Program-made: the position numbers and the translations under genes
Assembly (NCBI GenBank): GCA_963803145.1
Contig: CAWDLW010000023.1
Location: 64,001 to 128,000 of the forward strand
Origin: Methanotrichaceae archaeon
Lineage (GTDB): Archaea > Halobacteriota > Methanosarcinia > Methanotrichales > Methanotrichaceae
DNA length: 64,000 bases
Direction: 5' to 3'
Notes under the pieces: model-generated
Database searches by the model: none
What the model saw: the letters and a program-made list of their open reading frames with translations, nothing else
What the model was told of the DNA's origin: nothing
Part shown: positions 1 to 64,000 of the stretch, piece by piece
Layout of the letters: every line of letters starts with the position of its first letter
How positions within the stretch are numbered: the first letter of the stretch is position 1

Positions 1-31
1 GAGGGCCAAAAGATAGTTGAGGAGACAGGTT

Positions 32-646
32 TCACTCCGCTGGACTATATTGCAGCGTGAGAAACTGCGAAGAGATATTCGAGTATTCTGTTATAATCCT
101 ATGAACTACCGAATCCAGAAATACCGCAATATCCTCTGTTGCGAGAACATCTGTCAGACTCCTATCAAATAGTATAGTTGCTTCAGGCGGAATCTCATCC
201 TCACCTCTCCAGATAGTTATCCTGATGAAAACCTCCGGAAAGGTCTCTAGCATTATAGCAATATCTCCTCCTTCCACAACTTTGCCCTTATAACTTGTCG
301 ATAGTCTTCTGATCAAGCCATCTGGATCTTTTTGCAGCCGCTCGATCAAAGGTCGAATGGTGTTATTTCGGTAAGCCGGGAAATACGTATCTCCTCCCCA
401 GATATCCTTGAATGAAACCCAATCGCCGCTCGGTCTATAGCCATACTTCAGGCAGCCGATAAGATAGTGGAGGATTAGAACCGAGAGGTAATCTTCGGCA
501 GGCAAAAGCGAGGACTGCTGCAGGATAGTCCTATCGCTCACATTTACCTCATAAGCATCTGTGAGAAACTGGATGGTAGATCTCGAAGAAAGGGCTAATT
601 TTTCGAGCTCCTCCCAGGCCTTATTAAGCGCGATTTCACATCCCAT
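32..646 (-). CDS. DUF3786-family protein
   Basis: 204 aa; LILHYL, GDWVSFKDIWGG.TY and WRGEDEIPPEATILFD motifs recalled for DUF3786. Confidence 0.75.
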   Translation of the reverse strand: MGCEIALNKAWEELEKLALSSRSTIQFLTDAYEVNVSDRTILQQSSLLPAEDYLSVLILHYLIGCLKYGYRPSGDWVSFKDIWGGDTYFPAYRNNTIRPLIERLQKDPDGLIRRLSTSYKGKVVEGGDIAIMLETFPEVFIRITIWRGEDEIPPEATILFDRSLTDVLATEDIAVFLDSVVHRIITEYSNISSQFLTLQYSPAE

Positions 647-901
647 TGCCAGATAGCTCTCATATTTGCATTTATAGTTCTTCTTTTGACTAATTGCCTA
701 ATGAATTCAAGCTAACGCTAAAGTCCTCCAGATTGATTGTTCGGTATACTTCCATAAATAGAAGGTGAACGTAATTATGCCTATCGAATTATTATTTACC
801 CTTAAGAGACCAATCATATGCCTTATCCTTGTTCTTGTGGCGGTCTCTATAATGTTGGGATGTGTTGCTTGAGTTCAGCCCAGTCATTACCTATGGCCTT
901 T

Positions 902-1480
902 CTAATTTAGTTCTTTTACTCCTTCAAAGGCAGGTTTGGGCAACCTAATTTCATAGATGCGAACCATGTTCTCACGATCGTCGAGCCCTATCAACGGGAA
1001 CATCCACCCAACCATTTCAGGAAATCTTTCTTGGGGAACCTGGCTTGACATGATACCTAACGCCTTCCATTGATCGGTTAGTGAAATGCGTTCCTTGAAA
1101 ATCCGGTAGAGGTGGGTATCTTCTTTGTACAAGTGCATATCGAGATGAAAACGGAATGCTGCTGTGGCCCTAGCTGTCTGCAACAGGTCCCCTTCGGAAT
1201 ACGATTTGCTTAATGTGTCATATGCCCGGTCTAAGCCGCGATGGTCTTTCAAATAAGCCTCAGCAACTAGAGGAGCGACATTATCGAGCATGGGAAAGAC
1301 TGATAACTCTTCTCCATCTGCATGCCAGACCAGCATTTCATTGAAGAATCTGAAACGCTCCAAGGTGGCGGTAAGTCCTTCTTTTCCTTTTGCCGCATCC
1401 AAAGCCGCGGCATCGATATGCTTCAGATCATTTCTGAACGCATTGTGAAACGCAAGTATTATATCAACAGGTTCAGGCAT
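902..1480 (-). CDS. Hemerythrin/HHE-domain protein, probable frameshift near the 3' end
   Basis: Likely start ATG 1480 (MPEPVD); H-x3-R, HADGEE, DH and HLYKED helical motifs; the upstream part of the 353-aa track ORF is only the antisense of the PHP gene. Confidence 0.75.
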   Translation of the reverse strand: MPEPVDIILAFHNAFRNDLKHIDAAALDAAKGKEGLTATLERFRFFNEMLVWHADGEELSVFPMLDNVAPLVAEAYLKDHRGLDRAYDTLSKSYSEGDLLQTARATAAFRFHLDMHLYKEDTHLYRIFKERISLTDQWKALGIMSSQVPQERFPEMVGWMFPLIGLDDRENMVRIYEIRLPKPAFEGVKELN

Positions 1481-1610
1481 AATAATTAGCGTATGTTGAA
1501 AGATATCAATATTATGTTCGATATGTGGATAGGTCCTATGATGCGTATAGAGCATCTTATATATCCCCATGATATCCCAAAAAGACAACAAAAGCTCGAG
1601 AGAATAAACA

Positions 1611-2216
1611 ATGCTCATTGATTTGCATATCCATACCAGGAGCGGCTCATCGTGCAGTGCCCTGCATACCAAGGATCTCATCAGGCGGGCGAAGGAGATA
1701 CATCTGGATGCCGTCTGCATCACAGACCACAATACCACCAAGGCGGTTGAAAGGGCTAAAAAGATTGGAGGAGAGCAAGGTCTTCTAGTTTTTGGCGGAA
1801 TTGAGGTGAGGTGCCGCGAAGGAGATGTCCTTGTCTTTGGGCTCGAGAATTCTCCCCACTCAGGGATCATGGCACAGGATCTAGTTAGTCTGGTGCATAG
1901 TGAGGGAGGAGTGGCGATACCTGCACATCCCTTCAGATCCTCTGCACCCAGCCTTGGGAGCATGGTATTCGAGGTTCAAAGCTTTGATGCAATTGAAGTG
2001 CTCAACGGCAATTCAAATGATGATGAGAACCGAATATCACGTGAGGCTGCGCAAAAGCTTGGTTTGCCTGGCACAGGCGGTAGCGATTCTCATTCGCTTA
2101 AGCATGTTGGGAGGTGCATTACTGAGTTTGAGGATAACGGCGTTAAGAGCGAACAAGATCTTATCAATGCTATAAAAGGCGGTAGGTTCAAGCCGAAACG
2201 ACTTTCACTCAAATGA
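1611..2216 (+). CDS. PHP-domain metal-dependent phosphoesterase
   Basis: DLHIHT, ITDHN, AHP and GGSDSH motifs. Confidence 0.9.
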   Translation: MLIDLHIHTRSGSSCSALHTKDLIRRAKEIHLDAVCITDHNTTKAVERAKKIGGEQGLLVFGGIEVRCREGDVLVFGLENSPHSGIMAQDLVSLVHSEGGVAIPAHPFRSSAPSLGSMVFEVQSFDAIEVLNGNSNDDENRISREAAQKLGLPGTGGSDSHSLKHVGRCITEFEDNGVKSEQDLINAIKGGRFKPKRLSLK

Positions 2217-2427
2217 GAAATAAATCAGCAATCGGATTATATGAGATCCTCCGGGAACGACCTGAGCTTAGAGAATCTTAAGGCCAGTTTTTAATGCAGA
2301 AAACACAATATTAATAATTTTAATATGGGTAAATAAAATTGCAAAATCTATAAAATTATACAATCTAAATCATACAAAAATATTTCCCTTATCTTCTTAA
2401 ATAGTATAGATAACTAATTGCCTAATA

Positions 2428-4662
2428 ATGATCTCTTACCTTGAGCACCCTCTGCTCAAGCCACAGACTGTGGAAAAGAGGCTCTTCCAGATGGATCTGG
2501 CAGCGACTGCCTTGAAGGAATCAAGCCTAGTTGTAGTGCCTACTGGCCTCGGAAAAACTGTGATAGCTCTTATGGTCCTGCTTGCAAGGCTTGATAAAGG
2601 CAGGATACTTTTCCTTGCACCAACAAAGCCTCTGGTCGAGCAGCATGCCTCATTTTTACGGAAGGTCCTCATGGATGAATCTATCGTTGCTATGATGACT
2701 GGGGAAACTATGCCTGAAAAGAGGGCCGAGATCTACAACCAGACTAGAATAATTGCATCCACGCCACAGGTCATCGAGAATGATTTGCTTTCCAGAAGAA
2801 TCGATCTGAAAGATGTAGGCCTGATCATATTCGATGAAGCCCACAGAGCCGTAGGGAACTATGCCTATGTCTACATTGCAGAGCGATATGGGCGCGAGGC
2901 ATCGAATCCCCTTGTGCTCGGCATCACAGCCAGCCCCGGAAGCCAGAGCGAGAAGATCGAAGAGATATGCACAAACCTGGGCATCGAGAAGATCCAGACC
3001 CGTACAGAAAGCGATCCTGATGTAGCTCCCTTTGTCCATCAGCGGGAGATAGAATGGGTCAAGGTCAAAGTTCCTGAGGAGCTTCTGAGGGTTAGGACTG
3101 CAATAGAGAATGTTCTGAAAGATAGAATCGATGATCTGAATCAGCTTGGAGTAGCACCTGCAAGGATCGATTTAAGAGCCTCAAAGAAGGAACTTCTAGG
3201 ACTACAGAGTATGCTTCACTCCTCTGTAGCAAGGAACGCGAGTCCGGCTGCTTTCAAGGGCATTTCCGTCTTGGCTGAAATACTCAAGCTCCATCATGCC
3301 ATTGAGCTGGCTGAAACGCAAAGCAGCGATGCATTGAACAGATACTTCCAGAAGCTTCAGGGAGAAGCCCTCTCTAGAAGCGGATCCAAGGCATCCCGCC
3401 GCATCATGGAGGACCCCAGGTTCAGACAGGCAATGGCAGCATTAATGGAAACAAATGTGGAGCATCCGAAGCTTGCAGCTGTGCAGAGCATTTTAAGAGA
3501 TCAGCTCCTGGCCAAGCCCGATTCCAGGATAATGGTCTTTACAAATTATAGAGACACAGCTTCGGCTCTTCTTAAGTCCCTAGAGAAGGATGATGCCATT
3601 AAAGCGGTCAGGTTTGTTGGTCAATCTAGCCGACAAGATGACGAGGGACTCAGCCAGAAGAGGCAGACCGAAATTCTGAACAAGTTCAGGTCTGGAGAGT
3701 TCAATGTCCTCATAGCCACATCAGTCGGCGAGGAAGGTATCGATATACCCGCCACGGATCTAGTTTTATTCTATGAGCCAGTGCCATCTGAAATTCGCAG
3801 CATTCAACGCAAAGGCAGAACGGGACGTGCAAGAGCTGGTAGGGTTGTTGTATTAATTGCAAAAGGCACACGCGATGAGGCCTACTATTGGATAAGCGAT
3901 CGCAAAGAAAAGAGCATGCAGAGGGAGATCCGCGGTCTGAGTGGCAAAGCGCAGGAATCTCTTGTAAAGGAGTTTAAGCCCAAGCAGATACAGATCACTG
4001 ATGTTGAGGATAAACCGGCGGAAACATTAGGCAAAATCTTCGTTGATCCCAGAGAGCGAGAGATGGGAAAACTGCTGGAGGCTCAAGGCCTTGAGGTGAC
4101 TTTGAAAAATCTAGAGGTTGGAGATTACATTGTCAGCGATCGAATTGCCATCGAGCGCAAAACTGCAGATGATTTTGTGGCGTCCATCATTGATCCAGAG
4201 AGGAACCTTTTCAGACAGATATCAGATCTATCGAGGTCTTATGAAAAGCCCGTTTTGATACTGGAGGGAAGAGACCTATACACTCGTCAGATAAGTCCCA
4301 ACTCCATTAGAGGTGCTCTGGCCGCAATAGCCATAGACTACGGTATTCCTATTATTCCCACTGAAAGCCGGGAGGAGACTGCAGCTATAATCGCTATACT
4401 CGCCGCCCGGGAACATAAAGAGGGACGAGAGCCTAAGCTGCACGGTCATAAAACTGCAAGAACGCTTTCAGAGCAGCAGGAATATCTGGTTTCGGCAATA
4501 CCCAGTGTTGGCCCTGCAGTTGCACGAAATCTGCTTAAGCACTTTGGAACGATTGAGAAAATCATGACAGCTTCAGAGGAGGAGCTTCGGCAGGTGGAGC
4601 TTGTGGGACCGAAGATTGCCGAGCGAATTCGAGAGCTGATTGGTGGGGAGTATAAAGGATAA
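2428..4662 (+). CDS. hef: Hef: DEAH helicase fused to ERCC4/XPF nuclease
   Basis: PTGLGKT, DEAH, TAS, QRKGRTGR helicase motifs; GDY-ERKT-D nuclease motif; C-terminal HhH repeats. Confidence 0.95.
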   Translation: MISYLEHPLLKPQTVEKRLFQMDLAATALKESSLVVVPTGLGKTVIALMVLLARLDKGRILFLAPTKPLVEQHASFLRKVLMDESIVAMMTGETMPEKRAEIYNQTRIIASTPQVIENDLLSRRIDLKDVGLIIFDEAHRAVGNYAYVYIAERYGREASNPLVLGITASPGSQSEKIEEICTNLGIEKIQTRTESDPDVAPFVHQREIEWVKVKVPEELLRVRTAIENVLKDRIDDLNQLGVAPARIDLRASKKELLGLQSMLHSSVARNASPAAFKGISVLAEILKLHHAIELAETQSSDALNRYFQKLQGEALSRSGSKASRRIMEDPRFRQAMAALMETNVEHPKLAAVQSILRDQLLAKPDSRIMVFTNYRDTASALLKSLEKDDAIKAVRFVGQSSRQDDEGLSQKRQTEILNKFRSGEFNVLIATSVGEEGIDIPATDLVLFYEPVPSEIRSIQRKGRTGRARAGRVVVLIAKGTRDEAYYWISDRKEKSMQREIRGLSGKAQESLVKEFKPKQIQITDVEDKPAETLGKIFVDPREREMGKLLEAQGLEVTLKNLEVGDYIVSDRIAIERKTADDFVASIIDPERNLFRQISDLSRSYEKPVLILEGRDLYTRQISPNSIRGALAAIAIDYGIPIIPTESREETAAIIAILAAREHKEGREPKLHGHKTARTLSEQQEYLVSAIPSVGPAVARNLLKHFGTIEKIMTASEEELRQVELVGPKIAERIRELIGGEYKG

Positions 4663-5027
4663 TATGAATAGGATATTTAATGGTTCTAACAGAAATTTGG
4701 TATGCAGCTAGTTATTAATAATATTATCGGCTATTAAGAATAGCGATTGTGGCCCGAGCATATGATCATCTGGGCTTAGTCAAACAGGCGGACCCTGCAG
4801 CCATACCAACTCGCTTCGACCTTGATTCCACGACCGAGGAATTTATAATTGATGTTCATGAGTAGCGTGAGCACAGCGAGTACAACGGTCAGTCGGCTCC
4901 TTTTATTCAGCATCTTGAGCCATTTAGTTTCTCTTCCTAATCTAGCACAAGCTAAATAACCATAGCTAGAGGGTAACATATAGATAATAAGACATAATTA
5001 CGTGTTTCAGTTAGTGCTGGTGTAGAA

Positions 5028-8000
5028 ATGGCGATTGATAACCTCTCCCAAAGGGTATTCGAGCTTTCACAGCGCTTAGAGGAACTCCAGGCAAAATGTG
5101 TGAGCAATCCAGCAAACGCACCCGATATCCTATCCGGTGTCATAGAGGATTTCCAGATTAGTCTCGAAGAGTTATCTGCTGCAGATGAGGAACTCATGCA
5201 GCAGAATGAGGAATTAATCGAGGCTCAGGAGGAACGGGAGAGGTATCTCAGAGAGTTGGAGGATTCCCATAAGGCCCTTCGTGAAAGCGAGGAGAAGTAC
5301 AGAGAGCTCGTGCAGAATACGAATAGCATAATATTGAAGTACGATATCAACGGGAAGATCACATTCTTCAACGAATATGCACAGAGGTTCTTTGGATACA
5401 CCAAGGACGAGATCATCGGAAAAGATGTCATGATCCTGGTCCCGAAAACAGAAAGCACAGGAGAGGGCTTAGAAACACTGGCAGATGATATACTGAAAGA
5501 CCCTGAAGGCTTCACAGAGAACGTAAATGAAAACATTTTGAGAAACGGTGAGCGAGTCTGGATCTCCTGGCGAAACAAGGTGATTTTAGATTCAGATGGG
5601 TGTGTCGTGGGCAACCTCGCTGTCGGTCAGGAAATCACCGAGCGCAAGCATATGGAAGCTGATTTAGAACAGCTAGCGTCCTTCCCAAAAATCAATCCGA
5701 ATCCAATCATCGAAGTTGACCTGGAAGGATGTGTTCATTTCCTTAACCCTGCCGCCAAAGAGCTGTTTCCCGGCCTCTTGGAAAGCGGATGCAATCACCC
5801 CTGGTTGACTGATTGGGAGCAGGTGGTGCAGATTTTCCATAAGAGGGGAACGAGCGCTTTTGTCCGAGATATTTTCGTTGGCGATAGGTGGTACCAGCAG
5901 TCGATGCATTTCGTTCCTAATACCCAAGCCATCCGCATCTATGGCCTGGACATCACAGAGCGCAGGCAGGCTGAGGATGCGCTGCAGGAAGCAAACGAAG
6001 AGCTTGAAGCCACAGGCGAGGAACTCCGCCAGCAAAATGGCGAGCTCATGCACGCTCAGTCAGCTCTACAGGAAAGCGAGGAGAAGTATCGCACTATCGT
6101 TGAGACTGCCAATGAGGGTATATGGGTCGTGGATTCAGAGGCCCAAACGACTTACGTCAACAAAAGAATGGCAGAGATGCTTGGGTTCAGCCCAGAAGAG
6201 ATGATTGGTAAAAAGTCGTCCGAGTTTATGGACGAGGAAGAAAGGGCTCGCCTTGAGTTAATGCTTGAACGCAGGCGGCAGGGCATCGAGGAGAGCTTTG
6301 AGTTCAAATTCATCCGCAAGGATGGCTCCTTTTTATGGGCACATTCAAACGCTGCGCCGCTTCGGGATAGAGATGGCAAGTTTGTTGGCTCTTTGGGCAT
6401 GCTTACGGATATTACGGAACGCAAGCGAGCTGAGGAGGCGCTCCAAATGCTTTCCAGACAGCGCCAGCTTGCACTGGACGCAGCGCGCATGGGTTGGTGG
6501 CGTTATGACCCGGTTACACGGATCGCATCATGGGACGACCGCTATAAGGAAATCTTCGGCGTTATAGGCGACCAGAGCCCGAATGATGAGATACTTAAGC
6601 GGCTGCATCCCGAAGATCTGCCTGGTGTCTGGGCGAAAGTGGAGGCTGCGCTGGATCCGACAAATCCCCAACCCTATTCGGCAGAGTACCGCATAAACCA
6701 TCCTGATGGATCGGTGCGATGGATCGAGGCTCACGGCATTGCGCTGTTTGAAGGGGTTGGCGAGAACAGACGGGCTGTAGACTTTGTCGGCACAGCAGCC
6801 GACATCACAGAGCGCAAGCAGGTCGAGGATGTACTGCGAACCACATTACAACGCTTATACACAGTTCTTTCAAGCATGTATTCCAGCATCTTGCTTGTGA
6901 CGAACGAGGGTCGGACTGAGTTTGCCAATCAAGCGTTCTCCGACTTTTTCGGTCTGAAGGGTTACTCTGCTGACTTAATAGGACTCACCTCATCAGAAAT
7001 GATCGAAAAAATTAAAAATGCTTACCTGCATCCTGATGAGGAAGTTAAACGCATAGGGGAAATAGTTGGCCGCGGACACCCTGTAAAAGGCGAAGAAATT
7101 GCAATGAGCGGCGATCGGACATGCCTGCGAGATTTCATTCCCATATGCATAGATGGAAAATCATATGGTCGGTTATGGCATCATCTGGACATCACAGAGC
7201 GAAAGCTGATGGAAGAGGAGCTGAGAAAAGCCCGTGATGAGCTGGAACTTAGGGTGAAGGCGAGAACCTCTGAACTACAGGATGCCAAAGAGAACCTCGA
7301 AATCATAAATGAAGAGCTTCAGGTGGAGATCTCAGAGCACGAGAAGACAGAGAAAGATCTGTTGAAGGCTAAAGAGACAGCAGAGGCTGCAGTCGAGGCC
7401 AAGGCAGCCTTCCTTGCGAACATGAGTCATGAGCTCAGAACACCCCTGAATGCTGTTATAGGCTTCTCAAGCCTTCTCCTGGATGATAACCTCACACAGG
7501 AGCAGAAGGAGGACATTGAGAGAATCAGAAACGGTGGAGAAGCTCTTCTAACGATCATTAGCGATATCCTTGAGTTTTCGAGAGCAGAAAAGGAGAAAGT
7601 AGAGCTTGAGCATCAGTCACTCAGCCTCAAGGCTTCCATCGAAGAATCTCTTGATATGGTTGCAGTGCAGGCCATCGATAAGGGTCTGAACCTTGCTTAT
7701 ACCATCGCTTATGGAACCCCGGATACTATCATCGGTGATCCCGGAAGACTTCGGCAGGTTTTAGTTAATCTGCTCAGCAACGCTGTCAAGTTCACTGATG
7801 TTGGGGATATATCAGTTTCAGTTTCGTCTAAAGCGCTCGTTGGCAACAAGTGCCAGATAACATTTTCAGTTAAGGACACAGGCATTGGAATGCCTCAGGA
7901 TAAGATGGATAGGCTCTTCAAGCCCTTTACACAGCTTGAGTATACCCTGAGCAGAAAACGTGATGGTGCAGGGCTCGGACTCTCCATAAGCAAGAAGCTT

Positions 8001-8519
8001 GTGGAACTTATGGGTGGAGAGATCTGGGCTGAAAGCGAGGAAAGCAAAGGCTCTACTTTCCGATTCACAATCCAGGCTGAGGTCATTCCAGGAAAGCAAT
8101 TGGACTTAGAAGATAAAGCTACTGAATATGAAAACCTCTCAGCTGAAAAGCCTTTCGCGATCCTTGTCGCCGAAGATAACCCTTCAAACCAGAAGGTACT
8201 CGTCGAGATGCTGAAACGCCTAGGCTATAGGGCGGATGCTGTTGCAGATGGCGTTGAGGTTCTGCAGGCCCTTCAAGTCCGACCTTACGATCTGATCTTC
8301 ATGGATATCAAGATGCCAGAGATGGATGGACTCACTGCCACCAGGGAGATACGAAAGCTCTGGCCTAATAACGGGCCGAAGATTATAGCTATCACAGCCT
8401 TCGCAATGGACGGCGATCAAGAAAAGTGTCTGGAAGCTGGCATGGATGGTTATATAGCAAAGCCTGTGAAAGTAAATGATCTTGCGATACTCTTGCGCAA
8501 TATTCCCTGCCAAGAGTAA
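5028..8519 (+). CDS. Multi-PAS hybrid sensor histidine kinase with receiver domain
   Basis: Repeated DITERK PAS ends; SHELRTPLN H-box; NLLSNAVKFT, DTGIG, GAGLGL; C-terminal receiver. Confidence 0.95.
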   Translation: MAIDNLSQRVFELSQRLEELQAKCVSNPANAPDILSGVIEDFQISLEELSAADEELMQQNEELIEAQEERERYLRELEDSHKALRESEEKYRELVQNTNSIILKYDINGKITFFNEYAQRFFGYTKDEIIGKDVMILVPKTESTGEGLETLADDILKDPEGFTENVNENILRNGERVWISWRNKVILDSDGCVVGNLAVGQEITERKHMEADLEQLASFPKINPNPIIEVDLEGCVHFLNPAAKELFPGLLESGCNHPWLTDWEQVVQIFHKRGTSAFVRDIFVGDRWYQQSMHFVPNTQAIRIYGLDITERRQAEDALQEANEELEATGEELRQQNGELMHAQSALQESEEKYRTIVETANEGIWVVDSEAQTTYVNKRMAEMLGFSPEEMIGKKSSEFMDEEERARLELMLERRRQGIEESFEFKFIRKDGSFLWAHSNAAPLRDRDGKFVGSLGMLTDITERKRAEEALQMLSRQRQLALDAARMGWWRYDPVTRIASWDDRYKEIFGVIGDQSPNDEILKRLHPEDLPGVWAKVEAALDPTNPQPYSAEYRINHPDGSVRWIEAHGIALFEGVGENRRAVDFVGTAADITERKQVEDVLRTTLQRLYTVLSSMYSSILLVTNEGRTEFANQAFSDFFGLKGYSADLIGLTSSEMIEKIKNAYLHPDEEVKRIGEIVGRGHPVKGEEIAMSGDRTCLRDFIPICIDGKSYGRLWHHLDITERKLMEEELRKARDELELRVKARTSELQDAKENLEIINEELQVEISEHEKTEKDLLKAKETAEAAVEAKAAFLANMSHELRTPLNAVIGFSSLLLDDNLTQEQKEDIERIRNGGEALLTIISDILEFSRAEKEKVELEHQSLSLKASIEESLDMVAVQAIDKGLNLAYTIAYGTPDTIIGDPGRLRQVLVNLLSNAVKFTDVGDISVSVSSKALVGNKCQITFSVKDTGIGMPQDKMDRLFKPFTQLEYTLSRKRDGAGLGLSISKKLVELMGGEIWAESEESKGSTFRFTIQAEVIPGKQLDLEDKATEYENLSAEKPFAILVAEDNPSNQKVLVEMLKRLGYRADAVADGVEVLQALQVRPYDLIFMDIKMPEMDGLTATREIRKLWPNNGPKIIAITAFAMDGDQEKCLEAGMDGYIAKPVKVNDLAILLRNIPCQE

Positions 8520-8767
8520 AATTTGGAAATCAAAGCCCTTGAACTCAATCATTAAGATCTGGTACTTATGGATAAAGGATAGACCTCTGGAGGCATGATT
8601 CTCTGGATTGTTGCCCCTTTTATTCCGCTAATATTGCCATAATTACACAGATCGCTAAATCCCCAATTTCATTTTGATATTTAAGTTTGAAATAAAAATT
8701 TATATAAGTAGTTTGGTAGTATATACATACATGAGGTTCACTATTGACAGGAGACAGCATCGGCCAT

Positions 8768-9133
8768 ATGCGTATTTTACTTGCAGAAGATGATGAATCA
8801 CATCGAAAATTAACTATGCTCATGCTGGCTCGTCTGGGCTATAAATCGGATGCTGTCTCGAATGGACGTCAGGCAATCCAAGCCGTTAGCCACAGCCAAT
8901 ATGATCTAGTACTCATGGATCTAGTAATGCCAGAGATGGATGGCCTGAAAGCTACTCGTGAAATGCGTAAGCTTGGGCAAAAGGAGATAAAGATTATAGC
9001 AATTACTGCCTACGTTGTTCCTGGTATTAGAGAGACGTGCCTCGAAGCAGGTATGGATGATTGCATTACCAAGCCTGTAAAGATAGGAGATCTGGCGAAG
9101 GTCCTAAATCAGTATAACTTAGATGTTCTGTAA
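8768..9133 (+). CDS. Single-domain response regulator
   Basis: ILLAEDD, DLVLMDLVMPEMDG, ITKP; ATG 8768; TTTATATA box near 8699. Confidence 0.9.
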   Translation: MRILLAEDDESHRKLTMLMLARLGYKSDAVSNGRQAIQAVSHSQYDLVLMDLVMPEMDGLKATREMRKLGQKEIKIIAITAYVVPGIRETCLEAGMDDCITKPVKIGDLAKVLNQYNLDVL

Positions 9134-9310
9134 ATTAGTTGAAGCCAATATATTTTGCTAGTAGATTCATGCGGAATTCCGCTCTCGGTATTAAAACATA
9201 AACTGGGATGAAGATGTCAAGTCCGACTATATCGGTAATTTATTCGACGCTGCTGGCTGCTGGGCATTAGTAAAATAGTAAAAATAAATTGGCCCATATC
9301 GATAATAAGG

Positions 9311-9742
9311 TCAGCTTATGCTAAGCTTGCTCAAAATAACACTCTCAAGCGTGGCCTTTGGGTAGTTTCCAAGGTGTTTGTATACGAGAGAGCCGTTTTT
9401 GAATATGAGCAGCATTGGGTAATGATAGATATGGTACTTGACACGGGTCTTATGGTTTTGATCCGTGAGAAGCTTGCCGAAAACAACCTTATCTTTGAAG
9501 TCCTGAGCCATCTCATCTACTGTTGGAGAGATAAGCTGACAGGGTTCGCACCCCTCTTTCCAGCAGTCCAGCACGAAGAGCGAGTAGCTCTTGACGGCAG
9601 AATCGAGAGTGCTATCAGTTATTGTTACTGGAGTAACTGGAGATTCATGCTGCCAAGGACCGACTATATCAGCCATATTGGCCACACAGGTTTTATCATT
9701 AGTGGCTATGATGGTTGGCACTAGCATAATCAGCATCATCAC
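9311..9742 (-). CDS. Thioredoxin-fold protein with hydrophobic N-terminus (probably exported)
   Basis: DCWKEGCEPC (CxxC), YPMLLIFKNG cis-Pro motif. Confidence 0.8.
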   Translation of the reverse strand: MMMLIMLVPTIIATNDKTCVANMADIVGPWQHESPVTPVTITDSTLDSAVKSYSLFVLDCWKEGCEPCQLISPTVDEMAQDFKDKVVFGKLLTDQNHKTRVKYHIYHYPMLLIFKNGSLVYKHLGNYPKATLESVILSKLSIS

Positions 9743-10031
9743 TATGCATAGACTAAGTAAAGATTGAGCTATTTTTATTGAGATATCACTAGCCCCCTCA
9801 TTGCCAAAGTAGCCTTGTTAAGAACAAATATTAAAGCTTTTCAGTCAATATATTATGTGCCAATCGATTAATATTAAATCCAGTACATTATATGTAGCAA
9901 CTATAGTTTAGCCGAAAGATATATTATGTACATAAGCCGTTTATAAAAAGCTGCACTAACGTCGCTTCGTCGTAGGGATGTTTTGTGGCAGGATCGATCC
10001 TAGGGGTCGATGCCAAAGGTAAGTGAATCAA

Positions 10032-10217
10032 ATGGAAAGGTTCGGCAATAGAGGCGGAAGCGGCTTCAACAGAGGCCCAAGAGAGATGCACGATGCAACC
10101 TGTGCAGAGTGCGGAAAGCAATGTCAAGTTCCCTTCAACCCAGATGGATCAAGGCCGGTCTACTGCAGCGATTGCTATCAGAAGCATAGACCCGCAAAGC
10201 CCCCAAGAAGATACTAG
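10032..10217 (+). CDS. CxxC-x17-CxxC small zinc-binding protein
   Basis: REMHDATCAECGKQCQVPF.PDGSRPVYCSDC; SD-like AGGTAAGTGA before ATG 10032. Confidence 0.9.
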   Translation: MERFGNRGGSGFNRGPREMHDATCAECGKQCQVPFNPDGSRPVYCSDCYQKHRPAKPPRRY

Positions 10218-10250
10218 ACTGATACGATTATATATTCGACTGTTCACAAG

Positions 10251-10290
10251 TGCAGGGCAGTGGTTTCTGGCCCTGCAAGGTTTTAATTTT
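10251..10290 (+). terminator. Probable terminator
   Basis: TGCAGGGC/GCCCTGCA 8-bp stem followed by T-rich tract between convergent genes. Confidence 0.55.
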
Positions 10291-10363
10291 CGTTCATTTA
10301 GGGTGATGCTTATTTCGAAGCTTCTAAGATAAAATTACTTATTAAAAATTTCTCCTTACTCCT

Positions 10364-11101
10364 TTATAATTCCAAAACCATCCCATCGCATGAAGCCACG
10401 ACATTATCAAAGCCCTGAATGCTCTTCACGGCGTTTAGCCTTTCCAGTATAGTTGTGTATCTGGCAGCATCGAAGTGAACAAGAGCAAGCCTCTTTGCAT
10501 TTGCTCGACGGGCGATGTCGGCTGCATCCTGAGGATTGAGATGTGGCCACTCAGGACTTTGCTCTCCCGGAAGATGGGCACATTCGGCTATAAGGAGATC
10601 TGCATCCTCTGCCAGCTTGACTGCATTATCGCAGATGCCTGTATCAGGAACATAGGCAATCCTCTTTCCATCAACTTCGAATTGGTAGCCCATGCATGGC
10701 GAGGCATGTACCAGGTAGTAGCACTCCAGCGGGAATGGAATTTTATAAGGCCCCTCCGAAAGATCGTGAACCTGTACAGGGTAAGGCATCTCGCTGAAGG
10801 GAATTGTAAACGGCCTTGTAATAATGGTATCCAGTGCCTTCTTCGTACCCTTTTGACCATAGATGTGAAGTATAGGGAAGCGGAACTTGTTAAGTATGTG
10901 CAGGCCCTCGATGTGGTCCAGATGGAAGTGACTTAGCAGAAGGTAGACAGGCAAGTCGTCATGGATATAGCGGTCTGCCTTGTAGATGCCGTTGCCTGCA
11001 TCGAGGATTATGTGATACTTTTCTGAGTTGACGAGAACAGAGATCGTGTTTCCTGTATCTGTGTCATACCAACCGTTGGTGCCGAGAAAGATTACTTCCA
11101 T
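10364..11101 (-). CDS. Metallo-beta-lactamase-fold hydrolase (RNase Z-like)
   Basis: FLGTNG, LDAGNG, SHFHLDH, PDTG, LVHFD. Confidence 0.85.
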   Translation of the reverse strand: MEVIFLGTNGWYDTDTGNTISVLVNSEKYHIILDAGNGIYKADRYIHDDLPVYLLLSHFHLDHIEGLHILNKFRFPILHIYGQKGTKKALDTIITRPFTIPFSEMPYPVQVHDLSEGPYKIPFPLECYYLVHASPCMGYQFEVDGKRIAYVPDTGICDNAVKLAEDADLLIAECAHLPGEQSPEWPHLNPQDAADIARRANAKRLALVHFDAARYTTILERLNAVKSIQGFDNVVASCDGMVLEL

Positions 11102-11221
11102 CCTTTAGCCTCAAGTGTATCTTCTTTCAAGCTGCCGTGTAGAAAAGCATGATTACAAGGTAGTATATAAGTTGCTAAGTTGTTTTAGTTGCTATAAATT
11201 GATAAAAATTGTTTGGGGAGG

Positions 11222-11557
11222 CTAATAATTGCCTCCGTGAAGTCTGCCGAACGTTCCCAGACGGAAACTGTCGAAATCATTGTAGTATCGTGGATAATAA
11301 TAGGGAGGATAATAAGTGCTGTAAATTGGGTAATAAATTGAATGGTAGATCGGATAATCTTCCCACCCCCAATAGTACATTGTATCGTAATATATTGGAT
11401 TTTCGTAATAGACCGGATAGTAATATGGTCCATAGGGATATATCGGCCCAACGCCGAGCCAATCTTGAGATGATTCCGAATTCCAATGTCCATGTCCAGA
11501 AGCTGCTCCTGCAAAGATGCCGAGGAGGAAGAGAGATAAACATAATAGCTTTATCAT
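11222..11557 (-). CDS. Small secreted Tyr/Pro-rich protein
   Basis: Signal-peptide-like N-terminus, then repeated YYP/YP motifs. Confidence 0.6.
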   Translation of the reverse strand: MIKLLCLSLFLLGIFAGAASGHGHWNSESSQDWLGVGPIYPYGPYYYPVYYENPIYYDTMYYWGWEDYPIYHSIYYPIYSTYYPPYYYPRYYNDFDSFRLGTFGRLHGGNY

Positions 11558-11720
11558 AATTTACTCGCCATAGTAATATCTACCTAGGAAAATTTAAAGT
11601 TATCTCTTCACACAAATTCTGTTAATAAGCTCTATTCCCGAATCCTATTGCTAAATCAGTAGTCAAATAGTGTAGATTAATTTAGAGGATAATATCGTCT
11701 TTCCTAACGGTTCATCTCCT

Positions 11721-13136
11721 TCAAGTCTCAGTATTGTTCTTAGTTCTTTTTTGCCTTAAATTATAGCGTCGGATGAGATATAAAGCGAGAATGGTAGCAA
11801 CGATGATCAGTCCCTCTGAAAAGAACAGAGCGCCCCGATAGCCGATAACCCTCGATGCAGGACTGCTTCCAATAGATAGCGCAACTGTCGTCACAACTAC
11901 GCTCGCTACACTCACTCCGATTGCTGCCCCGATCTGCTGTGCAGTGGTCAGCAGGCCAGCTGCCAGTCCCTGACGCGCTGACTCTACTCCTGTCGTACCT
12001 GCAATGTTCAGGGATACGATGGCAGAGACTAGGCCTATCCCACCAAAGTAGTAGAAGAGCATTAGCGTCACTAGTGAGCTTTCAATGTTTATGGTGGTCA
12101 AGCCTGCAACACCAATGCCGAACATGAAGAGGCCGATGATCATCATTTTTCGAAAACCTATCCTTTTGATGGCTCGGGGTGCAAGGGTTGCTCCAGTTAG
12201 GCCTCCGAGACCAGCTGGAATGAAGATAAGACCTGTCTCCAGGGGAGAGTAACCCCTCACTTCCTGGAGGAACAGTGTGATGATGAACACAAGTGCGGCA
12301 TTCGCTCCGAAGGCCAGGAACATGATCAGATCGGATATAACTATTGTTCGGCGACCGAAGATGTCAAGAGGTACAAGTGGGATGCCGACCCTCCGCTCTA
12401 CAAAGATAAAGCTCAATGCCAGCACTATCGATAGAAAAAGAAGTATAACCACCTCCACAAAAGATTCACCCGGGACGGAAATTTGAGTGATTGCATAAAC
12501 GATAGTGAGAAGTGAAGTAGTCACAAGCACTGCACCTGTTACGTCAAAGCCTCTCTTTTGCTGGTTTTTCGATTGATCGGGTAAGATTAGAAATCCAGCA
12601 ATGATTGCAATGGCACCAATAGGCACGTTGACGAAGAAGACCCAGTGCCAGGAGAGAGAGCTTGTCAGAATGCCTCCAAGGATAACGCCAGTGGTGAAGC
12701 CTATAGCAGCCATGGAGCTGAAGATGCCGAGTGCCTTGTTCCTCTCGCTCCCCTCTGAGAAGGTTGTTGTGATGAGAGACAGCGCAGATGGAGAGAGCAT
12801 GGATGCGCCGAGCCCCTGAACGGCTCTGGAAATAAAAATCATGACTGCTGATGTAGCCAGACCTCCCAAGAGTGACGCCAAAGAAAAAACAGTCAGACCG
12901 ATCAGGAAGATCATCTTCCTACTGAACAGGTCGGAGGCTCGGCCTCCAAGTAGAAGGAAACCGCCGAAGGTCAATGCGTAGGCGCTGACAACCCACTGCA
13001 GCTTTGTAGGTGTTAGATGGAATTGTGACTGGATCGAGGGCAGTGCGACGTTAACAATGGAGAAGTCAAGGACTATCATGAGCTGAGCTAAAGATAGCAG
13101 AACAAGAATCAGGAGCGATGCGTGGGGACGTTCCAT
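11721..13136 (-). CDS. MFS drug:H+ antiporter (EmrB/QacA, DHA2 type)
   Basis: LDFSIVNVALPSI, GGRASDLFSRK, WHWVFFVNVPIG; many hydrophobic segments. Confidence 0.92.
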   Translation of the reverse strand: MERPHASLLILVLLSLAQLMIVLDFSIVNVALPSIQSQFHLTPTKLQWVVSAYALTFGGFLLLGGRASDLFSRKMIFLIGLTVFSLASLLGGLATSAVMIFISRAVQGLGASMLSPSALSLITTTFSEGSERNKALGIFSSMAAIGFTTGVILGGILTSSLSWHWVFFVNVPIGAIAIIAGFLILPDQSKNQQKRGFDVTGAVLVTTSLLTIVYAITQISVPGESFVEVVILLFLSIVLALSFIFVERRVGIPLVPLDIFGRRTIVISDLIMFLAFGANAALVFIITLFLQEVRGYSPLETGLIFIPAGLGGLTGATLAPRAIKRIGFRKMMIIGLFMFGIGVAGLTTINIESSLVTLMLFYYFGGIGLVSAIVSLNIAGTTGVESARQGLAAGLLTTAQQIGAAIGVSVASVVVTTVALSIGSSPASRVIGYRGALFFSEGLIIVATILALYLIRRYNLRQKRTKNNTET

Positions 13137-13339
13137 CTTACAACCATTTATGAATCAATAACATTGGAATTAATCATATAATTAAGGCTGCAAGATATAA
13201 ATATTTTCTATCATCGAACTTTCATGTTTATTTCTAGCTATGCCCTTTCTTCCAACTAATTGCCTAATAAAGGACCTTAACTGGCTTACTTAATGTCAGT
13301 ACTGAGAGCTATATGACAGTGGCCCCATAGCTACTAAAT

Positions 13340-13552
13340 TTATGTTTTATCAGCCCCGCCCCTATCCTTCTGCGCCTTCACCAGCTCTCCGTATGCCTTT
13401 CCCGATTCAGTTAGCACAATTGTCTCTTTCCGCACCTCGATCAGCCCCGCCAGCTCCAGGCGATGCAGGTGGTAGTCCAGCATATTAGGCCCAACAGCGT
13501 TGGCGATCTCTGGAACGGTCAGACAACCTTCGTTCATCAGAAGGAGAAGAGC
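13340..13552 (-). pseudogene. 5'-truncated ArsR-like winged-helix regulator
   Basis: ALLLLMNEGCLTVPEIA..LDYHLHRLELAGLIE; in-frame TAA directly before ALLLL, so the first helix appears missing. Confidence 0.5.
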
Positions 13553-13591
13553 TTAGAACATGTTCAAGCTACTGATAGCGAAAAAAATGGC

Positions 13592-13939
13592 TCAGATCTT
13601 CATCCTCTTGAACTCTTCGAGCTCCTCAGGAGTAAAGAACTCCCGCCATTCTTTCGGTATCACTAAAAGCACCGAGCGACCGCCTCGCACGGCTCTTTCT
13701 GTCTTTACAAGGCCCTTATTCACAAGCCTCATCACGGCGCCATGGACTTTCCCAGGGGTCCAGTCCATAATTTTCGATAGCTCATAAACACTTAGGCCCG
13801 GAGTATCGTCCACTTTTTCGTATAATTCCCAGTCAGATTCTCCGCTTAGTTCGCGCCGCCTATGGGTTGCTCTGGTCGTGACGGATGCCATACCAATAAT
13901 TGGAGGTCGATCCTTTATAAACGTTTTGGTATATTCCAT
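13592..13939 (-). CDS. Winged-helix DNA-binding protein
   Basis: PGLSVYELSKIMDWTPGKVHGAVMRLVNKGLV; true start may be the internal Met (MASV). Confidence 0.7.
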   Translation of the reverse strand: MEYTKTFIKDRPPIIGMASVTTRATHRRRELSGESDWELYEKVDDTPGLSVYELSKIMDWTPGKVHGAVMRLVNKGLVKTERAVRGGRSVLLVIPKEWREFFTPEELEEFKRMKI

Positions 13940-14005
13940 ACGTAAAGGAATATTCCAAGACGATTAAGCGTAAGGTTTATATCGTTTTGGAATATTCTAT
14001 AGTAT

Positions 14006-14260
14006 ATGCTGAGGAGATTTGAGATAGCAGTTCTACAAAGCGTTTGCAAGGCCACGAGGATGAGCAAGGCGTCGCATGTGCCTGAGCAGGCGTTTTTGAA
14101 GAGGTTTCCAGGCGCGGAGCGCGAGGCACGAAAGACTTTGAAGAAACTCATAAGCCTCGGATATGTGAAAATGCATCCAACGCGCGGCGGGATGACTTAT
14201 GATCTAACGGATGTTGGGTGGAGTTTATGCCAGAAATTGAGAGAGCAGGTCCCAAAGTGA
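14006..14260 (+). CDS. Small winged-helix-like protein
   Basis: ARKTLKKLISLGYV..TYDLTDVG; divergent from the previous gene. Confidence 0.6.
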   Translation: MLRRFEIAVLQSVCKATRMSKASHVPEQAFLKRFPGAEREARKTLKKLISLGYVKMHPTRGGMTYDLTDVGWSLCQKLREQVPK

Positions 14261-14454
14261 TCTTTTTGCGTTGGGCGCTGAGGGAGAGGGCGCACTGAAA
14301 ACTTTTGCGTTGGCCTTCTAAAGTCTATAGCGCCGGCGCCAGGCCTGACAGCACTCCCGGAGGGGTCGATACATTTCGGTTAATTCTTTGGATCTTTGAA
14401 AATTGAAATATAATTTCAGTTGAATTCATGCAATGAGAAAATTTGCAGCGATGC

Positions 14455-14545
14455 GCAGCGCTGCAAGCTGAGGACGTAGCCGGACGTACTTCGGCTATGT
14501 TCCTGTACTGTTGGCTACTTTCTCGACGTGGATGGTCTTGAGGAG
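14455..14545. repeat. Direct repeat copy A (91 bp)
   Basis: First 28 bp GCAGCGCTGCAAGCTGAGGACGTAGCCG identical to 15458-15485; remainder alignable. Confidence 0.9.
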
Positions 14546-15103
14546 TTGCTGAGTGCCGAAGTTCCAGGGATATAGGGATTCGATCAACACATGTACTCGC
14601 GTGGGATCGGAGATCGGAACATATTTAGCGAAGTAGATATTACTTTCCGGTGGCGATGAAGAGATAGAAGTAAATGCTCCTGTTGTATTATCTATTGATA
14701 GCAGTGTCGCATTGTTGAAAGCCGAATCTTTGAATGGCGTCCCAAACAACAAGGCGTATCTTATATCTGGAATCAAATATCTCTGAAGCAATTCATTGGA
14801 TACAATCGGTTGATCTCTATCATATTCTTCCAGTGCAATCGTTGCATCTGACGTCTTATTTGATATAGAGATGTAAAAGGTTGTGCGATTGCCACCGCCC
14901 AAGCCTGTTACTGCTTCACGGGTTACTCCTATCACGTTTCGAGAATAAGAGTTCTTAGGGACGCCCAAATCAAACGACACCTTATATGGTACGCCTAATG
15001 ACATATTATTAAACTGCCCGCCGACGATTATGCTGTCTTTTTCTGCTGATGCTATCGAGGCAAGGCACAATAGCGATACTAAGATTAAGGCTAATATCTT
15101 CAT
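14495..15103 (-). CDS. Secreted protein of unknown function
   Basis: Signal peptide MKILALILVSLLCLASIASA; several NxS/T sequons. Confidence 0.8.
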   Translation of the reverse strand: MKILALILVSLLCLASIASAEKDSIIVGGQFNNMSLGVPYKVSFDLGVPKNSYSRNVIGVTREAVTGLGGGNRTTFYISISNKTSDATIALEEYDRDQPIVSNELLQRYLIPDIRYALLFGTPFKDSAFNNATLLSIDNTTGAFTSISSSPPESNIYFAKYVPISDPTRVHVLIESLYPWNFGTQQLLKTIHVEKVANSTGT

Positions 15104-15198
15104 GATCGATGCTTAAGCACAACATCGGGCTAAAAAACTTTTGGTTTGCTTGAAGGGGGAATACTTTAATATAGTACTTCAAGTACTGACCTGAGATT

Positions 15199-15429
15199 AT
15201 GAGGAGAAGTAGGGATGAGATCATGGCCAATATTCTAGAGGTCTGTCTTGTCGGCGCCAGTAAAACAAAGGTAGTTTATGGGAGCAATCTTAACTTTAGA
15301 AACGTGGTCCCTTACCTCGATTCCCTGAAGAAGAATGGGTCTATTGTCTCAGTGAATGGAAAATATAAGACCTCAGAAAAAGGAAAGCAGCTTTTGGCCC
15401 TGCTCAGGGAAATGCGAAAATTCTTCTAG
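15199..15429 (+). CDS. Archaeal winged-helix regulator (RRSR..I..IL family)
   Basis: MRRSRDEIMANILEVC..ASKTKVVYGSNLNF..YKTSEKG. Confidence 0.85.
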   Translation: MRRSRDEIMANILEVCLVGASKTKVVYGSNLNFRNVVPYLDSLKKNGSIVSVNGKYKTSEKGKQLLALLREMRKFF

Positions 15430-15457
15430 GGCTAGATTTGATGCTTTTATCCTCCGG

Positions 15458-15548
15458 GCAGCGCTGCAAGCTGAGGACGTAGCCGAAATACATTCAGCTA
15501 CGTTTCTGTACTATTGGCCGTTTTCTCAAAGCGTGTGGTTTTGAGGAG
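15458..15548. repeat. Direct repeat copy B (91 bp); orphan 3' end of a paralogue of 14495-15103
   Basis: Minus strand reads LLKTTRFEKTANSTET* versus LLKTIHVEKVANSTGT*. Confidence 0.85.
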
Positions 15549-15566
15549 CCGCATATAAGCCAAAGC

Positions 15567-16325
15567 TTAGATTATGCCTCCTTCGATCTCCATCCACTTG
15601 GGCCAGGGTGGATTGGGCGGCAAGAACTTAGGGGTTTCTCCTGGATTGATTGCATACCATGTAAATGTGGTATTGCTAAATGCAGCTCTGGCATCGTTAG
15701 TCACAAGGCTGCGATGCAATGCGGTGAGAGCATACAATTTGTCATAGTTGAATAATGAATTATAGGGAGCCACCTTAAGAGAGTGATTGTAATCTTCAAG
15801 CGCTTCTTCCCATCGGCCTGCCTTGGCGAGCTCCAGCCCTTTATCATTTATGATATGGGCTTTTACATCCTCCACTAAAGGCTTTGTTGAGTTGCGCTCA
15901 TCCAGCGAGCTTAATTCTAGCGATCTATTGAGGCAATCAAGCGATTGATTATAAAGGCTATCAGCATTAGAGATATTTTCTCCCTTGGTTATCTGTAGGT
16001 CCTCAGCATACATTTTAAGAGTCCAGGCTTTCAGATACCAAAAACTAGAGTCACGTGGATTGATTTTTATGGCCTCATCAACAGCATCAAGAGCTTGAGT
16101 ATATCGGCAAGAATTGGCGAAATAATAAATTATATTATCCAATCTATCAGTGTTATTTGTGTTAAGCTTCTTGGCATTATCGAAGGCCTGGACGGCCTGA
16201 TCGATCTTGTTTTGGTTCTCTAGATCAAAGCCTTTTTTATACCAATCTATTGCAATCTCTCTTTCAGCCAACGCCATCGTGGTAAAACAAAGAAGCGATG
16301 CCAATATTAGCGCCGATATCTTCAT
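15567..16325 (-). CDS. Secreted TPR-repeat protein
   Basis: Signal peptide MKISALILASLLCF; WYKKG..A..FD.A and A..INPRDS..WYLKA TPR patterns. Confidence 0.85.
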   Translation of the reverse strand: MKISALILASLLCFTTMALAEREIAIDWYKKGFDLENQNKIDQAVQAFDNAKKLNTNNTDRLDNIIYYFANSCRYTQALDAVDEAIKINPRDSSFWYLKAWTLKMYAEDLQITKGENISNADSLYNQSLDCLNRSLELSSLDERNSTKPLVEDVKAHIINDKGLELAKAGRWEEALEDYNHSLKVAPYNSLFNYDKLYALTALHRSLVTNDARAAFSNTTFTWYAINPGETPKFLPPNPPWPKWMEIEGGII

Positions 16326-16443
16326 GATCGATCCTCGTACAAATGACAGGCTAAAAAGTTTTTGGTTGATCCTGGGGAAAATAAAATATAGTTAAGGCCA
16401 CTCATAGAATACATCTTCAGTCGTGAGCTGGAGGTGCGCGAAG

Positions 16444-16638
16444 TTAAGCCGAAATAGCAACGGCTTCAGGAGCCTTTAGAGGGTTTTCAGTCGTTGCTTT
16501 TTCTGGCGTTTCTATAACCGCAATTGTGATATCAACTAATGCTTTTTTTCCAAGTACCCCAAGCTTCTTCCTTGTAGCAACTGGCACTTGAATTCTACCT
16601 CTTTCATCAATCTCTACTTGAGTAGTTGCTTCGCGCAT
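16444..16638 (-). CDS. AbrB/MazE/SpoVT-family regulator
   Basis: VEIDERGRIQVPVATRKKLG. Confidence 0.85.
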   Translation of the reverse strand: MREATTQVEIDERGRIQVPVATRKKLGVLGKKALVDITIAVIETPEKATTENPLKAPEAVAISA

Positions 16639-16661
16639 ATACTCATAATATGCTCTTTTTG

Positions 16662-16710
16662 TTTATATACTTTACCTTTTTTTACCCAAAATTTGGGTAA
16701 AGCTTAAATA
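16662..16710. promoter_or_regulatory. Divergent promoters with a palindromic operator
   Basis: TTTACCCAAA-A-TTTGGGTAAA at 16681-16701 between TTTATATA and CTTAAATA boxes. Confidence 0.65.
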
Positions 16711-16744
16711 GAACGTTGAATATATTGGGGATAGGTGAATCGCG

Positions 16745-17260
16745 GTGATTGCAACTCAAGCTTCTCAAGTCGTCCAGCGCATCTCCTACGATGTGCTGAT
16801 GCATGATGGTTCGAGCCACTCCTTCGCAATCGAGCAGATCCCCGAAGGGTTCAGGCTAAACCCTGTATTCACAATCAATATGTGGCGGCTCTATGGCCAC
16901 ATGAGCCACAAGACCTATCTTACCATCGAAGCTCTCCTGGATGATGCCTGCCCTGGGTGGAGCTCATACAATCTCTATATTCCACAAAAGCCAAGGAGTG
17001 CTCGCGAAGAGACAGCGCTAATCAAGAAATCTCTTGAGAGCAATGGGATTCAAGCTCGCGTGATGCACTATAGGGGCGCCCTCGTGATCGAGCTGGGAAG
17101 GCCAATCCAATCTGGCGACTGGGATCATGTCAGATCGATTGCTGAGGGGGCACTCGGGGAAGCAGGACGATTCGCATATGGCGGCTTACACGTCTTCGAA
17201 AAGTTCGAAGGCAAAAAGAAAGCGGGGTGGGGAAGGGGAAACAGGAGGATGTTTTTTTGA
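16745..17260 (+). CDS. Hypothetical early protein
   Basis: 171 aa ORF with AGGTGA SD. Confidence 0.65.
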   Translation: MIATQASQVVQRISYDVLMHDGSSHSFAIEQIPEGFRLNPVFTINMWRLYGHMSHKTYLTIEALLDDACPGWSSYNLYIPQKPRSAREETALIKKSLESNGIQARVMHYRGALVIELGRPIQSGDWDHVRSIAEGALGEAGRFAYGGLHVFEKFEGKKKAGWGRGNRRMFF

Positions 17261-17448
17261 AGCGAAGGACTGCAAGAAATCGTGCACAGATTGAGGCTTG
17301 GATAAGACAGATTCATGATTTGGCCGATAAAGCTTCGCGTGAAATGGAAAATGTGCTTGGCGCAGATTCACCAGCATCGGCCACTATTGGCAATATTATG
17401 TGTAATGCTGATGATGGACTGGCCGAGCTCAGAGATGAATGGAAATGA
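17257..17448 (+). CDS. Hypothetical helical protein
   Basis: TTG start overlapping the previous stop; AGGAGG SD. Confidence 0.55.
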   Translation: MKRRTARNRAQIEAWIRQIHDLADKASREMENVLGADSPASATIGNIMCNADDGLAELRDEWK

Positions 17449-17506
17449 TACTTTCGCTTTGCTCTCGGCAAAAATTCAAAGAATAGGAAGCCAACTTTCG
17501 CGAAGA

Positions 17507-17677
17507 ATGAGATACATATCCCTGAGGGAGGCCAGAGAGAGGCGAGCCAAAGGTATAATCGACCCTGCAGAGGATAGATGCATGGAATGCCATAGCGTTC
17601 TAACTCCGATATTCAGGGGCGGTGCATTGATATTCAGGTGCAAAAAATGCGAAAACAAGAGGCGAAGAAAAAATTGA
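17507..17677 (+). CDS. Small zinc-ribbon protein
   Basis: CMEC-x16-CKKC; start uncertain. Confidence 0.6.
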   Translation: MRYISLREARERRAKGIIDPAEDRCMECHSVLTPIFRGGALIFRCKKCENKRRRKN

Positions 17678-17731
17678 GATTACATTCGCGGCACGATACC
17701 AGAAATAATATAAGTAAGAACTTAGAATCAG

Positions 17732-17914
17732 AGCTTAAAGAAACTGAGCGCTGAAAGAGCGCCCAAGCTAAGAGTATGGGCCGGACAAAACCCTTCGGTC
17801 GCCAAACTTTCGGGTTTTGTCACAGCAAATACTAGTATAGGACTAGCCCTGATATATAACAGTAGCCCCCTAAACACTAGTATGCTGTTTGGCCAACTCT
17901 TGAAAGGGGTTGGC
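17732..17914 (+). ncRNA. Putative structured leader RNA
   Basis: Nested stems read by eye, downstream of TATAAGTA near 17709. Confidence 0.45.
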
Positions 17915-18152
17915 AAAGATGAGTAAAAACCTTGACCATGAGATACTGAAGTTGGTCGCGAAAGAACCTGGAATTTCAAAATCCAGTGTCATAAAACGAC
18001 TAAAAAATATTGCAAGCAGAGACACTATAATTAAGCATATATATAAATTGTGTGCTGAAAATTATATAAAGCTGAACCTGGACACTGTTCTCGAACCGCT
18101 TAAGAAGTGCAAGGAAGCGGTCAAGGGCTTTGGAGAGGATGAAAATGAATAG
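17910..18152 (+). CDS. Winged-helix DNA-binding protein
   Basis: EILKLVAKEPGISKSSVIKRL..SRDTIIKHIYKL. Confidence 0.7.
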   Translation: MAKMSKNLDHEILKLVAKEPGISKSSVIKRLKNIASRDTIIKHIYKLCAENYIKLNLDTVLEPLKKCKEAVKGFGEDENE

Positions 18153-18194
18153 TCCTCTCTCCGTAAGTCTTCAGCCTTCTAATTATCAACATGT

Positions 18195-18497
18195 GGGCCA
18201 CTGTGAATTAAAACTCATCCCTCCTTGTGATGGTGTCGCAGTGGCGCCAACCCCAATCACCGTGGGTCGGGTCTGTTCTTGGCTTCATCTGCATCTGATC
18301 ACCTCCCCGACCCTCTCCATTATCAATGTGCTCCGCCGCATCTCGTTTATTACCCCCTCATGCTACTCCTTGAATGTGGCGGGGCAATCCCTATCAGTGC
18401 CCCAGCTAATCGCAAAGCTAATCCTAATGACAGGCTGGGGCTCCCTCCATGATGATAAGCCCGCCAGTTCCTTAACCTCCTTTTCATCGGGCGGGCT
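18195..18497 (+). ncRNA. Array of five stem-loops with anti-SD-like loops (putative sRNA array)
   Basis: Stems 18197-206/18236-245, 18264-271/18306-313, 18330-341/18374-385, 18399-406/18434-441, 18458-465/18490-497; G-U pairs favour the + strand. Confidence 0.6.
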
Positions 18498-18561
18498 CCT
18501 AACTATTGCGAGGCTCATCATTCTGGCAGCCTGCATATTCTATGTCCTGAAGGCGATCTGA

Positions 18562-19101
18562 ATGTTCGACATCAGAAAAGCCCATGTGCTTATGGATCAT
18601 TTCTTCGATGATGAGTACAAAGTAACATCTTCACCAATCATAAGAGAGCTTCATAGGACATTATCGGGATCTCTCGAACAGATCTCAGAACTCGAAGACC
18701 AGAATAAGATCCTCTGGGAAAATATCCAGGAAGGATCCATACTACTGAATCTCGGGGCCAGTATAATACAGAATCTCACACAATTGAGGATCAGGGACAT
18801 CAAGAAAATAAAAGCTCTGAGAGAGGAGATTTCCGATTCAGAAAAAAGAAATGCGGACCTGCAAAAATGCATAGAAAAGGATGCAGAGGGCGTATTCTCT
18901 GGAAAAGTCCAGCAGCTTGAAAATGCTCTGATAAAAGAGCGGGCCAATAGAATAATATCCCGCCAGAAGGTTTTCCAGAATTGTAAACACTATTGTCCAG
19001 TCTGCAATAATATCAGAATATGTGTATTGAAAGACTGCCCTGCTAAAGACTTCTTCATAGATGAGGCAAGAAAGGAGCTCGACGCAGAGGGGGCGGTCTG
19101 A
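18562..19101 (+). CDS. Coiled-coil protein with a Cys cluster
   Basis: Heptad-rich; CKHYCPVC..C..DC. Confidence 0.65.
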   Translation: MFDIRKAHVLMDHFFDDEYKVTSSPIIRELHRTLSGSLEQISELEDQNKILWENIQEGSILLNLGASIIQNLTQLRIRDIKKIKALREEISDSEKRNADLQKCIEKDAEGVFSGKVQQLENALIKERANRIISRQKVFQNCKHYCPVCNNIRICVLKDCPAKDFFIDEARKELDAEGAV

Positions 19102-20085
19102 ATGGCCGAACAGAATCGTAAGTACGAGCTTCTCGTCGATGAATCGATCGAGGTCCTCGGGACAAAGCTCTTCCGAATCCGAGCTTTGTGCTCTTTTGGA
19201 GTCGTGGAGGTAGGACAGAAAGGCGGCTTCATTCAGTCTGAAAAGAATCTTTCTCCTGAAAGGAATGCCTGGGTCTTTGGGAATGCCTGGGTCTTTGGGA
19301 ATGCCTGGGTCTTTGGGGATGCCGAGGTCTCTGGGGATGCCAGGGTCTCTGGGGATGCCAGGGTCTCTGGGGATGCCAGGGTCTTTGGGAATGCCTGGGT
19401 CTTTGGGAATGCCAGGGTCTCTGGGGATGCCAGGGTCTTTGGGAATGCCTGGGTCTTTGGGGATGCCGAGGTCTCTGGGGATGCCGAGGTCTCTGGGGAT
19501 GCCAGGGTCTTTGGGGATGCCAGGGTCTTTGGGGATGCCGAGGTCTTTGGGAATGCCAGGGTCTTTGGGGATGCCGAGGTCTCTGGGGATGCCGAGGTCT
19601 CTGGGGATGCCAGGGTCTTTGGGAATGCCAGGGTCTTTGGGGATGCCGAGGTCTCTGGGGATGCCAGGGTCTTTGGGAATGCCAGGGTCTTTGGGGATGC
19701 CAGGGTCTTTGGGAATGCCAGGGTCTTTGGGGATGCCGAGGTCTTTGGGAATGCCAGGGTCTTTGGGAATGCCGAGGTCTCTGGGGATGCCGAGGTCTCT
19801 GGGGATGCCAGGGTCTTTGGGAATGCCAGGGTCTTTGGGGATGCCGAGGTCTCTGGGGATGCCAGGGTCCGACGACCGGCGGATCTGCTGGTCGTCGGTC
19901 CGATCGGCAGCAGAGATAGCTTCCTGACGATTATCGTCCCGACTGAAAAAGCTGTGACTGGATGCTTCAGTGGGACGATTGACGAGCTTGAAGCGGCTGC
20001 AAAAGAAAAGAAGCGGCAAGATTACCTTGACCTGTTGCTAGGGATCCGAGCGATCATAGCAAGACGAAAGGCGGAGGAGCAATAA
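19102..20085 (+). CDS. Phage hexapeptide-repeat (left-handed beta-helix) protein
   Basis: KYEL..LFRIRAL..G..GGFIQSEKNLS N-terminus, 34 G(N/D)A(W/R/E)V(F/S) repeats, GPIGSR..TGCFSGT C-terminus. Confidence 0.85.
   Translation: MAEQNRKYELLVDESIEVLGTKLFRIRALCSFGVVEVGQKGGFIQSEKNLSPERNAWVFGNAWVFGNAWVFGDAEVSGDARVSGDARVSGDARVFGNAWVFGNARVSGDARVFGNAWVFGDAEVSGDAEVSGDARVFGDARVFGDAEVFGNARVFGDAEVSGDAEVSGDARVFGNARVFGDAEVSGDARVFGNARVFGDARVFGNARVFGDAEVFGNARVFGNAEVSGDAEVSGDARVFGNARVFGDAEVSGDARVRRPADLLVVGPIGSRDSFLTIIVPTEKAVTGCFSGTIDELEAAAKEKKRQDYLDLLLGIRAIIARRKAEEQ
19261..19869 (+). repeat. 18-bp tandem repeat, about 34 units
   Basis: GGG(A/G)ATGCC(TGG/AGG/GAG)GTCT(T/C)T. Confidence 0.97.
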
Positions 20086-20324
20086 TGGATGCCTCCTGCA
20101 CGGCGCCCCAGCCGCCCAAGCTCGAGCATATGCACCATTGTTCACGACGCTTCGGTATCCTGCACGGTGTTCAGAAGGCAGAGGACTGCCAGATCGCTTG
20201 TATAGGCAAGAGGGAAGTAGTCCTCCCTGCAGATCTGCAGCTTAAGCCCTGGCTGAGCAAGTACATTGGCATCGTGAAAATCGACGATCAGCATTATGTC
20301 CAAGATTTTTCGGAGATGGCCTGA
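20085..20324 (+). CDS. Hypothetical protein
   Basis: TAATG overlap, GGAGG SD. Confidence 0.55.
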   Translation: MDASCTAPQPPKLEHMHHCSRRFGILHGVQKAEDCQIACIGKREVVLPADLQLKPWLSKYIGIVKIDDQHYVQDFSEMA

Positions 20325-20555
20325 ATGTATCCTGGCCTTATTAACAGTATTCGGGCCGCAGCCAAAGATGTCGAGGTCCTGGAGTTCATTAGAAGGAATC
20401 CAGGGAAATCGGCTTCTGAAATAGCGGCCAGGGCCTCATTGAGCGGGTATATGTTAACAGGACTCGAGGGGGTAAGCCTCAGCTGGTCCCAACAAACCAT
20501 TTCCAACTCTATGCTAAATATCGGAGAAAAGGCCTGGACCTCGAAAGGCTCGTAA
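20325..20555 (+). CDS. Hypothetical HTH-like protein
   Basis: VLEFIRRNPGKSASEIAAR. Confidence 0.55.
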   Translation: MYPGLINSIRAAAKDVEVLEFIRRNPGKSASEIAARASLSGYMLTGLEGVSLSWSQQTISNSMLNIGEKAWTSKGS

Positions 20556-20568
20556 GGAGAATTCTTCG

Positions 20569-20895
20569 ATGAATCCAGAGGACTTCAGGCGTATCGAACA
20601 GGATCGCCTGATCCGATGCGAGTTCGTCCTTCAACCCAAAGGAGAAGAGTATTCCAGGGGCGGGGATAGATTGCACAACTTCAAGGATGCTGCAGAGCTT
20701 CTGAACTGTACTCCAGAGCAGGCTTGCTTAGGAATGGGAGTAAAGCATTTTGTCAGCATTCGGGATATGATCAAAGATCTCGAAAAGGGCATTCTGCCTG
20801 AGCAAAAACAGATAGACGAAAAATTCACTGATTTTCATAATTATTTGTTATTGGCTGAAGCATTGATCATCGAGCGGAGGGGAGCCATTCGATGA
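20569..20895 (+). CDS. Nucleotide-modification-associated all-alpha protein (DUF1599/Nmad1-like)
   Basis: KGEEY..DRLHNF..KH..DEKFTDFHNYLLL pattern. Confidence 0.55.
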   Translation: MNPEDFRRIEQDRLIRCEFVLQPKGEEYSRGGDRLHNFKDAAELLNCTPEQACLGMGVKHFVSIRDMIKDLEKGILPEQKQIDEKFTDFHNYLLLAEALIIERRGAIR

Positions 20896-21049
20896 CTCTG
20901 ATAGAAGAAGTGCTCCGCCCTGGCGATCATCGATGCCTGAAAAATATAATGGGTCTGGTGCAGGCTGCAACAGGCCCAGAAACCGATAGTGATGAACTCG
21001 ACTGTCTGCGGAGGCTATTGAAAGCTGCAGAGCAGATGGAGGCCTCGCA

Positions 21050-21742
21050 TTGAGCTTCAAAAAAAGCGTCGGCTGGGCGGATCTCTCTATAAATCCAATC
21101 AGCGGATGCCGTGGGGGCTGCAGATACTGTTATGCCAGAGATATGGCCGCGCGTCATTGTAACAGAAACGGCTACCCTGGGAAAGGTCATACGTTCGATC
21201 CCACTTTTCACGCCGATAAAATAGACCAGATCTTAAACCTCAAGGGCAAGAGAAAGAGGATCTTCCTAGACAGCATGTCGGATTGGTGGAGCCCCGGGGT
21301 AGATTCCAGGTGGGTTAGGGCTATCATAGAGGCCGTCAGCCAGAAGCCCGAACATACATTCTTGGTTCTGACGAAATTTCCGCAGTATATCGATCGGTCA
21401 GAGTTCCCTGAAAACTTGTGGCTGGGCGTATCCGTAACATGTAACGCAGAAAACTGGCGCATACGCAAGCTTTTGGATTATGTATCTGAGGACGTGCACA
21501 AGTTCGCATCCTTCGAGCCGCTCCATGGCTCGATAACCTATGATCTTTCGGAGCTCGAGTGGATTATCGTTGGTGCGGAGAGTGGCAACAGGCCAGGCAA
21601 GGTAGAACCTAAAGAAGAGTGGGTTAAGTCGATCTTCAATTGCTGGCCCGATGATAAGCCGATTCCGATTTACATGAAGGATAATTTGATGCCCTATTTG
21701 CCTGAATGGGGCCAGATAAAAGTGTTCCCAGAGGGGATTTGA
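21050..21742 (+). CDS. Phage Gp37/Gp68 (DUF5131) radical-SAM-like protein
   Basis: NPISGC.GGCRYCYA, FLDSMSD, FLVLTK, WLGVSV, SFEPL, WIIVGAESG. Confidence 0.9.
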   Translation: MSFKKSVGWADLSINPISGCRGGCRYCYARDMAARHCNRNGYPGKGHTFDPTFHADKIDQILNLKGKRKRIFLDSMSDWWSPGVDSRWVRAIIEAVSQKPEHTFLVLTKFPQYIDRSEFPENLWLGVSVTCNAENWRIRKLLDYVSEDVHKFASFEPLHGSITYDLSELEWIIVGAESGNRPGKVEPKEEWVKSIFNCWPDDKPIPIYMKDNLMPYLPEWGQIKVFPEGI

Positions 21743-22012
21743 ATGCCCTGCGATGGGCCCAGACAATTGGGCCTCTTCAAGTCCCCGCATGATGCCTATC
21801 TCTACATTGCAGATATTGTGATGCAAAGGATCAAAATCAATCTCTCCGACAAAGAGACAGATAAGAAAGTCGGAGCTGCATTAATGGATGTCCAGCTCGC
21901 CGTCATTCATAATGATAATCTGCAGACGACCGTGGATGAGATGGCCCGGATCATCAAAGATCTGAACGGATGGCTGGAAGCAAAAAAGCAGGCTGTATTT
22001 GGAGAGATCTGA
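21743..22012 (+). CDS. Hypothetical protein
   Basis: Abuts both neighbours by TGAATG; GAGGGG SD. Confidence 0.55.
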   Translation: MPCDGPRQLGLFKSPHDAYLYIADIVMQRIKINLSDKETDKKVGAALMDVQLAVIHNDNLQTTVDEMARIIKDLNGWLEAKKQAVFGEI

Positions 22013-22360
22013 ATGCTTCTCTTCCAGCCAGAGCATGTAGAAATGATCTTGCGAGGCCATAAAACCCAGTCCCGCAGACCCTGGAAATCTCGGAGAGCCA
22101 AAGCAGGCTCAGTACAATTAGCTACAACAAAATTATACTCAAGAGAATATTTTGCCATGTTATATATTCTATCTGTTCGATTAGAGAGATTGGGAGATAT
22201 CTCTCTAGCAGATTGCATAGCAGAAGGCTATATGAGCAGAGATCTTTATTTCGACGAATATTTAAAGATCTTAAGAAAGAAAAGGCCCAAAGCTGTTCTT
22301 GATCTCGATCAGATTGTTTATGTGTTGAATTTCGAGGTGGTGCCAAATGCAGAAGCGTAA
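22013..22360 (+). CDS. ASCH-domain protein
   Basis: F.PEH..MILRGHKTQSRR; ERLGDIS..DCIAEG. Confidence 0.85.
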   Translation: MLLFQPEHVEMILRGHKTQSRRPWKSRRAKAGSVQLATTKLYSREYFAMLYILSVRLERLGDISLADCIAEGYMSRDLYFDEYLKILRKKRPKAVLDLDQIVYVLNFEVVPNAEA

Positions 22361-23168
22361 AATTGCTTTTGGCTTCTACGGCGGCAAGTTCTCTCATCTC
22401 AAGTGGCTCCTGCCGCTGCTGCCCAGGTGCCGGCATTATGTCGAGCCTTATGGAGGATCAGCTGCGGTACTGCTGAATCGTCAGCCTTCGCCCTTGGAGA
22501 CTTATAATGATCTGAATGAAGAAATCGTCAATTTCTTCCGGATATTAAGAGAGCAGAAAGGCCAATTGATAGAGGCCATTACATTGACACCATTCTCCAG
22601 GAAGGAATACCTCGAGTCCTTGGAAAGCTGTGATAATCCTCTGGAGAGAGCGAGGCGCTTCTATGTCAGGACGAGACAATCGTTCTTTGGGCTCTCGGAG
22701 TCAGGATCCCCCGGCAGATGGGCATATCGCCTCACAGACAGCAAAAGGGGTATGTCGAGCTCGGTCTCCAAATATCTGGGCGGAATAGAAAATCTTGCCT
22801 GGGTCGCAGGCCGCCTCAAAAAGGTTCAGCTTGAGTGTTCAAGCGCCATTGAAATCCTGGAGAGGTATGACAGTAAATATACTCTGTTCTATATCGATCC
22901 ACCTTATCTACACGAATCAAGATGCGATTCCATAGCATTCGGCCAGTTTGAGATGAGTGCTAAAGAGCATGGGGGGCTCTCTGAGGTCCTGCATGATCTT
23001 GATGGCAGGGTAGCAATCTCGGGCTATAGATGTACTCTGATGGATGATTTCTATCATGATTGGAGATGTGTAGAGGCTTCAGGAAAGCGCTGTAACTCTT
23101 CTAAGCGGGGGGGGATCCGGAAAGAAGCTCTCTGGATGAATTACACCCCCGCGGGGGCTAGGATATGA
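22347..23168 (+). CDS. Orphan DNA adenine methyltransferase (Dam/D12 class)
   Basis: YGGK, YVEPYGGSAAV, YND, YIDPPY. Confidence 0.92.
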   Translation: MQKRKIAFGFYGGKFSHLKWLLPLLPRCRHYVEPYGGSAAVLLNRQPSPLETYNDLNEEIVNFFRILREQKGQLIEAITLTPFSRKEYLESLESCDNPLERARRFYVRTRQSFFGLSESGSPGRWAYRLTDSKRGMSSSVSKYLGGIENLAWVAGRLKKVQLECSSAIEILERYDSKYTLFYIDPPYLHESRCDSIAFGQFEMSAKEHGGLSEVLHDLDGRVAISGYRCTLMDDFYHDWRCVEASGKRCNSSKRGGIRKEALWMNYTPAGARI

Positions 23169-23521
23169 AGGCCTGCAGACTCTCCGATGATGAGGATTTT
23201 GACGATGACGATGTTCGACATCGTAAGGATCCCATCATATTGGAGATGAACTTTAGCCTGGTGGAGCTCTCAAACGGCATGGCACTGAAGATGGAAGGGA
23301 GAGCATACCCCTATGCGAGCTCCGGAAGTTGGTTCGGTTACGGCAGTCTTCTCAGAGGAACAGTTGAAGAGGACATCAATAAAGTGATAGCGTCTGAGAA
23401 GCGCTGGTTCAAAGAATCATATCCCAGCAGACGAATAATATTGAAGGTATCCCGGCCTGGAAAACAGCAGAGCCTCACAGATCTGAGCCTGAAACAGATG
23501 AATCTGGGGGCACGGGTGTGA
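23165..23521 (+). CDS. Hypothetical protein
   Basis: ATGA overlap with the methylase. Confidence 0.55.
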   Translation: MKACRLSDDEDFDDDDVRHRKDPIILEMNFSLVELSNGMALKMEGRAYPYASSGSWFGYGSLLRGTVEEDINKVIASEKRWFKESYPSRRIILKVSRPGKQQSLTDLSLKQMNLGARV

Positions 23522-23694
23522 ATCATCAGCGAGGCCGGCGCAGGGAGGAGAAGCCGAAGCCCGAAAATATCCCAGAGTGCCCTGCATACAGGCTATGCCA
23601 GTATAAGGGCTACAAGTGCTCCGACTGCCTTGAGATGGATGATCAGAGCTGGAGAGACCGTGTGAGGGCCGTGCTACAGGTCGTGAGAACCTGA
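23518..23694 (+). CDS. Small Cys-rich protein (58 aa, below the track cut-off)
   Basis: GTGA overlap; CPAYRLCQYKGYKCSDC. Confidence 0.45.
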   Translation: MNHQRGRRREEKPKPENIPECPAYRLCQYKGYKCSDCLEMDDQSWRDRVRAVLQVVRT

Positions 23695-23794
23695 GGATGG
23701 TCTTCAGAATTCTTGATATCCTGTGGCATATCTTCTGGATACTGTTCCTCGTGGGGCTTCTCAATTCTATGGCGGATCATGGGGGCGCATGCAT

Positions 23795-24028
23795 ATGAAG
23801 CCCCATAAAGATTCTTCTGAAGATGATGATTTTGCATCTGCAGAAGAATCTTCTACAGAGCCTCTCCGGATGGAGTTCACAGGCATAGATAAAAACACAT
23901 TCTATAGATTCGGCGGCTTGCTGTTTTCCATGCAAGTAGACGGTTACCCGGACTCTGAACCTATAAAGAAATTCCTGGATGCCATAGATGGCAAGCATAT
24001 CAGAGTCCTGATAGAGGAAATCCCATGA
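23795..24028 (+). CDS. Hypothetical protein
   Basis: Likely start MKPHKD after GGGGG. Confidence 0.5.
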   Translation: MKPHKDSSEDDDFASAEESSTEPLRMEFTGIDKNTFYRFGGLLFSMQVDGYPDSEPIKKFLDAIDGKHIRVLIEEIP

Positions 24029-24053
24029 GCGCCCGGAAGAAGGTGGCAAAGGC

Positions 24054-24908
24054 TTGATGGCCATTCCTCAGCCATCGGGCTTTGTACCGGCTTCTGAATA
24101 TACGCCAATTGAGCTAAATGAAGTAGCTAATCTTGAGCAGCGTATTAGAGATCAGGATGCCTTATTAGATCAATATCTAGAGCACATACTGAAGCTTGAG
24201 TCGGAGCTTGAATCCAAGAAGAAGAAAAGCAAGCCAGAAGAATCCAATCATAAAAAGCCAGCTGAAAAGCCCTGCTTCACTGAAGAGGATTATCTCAGGA
24301 ATTTAGAGATCATTGCAAAGCTGAAGTCCGAGAGGAAAGAAATAGACTCTCGGGTCGCTGAGAAAGACAAAAAAATTATTGGATTGCAAAATGAAATCAA
24401 AACTCTTCAAGAAGCCGATGAACTCCTGTTCCCGGTATTAAAATCATTTTGTGAAAACTTGGGTGCAATAATTGAACATCAAGCCCTGGATTCAGATTCA
24501 AGAGAGACTGCCAGAAAGCTTTTGCAAAGGCCTGATTCTCTGGAACATTATATCGTTCACAAGAAAATATCAGCTAATCGGGCCATAAAAGAAATAACAC
24601 CTCTTATTTTGGAAGCTAAGAACAGGCTCTCCAGGAGGAAGAAACCAGGAAGCGCAGAACATAGTAATGAACATAGGGCCAAAATCCTCTTAGAAAGGCT
24701 TCTTTTAGTCGGAGAGGAGCAAATAAGGACTAAAAGAGCAATTGAGATCATATATAGCGATGAAGGCGTTAGACCGGATAAAACGGTCGCACGCAGAGCT
24801 ATGAGGTTAGCCGCTGAGATGGAGCCAGACAAAGTGGACTTTTCTAGTAGCTTCTCAGGCGGTATAGGAGCGGTATTAAAGAAAAGGAGGTGCCTTACTG
24901 ATGAATAA
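24054..24908 (+). CDS. Coiled-coil protein with a possible C-terminal DNA-binding domain
   Basis: Heptad N-half; basic helical C-terminus; lies directly before the long inverted repeat. Confidence 0.6.
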   Translation: MMAIPQPSGFVPASEYTPIELNEVANLEQRIRDQDALLDQYLEHILKLESELESKKKKSKPEESNHKKPAEKPCFTEEDYLRNLEIIAKLKSERKEIDSRVAEKDKKIIGLQNEIKTLQEADELLFPVLKSFCENLGAIIEHQALDSDSRETARKLLQRPDSLEHYIVHKKISANRAIKEITPLILEAKNRLSRRKKPGSAEHSNEHRAKILLERLLLVGEEQIRTKRAIEIIYSDEGVRPDKTVARRAMRLAAEMEPDKVDFSSSFSGGIGAVLKKRRCLTDE

Positions 24909-24920
24909 ACCGCTGGATAC

Positions 24921-25146
24921 CGAAGGGACAGTTTGTTCCCATCCCGGTATAGTGGTTTACCCTTTAGACTGTTAGATATTTAGCTTCTTTGAGGCTCTTC
25001 AAGAAGAGAAAACTCCTTGATGTAATTGTATATTATGACATCTTTACTTGATGGTAAAAAAGAAGATCGGAAAAAAGATCAATTATAATAGCAAAGAAAT
25101 GAGATTCCATAAAAATTACGTGGTTTGGGAACAAACTGTCCCTTCG
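24921..25146. repeat. Perfect 21-bp inverted repeat flanking an AT-rich 184-bp core
   Basis: CGAAGGGACAGTTTGTTCCCA (24921-24941) / TGGGAACAAACTGTCCCTTCG (25126-25146). Confidence 0.95.
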
Positions 25147-25208
25147 CTATCAGGCGAAATTATAGCCTTTCGCTGATAGTGATAAGGAATAGTGATAAGG
25201 AGGGTAAA

Positions 25209-25601
25209 ATGGTCGAAGTCTCATGCATAATCGATGGGAAGGACAAATTCTACGGCCCATATATAAATAAGCAATTGATGCAAATGACGCTGAACATAAT
25301 AAAAAAGACAGGAGATGATTACGCCGAGCCTTTTTCATTCGATGCAGATCCCTGGGAAGAGAAGATTATGCGAGGTCTGCTGCCTTTTCGGGTTAGCGTA
25401 GAAATATTCAAGGGCCAACCCCAAAAGCCTGAGATCAGGTTGCAATGGCCGCCGCTCGATGAAGAAGGAATAATCAGCGAATCCGACTTCCTGATAGAAT
25501 ATTTCTTCTGGGCCCTGGGCCGGGACAATGTTTTACGCAGGCTCAGCTCGGTCAATCGCAATACAAATACAAGCACTCCAAAGGTGCATGCTCACGCCTG
25601 A
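25209..25601 (+). CDS. Hypothetical protein
   Basis: AAGGAGGG SD before ATG 25209. Confidence 0.6.
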   Translation: MVEVSCIIDGKDKFYGPYINKQLMQMTLNIIKKTGDDYAEPFSFDADPWEEKIMRGLLPFRVSVEIFKGQPQKPEIRLQWPPLDEEGIISESDFLIEYFFWALGRDNVLRRLSSVNRNTNTSTPKVHAHA

Positions 25602-26190
25602 ATGGGCATATACATCGACGCAGGAACGGCAGTCTGAAATATCATCGAAAAAGGTCAAAGGGCTGCTGCAATACGATCCTAGAGATTACGATGGCTGTGG
25701 GGCTGAAGAAGAATGAGTGGGCACATTAGATGGCAGAAAAGCAAAACAGTGTTTGGGCTTTTTCACATCTCGATTTTGGCCCGATGTAAAGGCTATTTCC
25801 CAAGATACGAGTTGATGGTCTGGTGGTACTGATGGCCGATCTAGCGACTTTGCTATATCAAATTTTAGAGAATCAGATAGCAATTATGACTGTAATGAGG
25901 TTTCAATTAGCGCAGACTCATTCAGGATCAGATGACATAGTTGCCTTGGGGATACAGAGGCTAACGCGTGGAATCATGTATTCAGAAGAGAGGCTAAGAG
26001 GATGAAAAAAATCGATTGCGTCCGGTGTTCGCTGGCCGTGTGGCTGGCAAGATACGCTTCCAAGATTATGCAGGAGCAGGGTATAGATCAAAATCAATGG
26101 CTGAAATATGAGTTTGAGAAGCTTTAGGAGATAGAGAATATGCCGACTATAGACAAAATCGAGATGATCAAGCCTTCAAGGAGCTGATTT

Positions 26191-26418
26191 ATGAGCCAGA
26201 AGGAGTTCGTGGACTTTCAAGTATTTCTGCTCATAAAAACTCACCCAGGTACATGCGAACGGGGACTCCTCAAGATAGCGCAGTTTGAGATGAAATGCAC
26301 CAAGTGGACCTACAATCTAATTCATCATTCCGTATCGAGGTGGATAAAGAAGGGCAAGGTCAGAACGAGGCTAGTGCTCTCCGAGGGCCATTCATGCAAG
26401 CGTCTGTATCTGAAATAA
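26191..26418 (+). CDS. Small winged-helix protein
   Basis: IKTHPG..WTYNLIHHSVSRWIKKGKV..KRLY. Confidence 0.55.
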   Translation: MSQKEFVDFQVFLLIKTHPGTCERGLLKIAQFEMKCTKWTYNLIHHSVSRWIKKGKVRTRLVLSEGHSCKRLYLK

Positions 26419-26894
26419 TTTGCGATATCTCAGACAGCGGTTCTCCCTTTATTGAGGGAGAGAAATATTTCGAAGAGAGTAATCTTAGCCCAGATGATCA
26501 GAAGCTATTTGCAAAATACCTCAAGAAGTCTCCGAGGTTTCGCTATATATGGGTAGGCAAAATAGCTGACGTCCACATCAAAATTCAATCCCTCTTAGAA
26601 TACGATTCGAAAGGACGACTTCTGTATAGGGGCAATCCCTACAACAAGGACACCTGGACAGCGTTCTTTGTCGTGGATAACCTTCTTTGGGGGCCTCCTC
26701 CTGTCATAAGAGATCAAGGCCGATATGCAAAAGAGCAGTTTGATCCTAGGAACGATTATCCCACTGAAGTTGTAGAGGATAATCACGGGAACAAGCTTAG
26801 GGTATTGAGATATTGCGATGGTTGTGGCGGGGATCTGGAGTACGATCATAGGATGGTACTATACTGCAAAAAATGTTTTTTGGAGTTTAAATGA
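26394..26894 (+). CDS. Hypothetical protein with a C-terminal zinc ribbon
   Basis: CDGCGG..LYCKKC; start uncertain. Confidence 0.6.
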   Translation: MQASVSEIICDISDSGSPFIEGEKYFEESNLSPDDQKLFAKYLKKSPRFRYIWVGKIADVHIKIQSLLEYDSKGRLLYRGNPYNKDTWTAFFVVDNLLWGPPPVIRDQGRYAKEQFDPRNDYPTEVVEDNHGNKLRVLRYCDGCGGDLEYDHRMVLYCKKCFLEFK

Positions 26895-27119
26895 AATATG
26901 TTAATAGAGTTGACCACGGCGGAAAAGCAAGGACTATAGCGGATCTCCACACTGCTAGATTGAGGGCTGATAACAGACAAATGTCTGAAATAGAATTCTT
27001 CAGAAAGTTTCATAGTCATCCATTGATGACATAGGGACATGTCTAGCCAGAACTGAAGCGGGCCGGAGCCAATGGCGATGATGGCTCATCCCTCCTTTTG
27101 ATAATATGGATACAGTCAC

Positions 27120-28340
27120 ATGTCCGAGCGTACTTTAGCCGAGTTTAATAAAATCCTTCTAGAAAACTTCGGCTTCGAGATAGATATTTGGCCTATAGAG
27201 AAGTTCAAGGGCTATGCCAGGAATGTCAAAAAGCATAGAAGCAAAGATATAGATACAATGGTCAAAGCCTTTGAGGAAACGAACTTCAAGGACTTTATAA
27301 AATATGATCCTATAAGCGATTCCATAGCAGACGGTCACAGAAGAGTTGCAGCAGCAATAAAATGGGGTAAAAAAGAATTACCTGTTTTAATTCCTAGAGA
27401 CCTTACACCAGAGAAGATGAAGCTCCTACGGCTAGAATATAATCGTCTGCCTGAGCAATCAAGCTATGATAAACGAAATTTAGTCAATGAGCTTGCAGAT
27501 CTGACGCGCTCTAATATCGATTATAATTTTCTCGATTATAATAAATACGATCCGTTAGTAGAGGCCAATCTGAGCAATAATGCTGAGCAGGCATTCGAGT
27601 ATCCTGGAGATTCTGCTTTAGGCTCCCTGACTTTTGACCGGCCACTGCATGAGCCGTTACAGGAAGCAGAGCCCAATCAATTTACCCCAAAACCATCCAT
27701 CCTGCAAGCAAAGAAACAAAAAGAGGACCTCCATGGAATGGGATTGGCCGATATGATATTTCCTTCCGATCCTATTGAAGGAATACCAATCCTGAGCCTT
27801 GAATATATGCCCAAGACGGTCAAAACACCTTTTATCAAACACGGCGAGGTCTCGAATAAGCGTAATCTTGGGGGCGCAAAGCATTTCTATGCTTTTGATG
27901 GAAAATTGTATAATATTTGGCACAATCCTTTCCAACTTCTTGAAGGCAATACATCACAATTTGTCGAAGTAAACTTCAGTATACGCAATACTCATGGCAG
28001 GGCCTATGCACTCGGACAGATTTTCAGGAAACGCCAGATAGCGGCGTGGCTGCAGACAAAAGACAAAGAAATCTTCGTCGATATGAATGTAGGCGGCAAA
28101 TGGCGAAAAGAAAATTTGATAAGCGTGCCCGAAGGATATACTGCCTATTGTACTAGAGGCTACACATCAAAAGCCATGTATATCGCTGAGCAAATCGATT
28201 TGGCAACTGAACGGGCAGGTACTAATAATATATTATTCGTCGTATATGGTGGAGGGGAAGTGATAGAAGACTGCTGCAAAGAAGCAGGATGTCTATACTT
28301 CCCTGAAGTCATGGATGTTCAGAAAGGTAAAGGGGTGTAG
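27120..28340 (+). CDS. ParB/Srx-like domain fused to a DUF4417-like domain
   Basis: RNVKKH..IADGHRRVAAA..LPVL (ParB); HFYAFD..IWHNP..NFSI..QIFRKR (DUF4417-like). Confidence 0.7.
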   Translation: MSERTLAEFNKILLENFGFEIDIWPIEKFKGYARNVKKHRSKDIDTMVKAFEETNFKDFIKYDPISDSIADGHRRVAAAIKWGKKELPVLIPRDLTPEKMKLLRLEYNRLPEQSSYDKRNLVNELADLTRSNIDYNFLDYNKYDPLVEANLSNNAEQAFEYPGDSALGSLTFDRPLHEPLQEAEPNQFTPKPSILQAKKQKEDLHGMGLADMIFPSDPIEGIPILSLEYMPKTVKTPFIKHGEVSNKRNLGGAKHFYAFDGKLYNIWHNPFQLLEGNTSQFVEVNFSIRNTHGRAYALGQIFRKRQIAAWLQTKDKEIFVDMNVGGKWRKENLISVPEGYTAYCTRGYTSKAMYIAEQIDLATERAGTNNILFVVYGGGEVIEDCCKEAGCLYFPEVMDVQKGKGV

Positions 28341-28344
28341 ATAA

Positions 28345-28482
28345 TTGGTCAATTCGAACGCTTTTAGGGATATAAGGTATTCTCCGCCGAATCCAAGCAC
28401 CAGAGGCAGCGCGAATGTTTTTGCCAGCAATGCGATTCTCCGGGGCGTAGGTGGCGGAATGCCTGATGAAAAGATCTCCTGA
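28345..28482 (+). CDS. 45-aa small ORF
   Basis: TTG after AGGGGTG; fills the gap exactly to the convergent radical SAM gene. Confidence 0.4.
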   Translation: MVNSNAFRDIRYSPPNPSTRGSANVFASNAILRGVGGGMPDEKIS

Positions 28483-28487
28483 GAGTT

Positions 28488-29189
28488 TCAGGCTTTTATT
28501 CTGACGTTCAAGCCTCTCTCCTGGAGCCTTTTCTTTACTCCAGGATAGTATCTAAGGTTCTCATCCTCAAGGATATAAGGATCATAATCAAGGGATCTAT
28601 AGTCAATGAATTGCGGCATGAAGGCTATTCTATATGGGATATGCCTCTTTCTTAGTTCTTCTATGCCCCTCTGCTGATACACGAATCCAAAGGCATTTGA
28701 GCCCGTGAACTTCTCCCACAGGAGGCCATTGTTAGCCTTTAAGGATACTCTGAACCTGAAATTATTGCCCTCAAAGTAATCCAGGAGCCATGGATAAGCA
28801 CCTATGCAAACAGCGTTGGTCTCAATGACATAATCAAGTTCACTGCTCTGTATTATGGAAGCTAGATGCCTGGCGGAGGCCTCACCAAGTATAGATTCGC
28901 AGCCGCTTATTCGGGCGACGCTGGTTTTACCCCTGGCTAACTTTTCGAGCTTGAGGACTACTTCTGAGGGGCTATAGAAGGAACCTGCACAATCAGGGCA
29001 CTCATTCCTCTCATAGTTCCAGCAAGGAGCACACTTCAAGTTACAACCTCTGGATCCCGCTGTAACAATACCGCCGTAAAACCGCTGGAACCTGAACTTA
29101 TCATTATCGTAAAGGCGCTTGTTGCCTTTCATGACAATGTCCTCGATCTGCCGAGATCTCTCCAGGGGGTCGAATAGCTCCAATCGCAT
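28488..29189 (-). CDS. Radical SAM protein (COG5014-like)
   Basis: RFYGGIVTAGSRGCNLKCAPCWN (CxxxCxxC), RISGCE, IETN, RVSLK. Confidence 0.85.
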   Translation of the reverse strand: MRLELFDPLERSRQIEDIVMKGNKRLYDNDKFRFQRFYGGIVTAGSRGCNLKCAPCWNYERNECPDCAGSFYSPSEVVLKLEKLARGKTSVARISGCESILGEASARHLASIIQSSELDYVIETNAVCIGAYPWLLDYFEGNNFRFRVSLKANNGLLWEKFTGSNAFGFVYQQRGIEELRKRHIPYRIAFMPQFIDYRSLDYDPYILEDENLRYYPGVKKRLQERGLNVRIKA

Positions 29190-29194
29190 TACCT

Positions 29195-29350
29195 TCAAGC
29201 CCCCTGCAGGAACTTATGAGTATGCCAGAGCTCCCGCAGGCTGATCCTATAGGTAGGTCCTACTTTCTTGCGCAGGATCTCATATGATGCTTGGCGCTGG
29301 CTATCAGGTAACGATAGGAAGGCGTCTTCAGGCTTATCATTCAATCGCAT
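29195..29350 (-). CDS. 51-aa ORF upstream of the radical SAM gene
   Basis: MRLNDKPEDAFLSLPDSQRQASYEILRKKVG...; GAGG SD. Confidence 0.5.
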   Translation of the reverse strand: MRLNDKPEDAFLSLPDSQRQASYEILRKKVGPTYRISLRELWHTHKFLQGA

Positions 29351-29467
29351 TTTACATTCCTCTGTGTATATGTCACAATCGCACTATTACACATTGAAAC
29401 TATTTAAGTCTATCTAATATGCTATAATAGCACAAAGTATAAATGTAACAATAACATAATACAACAT

Positions 29468-29626
29468 ATGGCCCGAATATCTTATACTGTGCCAGATGAA
29501 ATCGAAAAGGCATTTAAAGACCATGTATATGCTACCAGAGGGAGTACATATTATTGTGGAGAGGTTTTGGCTGAAGCCATGAGGGAATATTTGGAGAAGA
29601 GAGGTATAAAGATAAAGGAGGATTAA
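29468..29626 (+). CDS. Ribbon-helix-helix (CopG-like) regulator, 52 aa
   Basis: MARISYTVPDEIEKAFK..EVLAEAMREYL; palindrome TGCTAT-A-ATAGCA at 29420-29432 upstream. Confidence 0.7.
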   Translation: MARISYTVPDEIEKAFKDHVYATRGSTYYCGEVLAEAMREYLEKRGIKIKED

Positions 29627-29833
29627 ATACCCTTTTATTCCCTGAAATATCGGAAATATCCAAAACAAATTCTGTAAATCATAATAAAATCCAATTTTCC
29701 CATATCATAATTCGAACAATTCCTCAAAATAAATCTTAATAATTCCTCTAATATTCAGAATAAAATCATTTAATCTCTCTCATTATCATCATAAAATCCA
29801 GGGATTTCCAGGACGCTATAAAAAAGGCAAATC

Positions 29834-30601
29834 ATGCCAGAAGATCCAAGCAAAAAGAAAAAGCGTGGAAGGCCGCCAGAGAAGATCATCATTCTTGACT
29901 ATGGCATGATCTCCGCCCTTGCCTCCCAGGATTGGACTCATAAAGCCATAGCTGAAAAGTGCGGCATGACTGAGAAAGCCTTCAGCAGGCGGCTTAATTG
30001 GGACACACAACTGCAGGAAGCCCTAAGCAAGTCCAATGAGTCGCTTGATTACAATTACATCTACGTTCTTGCCTCGGACAATTGCTCTGATGCTGAAATA
30101 GCTCGCAAGATCAGGATGTCGAAGTCGCAGTTCAGCGATCGCAAGAAAAAAGATTCTCAATTGGTCGATGCTCTCGATGCAGGTCGGAATGACTACGTCA
30201 TTGTCCTGAAGCACGAAAAGAAGCAATCGATACGGCCTCAGTACAAAGCTATCTGCCGAGAGTGTGGCTATGTTATGTACGGCCTTGAGAGATACAAAGA
30301 CAGGGATGATGAAGGCAAGGAAGTCATAAGGGAGCGTGCGCCGATCGATTGCAAGAAGTGCGGCTCCAGTAAACTCGAATACAAGGAGCGGGCACCGTCC
30401 ATAGCAGCCCAGATCTGGGAGTCGAAACAACATTTGAATGAAAAGGATAAAGTTGAGCATTCAGGCGACGATAAGAAGCCCATTGTATTCGAGCGAAAGC
30501 TCAGTGAAGTTGAACTAGATGCGCAAATTGAAAGGTTTATCGCTTCAAGAGAAAGAAAGCTTAAGGAACAGCCTGATCAAGGAGCGCCAAAAGTATTATG
30601 A
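29834..30601 (+). CDS. terS: Terminase small subunit
   Basis: GRP motif, two HTH repeats, zinc ribbon, AAQIWESKQHL..KDKVEHSG; directly before TerL. Confidence 0.75.
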   Translation: MPEDPSKKKKRGRPPEKIIILDYGMISALASQDWTHKAIAEKCGMTEKAFSRRLNWDTQLQEALSKSNESLDYNYIYVLASDNCSDAEIARKIRMSKSQFSDRKKKDSQLVDALDAGRNDYVIVLKHEKKQSIRPQYKAICRECGYVMYGLERYKDRDDEGKEVIRERAPIDCKKCGSSKLEYKERAPSIAAQIWESKQHLNEKDKVEHSGDDKKPIVFERKLSEVELDAQIERFIASRERKLKEQPDQGAPKVL

Positions 30602-31364
30602 TAGATTTCCGAGTTGGTGGGTCGAGGACCTGGGCCTTCTCCGAGATAAGCAAGGAAATCCCAGCCCAACGGATCCCTGGCAGGAAGTATTTCTCGACTC
30701 ACCTAAAAAGCGCAAGATCCTGAACATACACAGGCAGGCCGGGAAATCCGCCATGGCGTCCCTGAAGTGCCTGCATAAAGCAATATTCCGGCCTGGCAGC
30801 CTTTCATTGATCATCGCTCCTGCACTAAGGCAAGCCCAGGAAGACTTCATTTCTATCAAGAAAACAATAGACATCATACCAGATCCTCCTGATTTCGATA
30901 GCTTAACGAAGCTCAGCCTGGAGACCGACAAAGGCTCTAGAATTCTATGCCTCCCAGGCGGCAACGAAGGCGCCACCATCCGAGGCTTTTCAAGGCCGGA
31001 TATCATCGTGGAGGATGAGAGCTCGAGGTGTTCGGATACCCTCTACGAGGCTATAGTGCCCATGATGACCGCCTATCCAGATTGCGAACTCATCTTAGCC
31101 TCAACTCCGTGGGGCCAGAGAGGCCATTATTACAATATCTGGACTACTACAGGACCTCAGTGGCTCAAGATCGAACTGAACGCTGAGCAGAATCCGAGGA
31201 TCAGCAGGGAGTTCCTCGAAGAGCAAAAGCAGAGCGGCATAAGTCCATGGTACTACTTACAAGAGTTCATGTGTCAATTTGTGCAGGCTGAGAACCAGCT
31301 CATAAGCTGTGACATGATTGAACGATCGCTAGATCAGAGCATACCGATAGTGGATTTGGATTGA
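30519..31364 (+). CDS. terL: Terminase large subunit, ATPase domain only
   Basis: DPWQ, RQAGKS (Walker A), IIVEDE (Walker B), ASTPWG, NP.I, QEFMCQF. Confidence 0.9.
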   Translation: MRKLKGLSLQEKESLRNSLIKERQKYYDRFPSWWVEDLGLLRDKQGNPSPTDPWQEVFLDSPKKRKILNIHRQAGKSAMASLKCLHKAIFRPGSLSLIIAPALRQAQEDFISIKKTIDIIPDPPDFDSLTKLSLETDKGSRILCLPGGNEGATIRGFSRPDIIVEDESSRCSDTLYEAIVPMMTAYPDCELILASTPWGQRGHYYNIWTTTGPQWLKIELNAEQNPRISREFLEEQKQSGISPWYYLQEFMCQFVQAENQLISCDMIERSLDQSIPIVDLD

Positions 31365-31383
31365 GATGTAAAAGTGATCTTCT

Positions 31384-32115
31384 TTGCGATTCTTACTAGG
31401 CCTCGATGAAGCCAAAATTAGAGATTGGTCGGCCTTAAGCGCGGTAGGCCTCGAAACCCCCAGCCAAAACCAGTATTCTCTGGTAGGGGCATCGAAAAAG
31501 CAAAGGCTGCCATACGATCAGATAGTTGACTGGGTCATTGCTCAGATGAATAAACCCTTTTTCAACACGAAGGTCACCCATAAGCCCAAGCTCATCATGG
31601 ACGCTACTGGCGTGGGTGCGCCGATTCGAGACATGTTCATCAAGGCAGGCGTTAGCCCGGTGGGCGTATCAATCACCACTGGCAGCAACTGTTCAATTCA
31701 AGATGGTATTTATCATCTCGGAAAGGCCCGGCTGATAGGGACCTTCATAGCTGTGTATGATCAGGGCCGGATCAAGGTCAATCCCAATATCCCTGTATGG
31801 CCCCTAATGGAGCGAGAACTGCTCTCATTCAGGGCTCAGCAGAATCAATCAGGCCACATCAAGTTTGAAGCAGCAGCAGGTGAGAACGACGATCTGCTGA
31901 CAAGTCTTGCGCTTGCAATCTGGTATGGCGAAGAGATCCTCGGCCAGAAAAAGACACAGATAACTTTTCCAATTCCTAAACAGGCTATAACAGGCGGAGG
32001 TCTTTCAAGCTCGTTTTTAGAGAGCACGACATTTGCCAGCCCAAAGCAGGACATGGTAACGAGACGCCTTCAGAACGAAGCTATAGACAACGATATTAGG
32101 CGGTCAACCTCATGA
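31384..32115 (+). CDS. terL: Terminase large subunit, nuclease domain as a separate gene
   Basis: LGLDEAKIRDWSA, DATGVG, ENDDLLTSLALA (RNase H-like). Confidence 0.85.
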   Translation: MRFLLGLDEAKIRDWSALSAVGLETPSQNQYSLVGASKKQRLPYDQIVDWVIAQMNKPFFNTKVTHKPKLIMDATGVGAPIRDMFIKAGVSPVGVSITTGSNCSIQDGIYHLGKARLIGTFIAVYDQGRIKVNPNIPVWPLMERELLSFRAQQNQSGHIKFEAAAGENDDLLTSLALAIWYGEEILGQKKTQITFPIPKQAITGGGLSSSFLESTTFASPKQDMVTRRLQNEAIDNDIRRSTS

Positions 32116-33560
32116 AGATTATAGATGATTTACGTTCAGCGGCGAAACAATTCCATGCTGCATTATCAGGCGGTATCTATGGCCAGCCAGCCAAAAAAGG
32201 GCTATCAGGATTCACCATCTGGCGAAACCCCTATTATCATCTTTATGGGCAGCACGTACCTCCTGCATACATCCAGCGCCTCATATCCCCCTACGTAATA
32301 TCAGAATACCGTGGTATCCCCTGCGTCTTATCGTCACTGATATCGCTTTCTAGATTATGCTTCCATGGCTGCAACCCTAAATTTACTTCAATAGATGGCC
32401 CGGAAGACGATACTAAAGGTCCTCAAATCAAGGCCGCCACAAAACAGTTCAAGCAGATGAACAAGAGCATAGGCAGGGTAGGCAAATCCAAGAAATTAGG
32501 TATCCTCCCTCTTATCCGTTATGCCGGTCTCGAAGGCTGGTCCTATAGGCAAGCGGTCTTCCAGTTCGAGATGGAGCAAAAAGGTTCCTGGATTAACCCT
32601 AAAGAAATACAGGCTCTGCCTACGATATCATTTGCAAGGCCTGCAGCTTCCATAACATCGGAAGTCAACCGCTACACTCCTGACAAAATTGTTCCGGGTA
32701 TAGTATTCGATCGTGACCAGGATCAGACAAGGTTCTTCCAGTCACAGCGCATAGGCGACGTTCCCCAAGAATTAGATCCAGAATCGATAATATACATCGA
32801 AGACATTGCGATGCCGGATAGCCAATCGATGATGAAGGCCATTGTACCTATCGTCGAGAAAATCAGAGAGGCAGACACAAGCGGCATGCTTGCGCTTCAC
32901 CGGGTGGGTGTGCCTAACCAGGTGGCTGAGCTGGACGTTGCTGCAGTAGAGAAGATGTCTCAGCTTGATCCAACTTTCCAGGTCCAGGCAGTTCTCAACT
33001 ATATGCAAGAAATGACTGAAAACCAGGGTAGTGATACAGCCAAATTAGCCGTAGGCGGTATGAAGCTGAGCTATCCTAATATTCCGATGCCTATCAACCC
33101 CTGGGATGTTGAGCAAGTGCTTGAGAAGAAGATTATAGACTTCTGGTTCCACAGGAACATCCTGGAGCAAACAGGCAGTTCGATATCGACCACAATGAAC
33201 CCTCAGAAAGCTCTGCTGGACTTGCACATAGCTTCCGAGCGCATAATTTATGGCCAACCGTTCGAGGCCTGGCTACAGAAAGAATGGGTCGATGTCAACG
33301 GCTTTGACCTTGATTTCGCATTCGACTGGTGGTCGTGGGAATCCACCGACCCCGCAGCAGAATGGGCCGCAGAACGACAGGACTTCGTGGCTGGAGCTCT
33401 CGGAATCGATGAGTATAGACAGAGGCGTGGGTATGGGAAGCTGACTCCAGAGCAGAAGAAGCAGATGATTGAGGATCATACCGAACTCTCGAAAGGCCAG
33501 GGCTTGAACGCTGCTGCAGGTCAAGCGGCAAATGTCCAGCAGCAGAAGGCAGAGGTGTAG
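32112..33560 (+). CDS. Portal protein
   Basis: 482 aa after TerL; GALGIDEYRQRRGY C-terminal portal-type motif. Confidence 0.75.
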   Translation: MKIIDDLRSAAKQFHAALSGGIYGQPAKKGLSGFTIWRNPYYHLYGQHVPPAYIQRLISPYVISEYRGIPCVLSSLISLSRLCFHGCNPKFTSIDGPEDDTKGPQIKAATKQFKQMNKSIGRVGKSKKLGILPLIRYAGLEGWSYRQAVFQFEMEQKGSWINPKEIQALPTISFARPAASITSEVNRYTPDKIVPGIVFDRDQDQTRFFQSQRIGDVPQELDPESIIYIEDIAMPDSQSMMKAIVPIVEKIREADTSGMLALHRVGVPNQVAELDVAAVEKMSQLDPTFQVQAVLNYMQEMTENQGSDTAKLAVGGMKLSYPNIPMPINPWDVEQVLEKKIIDFWFHRNILEQTGSSISTTMNPQKALLDLHIASERIIYGQPFEAWLQKEWVDVNGFDLDFAFDWWSWESTDPAAEWAAERQDFVAGALGIDEYRQRRGYGKLTPEQKKQMIEDHTELSKGQGLNAAAGQAANVQQQKAEV

Positions 33561-33628
33561 CTGAGGATTCAAGTGTATGCAGCTCAAAAAACATAACAGT
33601 AATCGAAGAAAATGCTGGAGGTGATAAC

Positions 33629-35440
33629 ATCCCCTTACCCAATTTCCATTCTGCTAGAGTGGATGATTCCGATAAGTTCGAAAAAGATTCGTTCAGAAAC
33701 AAGACCCTGCCGAACTCTGATGGAGTTCAGCTAATCATGGGTAAGCTTAAAGGCAAAGACTCGATGACGGCCCAAGCTTATCGATTTCCAAAGGATAAAT
33801 ATACTCCTGAAGAGGCAAAGGCTTGGTTAAAAGACAACGATGTCAAAGATTACTCTTTCGAGGAAGCCAAGGAAGATAAGTCGAAGAACGCTGCATACGA
33901 TCCAACTCAGAACGATCCGCCAGACGACACTATAGAGAATATTATAATCGCATGGGTTCCATGGGAATCTGAAGAAATCAGATCCCCCGCAGATGATGGG
34001 GTCTGGAAGATCGAATCCCAGGATTGGAAGAATCCTGGCCAAATGAGGACCACCAGGTACGAGTTCGATCCTGAAAAGTTCACCGAGGAAGAGGCTAAGG
34101 ATTGGCTGCACAAGCACGATGTCGATGGAGTAACACCGATCACAATCCCGATGGCAAAGTCTCTGCATTGTAGCGGTGAAGGCAGCGGGGAAGGCGATCT
34201 GAGCTATCATTATCTGATGGGCAAGCACCTAGCCCTCGAAGCTCATCCAAGTATTCTGGATCATGTCAAGAAGCAGATCCATCTGACCGCACGAGCATAT
34301 GCTGGCGGCAAGTCCAAAGGCAAGATCAAGAGCAGCGACGAAGGCGATGAGGGCAAGGTCACCCAGGCCAAATACGCCCAGACGTTCGAGCAAGCAAAAC
34401 AATTCCAAGCTGCCAATCTGCTGCCGAACGTCGTGGAGACGTCTGATTACTTCGACGTTGACACTGTTTTTGCCAAGGAAGGCGTATTCGTTGGAACTGA
34501 TGGCAAACCAGTCAAGAGAACCTATGAAAACCTGAAGGCCAACGTCAATAGATTCTTCGGAGTTCCACAGACTGAAACTCATCTTCTCACAGATTCCCCT
34601 AGGCCAAGCGACAGGATCTTTGGACATTCGATATCATCTAAGGCGAGAGATGATCATCGGGATATTTTCGGCATCACTCGATACTATAAGAAGGATCTAA
34701 ACGCAAAAGAAATCGAGCGTATTCAGAAGAGGGAATTCCCTGATACAAGCCCTGGTTTCTTTGTTTCTCGCAAAGTCGAGGAAGGCGAATTCCAAGGCAA
34801 GAAATATCAGGCTGTTGAAGAAGGCCCGATGATAGTCACCGAGATTGCAAACTTTTTCGAGGACAAGGGCTTCGGCCTGAAGGGGGCCTGCCCCAGAACC
34901 GCAGGCTGCGGACCATATCAACACGCAGCTAATAGTCATAATCCGGCTCAAGCCGGAACTGGAGGAAACAATATGACACCAAATCCGGCAGAGCCGGATA
35001 TCAAGGAGCTTTCAGAGAGACTAATAACTCTCGAAAAGAAGCTCAATGCAGGCGGAATATCTGCTGAAGAGTTTAAGGCATTGAGGACAGATATTGACGG
35101 CATCAAGGATTCTCTGAAGACTTTCAACTCGACCGTCCAGGCCGTTAATACCATCCAGGCCAACGAGAGTGCAGCTCTCGAAGCTGCTCATAAGGCAGAG
35201 TTCGGCAAGATGCTGAATGCTGCAAACGGTCCAGACGTGCCTGAAATATTCGAAAAGAACTGGGCTGAGGCCAAACTCGATGTTCTGGGCTGGAGATCCA
35301 GGAACCCTGATAAGCTCATGAGCGCGGCTCCCGGGAAGGGCTCGCTCAACGGCAAAGCCATGAACGCTGCTATGGCTGCAGAAGATTCTGCCAAAGCGAA
35401 TGCTCATGCAGCCCTCTCTGCGGTAGGTGATAAGAGATGA
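33629..35440 (+). CDS. Prohead protease/scaffold fusion (DUF2213-like core)
   Basis: Between portal and capsid; VFAKEGV..GVPQTETH; coiled-coil C-terminus; duplicated N-terminal KYT.EEAK.WL domain; start inferred at ATC 33629. Confidence 0.6.
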   Translation: MPLPNFHSARVDDSDKFEKDSFRNKTLPNSDGVQLIMGKLKGKDSMTAQAYRFPKDKYTPEEAKAWLKDNDVKDYSFEEAKEDKSKNAAYDPTQNDPPDDTIENIIIAWVPWESEEIRSPADDGVWKIESQDWKNPGQMRTTRYEFDPEKFTEEEAKDWLHKHDVDGVTPITIPMAKSLHCSGEGSGEGDLSYHYLMGKHLALEAHPSILDHVKKQIHLTARAYAGGKSKGKIKSSDEGDEGKVTQAKYAQTFEQAKQFQAANLLPNVVETSDYFDVDTVFAKEGVFVGTDGKPVKRTYENLKANVNRFFGVPQTETHLLTDSPRPSDRIFGHSISSKARDDHRDIFGITRYYKKDLNAKEIERIQKREFPDTSPGFFVSRKVEEGEFQGKKYQAVEEGPMIVTEIANFFEDKGFGLKGACPRTAGCGPYQHAANSHNPAQAGTGGNNMTPNPAEPDIKELSERLITLEKKLNAGGISAEEFKALRTDIDGIKDSLKTFNSTVQAVNTIQANESAALEAAHKAEFGKMLNAANGPDVPEIFEKNWAEAKLDVLGWRSRNPDKLMSAAPGKGSLNGKAMNAAMAAEDSAKANAHAALSAVGDKR

Positions 35441-36153
35441 TGAAGGCTGTAAAATGGGATCAGGGGCAGCCTGAAGGCTGGAACCCTGCATCAAGGATCC
35501 TGTTCGGCTCCGTGGTTGTTATAAGCTCCGTGGGTGCGAAGACCTGTAAGATGGTAGGGAAAAGCACAGAGACCAACATACTAGGCGTGGCAGACTTCTC
35601 TCAGGTCCAGAAGAGAGTGGACAGTTTCTACTCACCCGAAGACGGCACAGGCCTGATTGAGAAGGTGCCAATACTTCCAGGTGGATCTTACTGTCGCTTT
35701 TGGGCAACACCTAACGGGGCTAACGTCAATGTCGATCCAGGAGACTACTTCCAGGTAGCGGATCTGGGTTCAAGCCCAACAGGAACTCATGGAATGCTCG
35801 AGCTCGTTCCAGTATCCGGACAGATTCCAGCCGGCAAGACAAAGACTGCAACATCGATAGCCCAGGCTCTTGAGTCCATCCTGATGGGATCGAACACTTA
35901 TAAGGTCCCTGCTGCAGATGTCAATATCGGAGATGCAACGGTCACAATGACATCCGGAGACGTTTCTAAGATGGGTCTGAGGGGCGGCGATCCAATCATC
36001 ATGGAGAACCTGAACGGAGATGTGAGGATCAATCGTGTGAGGAAAATCGCTAGCAACGTAATTACACTCCAGTTCCCCTCCGAGGTTGATCTAGTGGCTA
36101 CTGATAGTGACCTGATCACAGCTCCAAAGCAAGTTTTGGGGAGGCTGCTCTAA
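35437..36153 (+). CDS. Probable head decoration protein
   Basis: Beta-rich; G.VV..LGVA pattern; between scaffold and capsid. Confidence 0.55.
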   Translation: MMKAVKWDQGQPEGWNPASRILFGSVVVISSVGAKTCKMVGKSTETNILGVADFSQVQKRVDSFYSPEDGTGLIEKVPILPGGSYCRFWATPNGANVNVDPGDYFQVADLGSSPTGTHGMLELVPVSGQIPAGKTKTATSIAQALESILMGSNTYKVPAADVNIGDATVTMTSGDVSKMGLRGGDPIIMENLNGDVRINRVRKIASNVITLQFPSEVDLVATDSDLITAPKQVLGRLL

Positions 36154-36225
36154 ATTTGTTTTTCTTGAAACAGTAAATGGTATGTTTTGTGGATTTCGTA
36201 TAACCATTTGCTGCTATCCGTTTTC

Positions 36226-36261
36226 GCGCTCGTGTGAGCGCTCGTGTGAGCGCTCGTGTGA
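36226..36261 (+). repeat. 12-bp tandem repeat x3
   Basis: GCGCTCGTGTGA x3, each forming GCTC-GTGT-GAGC. Confidence 0.9.
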
Positions 36262-36284
36262 GTAATTTTAGGAGAGTGATAATT

Positions 36285-37250
36285 TTGGTATCTAACGATG
36301 GAATGAATAACTCCTCATTTATACCCATCGAATGGGCGATGGGACTGAGGACCATCGGTTACAACAGGATAACCGATTATGTGAAGAAGTACCAAGATAA
36401 CATGACTATGAGGAACGTCATAGCCAAAAAGACTGTGATAGATCCGGCTGCGGATATCGATCTGGTCCTTAGGTACGATGTAGACAATACAGAAGAGGCC
36501 AAGATCATGGCCAAGGGCTCTGTGGCCACGTCGCTCGAAGAGAACGGCAACATGGACAAGTATACTGTGATCCAGATCGGCAAGGGCTTCAAGATCTACG
36601 AGAGAGACCTGAAGAAAGATCCCGAGACCCAGACCAGGAAGATCGATATCTGCACAAGGCTGGTCCACAGGCTTGAGGATAAGCTAGCAATCCTCGGAAA
36701 CGTTGATGAAGGCATATACGGCCTTGCTAATGCAGCAGCCGATAACCCCAACGGTGAAATCCTGCCATTTGGGTCAGAAGAGGTCGAGAACGACAGCGGC
36801 GGCATCTCGATACCTAATAACGGTCAATGGAACGGCAAAGGACCCAACGGTAGGAGAGACATCTACGAAGATATCCTCGAAGCCACGACCAGAGTGGACC
36901 CTGACTTCGGATTCATGCCAGCATTCTTCATGGGCAATATCAGAACTTGTGCCATGCTGTTCAATAACGATTCCGAGAGGCATCCATTCGCTGACCAGAT
37001 CTGCGGCCTGTTCGGTAAGAATAGGGGCGACTATTCCTGGATATGGAGGTCTAACCTGATTCCTAATGGCATAGGCTATGTCATACCCAAGGATATGCTG
37101 GCTGCAGAGTTTGCCATCCAGTCTGAACTCCAGTTGAACACAGATTATCCGATCCAGCAGGGTAGGTTCTGGCCTGTAGACCTTACTGAGTGGATCGTGC
37201 CTGTTGAGGTCCACAGGAAGCAGGCTATAGTTCGAGTAGCTACGACTTAG
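36285..37250 (+). CDS. Major capsid protein (HK97 fold)
   Basis: About 320 aa; IGKGFKIYERDL..VHRLEDKLAILGN..GIYGL; start uncertain (36276/36285/36303). Confidence 0.8.
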   Translation: MVSNDGMNNSSFIPIEWAMGLRTIGYNRITDYVKKYQDNMTMRNVIAKKTVIDPAADIDLVLRYDVDNTEEAKIMAKGSVATSLEENGNMDKYTVIQIGKGFKIYERDLKKDPETQTRKIDICTRLVHRLEDKLAILGNVDEGIYGLANAAADNPNGEILPFGSEEVENDSGGISIPNNGQWNGKGPNGRRDIYEDILEATTRVDPDFGFMPAFFMGNIRTCAMLFNNDSERHPFADQICGLFGKNRGDYSWIWRSNLIPNGIGYVIPKDMLAAEFAIQSELQLNTDYPIQQGRFWPVDLTEWIVPVEVHRKQAIVRVATT

Positions 37251-37264
37251 GGGGCCTACTATCC

Positions 37265-37564
37265 ATGGTCGATTCGAAATATGGAAAGCTAGTGATAGTC
37301 GGCACGGACAATATCGTTGACCAGGCCATTACCCTAGCTAAGCTTTATGGCGGCGGCGGGAAGTTCACGATTCCCGCCAATGCTGGAACAGTTACAATAG
37401 AGCATGGATGCCCTGAAGAGCCCGGCGTCGTCCTCCTAACAGACATCGACCTTCCGGCCATGGCCGTTGTTGATTCTGTAGATGAAACAAACTTAGTAAT
37501 CAAGTATAAAGGTGGAGTTAAACCGGATGTAGTAGGGCATGGCTATTGGATAGTGATTGCATGA
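37265..37564 (+). CDS. Small virion-associated protein
   Basis: VTIEHGCPEEP..V motif; follows the capsid gene. Confidence 0.55.
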   Translation: MVDSKYGKLVIVGTDNIVDQAITLAKLYGGGGKFTIPANAGTVTIEHGCPEEPGVVLLTDIDLPAMAVVDSVDETNLVIKYKGGVKPDVVGHGYWIVIA

Positions 37565-38118
37565 AAAGAGTATTAATGGCAATAATGATTTTCATAGCGA
37601 TAGCGGCAATTTTTCTATTCTCCGCAGAAGGATCTCATTTCTTGACTATGCCTAATGATACCTATGTCAATGGCACTTTTGCCGCCCTGAACCCACAAAC
37701 GAGTAACATTATTGATACCAACTATGGCCTAACCAACTCGTCCAATAAGATCAGAGTAAACATAGGGAGCGCTACCGGCCTTCAGTTCTCAGCGGGTTCT
37801 TTGGGAATAAAAGCTGCAGATCCCACAATAGGGCTAAGCTCATCAGGTGCAAAACTTGGAGCCTCAAAGGTACATGTCTCAACAATATCAGGCGGCGCGG
37901 CTGGAAATCATACTTTAACTGGGTCAGCCCTGGGAGATGAGGTATGCGGCGTGACATATTGGGCAAAGCCTACTTACAATCTATCATCAATGTCAGACCT
38001 TACTACGGAATTCCAGGGAACCGGTAAAGGGATAATTGCTTCTAATGTGATAGCCAACGGAGGAGGTACAAATACGGCAGGCGGATTCCTACAGATATTT
38101 TGGATAGACAGGACATAA
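37561..38118 (+). CDS. Gly/Thr-rich protein with an N-terminal signal/anchor helix
   Basis: MKRVLMAIMIFIAIAAIFLFSAEG. Confidence 0.65.
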   Translation: MKRVLMAIMIFIAIAAIFLFSAEGSHFLTMPNDTYVNGTFAALNPQTSNIIDTNYGLTNSSNKIRVNIGSATGLQFSAGSLGIKAADPTIGLSSSGAKLGASKVHVSTISGGAAGNHTLTGSALGDEVCGVTYWAKPTYNLSSMSDLTTEFQGTGKGIIASNVIANGGGTNTAGGFLQIFWIDRT

Positions 38119-38156
38119 GCGGATTAATCCCGCCTATACCTTTTTTAGGAGGCTTT

Positions 38157-38627
38157 ATGGTCACGAAAAAAGTAGGTACCTTTTCAGGAAATCCGATGTT
38201 GAGTAAAAGGGATTATCTCAGGTTAAGGCTTAACGATATGGAAGAGCCATTCAACTTTTCAGATTTAGAAATTGATGCTGAGTTATCAATGAATCCACCA
38301 TTAAAGGCGGCTCATCACCTGGCCACTGCGATGGTAGCCAAATTTTCAAGTAAGCCTTCGACAAGCATCGCCGGGAGTTCAGTAAACATTAGGGAGGTAG
38401 TTGAAAACTGGAGACGACTCGCAGAAGATTTCTTAACAGAATTCAGGCAAGATAATATGAGCATCAGCTTCCCGGCAGTCGGGAAAGTCGCCGATTCTAT
38501 ACCTGAGAATTTCCCAACCAGATTGAAGCCTGTTGATATTGAGCTACAGTCGTGGGATAATGATTCAAAGGCATCTATAGGGCCCGTAGATGTGAATAGA
38601 CCGGCGAGGCTTGAACACGGGGTATAG
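38157..38627 (+). CDS. Head-tail adaptor
   Basis: DYLRLRLND..FSDLEIDAEL helical pattern; AGGAGG SD; position. Confidence 0.65.
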   Translation: MVTKKVGTFSGNPMLSKRDYLRLRLNDMEEPFNFSDLEIDAELSMNPPLKAAHHLATAMVAKFSSKPSTSIAGSSVNIREVVENWRRLAEDFLTEFRQDNMSISFPAVGKVADSIPENFPTRLKPVDIELQSWDNDSKASIGPVDVNRPARLEHGV

Positions 38628-38635
38628 GAGGTATT

Positions 38636-38827
38636 ATGGCAGGTGAAACAAGACCACGCTCTACAGGAACAAAAATAATCATGGTTATAGATCCGAGCGG
38701 CAACTCCATAGAAGTAGCTGGTGGCGTTGGAGGAGAGATCAAGGTTATCTTATGCGGCATTCACAACAACACAGTAACGCCATTGCAATGTACTTCTGAT
38801 GGAAAACTGATAACATCCAGCAGTTAA
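38636..38827 (+). CDS. Small hypothetical virion protein
   Basis: GGAGGT SD; PLQCTSDGKL. Confidence 0.55.
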   Translation: MAGETRPRSTGTKIIMVIDPSGNSIEVAGGVGGEIKVILCGIHNNTVTPLQCTSDGKLITSSS

Positions 38828-38836
38828 GGTGAGGTC

Positions 38837-39439
38837 ATGGGCTACCTTGCAGATTACTTTTTAAAAGGGAAAAAAAATGCATGGCAAGTCAAACAAGGAC
38901 CTTTCATACTTTACAATGCCCTAACTCTCGATACAATTCCAATCGATTCAGCTCCAGAGGATAATTATCTTCTCATGATAACTATCCAGCCATCAGGAAC
39001 GCATGTTAATTGCGGATCTGTGGACCACCCAGGCCACGTAATCATAAACGACGAGGACTTAGTTTTCAAGGGAGAGGACAAACGAGCCAATACTTTAACC
39101 TTGTCCGGATTACCTGAAATAACCACCAGTGGCCTAGATTGTGGTATAGAACTCTTATGTATAACCACCAGCGGAAGCCCAATGGTCACAGATGTTTTAG
39201 AACCTATCGAAATATTGGTAAAACACAAAACAAGAAGAATCGAAAAGAGCCCGGGCATATTCACGGCCACCAATTACGATGTATATACAGAAGCCAAACT
39301 AGGGATGAACGATGTAATCCGGTTCAGAGATCCATTCAGAAACAATGAACTTCACGATATAGTAGTAAAAGACGCGCAAGATGGTTTAGACCCTACTCAA
39401 CACTATGAAGAAGCATTTAGGATTTTGAATTGCTTCTAA
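38837..39439 (+). CDS. Possible head-closure protein
   Basis: Beta-rich; position after the adaptor. Confidence 0.45.
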   Translation: MGYLADYFLKGKKNAWQVKQGPFILYNALTLDTIPIDSAPEDNYLLMITIQPSGTHVNCGSVDHPGHVIINDEDLVFKGEDKRANTLTLSGLPEITTSGLDCGIELLCITTSGSPMVTDVLEPIEILVKHKTRRIEKSPGIFTATNYDVYTEAKLGMNDVIRFRDPFRNNELHDIVVKDAQDGLDPTQHYEEAFRILNCF

Positions 39440-39501
39440 AGCGTGCAGCGCGGCGCAGCGCTGCAACGTTGCGCAACATTGCAAATCAGCCAGGAGGTAG
39501 A

Positions 39502-40257
39502 ATGGTCGTAATGAACATGGCGCCGGCAGCCGAGGAATCAGGCGAGGACCTGAAATCTTTAATTGAAAAAGGAAATTCAGCTTACCTTGATGACAAAGAG
39601 CTAATTGCCCTCGGCAGGCAATCTCTGGATATGGCAAGTGTTCTGGGTATTGAAGAACTCAAAGAGCTTGAGACTTTGATGCCCGAGATCCAGCATGCCA
39701 TCTATACCAGGACGATCTGGAGAACAGAAACAGAGATGAGGTTTTCAGTCCTTAACGATATGGACCACCCCACAACAGCCAGCAAATATCATCAGGCTAA
39801 GCTGGAAATGGCCGTGTTTGCTGAGAATCTTATTCAGCTCTCTTTTGAATACAGGCTCAAAAAGATCGAATTTGACGAGACTCTAGATAAAATGAAGAGT
39901 GCTGAACGTTTTGAAAAACTGAAGTTGGAGGTAGAACGGGATAAACTTCGCTGGACGCTTGAGGCCATGCGGATAGAAGCCAATCATCGATTAAGAGAGC
40001 TCAAATTGTGGCACAAAATCATGACGGAGCTAGTTTCTTCAGAGAAATTTGATATCGATGATAAGGACACGCAACAGCTGACGGCGTTACTTAAGAGGTA
40101 TCTGCAGGAATTGCCGGTAGCTCTTCGAAGCAAGAATGACACTTCAGCAAACAGGAACATCATAGCACACACGATAACCCTGATTGCAGAATGTGACCGT
40201 AGGAAAATAAAGTCTCAAGAGATTGAGAGAGGACGAAAATTATTGAGGTGCGTATAA
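39502..40257 (+). CDS. Coiled-coil phage protein
   Basis: AGGAGGT SD; WRTETEMRFSVLND..PT.ASKYHQ. Confidence 0.7.
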   Translation: MVVMNMAPAAEESGEDLKSLIEKGNSAYLDDKELIALGRQSLDMASVLGIEELKELETLMPEIQHAIYTRTIWRTETEMRFSVLNDMDHPTTASKYHQAKLEMAVFAENLIQLSFEYRLKKIEFDETLDKMKSAERFEKLKLEVERDKLRWTLEAMRIEANHRLRELKLWHKIMTELVSSEKFDIDDKDTQQLTALLKRYLQELPVALRSKNDTSANRNIIAHTITLIAECDRRKIKSQEIERGRKLLRCV

Positions 40258-40258
40258 T

Positions 40259-40699
40259 ATGACCAATGTTAGAGGTTTGTTAGTTGCCGGTCAAAACCAG
40301 GCCCTGGATGCAGTCTTTGGCTCTGGAACCCCGGCAACATTGTATGCAGGATTGGCCCAAAGTGTAACAGGATCTCCTTTGGCTCCATCGGGCGAGCCGA
40401 CCATAGGAAGCAATGGATATGCCAGGGTAGCTATTACAAATAACGCTACCAACTGGCCTGCTGCATCAGCGGGCGCTAAGACTTGCCAGGTTGATGTAGT
40501 ATTCCCAACTTCGAGCGGTGCATGGGCTTCAGGAAACCAGCTTACAGTATTCGTACTGTATGATTCCACAAGTGGCGGAGCAGCAATAGGGTTTGCGACG
40601 TTATCAACGCCCATAATCATATCAGGTGCGGGCATCACTGTAAAGCTACTGCATGCGAACAACGACCTGCAGGTGTCCATAACCGGGTCCGATACGTAA
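40259..40699 (+). CDS. Small virion/fibre-associated beta protein
   Basis: LYAGL..GEPTIGSNGYARVAIT..VVFPTSSGAW..LYDSTSGG; paralogous to the C-terminus of 49029-50420. Confidence 0.7.
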   Translation: MTNVRGLLVAGQNQALDAVFGSGTPATLYAGLAQSVTGSPLAPSGEPTIGSNGYARVAITNNATNWPAASAGAKTCQVDVVFPTSSGAWASGNQLTVFVLYDSTSGGAAIGFATLSTPIIISGAGITVKLLHANNDLQVSITGSDT

Positions 40700-40700
40700 A

Positions 40701-40897
40701 CGACGTAGAAGATCGGCGAAAAAGTACGCTGAGCTACGTTGGTTTGGTATAGCGGTTGAACATCTGTTATGGTCGAGCTTTCAGGCTATTGACAATATTA
40801 ACATTACAGTCCTTAGCCTGAACGCCCGACCTATGAAAGATCTGTTCTATGAACAATACCAGGAGAGCTTTCTGGCGAAAGATCCGCTCGGAAGCTC
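40701..40897 (+). ncRNA. Putative structured RNA (three stem-loops)
   Basis: CGACGTAG/CTACGTTG; TGGTAT/ATACCA, GGTCG/CGACC, TTCAGGCTA/TAGCCTGAA; GAGCTT/AAGCTC. Confidence 0.5.
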
Positions 40898-40923
40898 AAA
40901 ATTATTTAGCCAGGAGGAATATA

Positions 40924-41415
40924 ATGTCGAAGGAAAAAGACGATCTTGGCGACATGCCTGTATTAGACAGGTTAGTGCCGAATATACTAAGAGATGAAAG
41001 CAAAGATTGGTTGAACGACGATCTCTGTAACTACACAGGAGACGGCTCAGATCTGCCAACCGGAGGATATTCTACAGTCCCAGGTTGGAACCCTGAGAAG
41101 GTCGTTAGACAATGGATGGTAGAAGATGTAGACGCTGACGAGGGCTTCTCTCTAAAGCACACCAGAGAGCTTGTTGCTGACGATATTATTGTTGGCACAG
41201 TAATGAATCTGAAAGCTCTTGCCGTGATTGTCAGCGCTTTTGGCAGAGACTTCTATACTATCGAGGACGCCAATGGAGAGAGACTGACTCTTGACAAATG
41301 GTATCAGAAGTATGGCACAAATGGTCTCGGCCTGGTCGCTATTAGAAACATGAGAGAAGAACTCACAGGTGGCGGAGTTCATTACGGTGATAAGAAAGCA
41401 GAGGGATCTAAGTGA
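40924..41415 (+). CDS. Hypothetical acidic protein
   Basis: AGGAGG SD before ATG 40924. Confidence 0.65.
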   Translation: MSKEKDDLGDMPVLDRLVPNILRDESKDWLNDDLCNYTGDGSDLPTGGYSTVPGWNPEKVVRQWMVEDVDADEGFSLKHTRELVADDIIVGTVMNLKALAVIVSAFGRDFYTIEDANGERLTLDKWYQKYGTNGLGLVAIRNMREELTGGGVHYGDKKAEGSK

Positions 41416-41756
41416 GAATAAGAATCTTTGAATCCCTTATCATTATTTTACTCCTGATGTCTGTTGTTACTGCACATCTAGCCACACCGTTGAATATCGT
41501 GCAGAATGCAGGCAAAGAGAACATAACTACAATCTCTATTTCAGGCCTGAACTCAAGTGCCGCTGATGCGATGGGAAAACTCAACAACAATAATTCTCTG
41601 TGGCGAGGATCGACCTTCCGTAATTTCGACAACGGAATTCGCGTTGATGCGGAATATACAATTATTCAAGGAACAAATAGCACTATCGGCGGAGTTCCTA
41701 CAAATCTACTCAACTTCTCAAAGACTATGCCGCCAATCGTGAAAGTAGGTGATTAA
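41412..41756 (+). CDS. Small secreted protein
   Basis: Signal-peptide-like N-terminus; NxS/T sequons. Confidence 0.6.
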   Translation: MRIRIFESLIIILLLMSVVTAHLATPLNIVQNAGKENITTISISGLNSSAADAMGKLNNNNSLWRGSTFRNFDNGIRVDAEYTIIQGTNSTIGGVPTNLLNFSKTMPPIVKVGD

Positions 41757-41757
41757 A

Positions 41758-42687
41758 ATGGTTGATAATCGTCGTACACACGGAATAAAAATATCTGATG
41801 ACCAGCGCCATGCTAATCGTAAGAGAAGCATGGTAGCTCATCAAAAGCTGAGAGCCGAGCACTTCACATATCCGAATTCGACTGACTGGCGCAATGTTGA
41901 CGGTAAAGACTTTACTACTTCGATAAAAGATCAACTGCAATGTGGAGCATGTACTGCTTTTGGAACTTGCGGAGTTGGTGAGTGCGTGTTTAAGATCACT
42001 CAGAACGATCCAACGTTGCAGCCGGATTTCTCGGAGCAGTTCTTGTTCAATGCAGTGAAAGGAACCTGCGAGGATGGTGCTGACATCAACGATATCACTC
42101 AGGCTCTAGTCGCACCAGGAACACCGGACGAGGCGTGTTGCGAGTATCTCCAAAAGCAAGTTTGCCCAGATGCTATCACGAGACTTTTCAAGGCAACAGG
42201 CAATACAGAGATTGTGACGGATGCCGAAGCTAAGCAGTGGCTAGCCACGAAAGGTCCGTTGGTATCGGGTATGGGAGTTCCAAAATCGTTCAATGATTAT
42301 AATGGCGGGATATTCAAACAGCAAGGAGCTAATGATGCAATAGAAGGATATCACTGCATAGGAATTTACGGATACAACGAAAAAGAAGGTTATTGGATCT
42401 GTAAGAACTCCTGGGGATCAGATATTTGGGGAGAGGCAAACCCGAATCCAAACGCTGATCTGACTAAGAAAGGCTGGTTCAAAATGGGCTATGGCGAATG
42501 TGGCATGGGATCTGATATACCGTTCTTCGGATTCCAGGCGGTGAAAGGCCCAAACTCGCCTAACCCAAATCCTGAGCCAGACCCAACCCCAAGTCCGATT
42601 AACGAGATTCCGTTGTGGATTAAAATAGCGGCTATCGTTGTAACGGTCGTTATCATCGCGCTCGGATTATACTTCAGAGCGAATTAA
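41758..42687 (+). CDS. Papain-like (C1A) cysteine peptidase with a C-terminal membrane anchor
   Basis: DWR, DQLQCGACTAF, FSEQ, YHCIGIYGY, KNSWG; Pro-rich linker then hydrophobic helix. Confidence 0.92.
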   Translation: MVDNRRTHGIKISDDQRHANRKRSMVAHQKLRAEHFTYPNSTDWRNVDGKDFTTSIKDQLQCGACTAFGTCGVGECVFKITQNDPTLQPDFSEQFLFNAVKGTCEDGADINDITQALVAPGTPDEACCEYLQKQVCPDAITRLFKATGNTEIVTDAEAKQWLATKGPLVSGMGVPKSFNDYNGGIFKQQGANDAIEGYHCIGIYGYNEKEGYWICKNSWGSDIWGEANPNPNADLTKKGWFKMGYGECGMGSDIPFFGFQAVKGPNSPNPNPEPDPTPSPINEIPLWIKIAAIVVTVVIIALGLYFRAN

Positions 42688-42710
42688 AGATCAAACGACT
42701 GAGAGGCAGT

Positions 42711-45650
42711 ATTATAAAAATTTTATTTTTATTCTTGGCAATCCTGTTAACAGGATTGCTGGTATCGACATCGATTGCATCAACTGCGCCTGTTGTAACG
42801 AACGCAAACTACTTTGCCTCGGAAAGTGCGAGACTAGGAGGAGTTGTATTAGATACAGGCGGAATTAATCCAACTGTTCATATATATTGGGGAACCTCAG
42901 ATGGTGGAACAACTGTGGGAAGTTGGCAGCATGACGAGAATCTTGGTATCCAGCCTCAAGGCGCTTTCCATAAAGACATAACCGGCCTCAGTCCAAGTTA
43001 TACGTATTATTTCAGATGTTATGCTGTTAACACCGTTGGGAGTGCGTGGGCTGACGGAACTACAAAATTTATAACCCAATCGTTGCCTGGCGCTCCGAGT
43101 GTCTCAAATTCTTACGGTGCGTCTAATATAGCTTATTCGTCAGCTAGATTAAACGGACTTATAACAGCCACTGGCGGTGAAAATCCCACGGTTCGAATCC
43201 ATTGGGGAACTACGGATAATGGAACTGCCGCCGCCAACTGGCAGCATAATGAAAGTCTAGGAGTATTGCCAGCGGGAGCCTTTTATGAAGATATAAATGG
43301 TCTCAGTGGAAATACTACATACTATTATAGGTGCTATGCAGCCAATCCAGGCGGGAGCGCATGGGCAAACAATACCTCAAATTTCACAATTACAAATTCG
43401 CCGATGCCGCTTGTAGGATCTAATGATAATGGCCCATGGCCCTATGGCGCAGGATTAGACTACTTTGATTTGATCCAATATAAAGCAACATCCAGCGGAA
43501 TAATAAACGATTTCAGGGTCAAGACATCAGGAAGTGGACATGTAAAAGTTGCAGTATATGCCGATAGTTCAGGCGCGCCAGGTGCATTGCTTTCCCGTTC
43601 CGACAATGCGGGAACAGCAGTAAGCGCGGGCTGGAATAATATAAGCATAGATGAAACAACCATAACCAAAGATAACTATTATTGGCTAGCATTCGATGCT
43701 GATGCTAATATTGTATGCTACAATTATTCCAGTAGTTGGCCGCTATCCTGGTATGGTAAAACTGCCATATATAGCAGCTTTACATTCCCACAGACAGCAG
43801 GTACGGGATTTGGTACATGGACAGGATACGCAGCAGCCGTATCTGCATGGTACGTTCCAGTGACTTCAAAGAAGCTAGTAGGAACGGCAGATAACGCCTA
43901 TCCTTACTTCTCAGGTAGTGGATGGTTTGCTCTTAATGAGTATAAAGCAACATCCAGCGGGATTGCAACTGTTTACAGGGTCAAGACATCAGGAAGTGGA
44001 CATGTAAAAGTTGCAGTATATGCCGATAGTTCAGGCGCGCCAGGTGCATTGCTTTCCCGTTCCGACAATGCGGGAACAGCAGTAAGCACGGGCTGGAATA
44101 ATATAAGCATTCCGGCAACGATTATAAATAAGAATAGTCACTATTGGCTGGCATTTATCGCCGACAGCGATATTATATGCTATACCTACGAAAGTGATTA
44201 TCCTATGTCATGGTATGGTAAAACTGCCACTTATAGCAGCTTTACGTATCCATCGACAGCGGGAGGAGGATTCACAACTTGGACGGGATATCATGCTGCG
44301 TTGGCTTTGTGGGATATGTCGATATTTCCGACAATCCCAAATCCTTACCAATGCTATAAAGGCACAAAAAACTTAACTTCTTTTTATCCCAATGCCCAAA
44401 TAGCGTACTGGACTCCATCAACTACTTATCCTGATGGATATGTCGCATTGTATACGCCTGCCAATGAATCTACACCGGCTAAAGTGATTGATCCTTTTCT
44501 TGGTATCAGTGATGCGAGTAAATATCCTGTGATAAGCAAGACTTTCGACAATTTGACGGCGTTCGATGACTATATGATATACGTCAATCCATATCCTGAA
44601 AACTACAGCTTTGCCAATACGTCCTTAACAGCTTTCAGAGATTCAATTAAAAACGCTTCCAAGAATGCAGCGATTAGTATAACTGTTAGTTCAAGTGATG
44701 ACGTTCCGATAGTCATAACAACAGATCTACCGTATATTTATTCTATAGGAGAGAGCAACGGCCAAACTTCGAGATGTCTAATATTCCCAGTGGCGGATCT
44801 AGGATATTGTGAAGCTGGCACGCTGGCTTTATGGCAACATTATCATGATCTGGGTATATCTTGTTGGATTGCTACATGGACCACACCGTTCTGGAGCAAT
44901 CAACCAAGTCATGACGAGCTGTGGATTCCCAACTGCGTCTCTGTACGATATCCGTCGGTGTTTCCTGGGCTGGTCGGCACAGACCCTAGTGGCTTGGGCA
45001 ATACGCCTTATTTCTCATACATTCAGGAATGGGAGGATACGCACGATAACAATCAACTTTCGTTTGCTTTGAAATTGGGGCAAGAGGCGGGGCTGGAACA
45101 ATATCTTGGAAGCAGCCCATTATATAGCCTGTTTACTAATTCGGCTGGCGGCACTTTGATAGATTCGCACTATGGGCCAGAATTCTGTGACCAGATGCCC
45201 ACTCCTTCACATTTGAGTGCTACCCCGGCTGAATATCAAGCATATGAGAGGTCGTTATGGGCTGATGTAACAAATTTGAAGCTTAGTGCCAGTCATATGA
45301 AATGGAGCCCTTCCCAACTCGAACATATCAATAGTAGGCTTGAGGAAATCAATAGAACTTTGGACATTATCAACGCTTCGATGAGCTCTTCGGAACCTCT
45401 CAATAACACCATGCAGCGCTATTTAAACTACGGACTTAACAACAGCAGCCTAAATCTAACAGTGAATATGAACATCACAGAATGCGGGCCTATTGGCGAT
45501 TGTTACAACATTACTGAAGAGCCTAAATATTCCAACGAAAGCGAAAATCTGACATTTGCCAGATTCTCGCCACAGAGAATATCGATAAAGACTTCACCGA
45601 ATGCGAGCACAGCGGCTCGCAGACATCGAAGCCAGAACAATCAATTTTGA
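42711..45650 (+). CDS. Large exported adhesin-like protein (two Fn3-like and two repeated beta domains)
   Basis: GLSPSYTYYFRCYAVN / GLSGNTTYYYRCYAAN; duplicated SGHVKVAVYADSSGAPG domain; start inferred upstream of TTG 42735. Confidence 0.7.
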   Translation: MIKILFLFLAILLTGLLVSTSIASTAPVVTNANYFASESARLGGVVLDTGGINPTVHIYWGTSDGGTTVGSWQHDENLGIQPQGAFHKDITGLSPSYTYYFRCYAVNTVGSAWADGTTKFITQSLPGAPSVSNSYGASNIAYSSARLNGLITATGGENPTVRIHWGTTDNGTAAANWQHNESLGVLPAGAFYEDINGLSGNTTYYYRCYAANPGGSAWANNTSNFTITNSPMPLVGSNDNGPWPYGAGLDYFDLIQYKATSSGIINDFRVKTSGSGHVKVAVYADSSGAPGALLSRSDNAGTAVSAGWNNISIDETTITKDNYYWLAFDADANIVCYNYSSSWPLSWYGKTAIYSSFTFPQTAGTGFGTWTGYAAAVSAWYVPVTSKKLVGTADNAYPYFSGSGWFALNEYKATSSGIATVYRVKTSGSGHVKVAVYADSSGAPGALLSRSDNAGTAVSTGWNNISIPATIINKNSHYWLAFIADSDIICYTYESDYPMSWYGKTATYSSFTYPSTAGGGFTTWTGYHAALALWDMSIFPTIPNPYQCYKGTKNLTSFYPNAQIAYWTPSTTYPDGYVALYTPANESTPAKVIDPFLGISDASKYPVISKTFDNLTAFDDYMIYVNPYPENYSFANTSLTAFRDSIKNASKNAAISITVSSSDDVPIVITTDLPYIYSIGESNGQTSRCLIFPVADLGYCEAGTLALWQHYHDLGISCWIATWTTPFWSNQPSHDELWIPNCVSVRYPSVFPGLVGTDPSGLGNTPYFSYIQEWEDTHDNNQLSFALKLGQEAGLEQYLGSSPLYSLFTNSAGGTLIDSHYGPEFCDQMPTPSHLSATPAEYQAYERSLWADVTNLKLSASHMKWSPSQLEHINSRLEEINRTLDIINASMSSSEPLNNTMQRYLNYGLNNSSLNLTVNMNITECGPIGDCYNITEEPKYSNESENLTFARFSPQRISIKTSPNASTAARRHRSQNNQF
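43514..44110 (+). repeat. 135-bp direct repeat (43514-43648 / 43976-44110), one mismatch
   Basis: CAGGGTCAAGACATCAGG...AATATAAGCAT occurs twice. Confidence 0.9.
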
Positions 45651-45729
45651 ATCATTTTTCAGTGCTCGGCAGTCGCTTTTTTGTTGCTGTCAATCTCGCA
45701 TTGAATGTTTAAGAAAATCTAGGAGGAAA

Positions 45730-46047
45730 ATGAAAATGGCAGATAAAACTGTAGAGAAACTTGGTATAGATTGGAAAGGGTTTAGACAGGATGCTTTGCT
45801 GACAGCTCAGGAGATCATGAATGCGAAAGATGCTCTTGAGTCGAACCCCAAGATAATGAGCGATGCTATGACTCTTGGCACTGCTCTTGGCGTGTGCATC
45901 GGAACATGGAGCCTAGTCCCAGGATTTGCAGTAGGTCAGGCTGCAATGAACCTCATGAACGATATCGTTGCCGATAAAACCCTGGTGACCGAGTGCGCCA
46001 CTCTTGTAGAGCTTCTAAAGAAGCTGGCAGCCGACATAGCGCAGTAA
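45730..46047 (+). CDS. Small protein with a hydrophobic segment (possible holin-like)
   Basis: AGGAGG SD; LGTALGVCIGTWSLVPGFAVG. Confidence 0.45.
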   Translation: MKMADKTVEKLGIDWKGFRQDALLTAQEIMNAKDALESNPKIMSDAMTLGTALGVCIGTWSLVPGFAVGQAAMNLMNDIVADKTLVTECATLVELLKKLAADIAQ

Positions 46048-46148
46048 GAAGGGATGCCTTATCACCACGAGCGCCCGTGTGATAAGACAGAGCCCTCATC
46101 GACACCTAACTCTCTCTCAGATTTTAATCTTTTTCGAGAGGCGATCGG

Positions 46149-46472
46149 ATGGCTGAGATTAATGTCGTGTCTCGGATGGCCGTTTTTGAGGACTTCAAAA
46201 CGAGGGCCGAGAAACAGATCGAAGAGCTTTTCAGCAAGATCAACAGCTACGAGGTGTGCACAGCCACAATCAATGTGATGCTGCCTACAATTCAGCGAGA
46301 TTTAACGAAGATCACGGAAGATCTTGAGTCGTTGAAGACATCGCTGAACCAGGGCAAAGGCAAGTCGAAAGCTTGGTATGAGATCCGAGAGTGGCTAGCT
46401 GTTTTCTGTACTCTCGGAGCGGTTGTCATAGCCGGCATCTCTCTCGTAGTCGGCCACATGTTCTGGAAATAA
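46149..46472 (+). CDS. Coiled-coil protein with a C-terminal TM helix (XhlA/holin-like architecture)
   Basis: Heptads, then WLAVFCTLGAVVIAGISLVVG. Confidence 0.55.
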   Translation: MAEINVVSRMAVFEDFKTRAEKQIEELFSKINSYEVCTATINVMLPTIQRDLTKITEDLESLKTSLNQGKGKSKAWYEIREWLAVFCTLGAVVIAGISLVVGHMFWK

Positions 46473-46496
46473 CATCTGTGTTCGTCGGTTAAAGTT

Positions 46497-48722
46497 ATGA
46501 CTCTGCTAAAGTTCAATAGCAAATATGTATTGACGGACTCTTCTCATTCCGTCAACGTCTCATCGTCAACTTTAGCCGATGACACATACGCCTCTCAGAC
46601 TTTTTCATTATCTAAGACTCAAACAGTCCTTGTTATATATCAGGTCGCTAATAATTATGGAACTACTGAAGATTCAGCAGGAAAATATATAGCCATCAAT
46701 GTAGATGGAGTGAATTACGGTCAGGTTGGCCAATGTCCATACGATTCTAATTTTCCTGAAGGGGAGACAACTTTCTGGATCGGTTCATTGGCTGCAGGGA
46801 ACCATACTATTAAAGGCCAATTTGCTGCTACAGTCAATACGAAAACTGTTACTATCGATAACAGAAGCTTGATTATAATAATCTTTGACGGTGACGAATT
46901 TACTTTAGCAACAAGCGCAGTCGCTAACACATTTACGAGTACCTCATTTGCTGATGATAACGTTTCAATTACCGCAACTCCATCAGGGTCATGTGTTGCG
47001 TTAGCAATTTATGCCGTATCTAATAATAAAGGATCTGTAGAAGGAGGTTATGGCAGAAAGATTGCAATTAATTTTGGCGGCAGTGATTTGGTTCAGGTTG
47101 AAGGTACGCCAGCATGTGCCGCAAATTATACAGAGGCGGAATTTACAGCTTATGCAGCTAGTCAAGATGCAACTTCGCTGACGGTTAAAGGAAGGGCAGC
47201 GGTAAACTCATCAGGTACATCAACAATAGATAGGCACTATTTGGCATTGCTGTTTTTCGATCCATCGACTCTACTTGATATAAATACTACAGTTTCTCAA
47301 GTATCTACTACCAGTAACACATTAGTTGATGATTCACAATGTACTATCAGTAGAACAACTACCGACTCAAGAGAACTGCTAGTTATTGCAATAGGCACAA
47401 AACGCCGACCAACGAGCTCGGATTTTCATGGCGAATGTTATGGAATAAGTATCAATGGCGTGGATGTTGCTAGTTCGAGACAGTCACCGTTTAACTCCGG
47501 CGAAGCTAATTCAGTGTCTACAAGCTATGGTCTTACGGTAGCTGCAGGAAGTCAGACAATTAAAGGCAGACTCTCAAACAATTTGACCACCAGCACCGCA
47601 ATAATCGATGCCAGGGTAGTTATTGCATTATGGTTCTCATCAGGTTCTACCGTTGAAGATACTGCTTCAATTGGATCTATAAGCAATTTAACATCTACTG
47701 ATGAGCCATTGATTGAATTATCTGCTAATTTAGCGAATATATCAAAGATTTACGGTGTTAGAGAACTTATACAACAGATCCAATCAATCTTAACCAATTA
47801 TAGCTCTATTCAGTCAACGGACAGAATAATAGCAGAATTGGGCCTTATAATAGAGAGCATATCAAGTGCAAGCTCAATAGATGAGGTTACAGCCGAACCT
47901 ACAGCATCTATTAGTACATTAGCTCGAATCTATAGTGCCTATTCGTTATTTGAATTGATTGAAATAGCTGCATCCTGTCGGTCAGCCTCCCTAATTTCTG
48001 CTGTTGATAGGGTCCTAGCCGAGGCTGCAGCCCAGATCTTATCAGAGACGAATGTTCAGGCCATAACCGAGAGATTGCATGAATCTAGGGCTAATATAGA
48101 GGCTTCAAGCCTGCTTCAATCTAATGATGAGGTCCTGGAAATCGTACATTTAGCAATAGATTCAATCTCTAGGATTTTGTCAGATAACGAAAACATAGCA
48201 GAGACTGCAGCCAACTTGAGATCAAATTCAAAGCTTATGGCCGCTGCGTCCTTGATCTTGATAGAGGTTATAGAGAGGATAATTTCATCTTCTGAAGTAA
48301 ATCCTACGTTATGGCAAATCCAAGAGAGCCAGGCTAGATTATCATCAATATCTTCAGAATATAGCCATCTAGATTTAATTGCTGATATAGCCGCATTAAT
48401 CGTAGGCTCTTCAAGGATCTTATGTTCATCAAAGCAGGACGCAGAGTTTAAAGCGAAAGTATTTTCAGATTCCATTTTCTTTATAAACGAGTTTACCCGC
48501 CTATACGAGGCGTCAGCTGACATAAAATCTCTCGGCAATCTCATTTCAAGAATAAATGAGATTCAGGAAATCCAGGGCCTTATTCTTTCCGATTCTGAAT
48601 TAGAGGCCATGGCTTGGGCTGAAATGATCTATGTTAAGCTTTGGATGGAGACCTCTCTTTATAGAAATAACTTTGATAAAACCCAGATATTCAGGAAGAT
48701 GTATGATAGCTCGGAGGTGTAG
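46497..48722 (+). CDS. Fibre protein: three tandem beta domains plus a periodic stalk
   Basis: Three S..(A/V)DD...T(I/V)KG...ID repeats of about 125 aa, then about 19-aa A.I.S.S.I repeats. Confidence 0.65.
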   Translation: MTLLKFNSKYVLTDSSHSVNVSSSTLADDTYASQTFSLSKTQTVLVIYQVANNYGTTEDSAGKYIAINVDGVNYGQVGQCPYDSNFPEGETTFWIGSLAAGNHTIKGQFAATVNTKTVTIDNRSLIIIIFDGDEFTLATSAVANTFTSTSFADDNVSITATPSGSCVALAIYAVSNNKGSVEGGYGRKIAINFGGSDLVQVEGTPACAANYTEAEFTAYAASQDATSLTVKGRAAVNSSGTSTIDRHYLALLFFDPSTLLDINTTVSQVSTTSNTLVDDSQCTISRTTTDSRELLVIAIGTKRRPTSSDFHGECYGISINGVDVASSRQSPFNSGEANSVSTSYGLTVAAGSQTIKGRLSNNLTTSTAIIDARVVIALWFSSGSTVEDTASIGSISNLTSTDEPLIELSANLANISKIYGVRELIQQIQSILTNYSSIQSTDRIIAELGLIIESISSASSIDEVTAEPTASISTLARIYSAYSLFELIEIAASCRSASLISAVDRVLAEAAAQILSETNVQAITERLHESRANIEASSLLQSNDEVLEIVHLAIDSISRILSDNENIAETAANLRSNSKLMAAASLILIEVIERIISSSEVNPTLWQIQESQARLSSISSEYSHLDLIADIAALIVGSSRILCSSKQDAEFKAKVFSDSIFFINEFTRLYEASADIKSLGNLISRINEIQEIQGLILSDSELEAMAWAEMIYVKLWMETSLYRNNFDKTQIFRKMYDSSEV

Positions 48723-48725
48723 GGC

Positions 48726-49025
48726 ATGTATGCTATACAAGGAGATACGGGAGGTCAAATAATTATAGATGTCTATGAGCGGGATGAGAACCAAGTTAAA
48801 CAGCCCGTAGATATAAGCGCTGCAATGCTGCTAAGGCTTGATGTAACCAGGCAGGACGGATCAATGGAGCAATGGACAGCAACCTTCTTTTCCAATACCC
48901 AGATATCTTATGTCATTCCGGCTAATGCTCTTCCTAAAAAAGAGACTATAAAAATTGATCCTTTTATTAAATGGTCTCCTGATCTATATTTCCATGGAAC
49001 GCCGATTTATCTTATTGTAGGGTGA
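48726..49025 (+). CDS. BppU N-terminal-like small protein
   Basis: GDTG..PVDISAA..V.RQDGS..W.AT..ISY. Confidence 0.55.
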   Translation: MYAIQGDTGGQIIIDVYERDENQVKQPVDISAAMLLRLDVTRQDGSMEQWTATFFSNTQISYVIPANALPKKETIKIDPFIKWSPDLYFHGTPIYLIVG

Positions 49026-49028
49026 ATC

Positions 49029-50420
49029 ATGAGGCATAATACAGGAGTTATCAAGCAGAAACCAGACCCAAGGGATTATTCGATATATCACCCTAAAGTA
49101 AGATCATACTTCGAAAAAACTTTATTGCCTCATTTCTTGTTACCTTCATCAATAGACCTTAGATCTACCGGCAATATGCCTGAAAAAATATGGGATCAGG
49201 ACGGATTCAATACATGTGCTGCTTTTGCTTGTGCCGGTTGCATCGATTATGTTCTTCATAGGGATTATGGAATATTTTTAGATCCTTTAGGCCCATCTAA
49301 GGCATTTCAATATTATAATGCTACAATTCTCGAAGATGGAATCCCAATACAATTATCGCCATCGGCAGGAAGTACGATACGAGGTAACATGATGGCCGTT
49401 ATTGATTACGGGACCATTCCAGAATCGGATTATCTTTACACTGGTGATAACTGTGTGATGGACCCAGGAAGTGAAAATTATAATCTCGGGTCTCGAAATC
49501 TTGCCACTGCTGCAGTACTTATAAGTCAGCCAGGAATGAATTTAACCCAAATTCATAACGCAGCAAAGGCGCAAATTGCGGCAGGCAATCCAGTCGAATT
49601 CTGGGTAGCGTATTATCAACAGTTAGATGATGCAGACCATAGCACCGGAAATATAGGTATACCTTCATCATCAGGGGATTATCACAATACATTGCATGCA
49701 TTAAATTTAATTGGATATGATAATAACCATCTTAATTCAGATGCTTCATTAGGAGCTTACATTGTCCGCAATCATTGGGGTACATCCTGGGGGTTGAATG
49801 GCTATGGATGGCTTCCTTATTGGTGGTTCACTCATTTAGATCCATGGCTTAGTTCTCCTATGGTAGGTGATTTCTGGGTTTTAGTTTCAATGAACTATAA
49901 CTCAGCTCTGGATAAGGAGATATCGGGAGTTCTCAGAACAGTTTCAGAATTCAATGCAACTCCTGAAACTACAATATTCACAGAAGGAGCTAGCGGTTTA
50001 TTTGATGCATATCTTAACATAGCGCTAGATTCCGTACTTGGTTCAGGCAGTCCATCAAGTCTTTATGCGGGCCTGGTTACAGATTGCAGCAAAGACGGCA
50101 TATTAACCGGCGAGCCTACGATAGGAGTTAACGGATATGCCAGAGTCCAAATGGATAACGACGATACTGTTTTCCCTGCTGCAGCAGGTGGGGTTAAGAC
50201 TTGTGCTGCAGATATATTTTTCCCAGAATCTACCGGCTCATGGGCTTTAGGTAATGCATTTACGTATCTAGTTTTGTTCGATGCACCGAGCAGCGGGAAT
50301 GCTCTTGCTGCAGCACCACTTTGGCAGCCTTTCTATGTTCCTTCAGCTCGATACATGGCCGAATTCTTAGCCTTGTATCAATCCATCCAATTCTCATTAT
50401 TGCGAGTAGGTGGGGGTTAG
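49029..50420 (+). CDS. Papain-like (C1A) peptidase fused to a virion-type domain
   Basis: PDPRD, IDLR, DQDGFNTCAAF, HALNLIGY, RNHWGTSWGLNGYGWLPY; C-terminal GEPTIGVNGYARV domain. Confidence 0.9.
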   Translation: MRHNTGVIKQKPDPRDYSIYHPKVRSYFEKTLLPHFLLPSSIDLRSTGNMPEKIWDQDGFNTCAAFACAGCIDYVLHRDYGIFLDPLGPSKAFQYYNATILEDGIPIQLSPSAGSTIRGNMMAVIDYGTIPESDYLYTGDNCVMDPGSENYNLGSRNLATAAVLISQPGMNLTQIHNAAKAQIAAGNPVEFWVAYYQQLDDADHSTGNIGIPSSSGDYHNTLHALNLIGYDNNHLNSDASLGAYIVRNHWGTSWGLNGYGWLPYWWFTHLDPWLSSPMVGDFWVLVSMNYNSALDKEISGVLRTVSEFNATPETTIFTEGASGLFDAYLNIALDSVLGSGSPSSLYAGLVTDCSKDGILTGEPTIGVNGYARVQMDNDDTVFPAAAGGVKTCAADIFFPESTGSWALGNAFTYLVLFDAPSSGNALAAAPLWQPFYVPSARYMAEFLALYQSIQFSLLRVGGG

Positions 50421-52580
50421 ATGACTGTTTTGACCTGGACCCAAACGAGCAGCAACTTAAATAGTACGAAATATGCGATGGGCGGGGATGGGAACAGAGG
50501 CGCAGCTATTTGCATTGGTGGTGATCATTACGGATCAGACATAATAGAAACTGAAGTATTCAACGGCTCTTCATGGTCTGTAGTGAGCAGCATGAATTAT
50601 AGCAGGCAATTTTTAGCGGCCGGAGGTTCGCCATCGGCAGCTTTTGCAACTTGCGGCCAAAATATGTATGTAGGCGGATCTATTAAGTCTACAGAACTCT
50701 ATAATGGTACTACATGGGCTATTTCTATTGATTGTTCAACTGCACGAAAGGAGCTAGCCGGTGGAGGTTCACCTTCTGCAGCTATAATTATGGGAGGCCA
50801 AGACGGCGTACAAACATACGATTTGTGCGAAACCTTTAATGGATCGGCATGGAGCACTCAAGGCAGCCTAACAGCAGTAACCCAAGACATGGGAGGCCAT
50901 GGAGATCCAACAAATGCCATAATTGCCGGTGGCATTGATGATATAGGTGTAACAAATACCACCCAGATTTGGAGCGGTTCAGCCTGGTCAAACACTGGAA
51001 CTTTAAACACATCTCGGCAAATGTTAGTAGTCGGCGGATCTTCAACTAACGCCTTATCAGCTACAGGAATGACGGCTACAGGTTATTGGTCTAACGCAAC
51101 AGAGCTATTCAATGGATCAACATGGTCAGTTGATTCTGCATTTCCAATGTACTGCGGTTATGGTGCAGGCAACGGCAATGCATCAACGGGTATAATTTTT
51201 GGTGGTCGAGCTTCAGCACCTCTATATCTATACTATACCTGGACGGCGCTTGCATCGAATATAGAAGAATCAGCATCTTTAGTTTCAGTCTCGAAGATTA
51301 GATCAAACTTCGAATATCCTATAGAAATATCTGAGAGTATAGGAAGTATATCGGGAATAACCGCAAATATTAGTGCTCTGGATGCTGAAAGAGTAGCGCT
51401 GATAACGACTATCTCCAGCATTCTTGCGACAGGGACACCATACGGGCCTAGGGAGATTGTCGCAGATTCAATAAGCGTTTCGGAAATTATAGCAAATGCT
51501 GAATATGAAATAGAAAAGGCCGCACACATCCTGAGTATATCCTTAATGGATGGCCATTTCGATTTTGGCGCTACAATAGATTCAGAAAGCCAAATCATAG
51601 CCAATCCCGAGCTAATCTATGAAGCTCATGGCAATATTCATAGCATCTCAAATGTTCTGGCCTATATCAGCGAGTATTATCTTCATACGGCAGCTAACCT
51701 GAATTCAGAGACCCAGTTTTTAGCCTGGCCGGAATGGGGGGATGTCTATACTCAGCTCGAAATAGCTCATATAACTTCAAGCTCGATAGTTAACGCAATA
51801 GGTAACTCGGAGCACGAATTAAGGGCTCTTTTGGCTTCTGGATCATCTTTAAGTTCAATCCTCCATTTAATACAAGATTGCTGGGCGGCAGGCTCAAACA
51901 CCTCAAAAATCTGGGTAGTAGGGACTGAAATTGATGTTCCTTTGGATATCATTTTAGCAGAATTTACCGTCCCGCCGCTATCATTAGTCTTTGCCAGGGT
52001 TTGCCCAATAAAAGATTTCACCGAGGAGGTAAATGTGGCTCAAAACGAAATAATATTTAAAGGGCAGTCTATGCTGAGGCTGCAGATAACCACGAACACG
52101 CCGATATCCGGAGCACAAGAATTAAGGATCAAATACAAGAAACCATCTGGAGTTACTGGACATTTTAGCGCTACGTCTATTGATGACATAAACGGTGTCT
52201 TAATTAGAGATATCATAGACAATTCCGAGATAGACGAGCAAGGAGATTGGACTATATGGCCATGGGTGAAGTTTTCAGATGGTCGAGATGCTCCGGGGTT
52301 CTGGGTAAAGATGACAATCATAGACGAGCCAGGCCATGAGCTAACCAGAGCCAAGCCTGTTAAACAGGCGAATCCTCGGACGCCCTTTACCTATATTTAC
52401 AAAAAGAATGGTCATCCTATTGCTTATGCCAAGCTGCTAATAGTTCAAAGGGATGAGCAAATCGAGGCTAAAACAGATATTCACGGCAAAGCAGGTCCTT
52501 ATTTGCTGATGCCTGGGCGCGTAGATATCAGGTCTCTTGATGGCCTCAATCATCATGAAATTTGCGAGGTAGGGGGATAG
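50421..52580 (+). CDS. Kelch-like propeller fibre protein with stalk and BppU-like domain
   Basis: Repeats GG..TE.FNGS.WS..LN..R; IKYKKPSG..IDEQGDWTIWPWV. Confidence 0.7.
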   Translation: MTVLTWTQTSSNLNSTKYAMGGDGNRGAAICIGGDHYGSDIIETEVFNGSSWSVVSSMNYSRQFLAAGGSPSAAFATCGQNMYVGGSIKSTELYNGTTWAISIDCSTARKELAGGGSPSAAIIMGGQDGVQTYDLCETFNGSAWSTQGSLTAVTQDMGGHGDPTNAIIAGGIDDIGVTNTTQIWSGSAWSNTGTLNTSRQMLVVGGSSTNALSATGMTATGYWSNATELFNGSTWSVDSAFPMYCGYGAGNGNASTGIIFGGRASAPLYLYYTWTALASNIEESASLVSVSKIRSNFEYPIEISESIGSISGITANISALDAERVALITTISSILATGTPYGPREIVADSISVSEIIANAEYEIEKAAHILSISLMDGHFDFGATIDSESQIIANPELIYEAHGNIHSISNVLAYISEYYLHTAANLNSETQFLAWPEWGDVYTQLEIAHITSSSIVNAIGNSEHELRALLASGSSLSSILHLIQDCWAAGSNTSKIWVVGTEIDVPLDIILAEFTVPPLSLVFARVCPIKDFTEEVNVAQNEIIFKGQSMLRLQITTNTPISGAQELRIKYKKPSGVTGHFSATSIDDINGVLIRDIIDNSEIDEQGDWTIWPWVKFSDGRDAPGFWVKMTIIDEPGHELTRAKPVKQANPRTPFTYIYKKNGHPIAYAKLLIVQRDEQIEAKTDIHGKAGPYLLMPGRVDIRSLDGLNHHEICEVGG

Positions 52581-53026
52581 TGGCTTCTCTTCAGTTTCAA
52601 GGAATAGATAAATTAATAGAGGACTGGACAGCCAGAAGGGATCGAGCTCAGTCCGTGGCTGAGTTAATAGCCCTTGAAATGGGCCATATTGCAGAGAATG
52701 AAATCCATCCCTTGACTCATAAAATAACTGGAAATTGGGATAGATCGATACATACCGAAGTTGAATCAGATGGAACGATTATAAGGGCAAAGGTAGTTTC
52801 CCATGGCGCTTTTGCTTCTAACGGCTTCAATTATGGACCTCTTCAAGAGGCGCTGAATCATCCTATAGAAATTGGATTTTATCGAGCAATTCCGGAAATG
52901 ATTCAATTCTGGGAAGACAATTTTTTTAAGTCTATTGAATCGGGCGAAGTTCCTAATATCGAAGTTATGGATATCGGAATTCCGTATCCTCCAGGAAGCA
53001 AAAATCTTTCTAAAAATAATAGATAA
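52580..53026 (+). CDS. HK97 gp10-like tail completion protein
   Basis: FQGIDKL..HKITGNWDRSI..YG. Confidence 0.65.
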   Translation: MASLQFQGIDKLIEDWTARRDRAQSVAELIALEMGHIAENEIHPLTHKITGNWDRSIHTEVESDGTIIRAKVVSHGAFASNGFNYGPLQEALNHPIEIGFYRAIPEMIQFWEDNFFKSIESGEVPNIEVMDIGIPYPPGSKNLSKNNR

Positions 53027-53049
53027 TATAGCAGGGCTAAGGAGGTTCA

Positions 53050-53502
53050 ATGGCCGATCCATCGTTATATATAAAGTTTGTAGCTGATGCTCTTTTGGCT
53101 AAAACAGAGATACAAAAAGCTACAAACGGTCAGATCATCCCCAACTTCAACTTAACTTCAGCTGACGATTATTTGAAAGAGGCTAACCATTGCTGCATCG
53201 GAATCCATAGCATAGATCTGCTCAGTACGGGTTTGCCTGGTGTAGATTTTCACGGTATGTCTGACCATGTTCATATGATAGCAGTTGACATTCTACAGAT
53301 TAACAAAAATGACACTTGCATATCAGGAGTCGCTAAAGACGTTGCCAATGTTCTCAAAAAGCCAATAAGAGCAGTTCGAAGCGGGATCAATTATTACTTC
53401 AGTATCAGGCCACCAATCCGGGTGGTAACCGTTACAAACCCAGATTTTCCAGACCGTGTTCAAATCACCATAACAACCAGGCTAAGATATCTGGACGAGT
53501 GA
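53050..53502 (+). CDS. Probable tail terminator
   Basis: 150 aa, positioned before the tail tube gene. Confidence 0.55.
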   Translation: MADPSLYIKFVADALLAKTEIQKATNGQIIPNFNLTSADDYLKEANHCCIGIHSIDLLSTGLPGVDFHGMSDHVHMIAVDILQINKNDTCISGVAKDVANVLKKPIRAVRSGINYYFSIRPPIRVVTVTNPDFPDRVQITITTRLRYLDE

Positions 53503-53512
53503 AGGAGTTAGT

Positions 53513-53695
53513 ATGGTCGATAGAAGAAAAGAAATGCCTCTGAGCCACATCGACCCGATAGGGGGAGAAAGGCTATACGAGGAGATAGGGAGCGGAGTCA
53601 GGCTAACAGCCTCAGATTACGCTCATAAGCATGGATTTACAAGCACCGAAGAATTTCTCAAAGCATATGAGGACCATCTGAGAGGCGAATTTTGA
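53513..53695 (+). CDS. Small hypothetical protein
   Basis: AAGGAG SD. Confidence 0.5.
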   Translation: MVDRRKEMPLSHIDPIGGERLYEEIGSGVRLTASDYAHKHGFTSTEEFLKAYEDHLRGEF

Positions 53696-55008
53696 TGGCA
53701 ACAGGTCCACAGCCAATAACGACTAAGCGGATAGGGTTAGCATTTGAAAACGCTGCTATAAAGGCATCAGCTCCTGCTGTTTATGTGATAGTTGACGGCA
53801 AGCTAACACCAAAGTCAACCAAGCCCACGACTAAGAAGAGAATATCAGGTAACAGAGATCCCGTATTAGGCATCAGGGCTGCAGAGGGATTCAAGATATC
53901 TATTCCCATGCCACCTTTGATTGAGAGTAACGGCCTAGGGGAGCTCATTTTGGCCCAGATGGGCACAGATACGCTAGGAAGTGAACTAGGAACTAGCGGC
54001 GGGTATGACCATGTTTTTACTGCCAATGACACCATAAAATCATTTACTTTATGGTGCTGGGATACACTAAATCCGCTTGATATCCGAATGTGTGTAATAG
54101 AACAGCTCAAGGTAGAAATCGATAAAGATAAGAACACTCTATCAATGATTTTCGATTGCTCTGGCGCAGAGATGACTGACTCATCAACGTTTGGAACTGC
54201 TACATACATCAATGTTCAAACGGATAAGCCCAAAATGCTCATGGCTTCTCAGTGTATCTTGGAGTTCGGCCAGCCTCAATCAAACGTCAGCCAGTTCTGG
54301 AATAAGCTTACGCTGACAATGAAAGAATCTCCTAAGTTCGGGGCAAATCAGAAAGCTCCAGTACCTTCTGGTGCTGCAGCTCCCCAGCTGGTGGTTAAAG
54401 GTCCCAGGGATACCGACCTCCAGCTAGATTACAACGATCTGGACAGGCAAGAGCTCAAGAGATTTAGGCAAGGCGTTGAAACTACGCCGACAGCAACGGC
54501 TCAAATGGATGCAGCCGGTCTCATTGGCTGGCGTTTAAGGGTCTTTGGCAATGAGATAGGCGTTTCGAACATCTGGGGATACTCTCACAGAGCGAACGCG
54601 GGAAGTGCGACAATAATATGGGGTGGGACCTACACAGGGACCGATCCGGCCGAGTTCGAGGTATACGTTACAACGGACGGAACGCCAGATAAATTTAAGT
54701 GGCGCAAAAATAACGGTGCCTGGAGCGCTGAGATCTCAGTAACAGGATCGGCTCAGACCCTCTCAGATGGAGTTACCGTTACATTCTCGTCAACCACTGG
54801 CGCAGCGCTTAACGACACATTCTATGGATTCACACATTATCAAAGAATGTTGGAGCTCACATCCTTAACCAACGTCTTTGATGACTGGTCCGATGTCTCA
54901 GCTGATGACTTCTACAAGGCAAGTCTAAAGGTATTCCATGAGAGCGGGATAGGCTCAACCAAGCCAAGTATCACCTTAAGGAACACAAAATCGACAGCAT
55001 ATACATAA
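53692..55008 (+). CDS. Major tail tube protein with an extra beta domain
   Basis: IGLAFE, LGELIL..MG, YDHVFT..SFTL, SITLRN..AY; no sheath gene seen. Confidence 0.8.
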   Translation: MMATGPQPITTKRIGLAFENAAIKASAPAVYVIVDGKLTPKSTKPTTKKRISGNRDPVLGIRAAEGFKISIPMPPLIESNGLGELILAQMGTDTLGSELGTSGGYDHVFTANDTIKSFTLWCWDTLNPLDIRMCVIEQLKVEIDKDKNTLSMIFDCSGAEMTDSSTFGTATYINVQTDKPKMLMASQCILEFGQPQSNVSQFWNKLTLTMKESPKFGANQKAPVPSGAAAPQLVVKGPRDTDLQLDYNDLDRQELKRFRQGVETTPTATAQMDAAGLIGWRLRVFGNEIGVSNIWGYSHRANAGSATIIWGGTYTGTDPAEFEVYVTTDGTPDKFKWRKNNGAWSAEISVTGSAQTLSDGVTVTFSSTTGAALNDTFYGFTHYQRMLELTSLTNVFDDWSDVSADDFYKASLKVFHESGIGSTKPSITLRNTKSTAYT

Positions 55009-55162
55009 ATCGATATCTGTAGCGGCCGCGTAAAATGCCCTACATTTGAAGATCTCGGTCCCTTCCTAGTGTCTAGACGCGAAAAGCCCTAGATTGACCT
55101 CCTGGCGGGCCTGGTTGGGACCGATAAAAGGCCAGGATATAATAAAACAGGAGAAATACAAA

Positions 55163-55633
55163 ATGGCAGAAGAAGAAAAGCCAATAAGAACCGAAGAACT
55201 CTTTGTAGACCCAACCAATATTGAGGCATTGACTAAGGCATTGAAGCCGAAGCGTGGCATATACTCCTTAACCATGCCTTCAGGTGAGGCTCTTGCGGTT
55301 CCATACCATGAAACTGGGCATGTCTACAATCTGGAATCTACAAGGGGAGAGCATAAAGTAAAAGAGTCAGACAAAATAGATCCTACCAGAGAGAGACGAA
55401 TTTGGATTCGGAGAATCAATAAGGCTCTCGAAGATGGCTGGCGAGTTGTAGACGATCTTCTTGAGGGACCAAAAAAGTCCCTTGCTGAATATCTCTTAAA
55501 TAAAGAGATACCAGTATCTATAATCAACTCCGAGGATTGGGCCACGATGGTTGAGGTATGCTTTCCGGGAATCTACGACGATACTAGCACTATCCAAGAC
55601 CGGGCTAAGTCAATCCGCATGCGCGCTAGCTAA
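55163..55633 (+). CDS. Tail assembly chaperone (G-like)
   Basis: Between tube and tape measure; AGGAG SD. Confidence 0.65.
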   Translation: MAEEEKPIRTEELFVDPTNIEALTKALKPKRGIYSLTMPSGEALAVPYHETGHVYNLESTRGEHKVKESDKIDPTRERRIWIRRINKALEDGWRVVDDLLEGPKKSLAEYLLNKEIPVSIINSEDWATMVEVCFPGIYDDTSTIQDRAKSIRMRAS

Positions 55634-55937
55634 GGCTTTTCCGGGCCTTGGCACGCCTATGAATGCTCTGATTAATCACTACAAAATTCTTGATCCTGGA
55701 TTTGTAGCCTCTTTAACTCCGGAAGATCTTTTCTTTTTGGATCTCTCGATTTTGATTGAATTCAATCATAGAGAAAAGGAGCTCTTAGAAAAGCAGAAAA
55801 AGAAAGAGAGGGATGAAGAAGAGCATGAAGGCATGGAGCGGTATGAATCGGAGGATGATTTCTGGGCTGAAGTTGAAGCCGCTAATGATGAAGCAATAGC
55901 CTTAAAAAATGAGGCAGTAATAGATAATCAAAACTAG
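55563..55937 (+). CDS. Tail assembly chaperone extension (T-like), possibly reached by frameshift
   Basis: Overlaps the previous ORF in the +1 frame; no clear SD. Confidence 0.55.
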   Translation, partial: FRESTTILALSKTGLSQSACALAKAFPGLGTPMNALINHYKILDPGFVASLTPEDLFFLDLSILIEFNHREKELLEKQKKKERDEEEHEGMERYESEDDFWAEVEAANDEAIALKNEAVIDNQN

Positions 55938-55988
55938 TTGTATGTTCACAGGGAGCATACAACTAAAATATTTTTAGGATTGATACTT

Positions 55989-58900
55989 ATGGGCGTTGAT
56001 GATATTGGCTCGGCCGCAATGCTGGATATCTCTAATTATGTAAGTGCAGCCGATGCACTTATTGATAAGACCGAGCAGATGCAAGAGAAACTTAATGCCA
56101 TCTCTGAAAGTCTTAAAGATCCTATCCCTATCACCGTAGATATCAGCCAGATAGAGCAGGCCACAGAAAAGCTGGACGAGCTTAAGCTAACGAACATCGA
56201 TGTTTCAATGAATGCTGCAGATGTTCAGGAGCAACTAAACAATTTAACAGAGTCGTCAAGCGGTTTAGATAAGGAGCTGGAGATAGGCGTTACCGCTGAT
56301 ACGTCAGCTGCATCTGCTTCTATTTATGATCTAACCGACTCGGCAACAAGTCTAGCTGAAAATTCTTATGAACTTCTCATAACTGCCGACGATACACAGA
56401 CAATAGATAAATTTGTAGAAATTGAAGATAAATATGAAGAAATCAAACAGAAGGTAGCGGAGCCTTTAAAAGTAGGGGGTGAGGGAGGCGGGGAAGAAGA
56501 AGGGGGGATGTTGGAAAAGCTCAAAGGAGCGGCTGAAGGTTTTGGCGTTCCAACAGGTCTATTAAATGCGGGTCCTGAAATGCTGGTTGGCGCTGGTGCT
56601 GCAGTAGCTTTAGGCGAGGGCCTGCATAAGTCCGTTGAGGCGGCTACATCATTTCAACAAAGCATGCAATCAGTAGGAGCTTTGACGGGACAGACCACTA
56701 GCGGACTGAAAGAAATAGCCGAGGAAGCCAGCGGCGGAACTACAGTAGGCTTGAACGAGGCAGGCCAGGCCATGATTTCCCTGGCAGATAACGGCGTTCG
56801 AACAAAGGATATGGAAAAAGATCTAGCTGCCTCAATAACGCTTTCAGAAGGCGGAATAATAAGCATGGGGAGCGCTACAACAGTTTTGAGCACTACGCTA
56901 AAGCAATTCCATCAGGACGGGACCCAGGCGGCGCAAGATGTGAACATTATGATTGCCGCTTCGCAGCTGGGAAAGACTTCAACTGAGGATATGGCATCTG
57001 CATTGAGGATAGCGGGGCCTACCGCCTCAGCAGCCGGGTTATCATTTGCGGATACTGCAGGCTCTCTCTCTCTGATGGAGGGAGCCGGTATAAGGGCTAG
57101 AACCGCTTCAAGCGATCTAAATACAATTTTAAAAGATATGTCAGATCCGCCCAAGAAGGTTGCCGAAGGTTTAACCTCTATAGGTGTATCTGCTGACGAT
57201 ATTAATCCTCAGCTTCATTCTTTTGATGATGTAATCGCAGATTTAAAAACTCATATTACATCATCGGCTGAAGCATCAAAAATATTTGGTACTACTGCAG
57301 GCCCTGGACTTTGGGCGTTGCTGCAGCAGGCAAATTTAAAAGAATATACTCAAGATCTCCAAAACAGTAATGCCGGAGTCGAGGCGGCGGACAAAAACAC
57401 TCAGACATATGAAGCATCTATGAAAAAGTTTGGTGCGGCAATAGAAACATGCGAGATAGACTTAGGTACTCTTCTTCTTCCTATTTTAACAGATTTTGTT
57501 ACTGTTGTTGATGAAGGCGTTACCGCTCTTGATAAACTCGGAAAAGGCTTGTATTCAACTGGCGAATATGCGGCAAACACAACCAATTCAGGGCTTCAGA
57601 GTCTTGGTAATGTGGTGCAGCAGGGCACAAACTGGCTTGACAAAAATGCGCTTGGTATGACTGATGATCAAATATCGGCACAGTATGCCGATCCTGGTAA
57701 GAAGATAGGAACAACTGTAGGAGAGAATATCTGTAACGGCATCAGTGATTCATATGATGACATAAACGGCACCATGAACGATGTCTTAACAAAATCTGGA
57801 ACGGATGCAGGAACAGCTGCCGGAGCTGCAGCAGCAAAGGCTTTTTCGGATGCCAACGATGCTTATGCTAAATCTTATGGAAGCTACATAAGCAATGATT
57901 ATATCATGAAATGGAGAACATACGACCAAACAACGGGAGCGGTTACAAATCCCGGCGCATGGGTGAACCCTAATGAAGGGCAGCCAACGCAATCATACGA
58001 TTCAGGATTTAGCACCACGACTCATGCATTAAATGCAAAAGTCCCGCTAAGTTATTCAGAAAGTTATGGTGACTCCAGCGGTTCCGAATACGGTATGAGT
58101 GAGATGAATTTAACGATTGCCGGAAAGACTTATTCTTCTGGCTGGATAAAAAATGACTCATTCGACAGAGCTAATGAATTAAACAAGCTGATTTCGGAAG
58201 CGAGCGGGGATCTACATACTGATGTTAATACCTTGATCGGGGCCGAAGGAATGAATCTGCTGCAGGGAAAAGAGGATCAGACAACATATAATGCTAGGAT
58301 GGCGGTAAATTCGATAGCTGATGTAAAAATTACTCCTGCAACAGTCACAATAGACCCGACTAAACTTGATGAAGATAAAGCCTTTACAGATGATATAAAT
58401 AAAATGTATAAGGACAATACCGTATCTATAGATGATCTGACCAAGGCATACAAGGACTTTCAGAATGCGCCGAATCTTTCAACTAAAGTAATGGAAGATT
58501 ATTCCAACGTTCAAAGGGAAACCGAAGATTTAAAGAAATGGAATGAGCAATTACAAGAGCTTGAGGCAATGCCTGCAAAAGCTCAGCCTTCAGATTATTT
58601 GAATCAACTGAATACTTTAAAATCGGAGATCGAAGGAGCACAAACTTCTATAGCAGCGAACGTCAAGGACATCCATTCTGAACTTTCGAGTGTTTTTGAT
58701 ACTTCCGACATACCGATAGGAAACGTCAAAGGATGGATTGATACCCAAGTTGCTTCAATGGCGTCCACGATTAGCGATGATTGGAAAAAAGGATTCACTA
58801 TAACGGATGAAGATACAATTGCAGCTTTTGTACCAATGCTCCAATGGATGGAGAACAATATGCCCGTCGAGTTTGCCAGGATCGGCGGCACTTCAACTCT

Positions 58901-60764
58901 TGCCTTTGCTGAAGCATGCGCCGACAAATCATCAGATCTTGATGCTGTCTGGGCTAAGCTGGGGCAAAGCGCCGGGACTGCGTTAACTACAAATTTATTT
59001 GGAAATGTTGGAAATGTTCAAATCCCAGGGCAAGGCGGCATAGAAACCCTTCAACAGCAGATCCAGGATTGGATAAGCGATCCTTCAAAGCTCAAGGGAT
59101 CCGTCGATAACCTGGATGATTTCATGAAAAACTATTTCCAGCCCAAACTAGGGGATGACCTGAAAGGATTGGAAGATAACATGAGCATGGGATACAAAGG
59201 TTCCATCGAAGCGACTCAGACTTTTATTACCCAGCTTGAAACTTTGGCTTATCAGACGCCCGATATGTTCACCACTGATGAACTTAATGCCCTCTCGGAA
59301 TACAAGGATCATATGATAGACCTTAAAACGCTCTTAAAAGATATGGGAATAGATGTATCCAATTTAGCTGATGCCCAAAAGAAGCTATCCGACAGCACGA
59401 AAAACACCAACGATCAACTTAATGCTCAAAGATATGATCTTGCGGATCTGGGTACTGAAGGCGGCATGTTCGAGAAAGGCTTTATAGGCCCTGCAACCGA
59501 TCCTAACGCTTTAAAGACCTGGCAAGATAACATGCTCAACCTGGCACATACTAAATGGAGTATGGATCAGCAGGGAGGCTTAACTGTCGGATCTGGAACT
59601 AATGTTGCTGCAGCACCACCAGATATAGACACCTGGGCAAAATACCAGGATTATATCAAGACCGGAAAAGATGATACAGCCCAAACCCAAATTAACTTAG
59701 AGAATACGAATACAGCAGTAAATAATATCAAAGAGGGTTTCAAGGATGTTAACGATACAGCAACATCATTGAATAAGACGGTTGAGGCCACAAAATTAAA
59801 TATGGTGGATATGGAAAGCGCCATGACTAAAACCTTAGCATACTCGCCAAATGCAAATATGCTCGGGACTCAGACTCCAGCAGGAAGCATCCCATCTTTT
59901 GGAGCTCAGCCATTCAGCCCAATGAGCCCAGGATTAGCCAGCCTTCCAAACATTTACACATCTCAGAGCTCAAATTCAGTTTTAGAGTTCAATAACGCCC
60001 TTACATTGGTTAACAACTCGGCCAACGAATTAGGCACTACAACAGATAAACTCCTTACAACAGTAAATAATATCCAGAATACAACAAATGCGGTCGAGAA
60101 GGAAACGGATAATTCTTTAACAATATCAATGCAAATAAAAAATTTAGAAACTCAATCGAGTTCCATAGCGACCAACATTGATAAAACGCTATCAACATCA
60201 AACACGACTATTGCATCAATGAATACCTCTTTAGATACTCTGAATAAAGACCTCAATAGTACCGATAAGCTAATAGAATCAATGATTACGGATCTTGGTA
60301 CTGTCGAGGGAATTTTAACAGAAATTGGATCTATGGTTGCTACGATAGATGGAATATTCCAAGATATATTTATGAATGGCCAAGGGGGTGATACCGGCAG
60401 CATGTCAAGCGGTGGCGGCGGTGATTGGCTAAGCTTTGCCTCAGGCGGATTCATCCCAGGACCTACACCTATTATAGCCGGAGATTCGCCAGGTGGAGAA
60501 TGGCTGATACCTAACGATTTGATGAGCTCATTACTTAACAGCCTCTCGGATATCAGCAACCTAGGATCAGTAGGCAAAGCTTCAGCCTCATTGAGTCTCG
60601 ATACTTCATCGGTGAATTCAGAGATTGAAAAGCTTGCTGAATTGCTAAAATCGAACCCTGTAACGATACCGGCAAAAATTGTTTTCACAACAGATTCAAT
60701 AATGCTAAAGCAGGCTATTGAAGCTGCAGTTTATGAAGTTCTGAAAGATGTTAGGGTATCGTAG
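55989..60764 (+). CDS. Tape measure protein
   Basis: About 1590 aa; TP901-like core (FQQSM..AGPTASAAGLSFADT..GIRA); FASGGFIPGPT..AGDSPGGEWLIP. Confidence 0.92.
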   Translation: MGVDDIGSAAMLDISNYVSAADALIDKTEQMQEKLNAISESLKDPIPITVDISQIEQATEKLDELKLTNIDVSMNAADVQEQLNNLTESSSGLDKELEIGVTADTSAASASIYDLTDSATSLAENSYELLITADDTQTIDKFVEIEDKYEEIKQKVAEPLKVGGEGGGEEEGGMLEKLKGAAEGFGVPTGLLNAGPEMLVGAGAAVALGEGLHKSVEAATSFQQSMQSVGALTGQTTSGLKEIAEEASGGTTVGLNEAGQAMISLADNGVRTKDMEKDLAASITLSEGGIISMGSATTVLSTTLKQFHQDGTQAAQDVNIMIAASQLGKTSTEDMASALRIAGPTASAAGLSFADTAGSLSLMEGAGIRARTASSDLNTILKDMSDPPKKVAEGLTSIGVSADDINPQLHSFDDVIADLKTHITSSAEASKIFGTTAGPGLWALLQQANLKEYTQDLQNSNAGVEAADKNTQTYEASMKKFGAAIETCEIDLGTLLLPILTDFVTVVDEGVTALDKLGKGLYSTGEYAANTTNSGLQSLGNVVQQGTNWLDKNALGMTDDQISAQYADPGKKIGTTVGENICNGISDSYDDINGTMNDVLTKSGTDAGTAAGAAAAKAFSDANDAYAKSYGSYISNDYIMKWRTYDQTTGAVTNPGAWVNPNEGQPTQSYDSGFSTTTHALNAKVPLSYSESYGDSSGSEYGMSEMNLTIAGKTYSSGWIKNDSFDRANELNKLISEASGDLHTDVNTLIGAEGMNLLQGKEDQTTYNARMAVNSIADVKITPATVTIDPTKLDEDKAFTDDINKMYKDNTVSIDDLTKAYKDFQNAPNLSTKVMEDYSNVQRETEDLKKWNEQLQELEAMPAKAQPSDYLNQLNTLKSEIEGAQTSIAANVKDIHSELSSVFDTSDIPIGNVKGWIDTQVASMASTISDDWKKGFTITDEDTIAAFVPMLQWMENNMPVEFARIGGTSTLAFAEACADKSSDLDAVWAKLGQSAGTALTTNLFGNVGNVQIPGQGGIETLQQQIQDWISDPSKLKGSVDNLDDFMKNYFQPKLGDDLKGLEDNMSMGYKGSIEATQTFITQLETLAYQTPDMFTTDELNALSEYKDHMIDLKTLLKDMGIDVSNLADAQKKLSDSTKNTNDQLNAQRYDLADLGTEGGMFEKGFIGPATDPNALKTWQDNMLNLAHTKWSMDQQGGLTVGSGTNVAAAPPDIDTWAKYQDYIKTGKDDTAQTQINLENTNTAVNNIKEGFKDVNDTATSLNKTVEATKLNMVDMESAMTKTLAYSPNANMLGTQTPAGSIPSFGAQPFSPMSPGLASLPNIYTSQSSNSVLEFNNALTLVNNSANELGTTTDKLLTTVNNIQNTTNAVEKETDNSLTISMQIKNLETQSSSIATNIDKTLSTSNTTIASMNTSLDTLNKDLNSTDKLIESMITDLGTVEGILTEIGSMVATIDGIFQDIFMNGQGGDTGSMSSGGGGDWLSFASGGFIPGPTPIIAGDSPGGEWLIPNDLMSSLLNSLSDISNLGSVGKASASLSLDTSSVNSEIEKLAELLKSNPVTIPAKIVFTTDSIMLKQAIEAAVYEVLKDVRVS

Positions 60765-60778
60765 AAAAGAGTAAAAAA

Positions 60779-63700
60779 ATGTCTCTAACTTGGAGCTCAG
60801 GCCCAACGCTCAATAATCCTCGCTCTATGCTGGGTGGATCTGGAAATTTGGCCTCGGCAATATCTGTATGTGGAGAAAATTCCGGATATACTCAAAGCCC
60901 CATATCGGAAATATTCAATGGTTTTACCTGGGCAAATGCATCAAACCTGAATTCAGCCAGGCTCTTGAATGTGGCCGGTGGCAATCCATCTGCAGCTATA
61001 TGTATTGGTGGCTATACCTTTGCAACAAATCAAGAAGTAGCTCAAACGGAACTATTCAATGGTGCCGCCTGGACGAATGCCGCCGCCTTAGGCACTCCCA
61101 GGGATAGCTTAGCAGGAGATGGGACACCTTCTGCGGCTATCTGCATGGGAGGCTCAATCCTTCTCATAGTTGATACCGTGGAAGGCTGGAATGGATCAGC
61201 TTGGAGCAATAAAGCCAGCTTAGCCAACAAGAGGCAGCTTAACGCTGGCGGAGGCAATCCATCTGCAGCATTTACGGTAGGCGGAAACTATGATAATGAT
61301 CATTTAGCCTGGTTTGAAGTATTGATATTAGAGACATTCAACGGCACAACCTGGGCATCCGGAGGCAGTTTAAACACTGGCAGGAGTTCTCTATCTGGAG
61401 GAGGCACGCCATCAGATGCTATTACGATGGGCGGGGCAAAATATGATAATTCATCTGTTTACAGCCTTATTGAGCTATACAATGGATCTGCCTGGACAAA
61501 CAGCGGCGATCTTTTACAGACCAGATGGAATCATTCCGGAGATGGAAATTCTAATCAAGGAATAGTAATAGGCGGAGCCCATAACGGAATTTTAGGGACT
61601 ATAGAGCTCTCAGGCAGCTTAGAAGATTATTCAGCAAATATTGAGTCAAATAGCTTAATATCGGCAATGATAGAGGCTGAAATCAATGCCAGCCTTCAAA
61701 GCTTATCAAAAATTTTTGCCAATGCATATAGCTGGATACCTGGCGAAAATTCGGCAATTATTCAATCAAAATCGTCTATGCTTGCGAATTGGACAGGCTC
61801 AACTGAGCTTTCAGCGAACATCCCGAGCCATTCGTCCATAATATCAGAACAAACAAAACCGCCGCTTATAGTGCCTCTTATAAAGGATGGCCTGTATCTG
61901 ATCAGAAGATCGATGGATTTAACCTATTGCCCAATAAAATTTAAGCATGTTAAAGGCTACAATGATCATTATTTAGATTTTCTTCTCCACGGATGCCCGG
62001 TTAACGACGAAATTGGATGGTATTATATTATTCCAGTAACCAGAAAGTCCTGGGAAGATTGGGATTATTTCAATTTTCTGCAAGACGATGAAGTTTTTGA
62101 TCTGGGTTGCCGTATATCTTGGGGCGGAGATGTAGCAGGCTTCTTCTTCCCAGATCCCGGCATAAGCTCTGGAATTATAACCAATGTAAGCATATGGGGT
62201 TATATGCGAGGCAGCGGAGCTCTTCTTTATATAGACTCTATTAATTCTTTTTGGAATTTTGGCAAAGTAAAATATAATTTACCTTTTTTTCAATGGGTAC
62301 ATGCCGATTATCCGACAAATCCCGAAACAGAATTAAGCTGGCAGTGGTCGGAGCTTGCAAACGGAGTTTTTTGTGCTGGACTTGCCTTGTATTCGAACAC
62401 AAATTCTGATGATCTAGTAAGAGAGTTCAGCAGATGTCGCTATTTCAAAGTCACAATCAACTATATCGATATCATTGGCAATCCTCAAGTTATCACATTA
62501 TGGCCGAACGCTGACGCACCTATATGGCATGATATTAATACAGGAGAGCATTATAAATATCGTTGCTCTACTTATGGTGGTATAGGGCCGGAATGCAGAT
62601 CTCCTTTCATGCTTCCAAATGGATTAAATTATTATTGGTCTGAGCCAACGCTATTGAGATTCTTATACAGCAATCGATTTATTACATATGATTGTTTAGA
62701 TGATAGCGTTATAGATCTCTTTAACATCGCCCTGGATGGCCCGCTGACACCAAAAAGTACCCCGGCGTTCATATACTGCAACATTCCTGATATTCCTTCA
62801 AGCCTTTTATTCAATAAGGTAACGCTTGATTGTGATATTGATCAAGTTTCGAATATTGGAGCAGATGTAACCGTTACTCCTTTTTTACTAATAAACGATA
62901 TAAAATATTACGGAACAGGCGTTTATGTTCCGGTACATTTCATTGGAACTCGCATCATAACAGCGGGATCATTAAATTATACATGGAGCATCAACCCAGC
63001 AACTACCCAACCCTGGACTTATGCGGATCTTGCAGGCTTAAAGTATGGATTTGAGCTTACTTTCGGCAGCTATGACCAGCAACCGACAGTAATCATAAAT
63101 CCAAGAATATCGATGTATCTGGATGCCTCTTTACAGTTTTCATCCAGACATGGGATCTATAAACAAAGTAGATACGGCTGGTTATGCAATCATGCTTTTT
63201 CGGATTATGCACTTCCTGCGCCTATAGCTAAATTATGTCGCAACGATGGGACATTAGCAACAAAAAGATATGGTTCTAGTCTTTCCGAGATTCCATCAAG
63301 CCTTTCCACGATCTTTCAAATAAAAGTTAACGCCTCATTTTGGGCTTTCGGAGACCGGGAGCATTCAGGTTATAGGCTATTTCTGTATTATAATGGGCAA
63401 TATTATTACGATGGCGACCGAAGGCCATTTGATAACGATCCTCTTTATAAATCAGATGTAACCTATACTTGGGCTCTCAGTCCAGCCACCGGCTTACCAT
63501 GGACTTATGAAGAATTTCAGGGATTGATATATGGAATAGAGGTATCAAGCGATTCAACTTATGATATCTATACTATGGAACTCCTAGATTTGAGCGCTGA
63601 TTATATTTTCAGGGAGCTCGAAGGCCCGAAAGTTGAATATACGCCAATAGATGCCTATATGCTTGGATTTACTCAATATGCTCAGAATCCAAATATCAGG

Positions 63701-64000
63701 CCGGATGATTTGGTATTTGTTCTTCCACCGGGCGGGTTCTTGCCTGAACGCACAGAAGTTTGTTATATCAAATATGGTCAAATGGTTTTTCATGGTATTG
63801 TGATAGGAGTTACTGAAATAGTCCAAAGTCCGAATTCAACGATCAAAACCGTCCAAGTATATGCAAAGTCTCAACAGGTAATGCTTTTCTATAGAGATTT
63901 GCCATATTTCTTCTATAATTCATCAGCCGATTATCTAGATAAGCCAGTTACACTTAATGAACTTTTCTCTGATGATATACCAACGTATCCCTATTTCCAA
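60779..64000 (+). CDS. Large tail protein with an N-terminal Kelch-like propeller, truncated by the window edge
   Basis: ATG 60779; same frame open at the window end (hence absent from the track); paralogous to 50421-52580; duplicated W..(N/S)PAT..PWTY motif. Confidence 0.8.
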   Translation, partial: MSLTWSSGPTLNNPRSMLGGSGNLASAISVCGENSGYTQSPISEIFNGFTWANASNLNSARLLNVAGGNPSAAICIGGYTFATNQEVAQTELFNGAAWTNAAALGTPRDSLAGDGTPSAAICMGGSILLIVDTVEGWNGSAWSNKASLANKRQLNAGGGNPSAAFTVGGNYDNDHLAWFEVLILETFNGTTWASGGSLNTGRSSLSGGGTPSDAITMGGAKYDNSSVYSLIELYNGSAWTNSGDLLQTRWNHSGDGNSNQGIVIGGAHNGILGTIELSGSLEDYSANIESNSLISAMIEAEINASLQSLSKIFANAYSWIPGENSAIIQSKSSMLANWTGSTELSANIPSHSSIISEQTKPPLIVPLIKDGLYLIRRSMDLTYCPIKFKHVKGYNDHYLDFLLHGCPVNDEIGWYYIIPVTRKSWEDWDYFNFLQDDEVFDLGCRISWGGDVAGFFFPDPGISSGIITNVSIWGYMRGSGALLYIDSINSFWNFGKVKYNLPFFQWVHADYPTNPETELSWQWSELANGVFCAGLALYSNTNSDDLVREFSRCRYFKVTINYIDIIGNPQVITLWPNADAPIWHDINTGEHYKYRCSTYGGIGPECRSPFMLPNGLNYYWSEPTLLRFLYSNRFITYDCLDDSVIDLFNIALDGPLTPKSTPAFIYCNIPDIPSSLLFNKVTLDCDIDQVSNIGADVTVTPFLLINDIKYYGTGVYVPVHFIGTRIITAGSLNYTWSINPATTQPWTYADLAGLKYGFELTFGSYDQQPTVIINPRISMYLDASLQFSSRHGIYKQSRYGWLCNHAFSDYALPAPIAKLCRNDGTLATKRYGSSLSEIPSSLSTIFQIKVNASFWAFGDREHSGYRLFLYYNGQYYYDGDRRPFDNDPLYKSDVTYTWALSPATGLPWTYEEFQGLIYGIEVSSDSTYDIYTMELLDLSADYIFRELEGPKVEYTPIDAYMLGFTQYAQNPNIRPDDLVFVLPPGGFLPERTEVCYIKYGQMVFHGIVIGVTEIVQSPNSTIKTVQVYAKSQQVMLFYRDLPYFFYNSSADYLDKPVTLNELFSDDIPTYPYFQ

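What the first reader, a model, noticed from the sequence alone, without database searches (positions are those of the whole stretch)
41758..50420. Two papain-like proteases in the late operon, one membrane-anchored and one fused to a virion-type domain
Seen: both keep the C1A Gln/Cys/His/Asn motifs. The first has a Pro-rich linker and C-terminal TM helix and lies near holin-like genes. The second ends in a domain clearly paralogous to the stand-alone protein 40259-40699 (LYAGL..GEPTIG.NGYARV..FP.S.G.W). No glycan hydrolase or pseudomurein endopeptidase is recognisable. Established: Methanothrix-type cells have proteinaceous envelopes (S-layer, sheath) and no murein. Inference: a proteolytic entry enzyme plus a proteolytic egress enzyme for a protein-walled host.
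Basis: partly seen in the sequence, partly recalled or inferred. Interest (0 to 1): 0.75.

Follow-up and report, generated by a model that had tools for sequence, protein, structure and literature searches.

The report
Two papain-type proteases in Methanothrix provirus
A virus integrated in the genome of a sheathed methane-producing archaeon carries two intact papain-family proteases, one tied to the cell membrane and one fused to a virus-fibre building block, which makes them the best candidates so far for enzymes that cut a protein cell wall during virus exit and entry.

Summary
The window contains a ~58-kb integrated tailed provirus in a Methanothrix-like genome. P1 (41758-42687, 309 aa) is a Peptidase_C1 domain with Gln59/Cys65/His199/Asn217, a Pro-rich linker and one C-terminal TM helix, and no signal peptide. 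P2 (49029-50420, 463 aa) is a second, only 22% identical C1 domain (Gln57/Cys63/His223/Asn248; nearest structure xylellain). It is joined by a low-confidence linker to a PF23140 Gp80 fibre domain. That domain is 45% identical to the stand-alone 146-aa protein at 40259-40699.

Both catalytic domains resemble chromosomal C1 genes that are common in Methanotrichaceae, which suggests host origin. The C1-Gp80 fusion is rare: one other example was found, and none in 160 Gp80 loci examined. None of 10 viral records related by capsid protein has a C1 peptidase. Other tailed-virus contigs do place C1A genes between head and tail genes, some with C-terminal hydrophobic tails.

Best reading: P2 is a fibre-displayed protease acting on the proteinaceous envelope, and P1 is a membrane-tethered lysis enzyme. 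No substrate, virion location or topology is shown. No holin family is recognisable. This is a new variant of known kinds, untested at the bench.

The parts
13255..13271 (.). Left copy of a 17-bp exact direct repeat, the putative attL. The right copy lies at window-equivalent 71302, outside the window and just past the integrase.
   Evidence: the only exact repeat of 14 bp or more between the 9-kb and 4-kb flanks searched; integrase
36234..37250 (+). Major capsid protein of the provirus, used to find related viruses.
   Evidence: phrog_264 major head protein, E 2.6e-6; relatives
40259..40699 (+). Stand-alone Gp80-type fibre monomer (146 aa), paralogue of the P2 C-terminal domain.
   Evidence: PF23140 E 1.6e-12; profile A3 matches PDB 8jou_a at E 2.6e-15; 45% identity to P2
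41412..41756 (+). 114-aa ORF with one N-terminal hydrophobic helix. It ends 1 nt before the P1 start. Possible membrane partner of P1; no family match.
   Evidence: no family
41758..42687 (+). P1: C1A papain-family peptidase (309 aa) with a Pro-rich linker and a C-terminal TM helix.
41872..42435 (+). P1 Peptidase_C1 domain. Codons: Gln59 41932-41934, Cys65 41950-41952, His199 42352-42354, Asn217 42406-42408.
42547..42597 (+). P1 Pro-rich linker (residues 264-280).
   Evidence: similar linkers in host and viral relatives
42613..42675 (+). P1 C-terminal transmembrane helix (residues 286-306), followed by 3 residues.
46149..46472 (+). 107-aa ORF with a C-terminal TM helix, conserved in related viral contigs that lack C1 peptidases. 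Unassigned; a holin-like role is only a guess.
   Evidence: weak phrog_4038 match of unknown function
48726..49025 (+). 99-aa ORF directly upstream of P2. A homologue sits directly upstream of a plain Gp80 gene in another Methanotrichaceae genome.
49029..50420 (+). P2: C1 peptidase fused to a Gp80 fibre domain (463 aa).
49029..49913 (+). P2 C1 domain (residues 1-295). Codons: Gln57 49197-49199, Cys63 49215-49217, His223 49695-49697, Asn248 49770-49772.
49914..50021 (+). P2 interdomain linker (residues 296-331), modelled with pLDDT below 50.
49995..50399 (+). P2 Gp80-type domain (residues 323-457).
55938..60764 (+). Tape measure protein. It marks the tail module downstream of the protease-bearing block.
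   Evidence: PF10145 E 5.8e-26 and several PHROG tape-measure families

Best explanation
The window holds a ~58-kb integrated head-tailed provirus of a Methanothrix-like (sheathed, murein-free) methanogen. The provirus probably took two different C1A papain-family peptidases from its host lineage and gave each a new address.

P2 keeps an intact catalytic domain. A flexible linker joins it to a Gp80-type domain, the building block of chain-like virion fibres. The provirus also encodes that building block as a stand-alone 146-aa paralogue. Inference: P2 is built into or caps such a fibre and presents a protease on the virion. There it would cut protein components of the host envelope (sheath, end plugs or S-layer) to give the tail access. 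That would be a proteolytic counterpart of phage depolymerase fibres.

P1 keeps the catalytic core and Pro-rich linker of a host C1A family, but it ends in a single TM helix where host relatives have a beta-rich domain. It has no signal peptide. Inference: it is made late, sits tethered at the cytoplasmic membrane, and acts on the envelope when the membrane is breached. The breach could come from the adjacent small TM protein or from P1's own helix. That would make it a counterpart of phage endolysins with C-terminal TM domains.

Shown: the domains, the catalytic residues, the TM helix, the paralogy, the provirus setting, the host taxon and the distribution. Inferred: virion location, topology, timing and substrates.

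My odds: P2 is a virion component, about 0.7. P2 acts on the envelope, about 0.5. P1 is an egress enzyme, about 0.4.
For: - Provirus setting: terminase, portal-like, capsid and tape-measure genes all lie on the + strand. An integrase lies at the right end. A 17-bp direct repeat flanks the element.
- Host: a Methanothrix-type McrA. All 3 related proviruses in species-representative genomes are in Methanotrichaceae.
- Both enzymes are intact.
- Gp80 link: PF23140 scores over its cut-off in both the 146-aa ORF and P2. Profile A3 matches the solved virion protein 8jou_a at E 2.6e-15. In passages I read, GP4 gp80 and its look-alikes in A1002 and VP1 are described as monomers of chain-like fibres that dock on the tail (PMC13730344).
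- Synteny: the order 99-aa ORF then Gp80 in G035 mirrors 99-aa ORF then P2 here.
- A second C1+Gp80 fusion exists, P0148. Its C1 domain aligns with the P1/host subfamily (A5; 30% identity to P1), not with P2's. Its Gp80 part is 43% identical to P2's.
- Probable host origin: relatives of the P2 C1 domain (about 27-38% identity for full-length matches) occur in 46 of 104 other family genomes. In the 3 of 4 neighbourhoods that could be read, the flanking genes are housekeeping genes. Relatives of P1 (mostly 35-46% identity) occur in 61 of 104.
- P1-like architecture in other viral contigs: of 19 IMG/VR C1A ORFs inspected, 6 have a Pro-rich linker plus a hydrophobic or amphipathic C-terminal tail. 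L145 ends in two hydrophobic helices. In L153 the C1A gene lies between head/adaptor and tail genes, as P1 does; L145 and L156 show only one side of that. The L153 and L156 proteins carry PEGA domains.
- Precedents in print: endolysins with C-terminal TM domains, namely M4Lys (abstract read) and Enc34 (passages read).
- Open need in print: a 2024 review states that no S-layer-degrading enzyme had yet been identified in archaeal viruses (passage). Medvedeva et al. 2024 name virus-encoded proteases as one possible way out of a sheath (section 11 read).
- One relative of the P2 C1 subfamily is fused to an Amidase_2 cell-wall amidase domain (P0125).
Against: - 0 of 10 whole IMG/VR records related by capsid protein (25-38% identity; two rated 100% complete) have PF00112. 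The three related Methanotrichaceae contigs show no P1 or P2 homologue, but all end or are cut near the capsid gene. The proteases are therefore accessory, not core.
- P1 has no signal peptide. As a tail-anchored protein, its catalytic domain would face the cytoplasm.
- 9 of the 10 P1-type Methanotrichaceae proteins inspected also lack signal peptides, so the ancestral substrates may be intracellular. Signal peptides of the P2-type host genes were not examined.
- No holin family was recognised.
- The sheath is described as a remarkably resistant amyloid-like structure that stays intact after cell death. A papain-type enzyme may not cut it.
- The published egress proposal for these viruses is secreted SH-like proteins, not proteases.
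- The Gp80 part of the P2 model has only moderate confidence, with 10-residue block means of 53-83.
- The terminase large subunit is split into two ORFs in different frames, whereas a relative has one 444-aa ORF. The provirus may be defective.
- There are no expression data.
Confidence: 0.4

Rival explanations
1. P1 is an accessory gene derived from the host and works inside the cell or at the inner face of the membrane. It might degrade or process host or viral membrane proteins, serve host takeover or superinfection exclusion, or mature the secreted neighbours at 41412-41756 and 42735-45650. It would not be a wall-opening enzyme.
For: P1 has no signal peptide and has a tail-anchor topology. 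9 of the 10 P1-type Methanotrichaceae proteins inspected lack signal peptides. C1 genes are absent from 10 of 10 capsid-related viral records. P1 is flanked by ORFs with N-terminal hydrophobic signals.
Against: The gene sits inside the structural (late) gene block and is tightly coupled to its neighbours. Similar C1A genes with a linker and hydrophobic tail recur in unrelated viral contigs. Bacterial-virus lysins with C-terminal TM domains show that this topology is compatible with lysis.
Confidence: 0.3
2. The P2 protease serves the virus particle itself, not the host envelope. It might process or trim fibre or neck proteins during assembly, or remove itself after assembly.
For: P2 lies among large unassigned ORFs that are probably structural (741 aa and 719 aa). 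Self-cleaving modules on phage fibres are known (recalled, not tested here).
Against: Of the 160 Gp80 loci examined, 77 of 80 (viral) and 76 of 80 (metagenome) encode single-domain proteins, and none has a C1 match in its flanks. Fibre assembly therefore does not normally need a protease. The catalytic domain is a complete peptidase related to cellular ones and sits on a long flexible linker.
Confidence: 0.15
3. The element is a decaying provirus, and the two proteases are leftover or domesticated cargo with no present role in a viral cycle.
For: The terminase large subunit is split into two ORFs in different frames. Only one genome holds this element. No sequencing run could be listed (this is no evidence either way).
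Against: Both protease ORFs are full length with all four catalytic-site residues. The long structural ORFs, up to 1608 aa, are open. The integrase and the flanking repeat are present.
Confidence: 0.1

Closest known systems
Chain-like fibre monomers of podophages (GP4 gp80, A1002 gp40/gp41, VP1 gp11; Pfam PF23140; PDB 8jou)
   Same: The 146-aa ORF and the P2 C-terminal domain both score over the PF23140 cut-off. Profile A3, which includes the 146-aa ORF, matches chain 8jou_a at E 2.6e-15. The stand-alone protein has the usual size: 77 of 80 viral Gp80 ORFs examined are 124-174 aa.
   Different: The host is an archaeon, and the virus has a tape measure protein, so it is not a podovirus. In P2 the domain carries an N-terminal enzyme. 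That was seen in only one other protein (P0148) and in none of 160 loci. Where the fibre attaches is unknown.
Virion-borne depolymerases and cell-wall hydrolases of bacteriophages (recalled class, not tested here)
   Same: This is the proposed logic for P2: an enzyme displayed on a fibre opens the host's outer layer before DNA delivery. In one Gp80 locus (L107) the gene after Gp80 encodes a long Gly/Thr/Ser-rich protein that looked to me like a beta-helix spike; this was not scanned.
   Different: The presumed substrate is protein, not polysaccharide or murein. The catalytic domain is a C1A papain-family peptidase.
Endolysins with a C-terminal transmembrane domain (Salmonella phage BSPM4 M4Lys; Hafnia phage Enc34 ORF39)
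   Same: Both have an N-terminal catalytic domain followed by a C-terminal TM segment and no signal peptide. In M4Lys the TM domain is required for lysis, which is independent of holin and Sec (abstract, passages).
   Different: Their catalytic domains are peptidoglycan hydrolases, whereas P1's is a C1A peptidase. Their hosts are Gram-negative bacteria. P1 has not been tested.
Pseudomurein endoisopeptidases PeiW, PeiP and PeiR of Methanobacteriales viruses
   Same: They are the only wall-opening enzymes named for methanogen viruses in the review passages I read. That they are cysteine peptidases is recalled, not tested here.
   Different: They belong to a different family and cut the pseudomurein isopeptide bond. 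Methanothrix has no pseudomurein (recalled). No such family was found in the provirus.
Secreted SH-like (sheath-like) proteins of viruses of sheathed archaea (Medvedeva, Borrel and Gribaldo 2024, PMC11576556)
   Same: They address the same problem in the same host group: how a head-tailed virus leaves a Methanothrix-type sheath. The paper names viral proteases as an untested alternative (section 11 read).
   Different: That mechanism is non-enzymatic interference with sheath assembly. Whether this provirus also has an SH-like protein could not be decided: the candidate at 37546-38118 gave a model with pLDDT 36.5.
Xylellain (PDB 3ois) and the cellular C1 peptidases of Methanotrichaceae
   Same: Xylellain is the nearest solved fold for P2. 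Chromosomal relatives of both enzymes are common in the host family.
   Different: The cellular proteins lack the Gp80 domain. Of the 10 P1-type host proteins read, none ends in a TM helix: most end in a beta-rich region instead, with DUF4114-like repeats in the longer forms.

Membership tests
Peptidase family C1 (papain family, Pfam PF00112) | Profile match over the curated cut-off | tested here: met
   P1 scores 91.7 bits and P2 40.2 bits against a cut-off of 20.7.
Peptidase family C1 (papain family, Pfam PF00112) | Catalytic Cys/His dyad with the Gln (oxyanion hole) and Asn partners at the aligned positions | tested here: met
   P1 has Q59/C65/H199/N217 and P2 has Q57/C63/H223/N248, from alignments to solved papain-family chains and to relatives. 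The roles of these residues are recalled from papain.
Peptidase family C1 (papain family, Pfam PF00112) | Papain fold | tested here: met
   For P2, the catalytic domain is mostly modelled at block-mean pLDDT of about 80-96. Foldseek gives 288 PDB matches at E<=0.001, and all 50 listed are papain-family peptidases; the top is 3ois at E 3.7e-16. P1 was not folded and rests on sequence matches only.
Peptidase family C1 (papain family, Pfam PF00112) | N-terminal inhibitory propeptide (zymogen form) as in eukaryotic C1A enzymes | tested here: not met
   No propeptide family matched in Pfam. P1 has only 38 residues before the domain. This feature is not required of prokaryotic members, so membership stands.
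Peptidase family C1 (papain family, Pfam PF00112) | Peptidase activity inhibited by E-64 | not testable with these tools
   Needs recombinant enzyme.
Gp80 chain-fibre monomer (Pfam PF23140) | Profile match over the curated cut-off | tested here: met
   The 146-aa ORF scores 48.3 bits and P2 46.9 bits against a cut-off of 27.
Gp80 chain-fibre monomer (Pfam PF23140) | Similarity to the solved virion protein | tested here: met
   Profile A3 matches 8jou_a at E 2.6e-15 over 126 profile positions. The P2 domain is linked to it through 45% identity to the 146-aa ORF.
Gp80 chain-fibre monomer (Pfam PF23140) | Small single-domain protein of about 125-175 aa | tested here: not met
   This is met by the 146-aa ORF but not by P2, which is a 463-aa fusion. 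P2 is filed as a protein that contains the domain, not as a typical member.
Gp80 chain-fibre monomer (Pfam PF23140) | Assembly into chains on the virion | not testable with these tools
   The complex predictor was unavailable. Testing needs virion proteomics or co-expression.
Holin | Match to a described holin family | tested here: not met
   ORFs 41412-41756, 45601-46047 and 46149-46472 match no holin family in Pfam, PHROGs or NCBIfam.
Holin | Small membrane protein encoded next to the lysis enzyme | tested here: inconclusive
   ORF 41412-41756 (114 aa, one N-terminal hydrophobic helix) ends 1 nt before P1. This fits a secreted protein equally well.
Endolysin with C-terminal TM domain (Enc34/M4Lys type) | N-terminal catalytic domain, C-terminal TM segment, no signal peptide | tested here: met
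   This is a likeness of architecture only.
Endolysin with C-terminal TM domain (Enc34/M4Lys type) | Peptidoglycan-hydrolysing catalytic domain of that family | tested here: not met
   P1's only family match is Peptidase_C1. P1 is therefore not a member; it may work like one.
Archaeosortase-type C-terminal sorting signal (PGF-CTERM and kin) | Match to a sorting-signal model, together with an N-terminal signal peptide | tested here: not met
   NCBIfam gave no match for P1 at E<=0.1, and there is no N-terminal hydrophobic segment.
Pseudomurein endoisopeptidase (Pei) | Match to the family in any provirus ORF | tested here: not met
   None in about 60 ORFs scanned against Pfam.

The most novel reading that the evidence does not exclude
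A virus of a sheathed methanogen has built a two-part proteolytic system for crossing the envelope out of host C1A peptidases. One part is an enzyme-tipped chain fibre that cuts sheath, plug or S-layer protein from outside. The other is a membrane-tethered protease that opens the same layers from inside. These would be the first protein-degrading counterparts of phage depolymerases and endolysins in archaeal viruses. The C1A genes with linker and hydrophobic tail seen in other viral contigs would then be a wider, unrecognised class of lysis enzymes.
Probability: 0.3. Interest if true: 0.85.

Novelty: new variant of a known kind. Interest (0 to 1): 0.65.

Why it matters
How head-tailed viruses get into and out of archaea whose wall is made of protein is an open question. 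A 2024 review states that no S-layer-degrading enzyme had yet been identified in archaeal viruses. The 2024 survey of sheathed archaea names viral proteases only as a possibility.

These two genes are concrete candidates that can be cloned. One carries a domain that predicts where to look for it, namely on the particle. Methanothrix is a major acetoclastic methanogen in digesters and wetlands (recalled). Enzymes that open its sheath would also be useful tools. If the enzymes prove inactive on the envelope, the case still documents capture of host peptidases and a rare enzyme-Gp80 fusion.

Tried and rejected
- Complex prediction for the 146-aa protein with P2 residues 300-463 was not available, so binding is untested.
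- The look-up of sequencing runs listed no run and no RNA holder.
- The AF2 model of the signal-peptide ORF 37546-38118 (a candidate SH-like protein) had mean pLDDT 36.5 and was not searched further.
- The ESM Atlas gave only sub-threshold hits for that ORF and none for ORF 41412-41756.
- Single-sequence scans of IMG/VR with P2 and with P0148 confirmed no relative.
- A word-based search with the P2 Gp80 region found only P2 itself.
- Alignment A3 was too diverse for a collection scan. I remade it as A4 and ran that instead.
- The genomic context of P0148 could not be fetched.
- The Medvedeva et al. 2023 compendium of methanogen viruses is not held. Whether it reports C1 peptidases is unknown to me. 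Its supplements and those of PMC11576556 were not read.
- An archaeosortase-type sorting signal in P1 is rejected.
- A recent duplication giving rise to P1 and P2 is rejected: they are 22% identical, E 0.002.
- The promoter and terminator scan uses bacterial consensus patterns and gave counts at or below the shuffled expectation, so it was not used.
- On what is in print: searches found no paper describing a virus-encoded papain-family protease in an archaeal virus. The nearest is a host cysteine proteinase upregulated in MetSV infection (PMC9694453, passages).
Full report
**Setting.** The window is G000:C23:64001-128000 of a 4.13-Mb, 51-contig assembly. McrA from the same assembly lies in a 90%-identity cluster of 302 members whose named members are Methanothrix sp. 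or Methanotrichaceae.

Host genes occupy the first 13 kb: a Hef-type helicase-nuclease, a PAS histidine kinase and an MFS transporter. From about 13.3 kb onward the genes are viral. They include DUF5131, a Dam methylase and a ParB-like nuclease. The structural genes are the small and large terminase, a portal-like ORF, the capsid protein (36234-37250), a tape measure protein (55938-60764) and long distal ORFs.

Beyond the window's end lie two more long ORFs and a tyrosine integrase on the minus strand, followed by host FmdE and CbiK genes. A 17-bp exact direct repeat sits at window 13255 and at window-equivalent 71302. It was the only exact repeat of 14 bp or more between the two flanks searched. 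The element is thus an integrated head-tailed provirus of about 58 kb.

**P1.** The likely start is ATG 41758. An AGGTGA motif precedes it, and it lies 1 nt after the stop of the upstream ORF. The public gene call is likewise 309 aa.
- Pfam gives Peptidase_C1 at E 9.2e-26, and 142 PDB papain-family sequences match at E<=0.001.
- Gln59, Cys65, His199, Asn217 and Trp219 fall in invariant columns of an alignment with ten relatives.
- After the domain come a Pro-rich stretch (residues 264-280) and the protein's only strongly hydrophobic segment (residues 286-306), followed by three residues.
- The N-terminus is hydrophilic and basic, so there is no signal peptide.
- No archaeosortase-type sorting signal is recognised.

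**P2.** Pfam finds Peptidase_C1 (E 5.3e-10) and Gp80 PF23140 (E 4.3e-12, over the cut-off).
- The best solved relative is xylellain 3ois (E 9.9e-12).
- An AF2 model built on a 23-sequence alignment has mean pLDDT 75.8. The catalytic domain is mostly at 80-96, residues 296-331 are below 50, and the Gp80 part has block means of 53-83.
- Foldseek returns 3ois at E 3.7e-16, followed by other papain-family enzymes.
- Gln57, Cys63, His223 and Asn248 are in place.
- P1 and P2 are only 22% identical. They are two different C1 lineages, not a recent duplication.

**The Gp80 domain.** The 146-aa ORF at 40259-40699 and P2 residues 323-457 are 45% identical (E 5e-35). A profile of the stand-alone protein and five relatives matches PDB 8jou_a, a 140-aa 'virion-associated phage protein', at E 2.6e-15.

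In passages of PMC13730344, GP4 gp80, VP1 gp11 and A1002 gp40/gp41 are described as similar monomers of chain-like fibres, whose dimers dock on a tail protein. A different myophage, A-1(L), builds bead-chain neck fibres from a small repeating unit capped by a larger distal protein (PMC10966104, passages). That is a likeness of design only, not of family.

This family is almost always a single small protein.
- Of 80 IMG/VR loci kept from 169 relatives, 77 encode single-domain ORFs of 124-174 aa, two are tandem duplications, and one has a 190-aa N-terminal extension.
- Of 80 metagenome loci kept from 259 relatives, 76 are at most 180 aa and four are 183-221 aa.
- None of the 160 loci has a C1 match within the flanks held.
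- The only other C1+Gp80 fusion found is P0148 (410 aa). Its C1 domain aligns with the P1/host subfamily (30% identity to P1), and its Gp80 part is 43% identical to P2's. The same architecture therefore seems to have been assembled from different peptidases.

In another Methanotrichaceae genome (G035), a plain 138-aa Gp80 gene is directly preceded by a homologue of the window's 99-aa ORF 48726-49025. That is the ORF that precedes P2. P2 thus looks like a fibre gene that gained an enzyme.

**Where the catalytic domains came from.**
- P2's C1 domain has relatives in 46 of 104 other genomes of the family, including 37 of 59 in one genus and 0 of 2 in the host's own genus. Full-length matches are about 27-38% identical.
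- Four such neighbourhoods were inspected. In three (G079, G074, G034) the flanking genes are housekeeping genes, including biotin carboxylase, ThiC, ribosomal protein S3Ae and an NfeD/SPFH pair. In the fourth (G047) the neighbours are other peptidase genes and unassigned ORFs.
- The best relative overall is 43% identical, and its context is unknown.
- P1 has relatives, mostly 35-46% identical, in 61 of 104 genomes. They are often proteins of about 675 aa. 9 of the 10 inspected lack a signal peptide. All but P0054 among the relatives aligned in A5 share the Pro-rich linker, followed in most by a beta-rich C-terminal region where P1 has its TM helix.

Capture from the host lineage is the simplest account. 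No tree was built, so the direction of transfer is inferred.

**Are the proteases a feature of this kind of virus?** The capsid protein finds only three related proviral fragments among 104 family genomes. The same three turn up among all species-representative genomes, and all are Methanotrichaceae. All end or are cut near the capsid gene.

IMG/VR holds 15 contigs with capsid proteins 25-38% identical. Ten whole records were searched with PF00112, two of them rated complete, and none has a match. The proteases are therefore accessory.

C1A genes do occur in other tailed-virus contigs. A scan found 40 IMG/VR loci. From their names, four are giant-virus bins; several other records are over 100 kb, and I did not check them. 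Of these, 19 ORFs were inspected.
- Six (L147, L149, L150, L151, L154, L155) are proteins of about 250-300 aa. Each is a bare catalytic domain, a Pro-rich linker and a hydrophobic or amphipathic C-terminal tail. In four of the six (L147, L149, L154, L155), the upstream ORF matches the N-terminal part of PHROG 20754, annotated as protease. In L152 that piece is fused to the peptidase.
- L145, L153 and L156 encode C1A proteins of 452-500 aa. In L153 the gene lies between capsid/adaptor genes and tail-terminator/major-tail genes, as P1 does. In L145 a capsid gene lies upstream, and in L156 a major-tail gene lies downstream.
- L145 ends in two hydrophobic helices. L153 and L156 carry PEGA domains.
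- L156, L158, L159 and L160 share a homologue (39% identity) of the provirus ORF just upstream of the capsid gene.

**How it most likely works.** For P2, the chain of inference is as follows. The Gp80 fibre domain is shown. From it I infer incorporation into a virion fibre together with the 146-aa paralogue. From that I infer a protease presented on a flexible linker to the host surface, and from that cleavage of envelope protein to give the tail access.

For P1, the tail-anchor architecture and the lack of a signal peptide are shown. From them I infer a catalytic domain held at the inner face of the membrane until the membrane fails, and then attack on the envelope from inside. Phage endolysins with C-terminal TM domains give a working precedent. 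M4Lys lyses cells without holin or Sec and needs its TM domain (abstract). Enc34 ORF39 behaves alike, and its export route is unknown (passages).

The small ORF 41412-41756, coupled to P1, could be the membrane partner, but it matches no family.

**What weighs against this reading.**
- The Methanothrix sheath is described as a remarkably resistant amyloid-like layer that survives cell death. The published proposal for egress is secreted SH-like proteins, found in 13 of 16 Methanotrichales proviruses. Proteases are named there only as a possibility.
- I could not decide whether this provirus has such a protein. The candidate is 37546-38118 (190 aa, N-terminal hydrophobic helix, just after the capsid gene), and its model was unusable.
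- The P1-type cellular relatives mostly lack signal peptides, so an intracellular role cannot be excluded.
- The terminase large subunit is split into two ORFs in different frames, while a relative has one 444-aa ORF. The element may not be fully functional.
- No expression data could be obtained.

**Comparison with what is known.** Both proteins are members of peptidase family C1 by every sequence and fold feature I could test. The 146-aa ORF is a typical Gp80-family protein, and P2 contains that domain in an atypical fusion.

P1 resembles C-terminal-TM endolysins in architecture but is not a member of their family. Neither enzyme is a pseudomurein endoisopeptidase.

A 2024 review states that no enzyme degrading S-layers had yet been identified in archaeal viruses. 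My literature searches found no report of a papain-family protease encoded by an archaeal virus. The nearest is a host cysteine proteinase proposed to help MetSV lysis. The 2023 compendium of methanogen viruses is not held, and I read no supplements, so prior mention there cannot be excluded.

**Verdict.** It is stronger for P2 (virion-borne) than for P1 (egress). I rate it a new variant of known kinds, namely a fibre-borne depolymerase and a membrane-tethered lysin that here use C1A proteases. It bears directly on an open question and can be tested by simple bench work.

Noticed in passing
window 13255-13271 and G000:C23 about 135302 (window-equivalent 71302); integrase at L012:9537-10505 (-): A 17-bp exact direct repeat flanks the viral genes, and a tyrosine integrase sits at the right end. 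This suggests an integrated provirus of about 58 kb that runs past the window's end.
   Followed up: partly
window 30519-31364 and 31384-32115: The terminase large subunit appears split. The ATPase half is one ORF, and the next ORF is in another frame and matches only an unknown PHROG. The relative L045 has a single 444-aa ORF. This may be a defect, a frameshift or a two-part terminase.
   Followed up: partly
window 37546-38118: A 190-aa ORF with an N-terminal hydrophobic helix lies just after the capsid gene. Its size and signal fit the secreted SH-like proteins that have been proposed for egress of Methanothrix viruses. The single-sequence model had pLDDT 36.5, so this is undecided.
   Followed up: partly
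window 42735-45650: A 971-aa ORF with an N-terminal signal-like helix lies directly after P1. It has a weak match to the fibronectin-like N-terminal domain of purple acid phosphatase, and two nearly identical internal segments starting at residues 253 and 407. A secreted protein in a structural gene block is unusual.
   Followed up: no
window 50421-52580 and 60779 onward (1582 aa, runs past the window): Both long ORFs begin with the same domain (PHROG 27227, E 1e-30 and 2e-42). This is as expected of exchangeable fibre or receptor-binding proteins on a common anchor. The first of them directly follows P2.
   Followed up: no
window 46149-46472; L041:8056-8334; L052, L053 and L055-L058: A 107-aa protein with a C-terminal TM helix is conserved (about 30% identity) in related viral contigs, 2-3 kb downstream of the capsid gene. 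Five of those six IMG/VR records (L052, L053, L055, L056, L058) were searched and have no C1 peptidase. L057 and the contig of L041 were not searched with PF00112. Function unknown.
   Followed up: partly
L147, L149, L154, L155 (ORF just upstream of the C1A gene) and L152:5644-6726: A small ORF matching the N-terminal part of PHROG 20754 (annotated protease); the L147 ORF and the L152 protein also match Pfam NAL1_N. It precedes viral C1A genes and is fused to the peptidase in L152. It may be a separately encoded pro-region or partner.
   Followed up: partly
L153:5863-7221 and L156:5965-7467: These viral C1A peptidases carry a PEGA domain. In L153 the gene lies between head and tail genes; in L156 a major-tail gene lies downstream.
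   Followed up: partly
G000:C15:148236-148916, and many Methanotrichaceae genomes: Methanotrichaceae commonly encode C1A peptidases with Pro-rich linkers and DUF4114-like repeat domains. 9 of the 10 inspected have no signal peptide. Their cellular role seems to be unknown.
   Followed up: partly
P0125 (478 aa, Negativicutes MAG): A relative of the P2 C1 subfamily is fused to an N-acetylmuramoyl-L-alanine amidase domain, a lysin-like architecture.
   Followed up: no
window 19102-20085: An ORF in the left arm of the provirus matches YdcK beta-solenoid repeats and bactofilin, and matches PHROGs 7964 and 5070 very strongly (E 3e-118 and 8e-101). No function is assigned.
   Followed up: no
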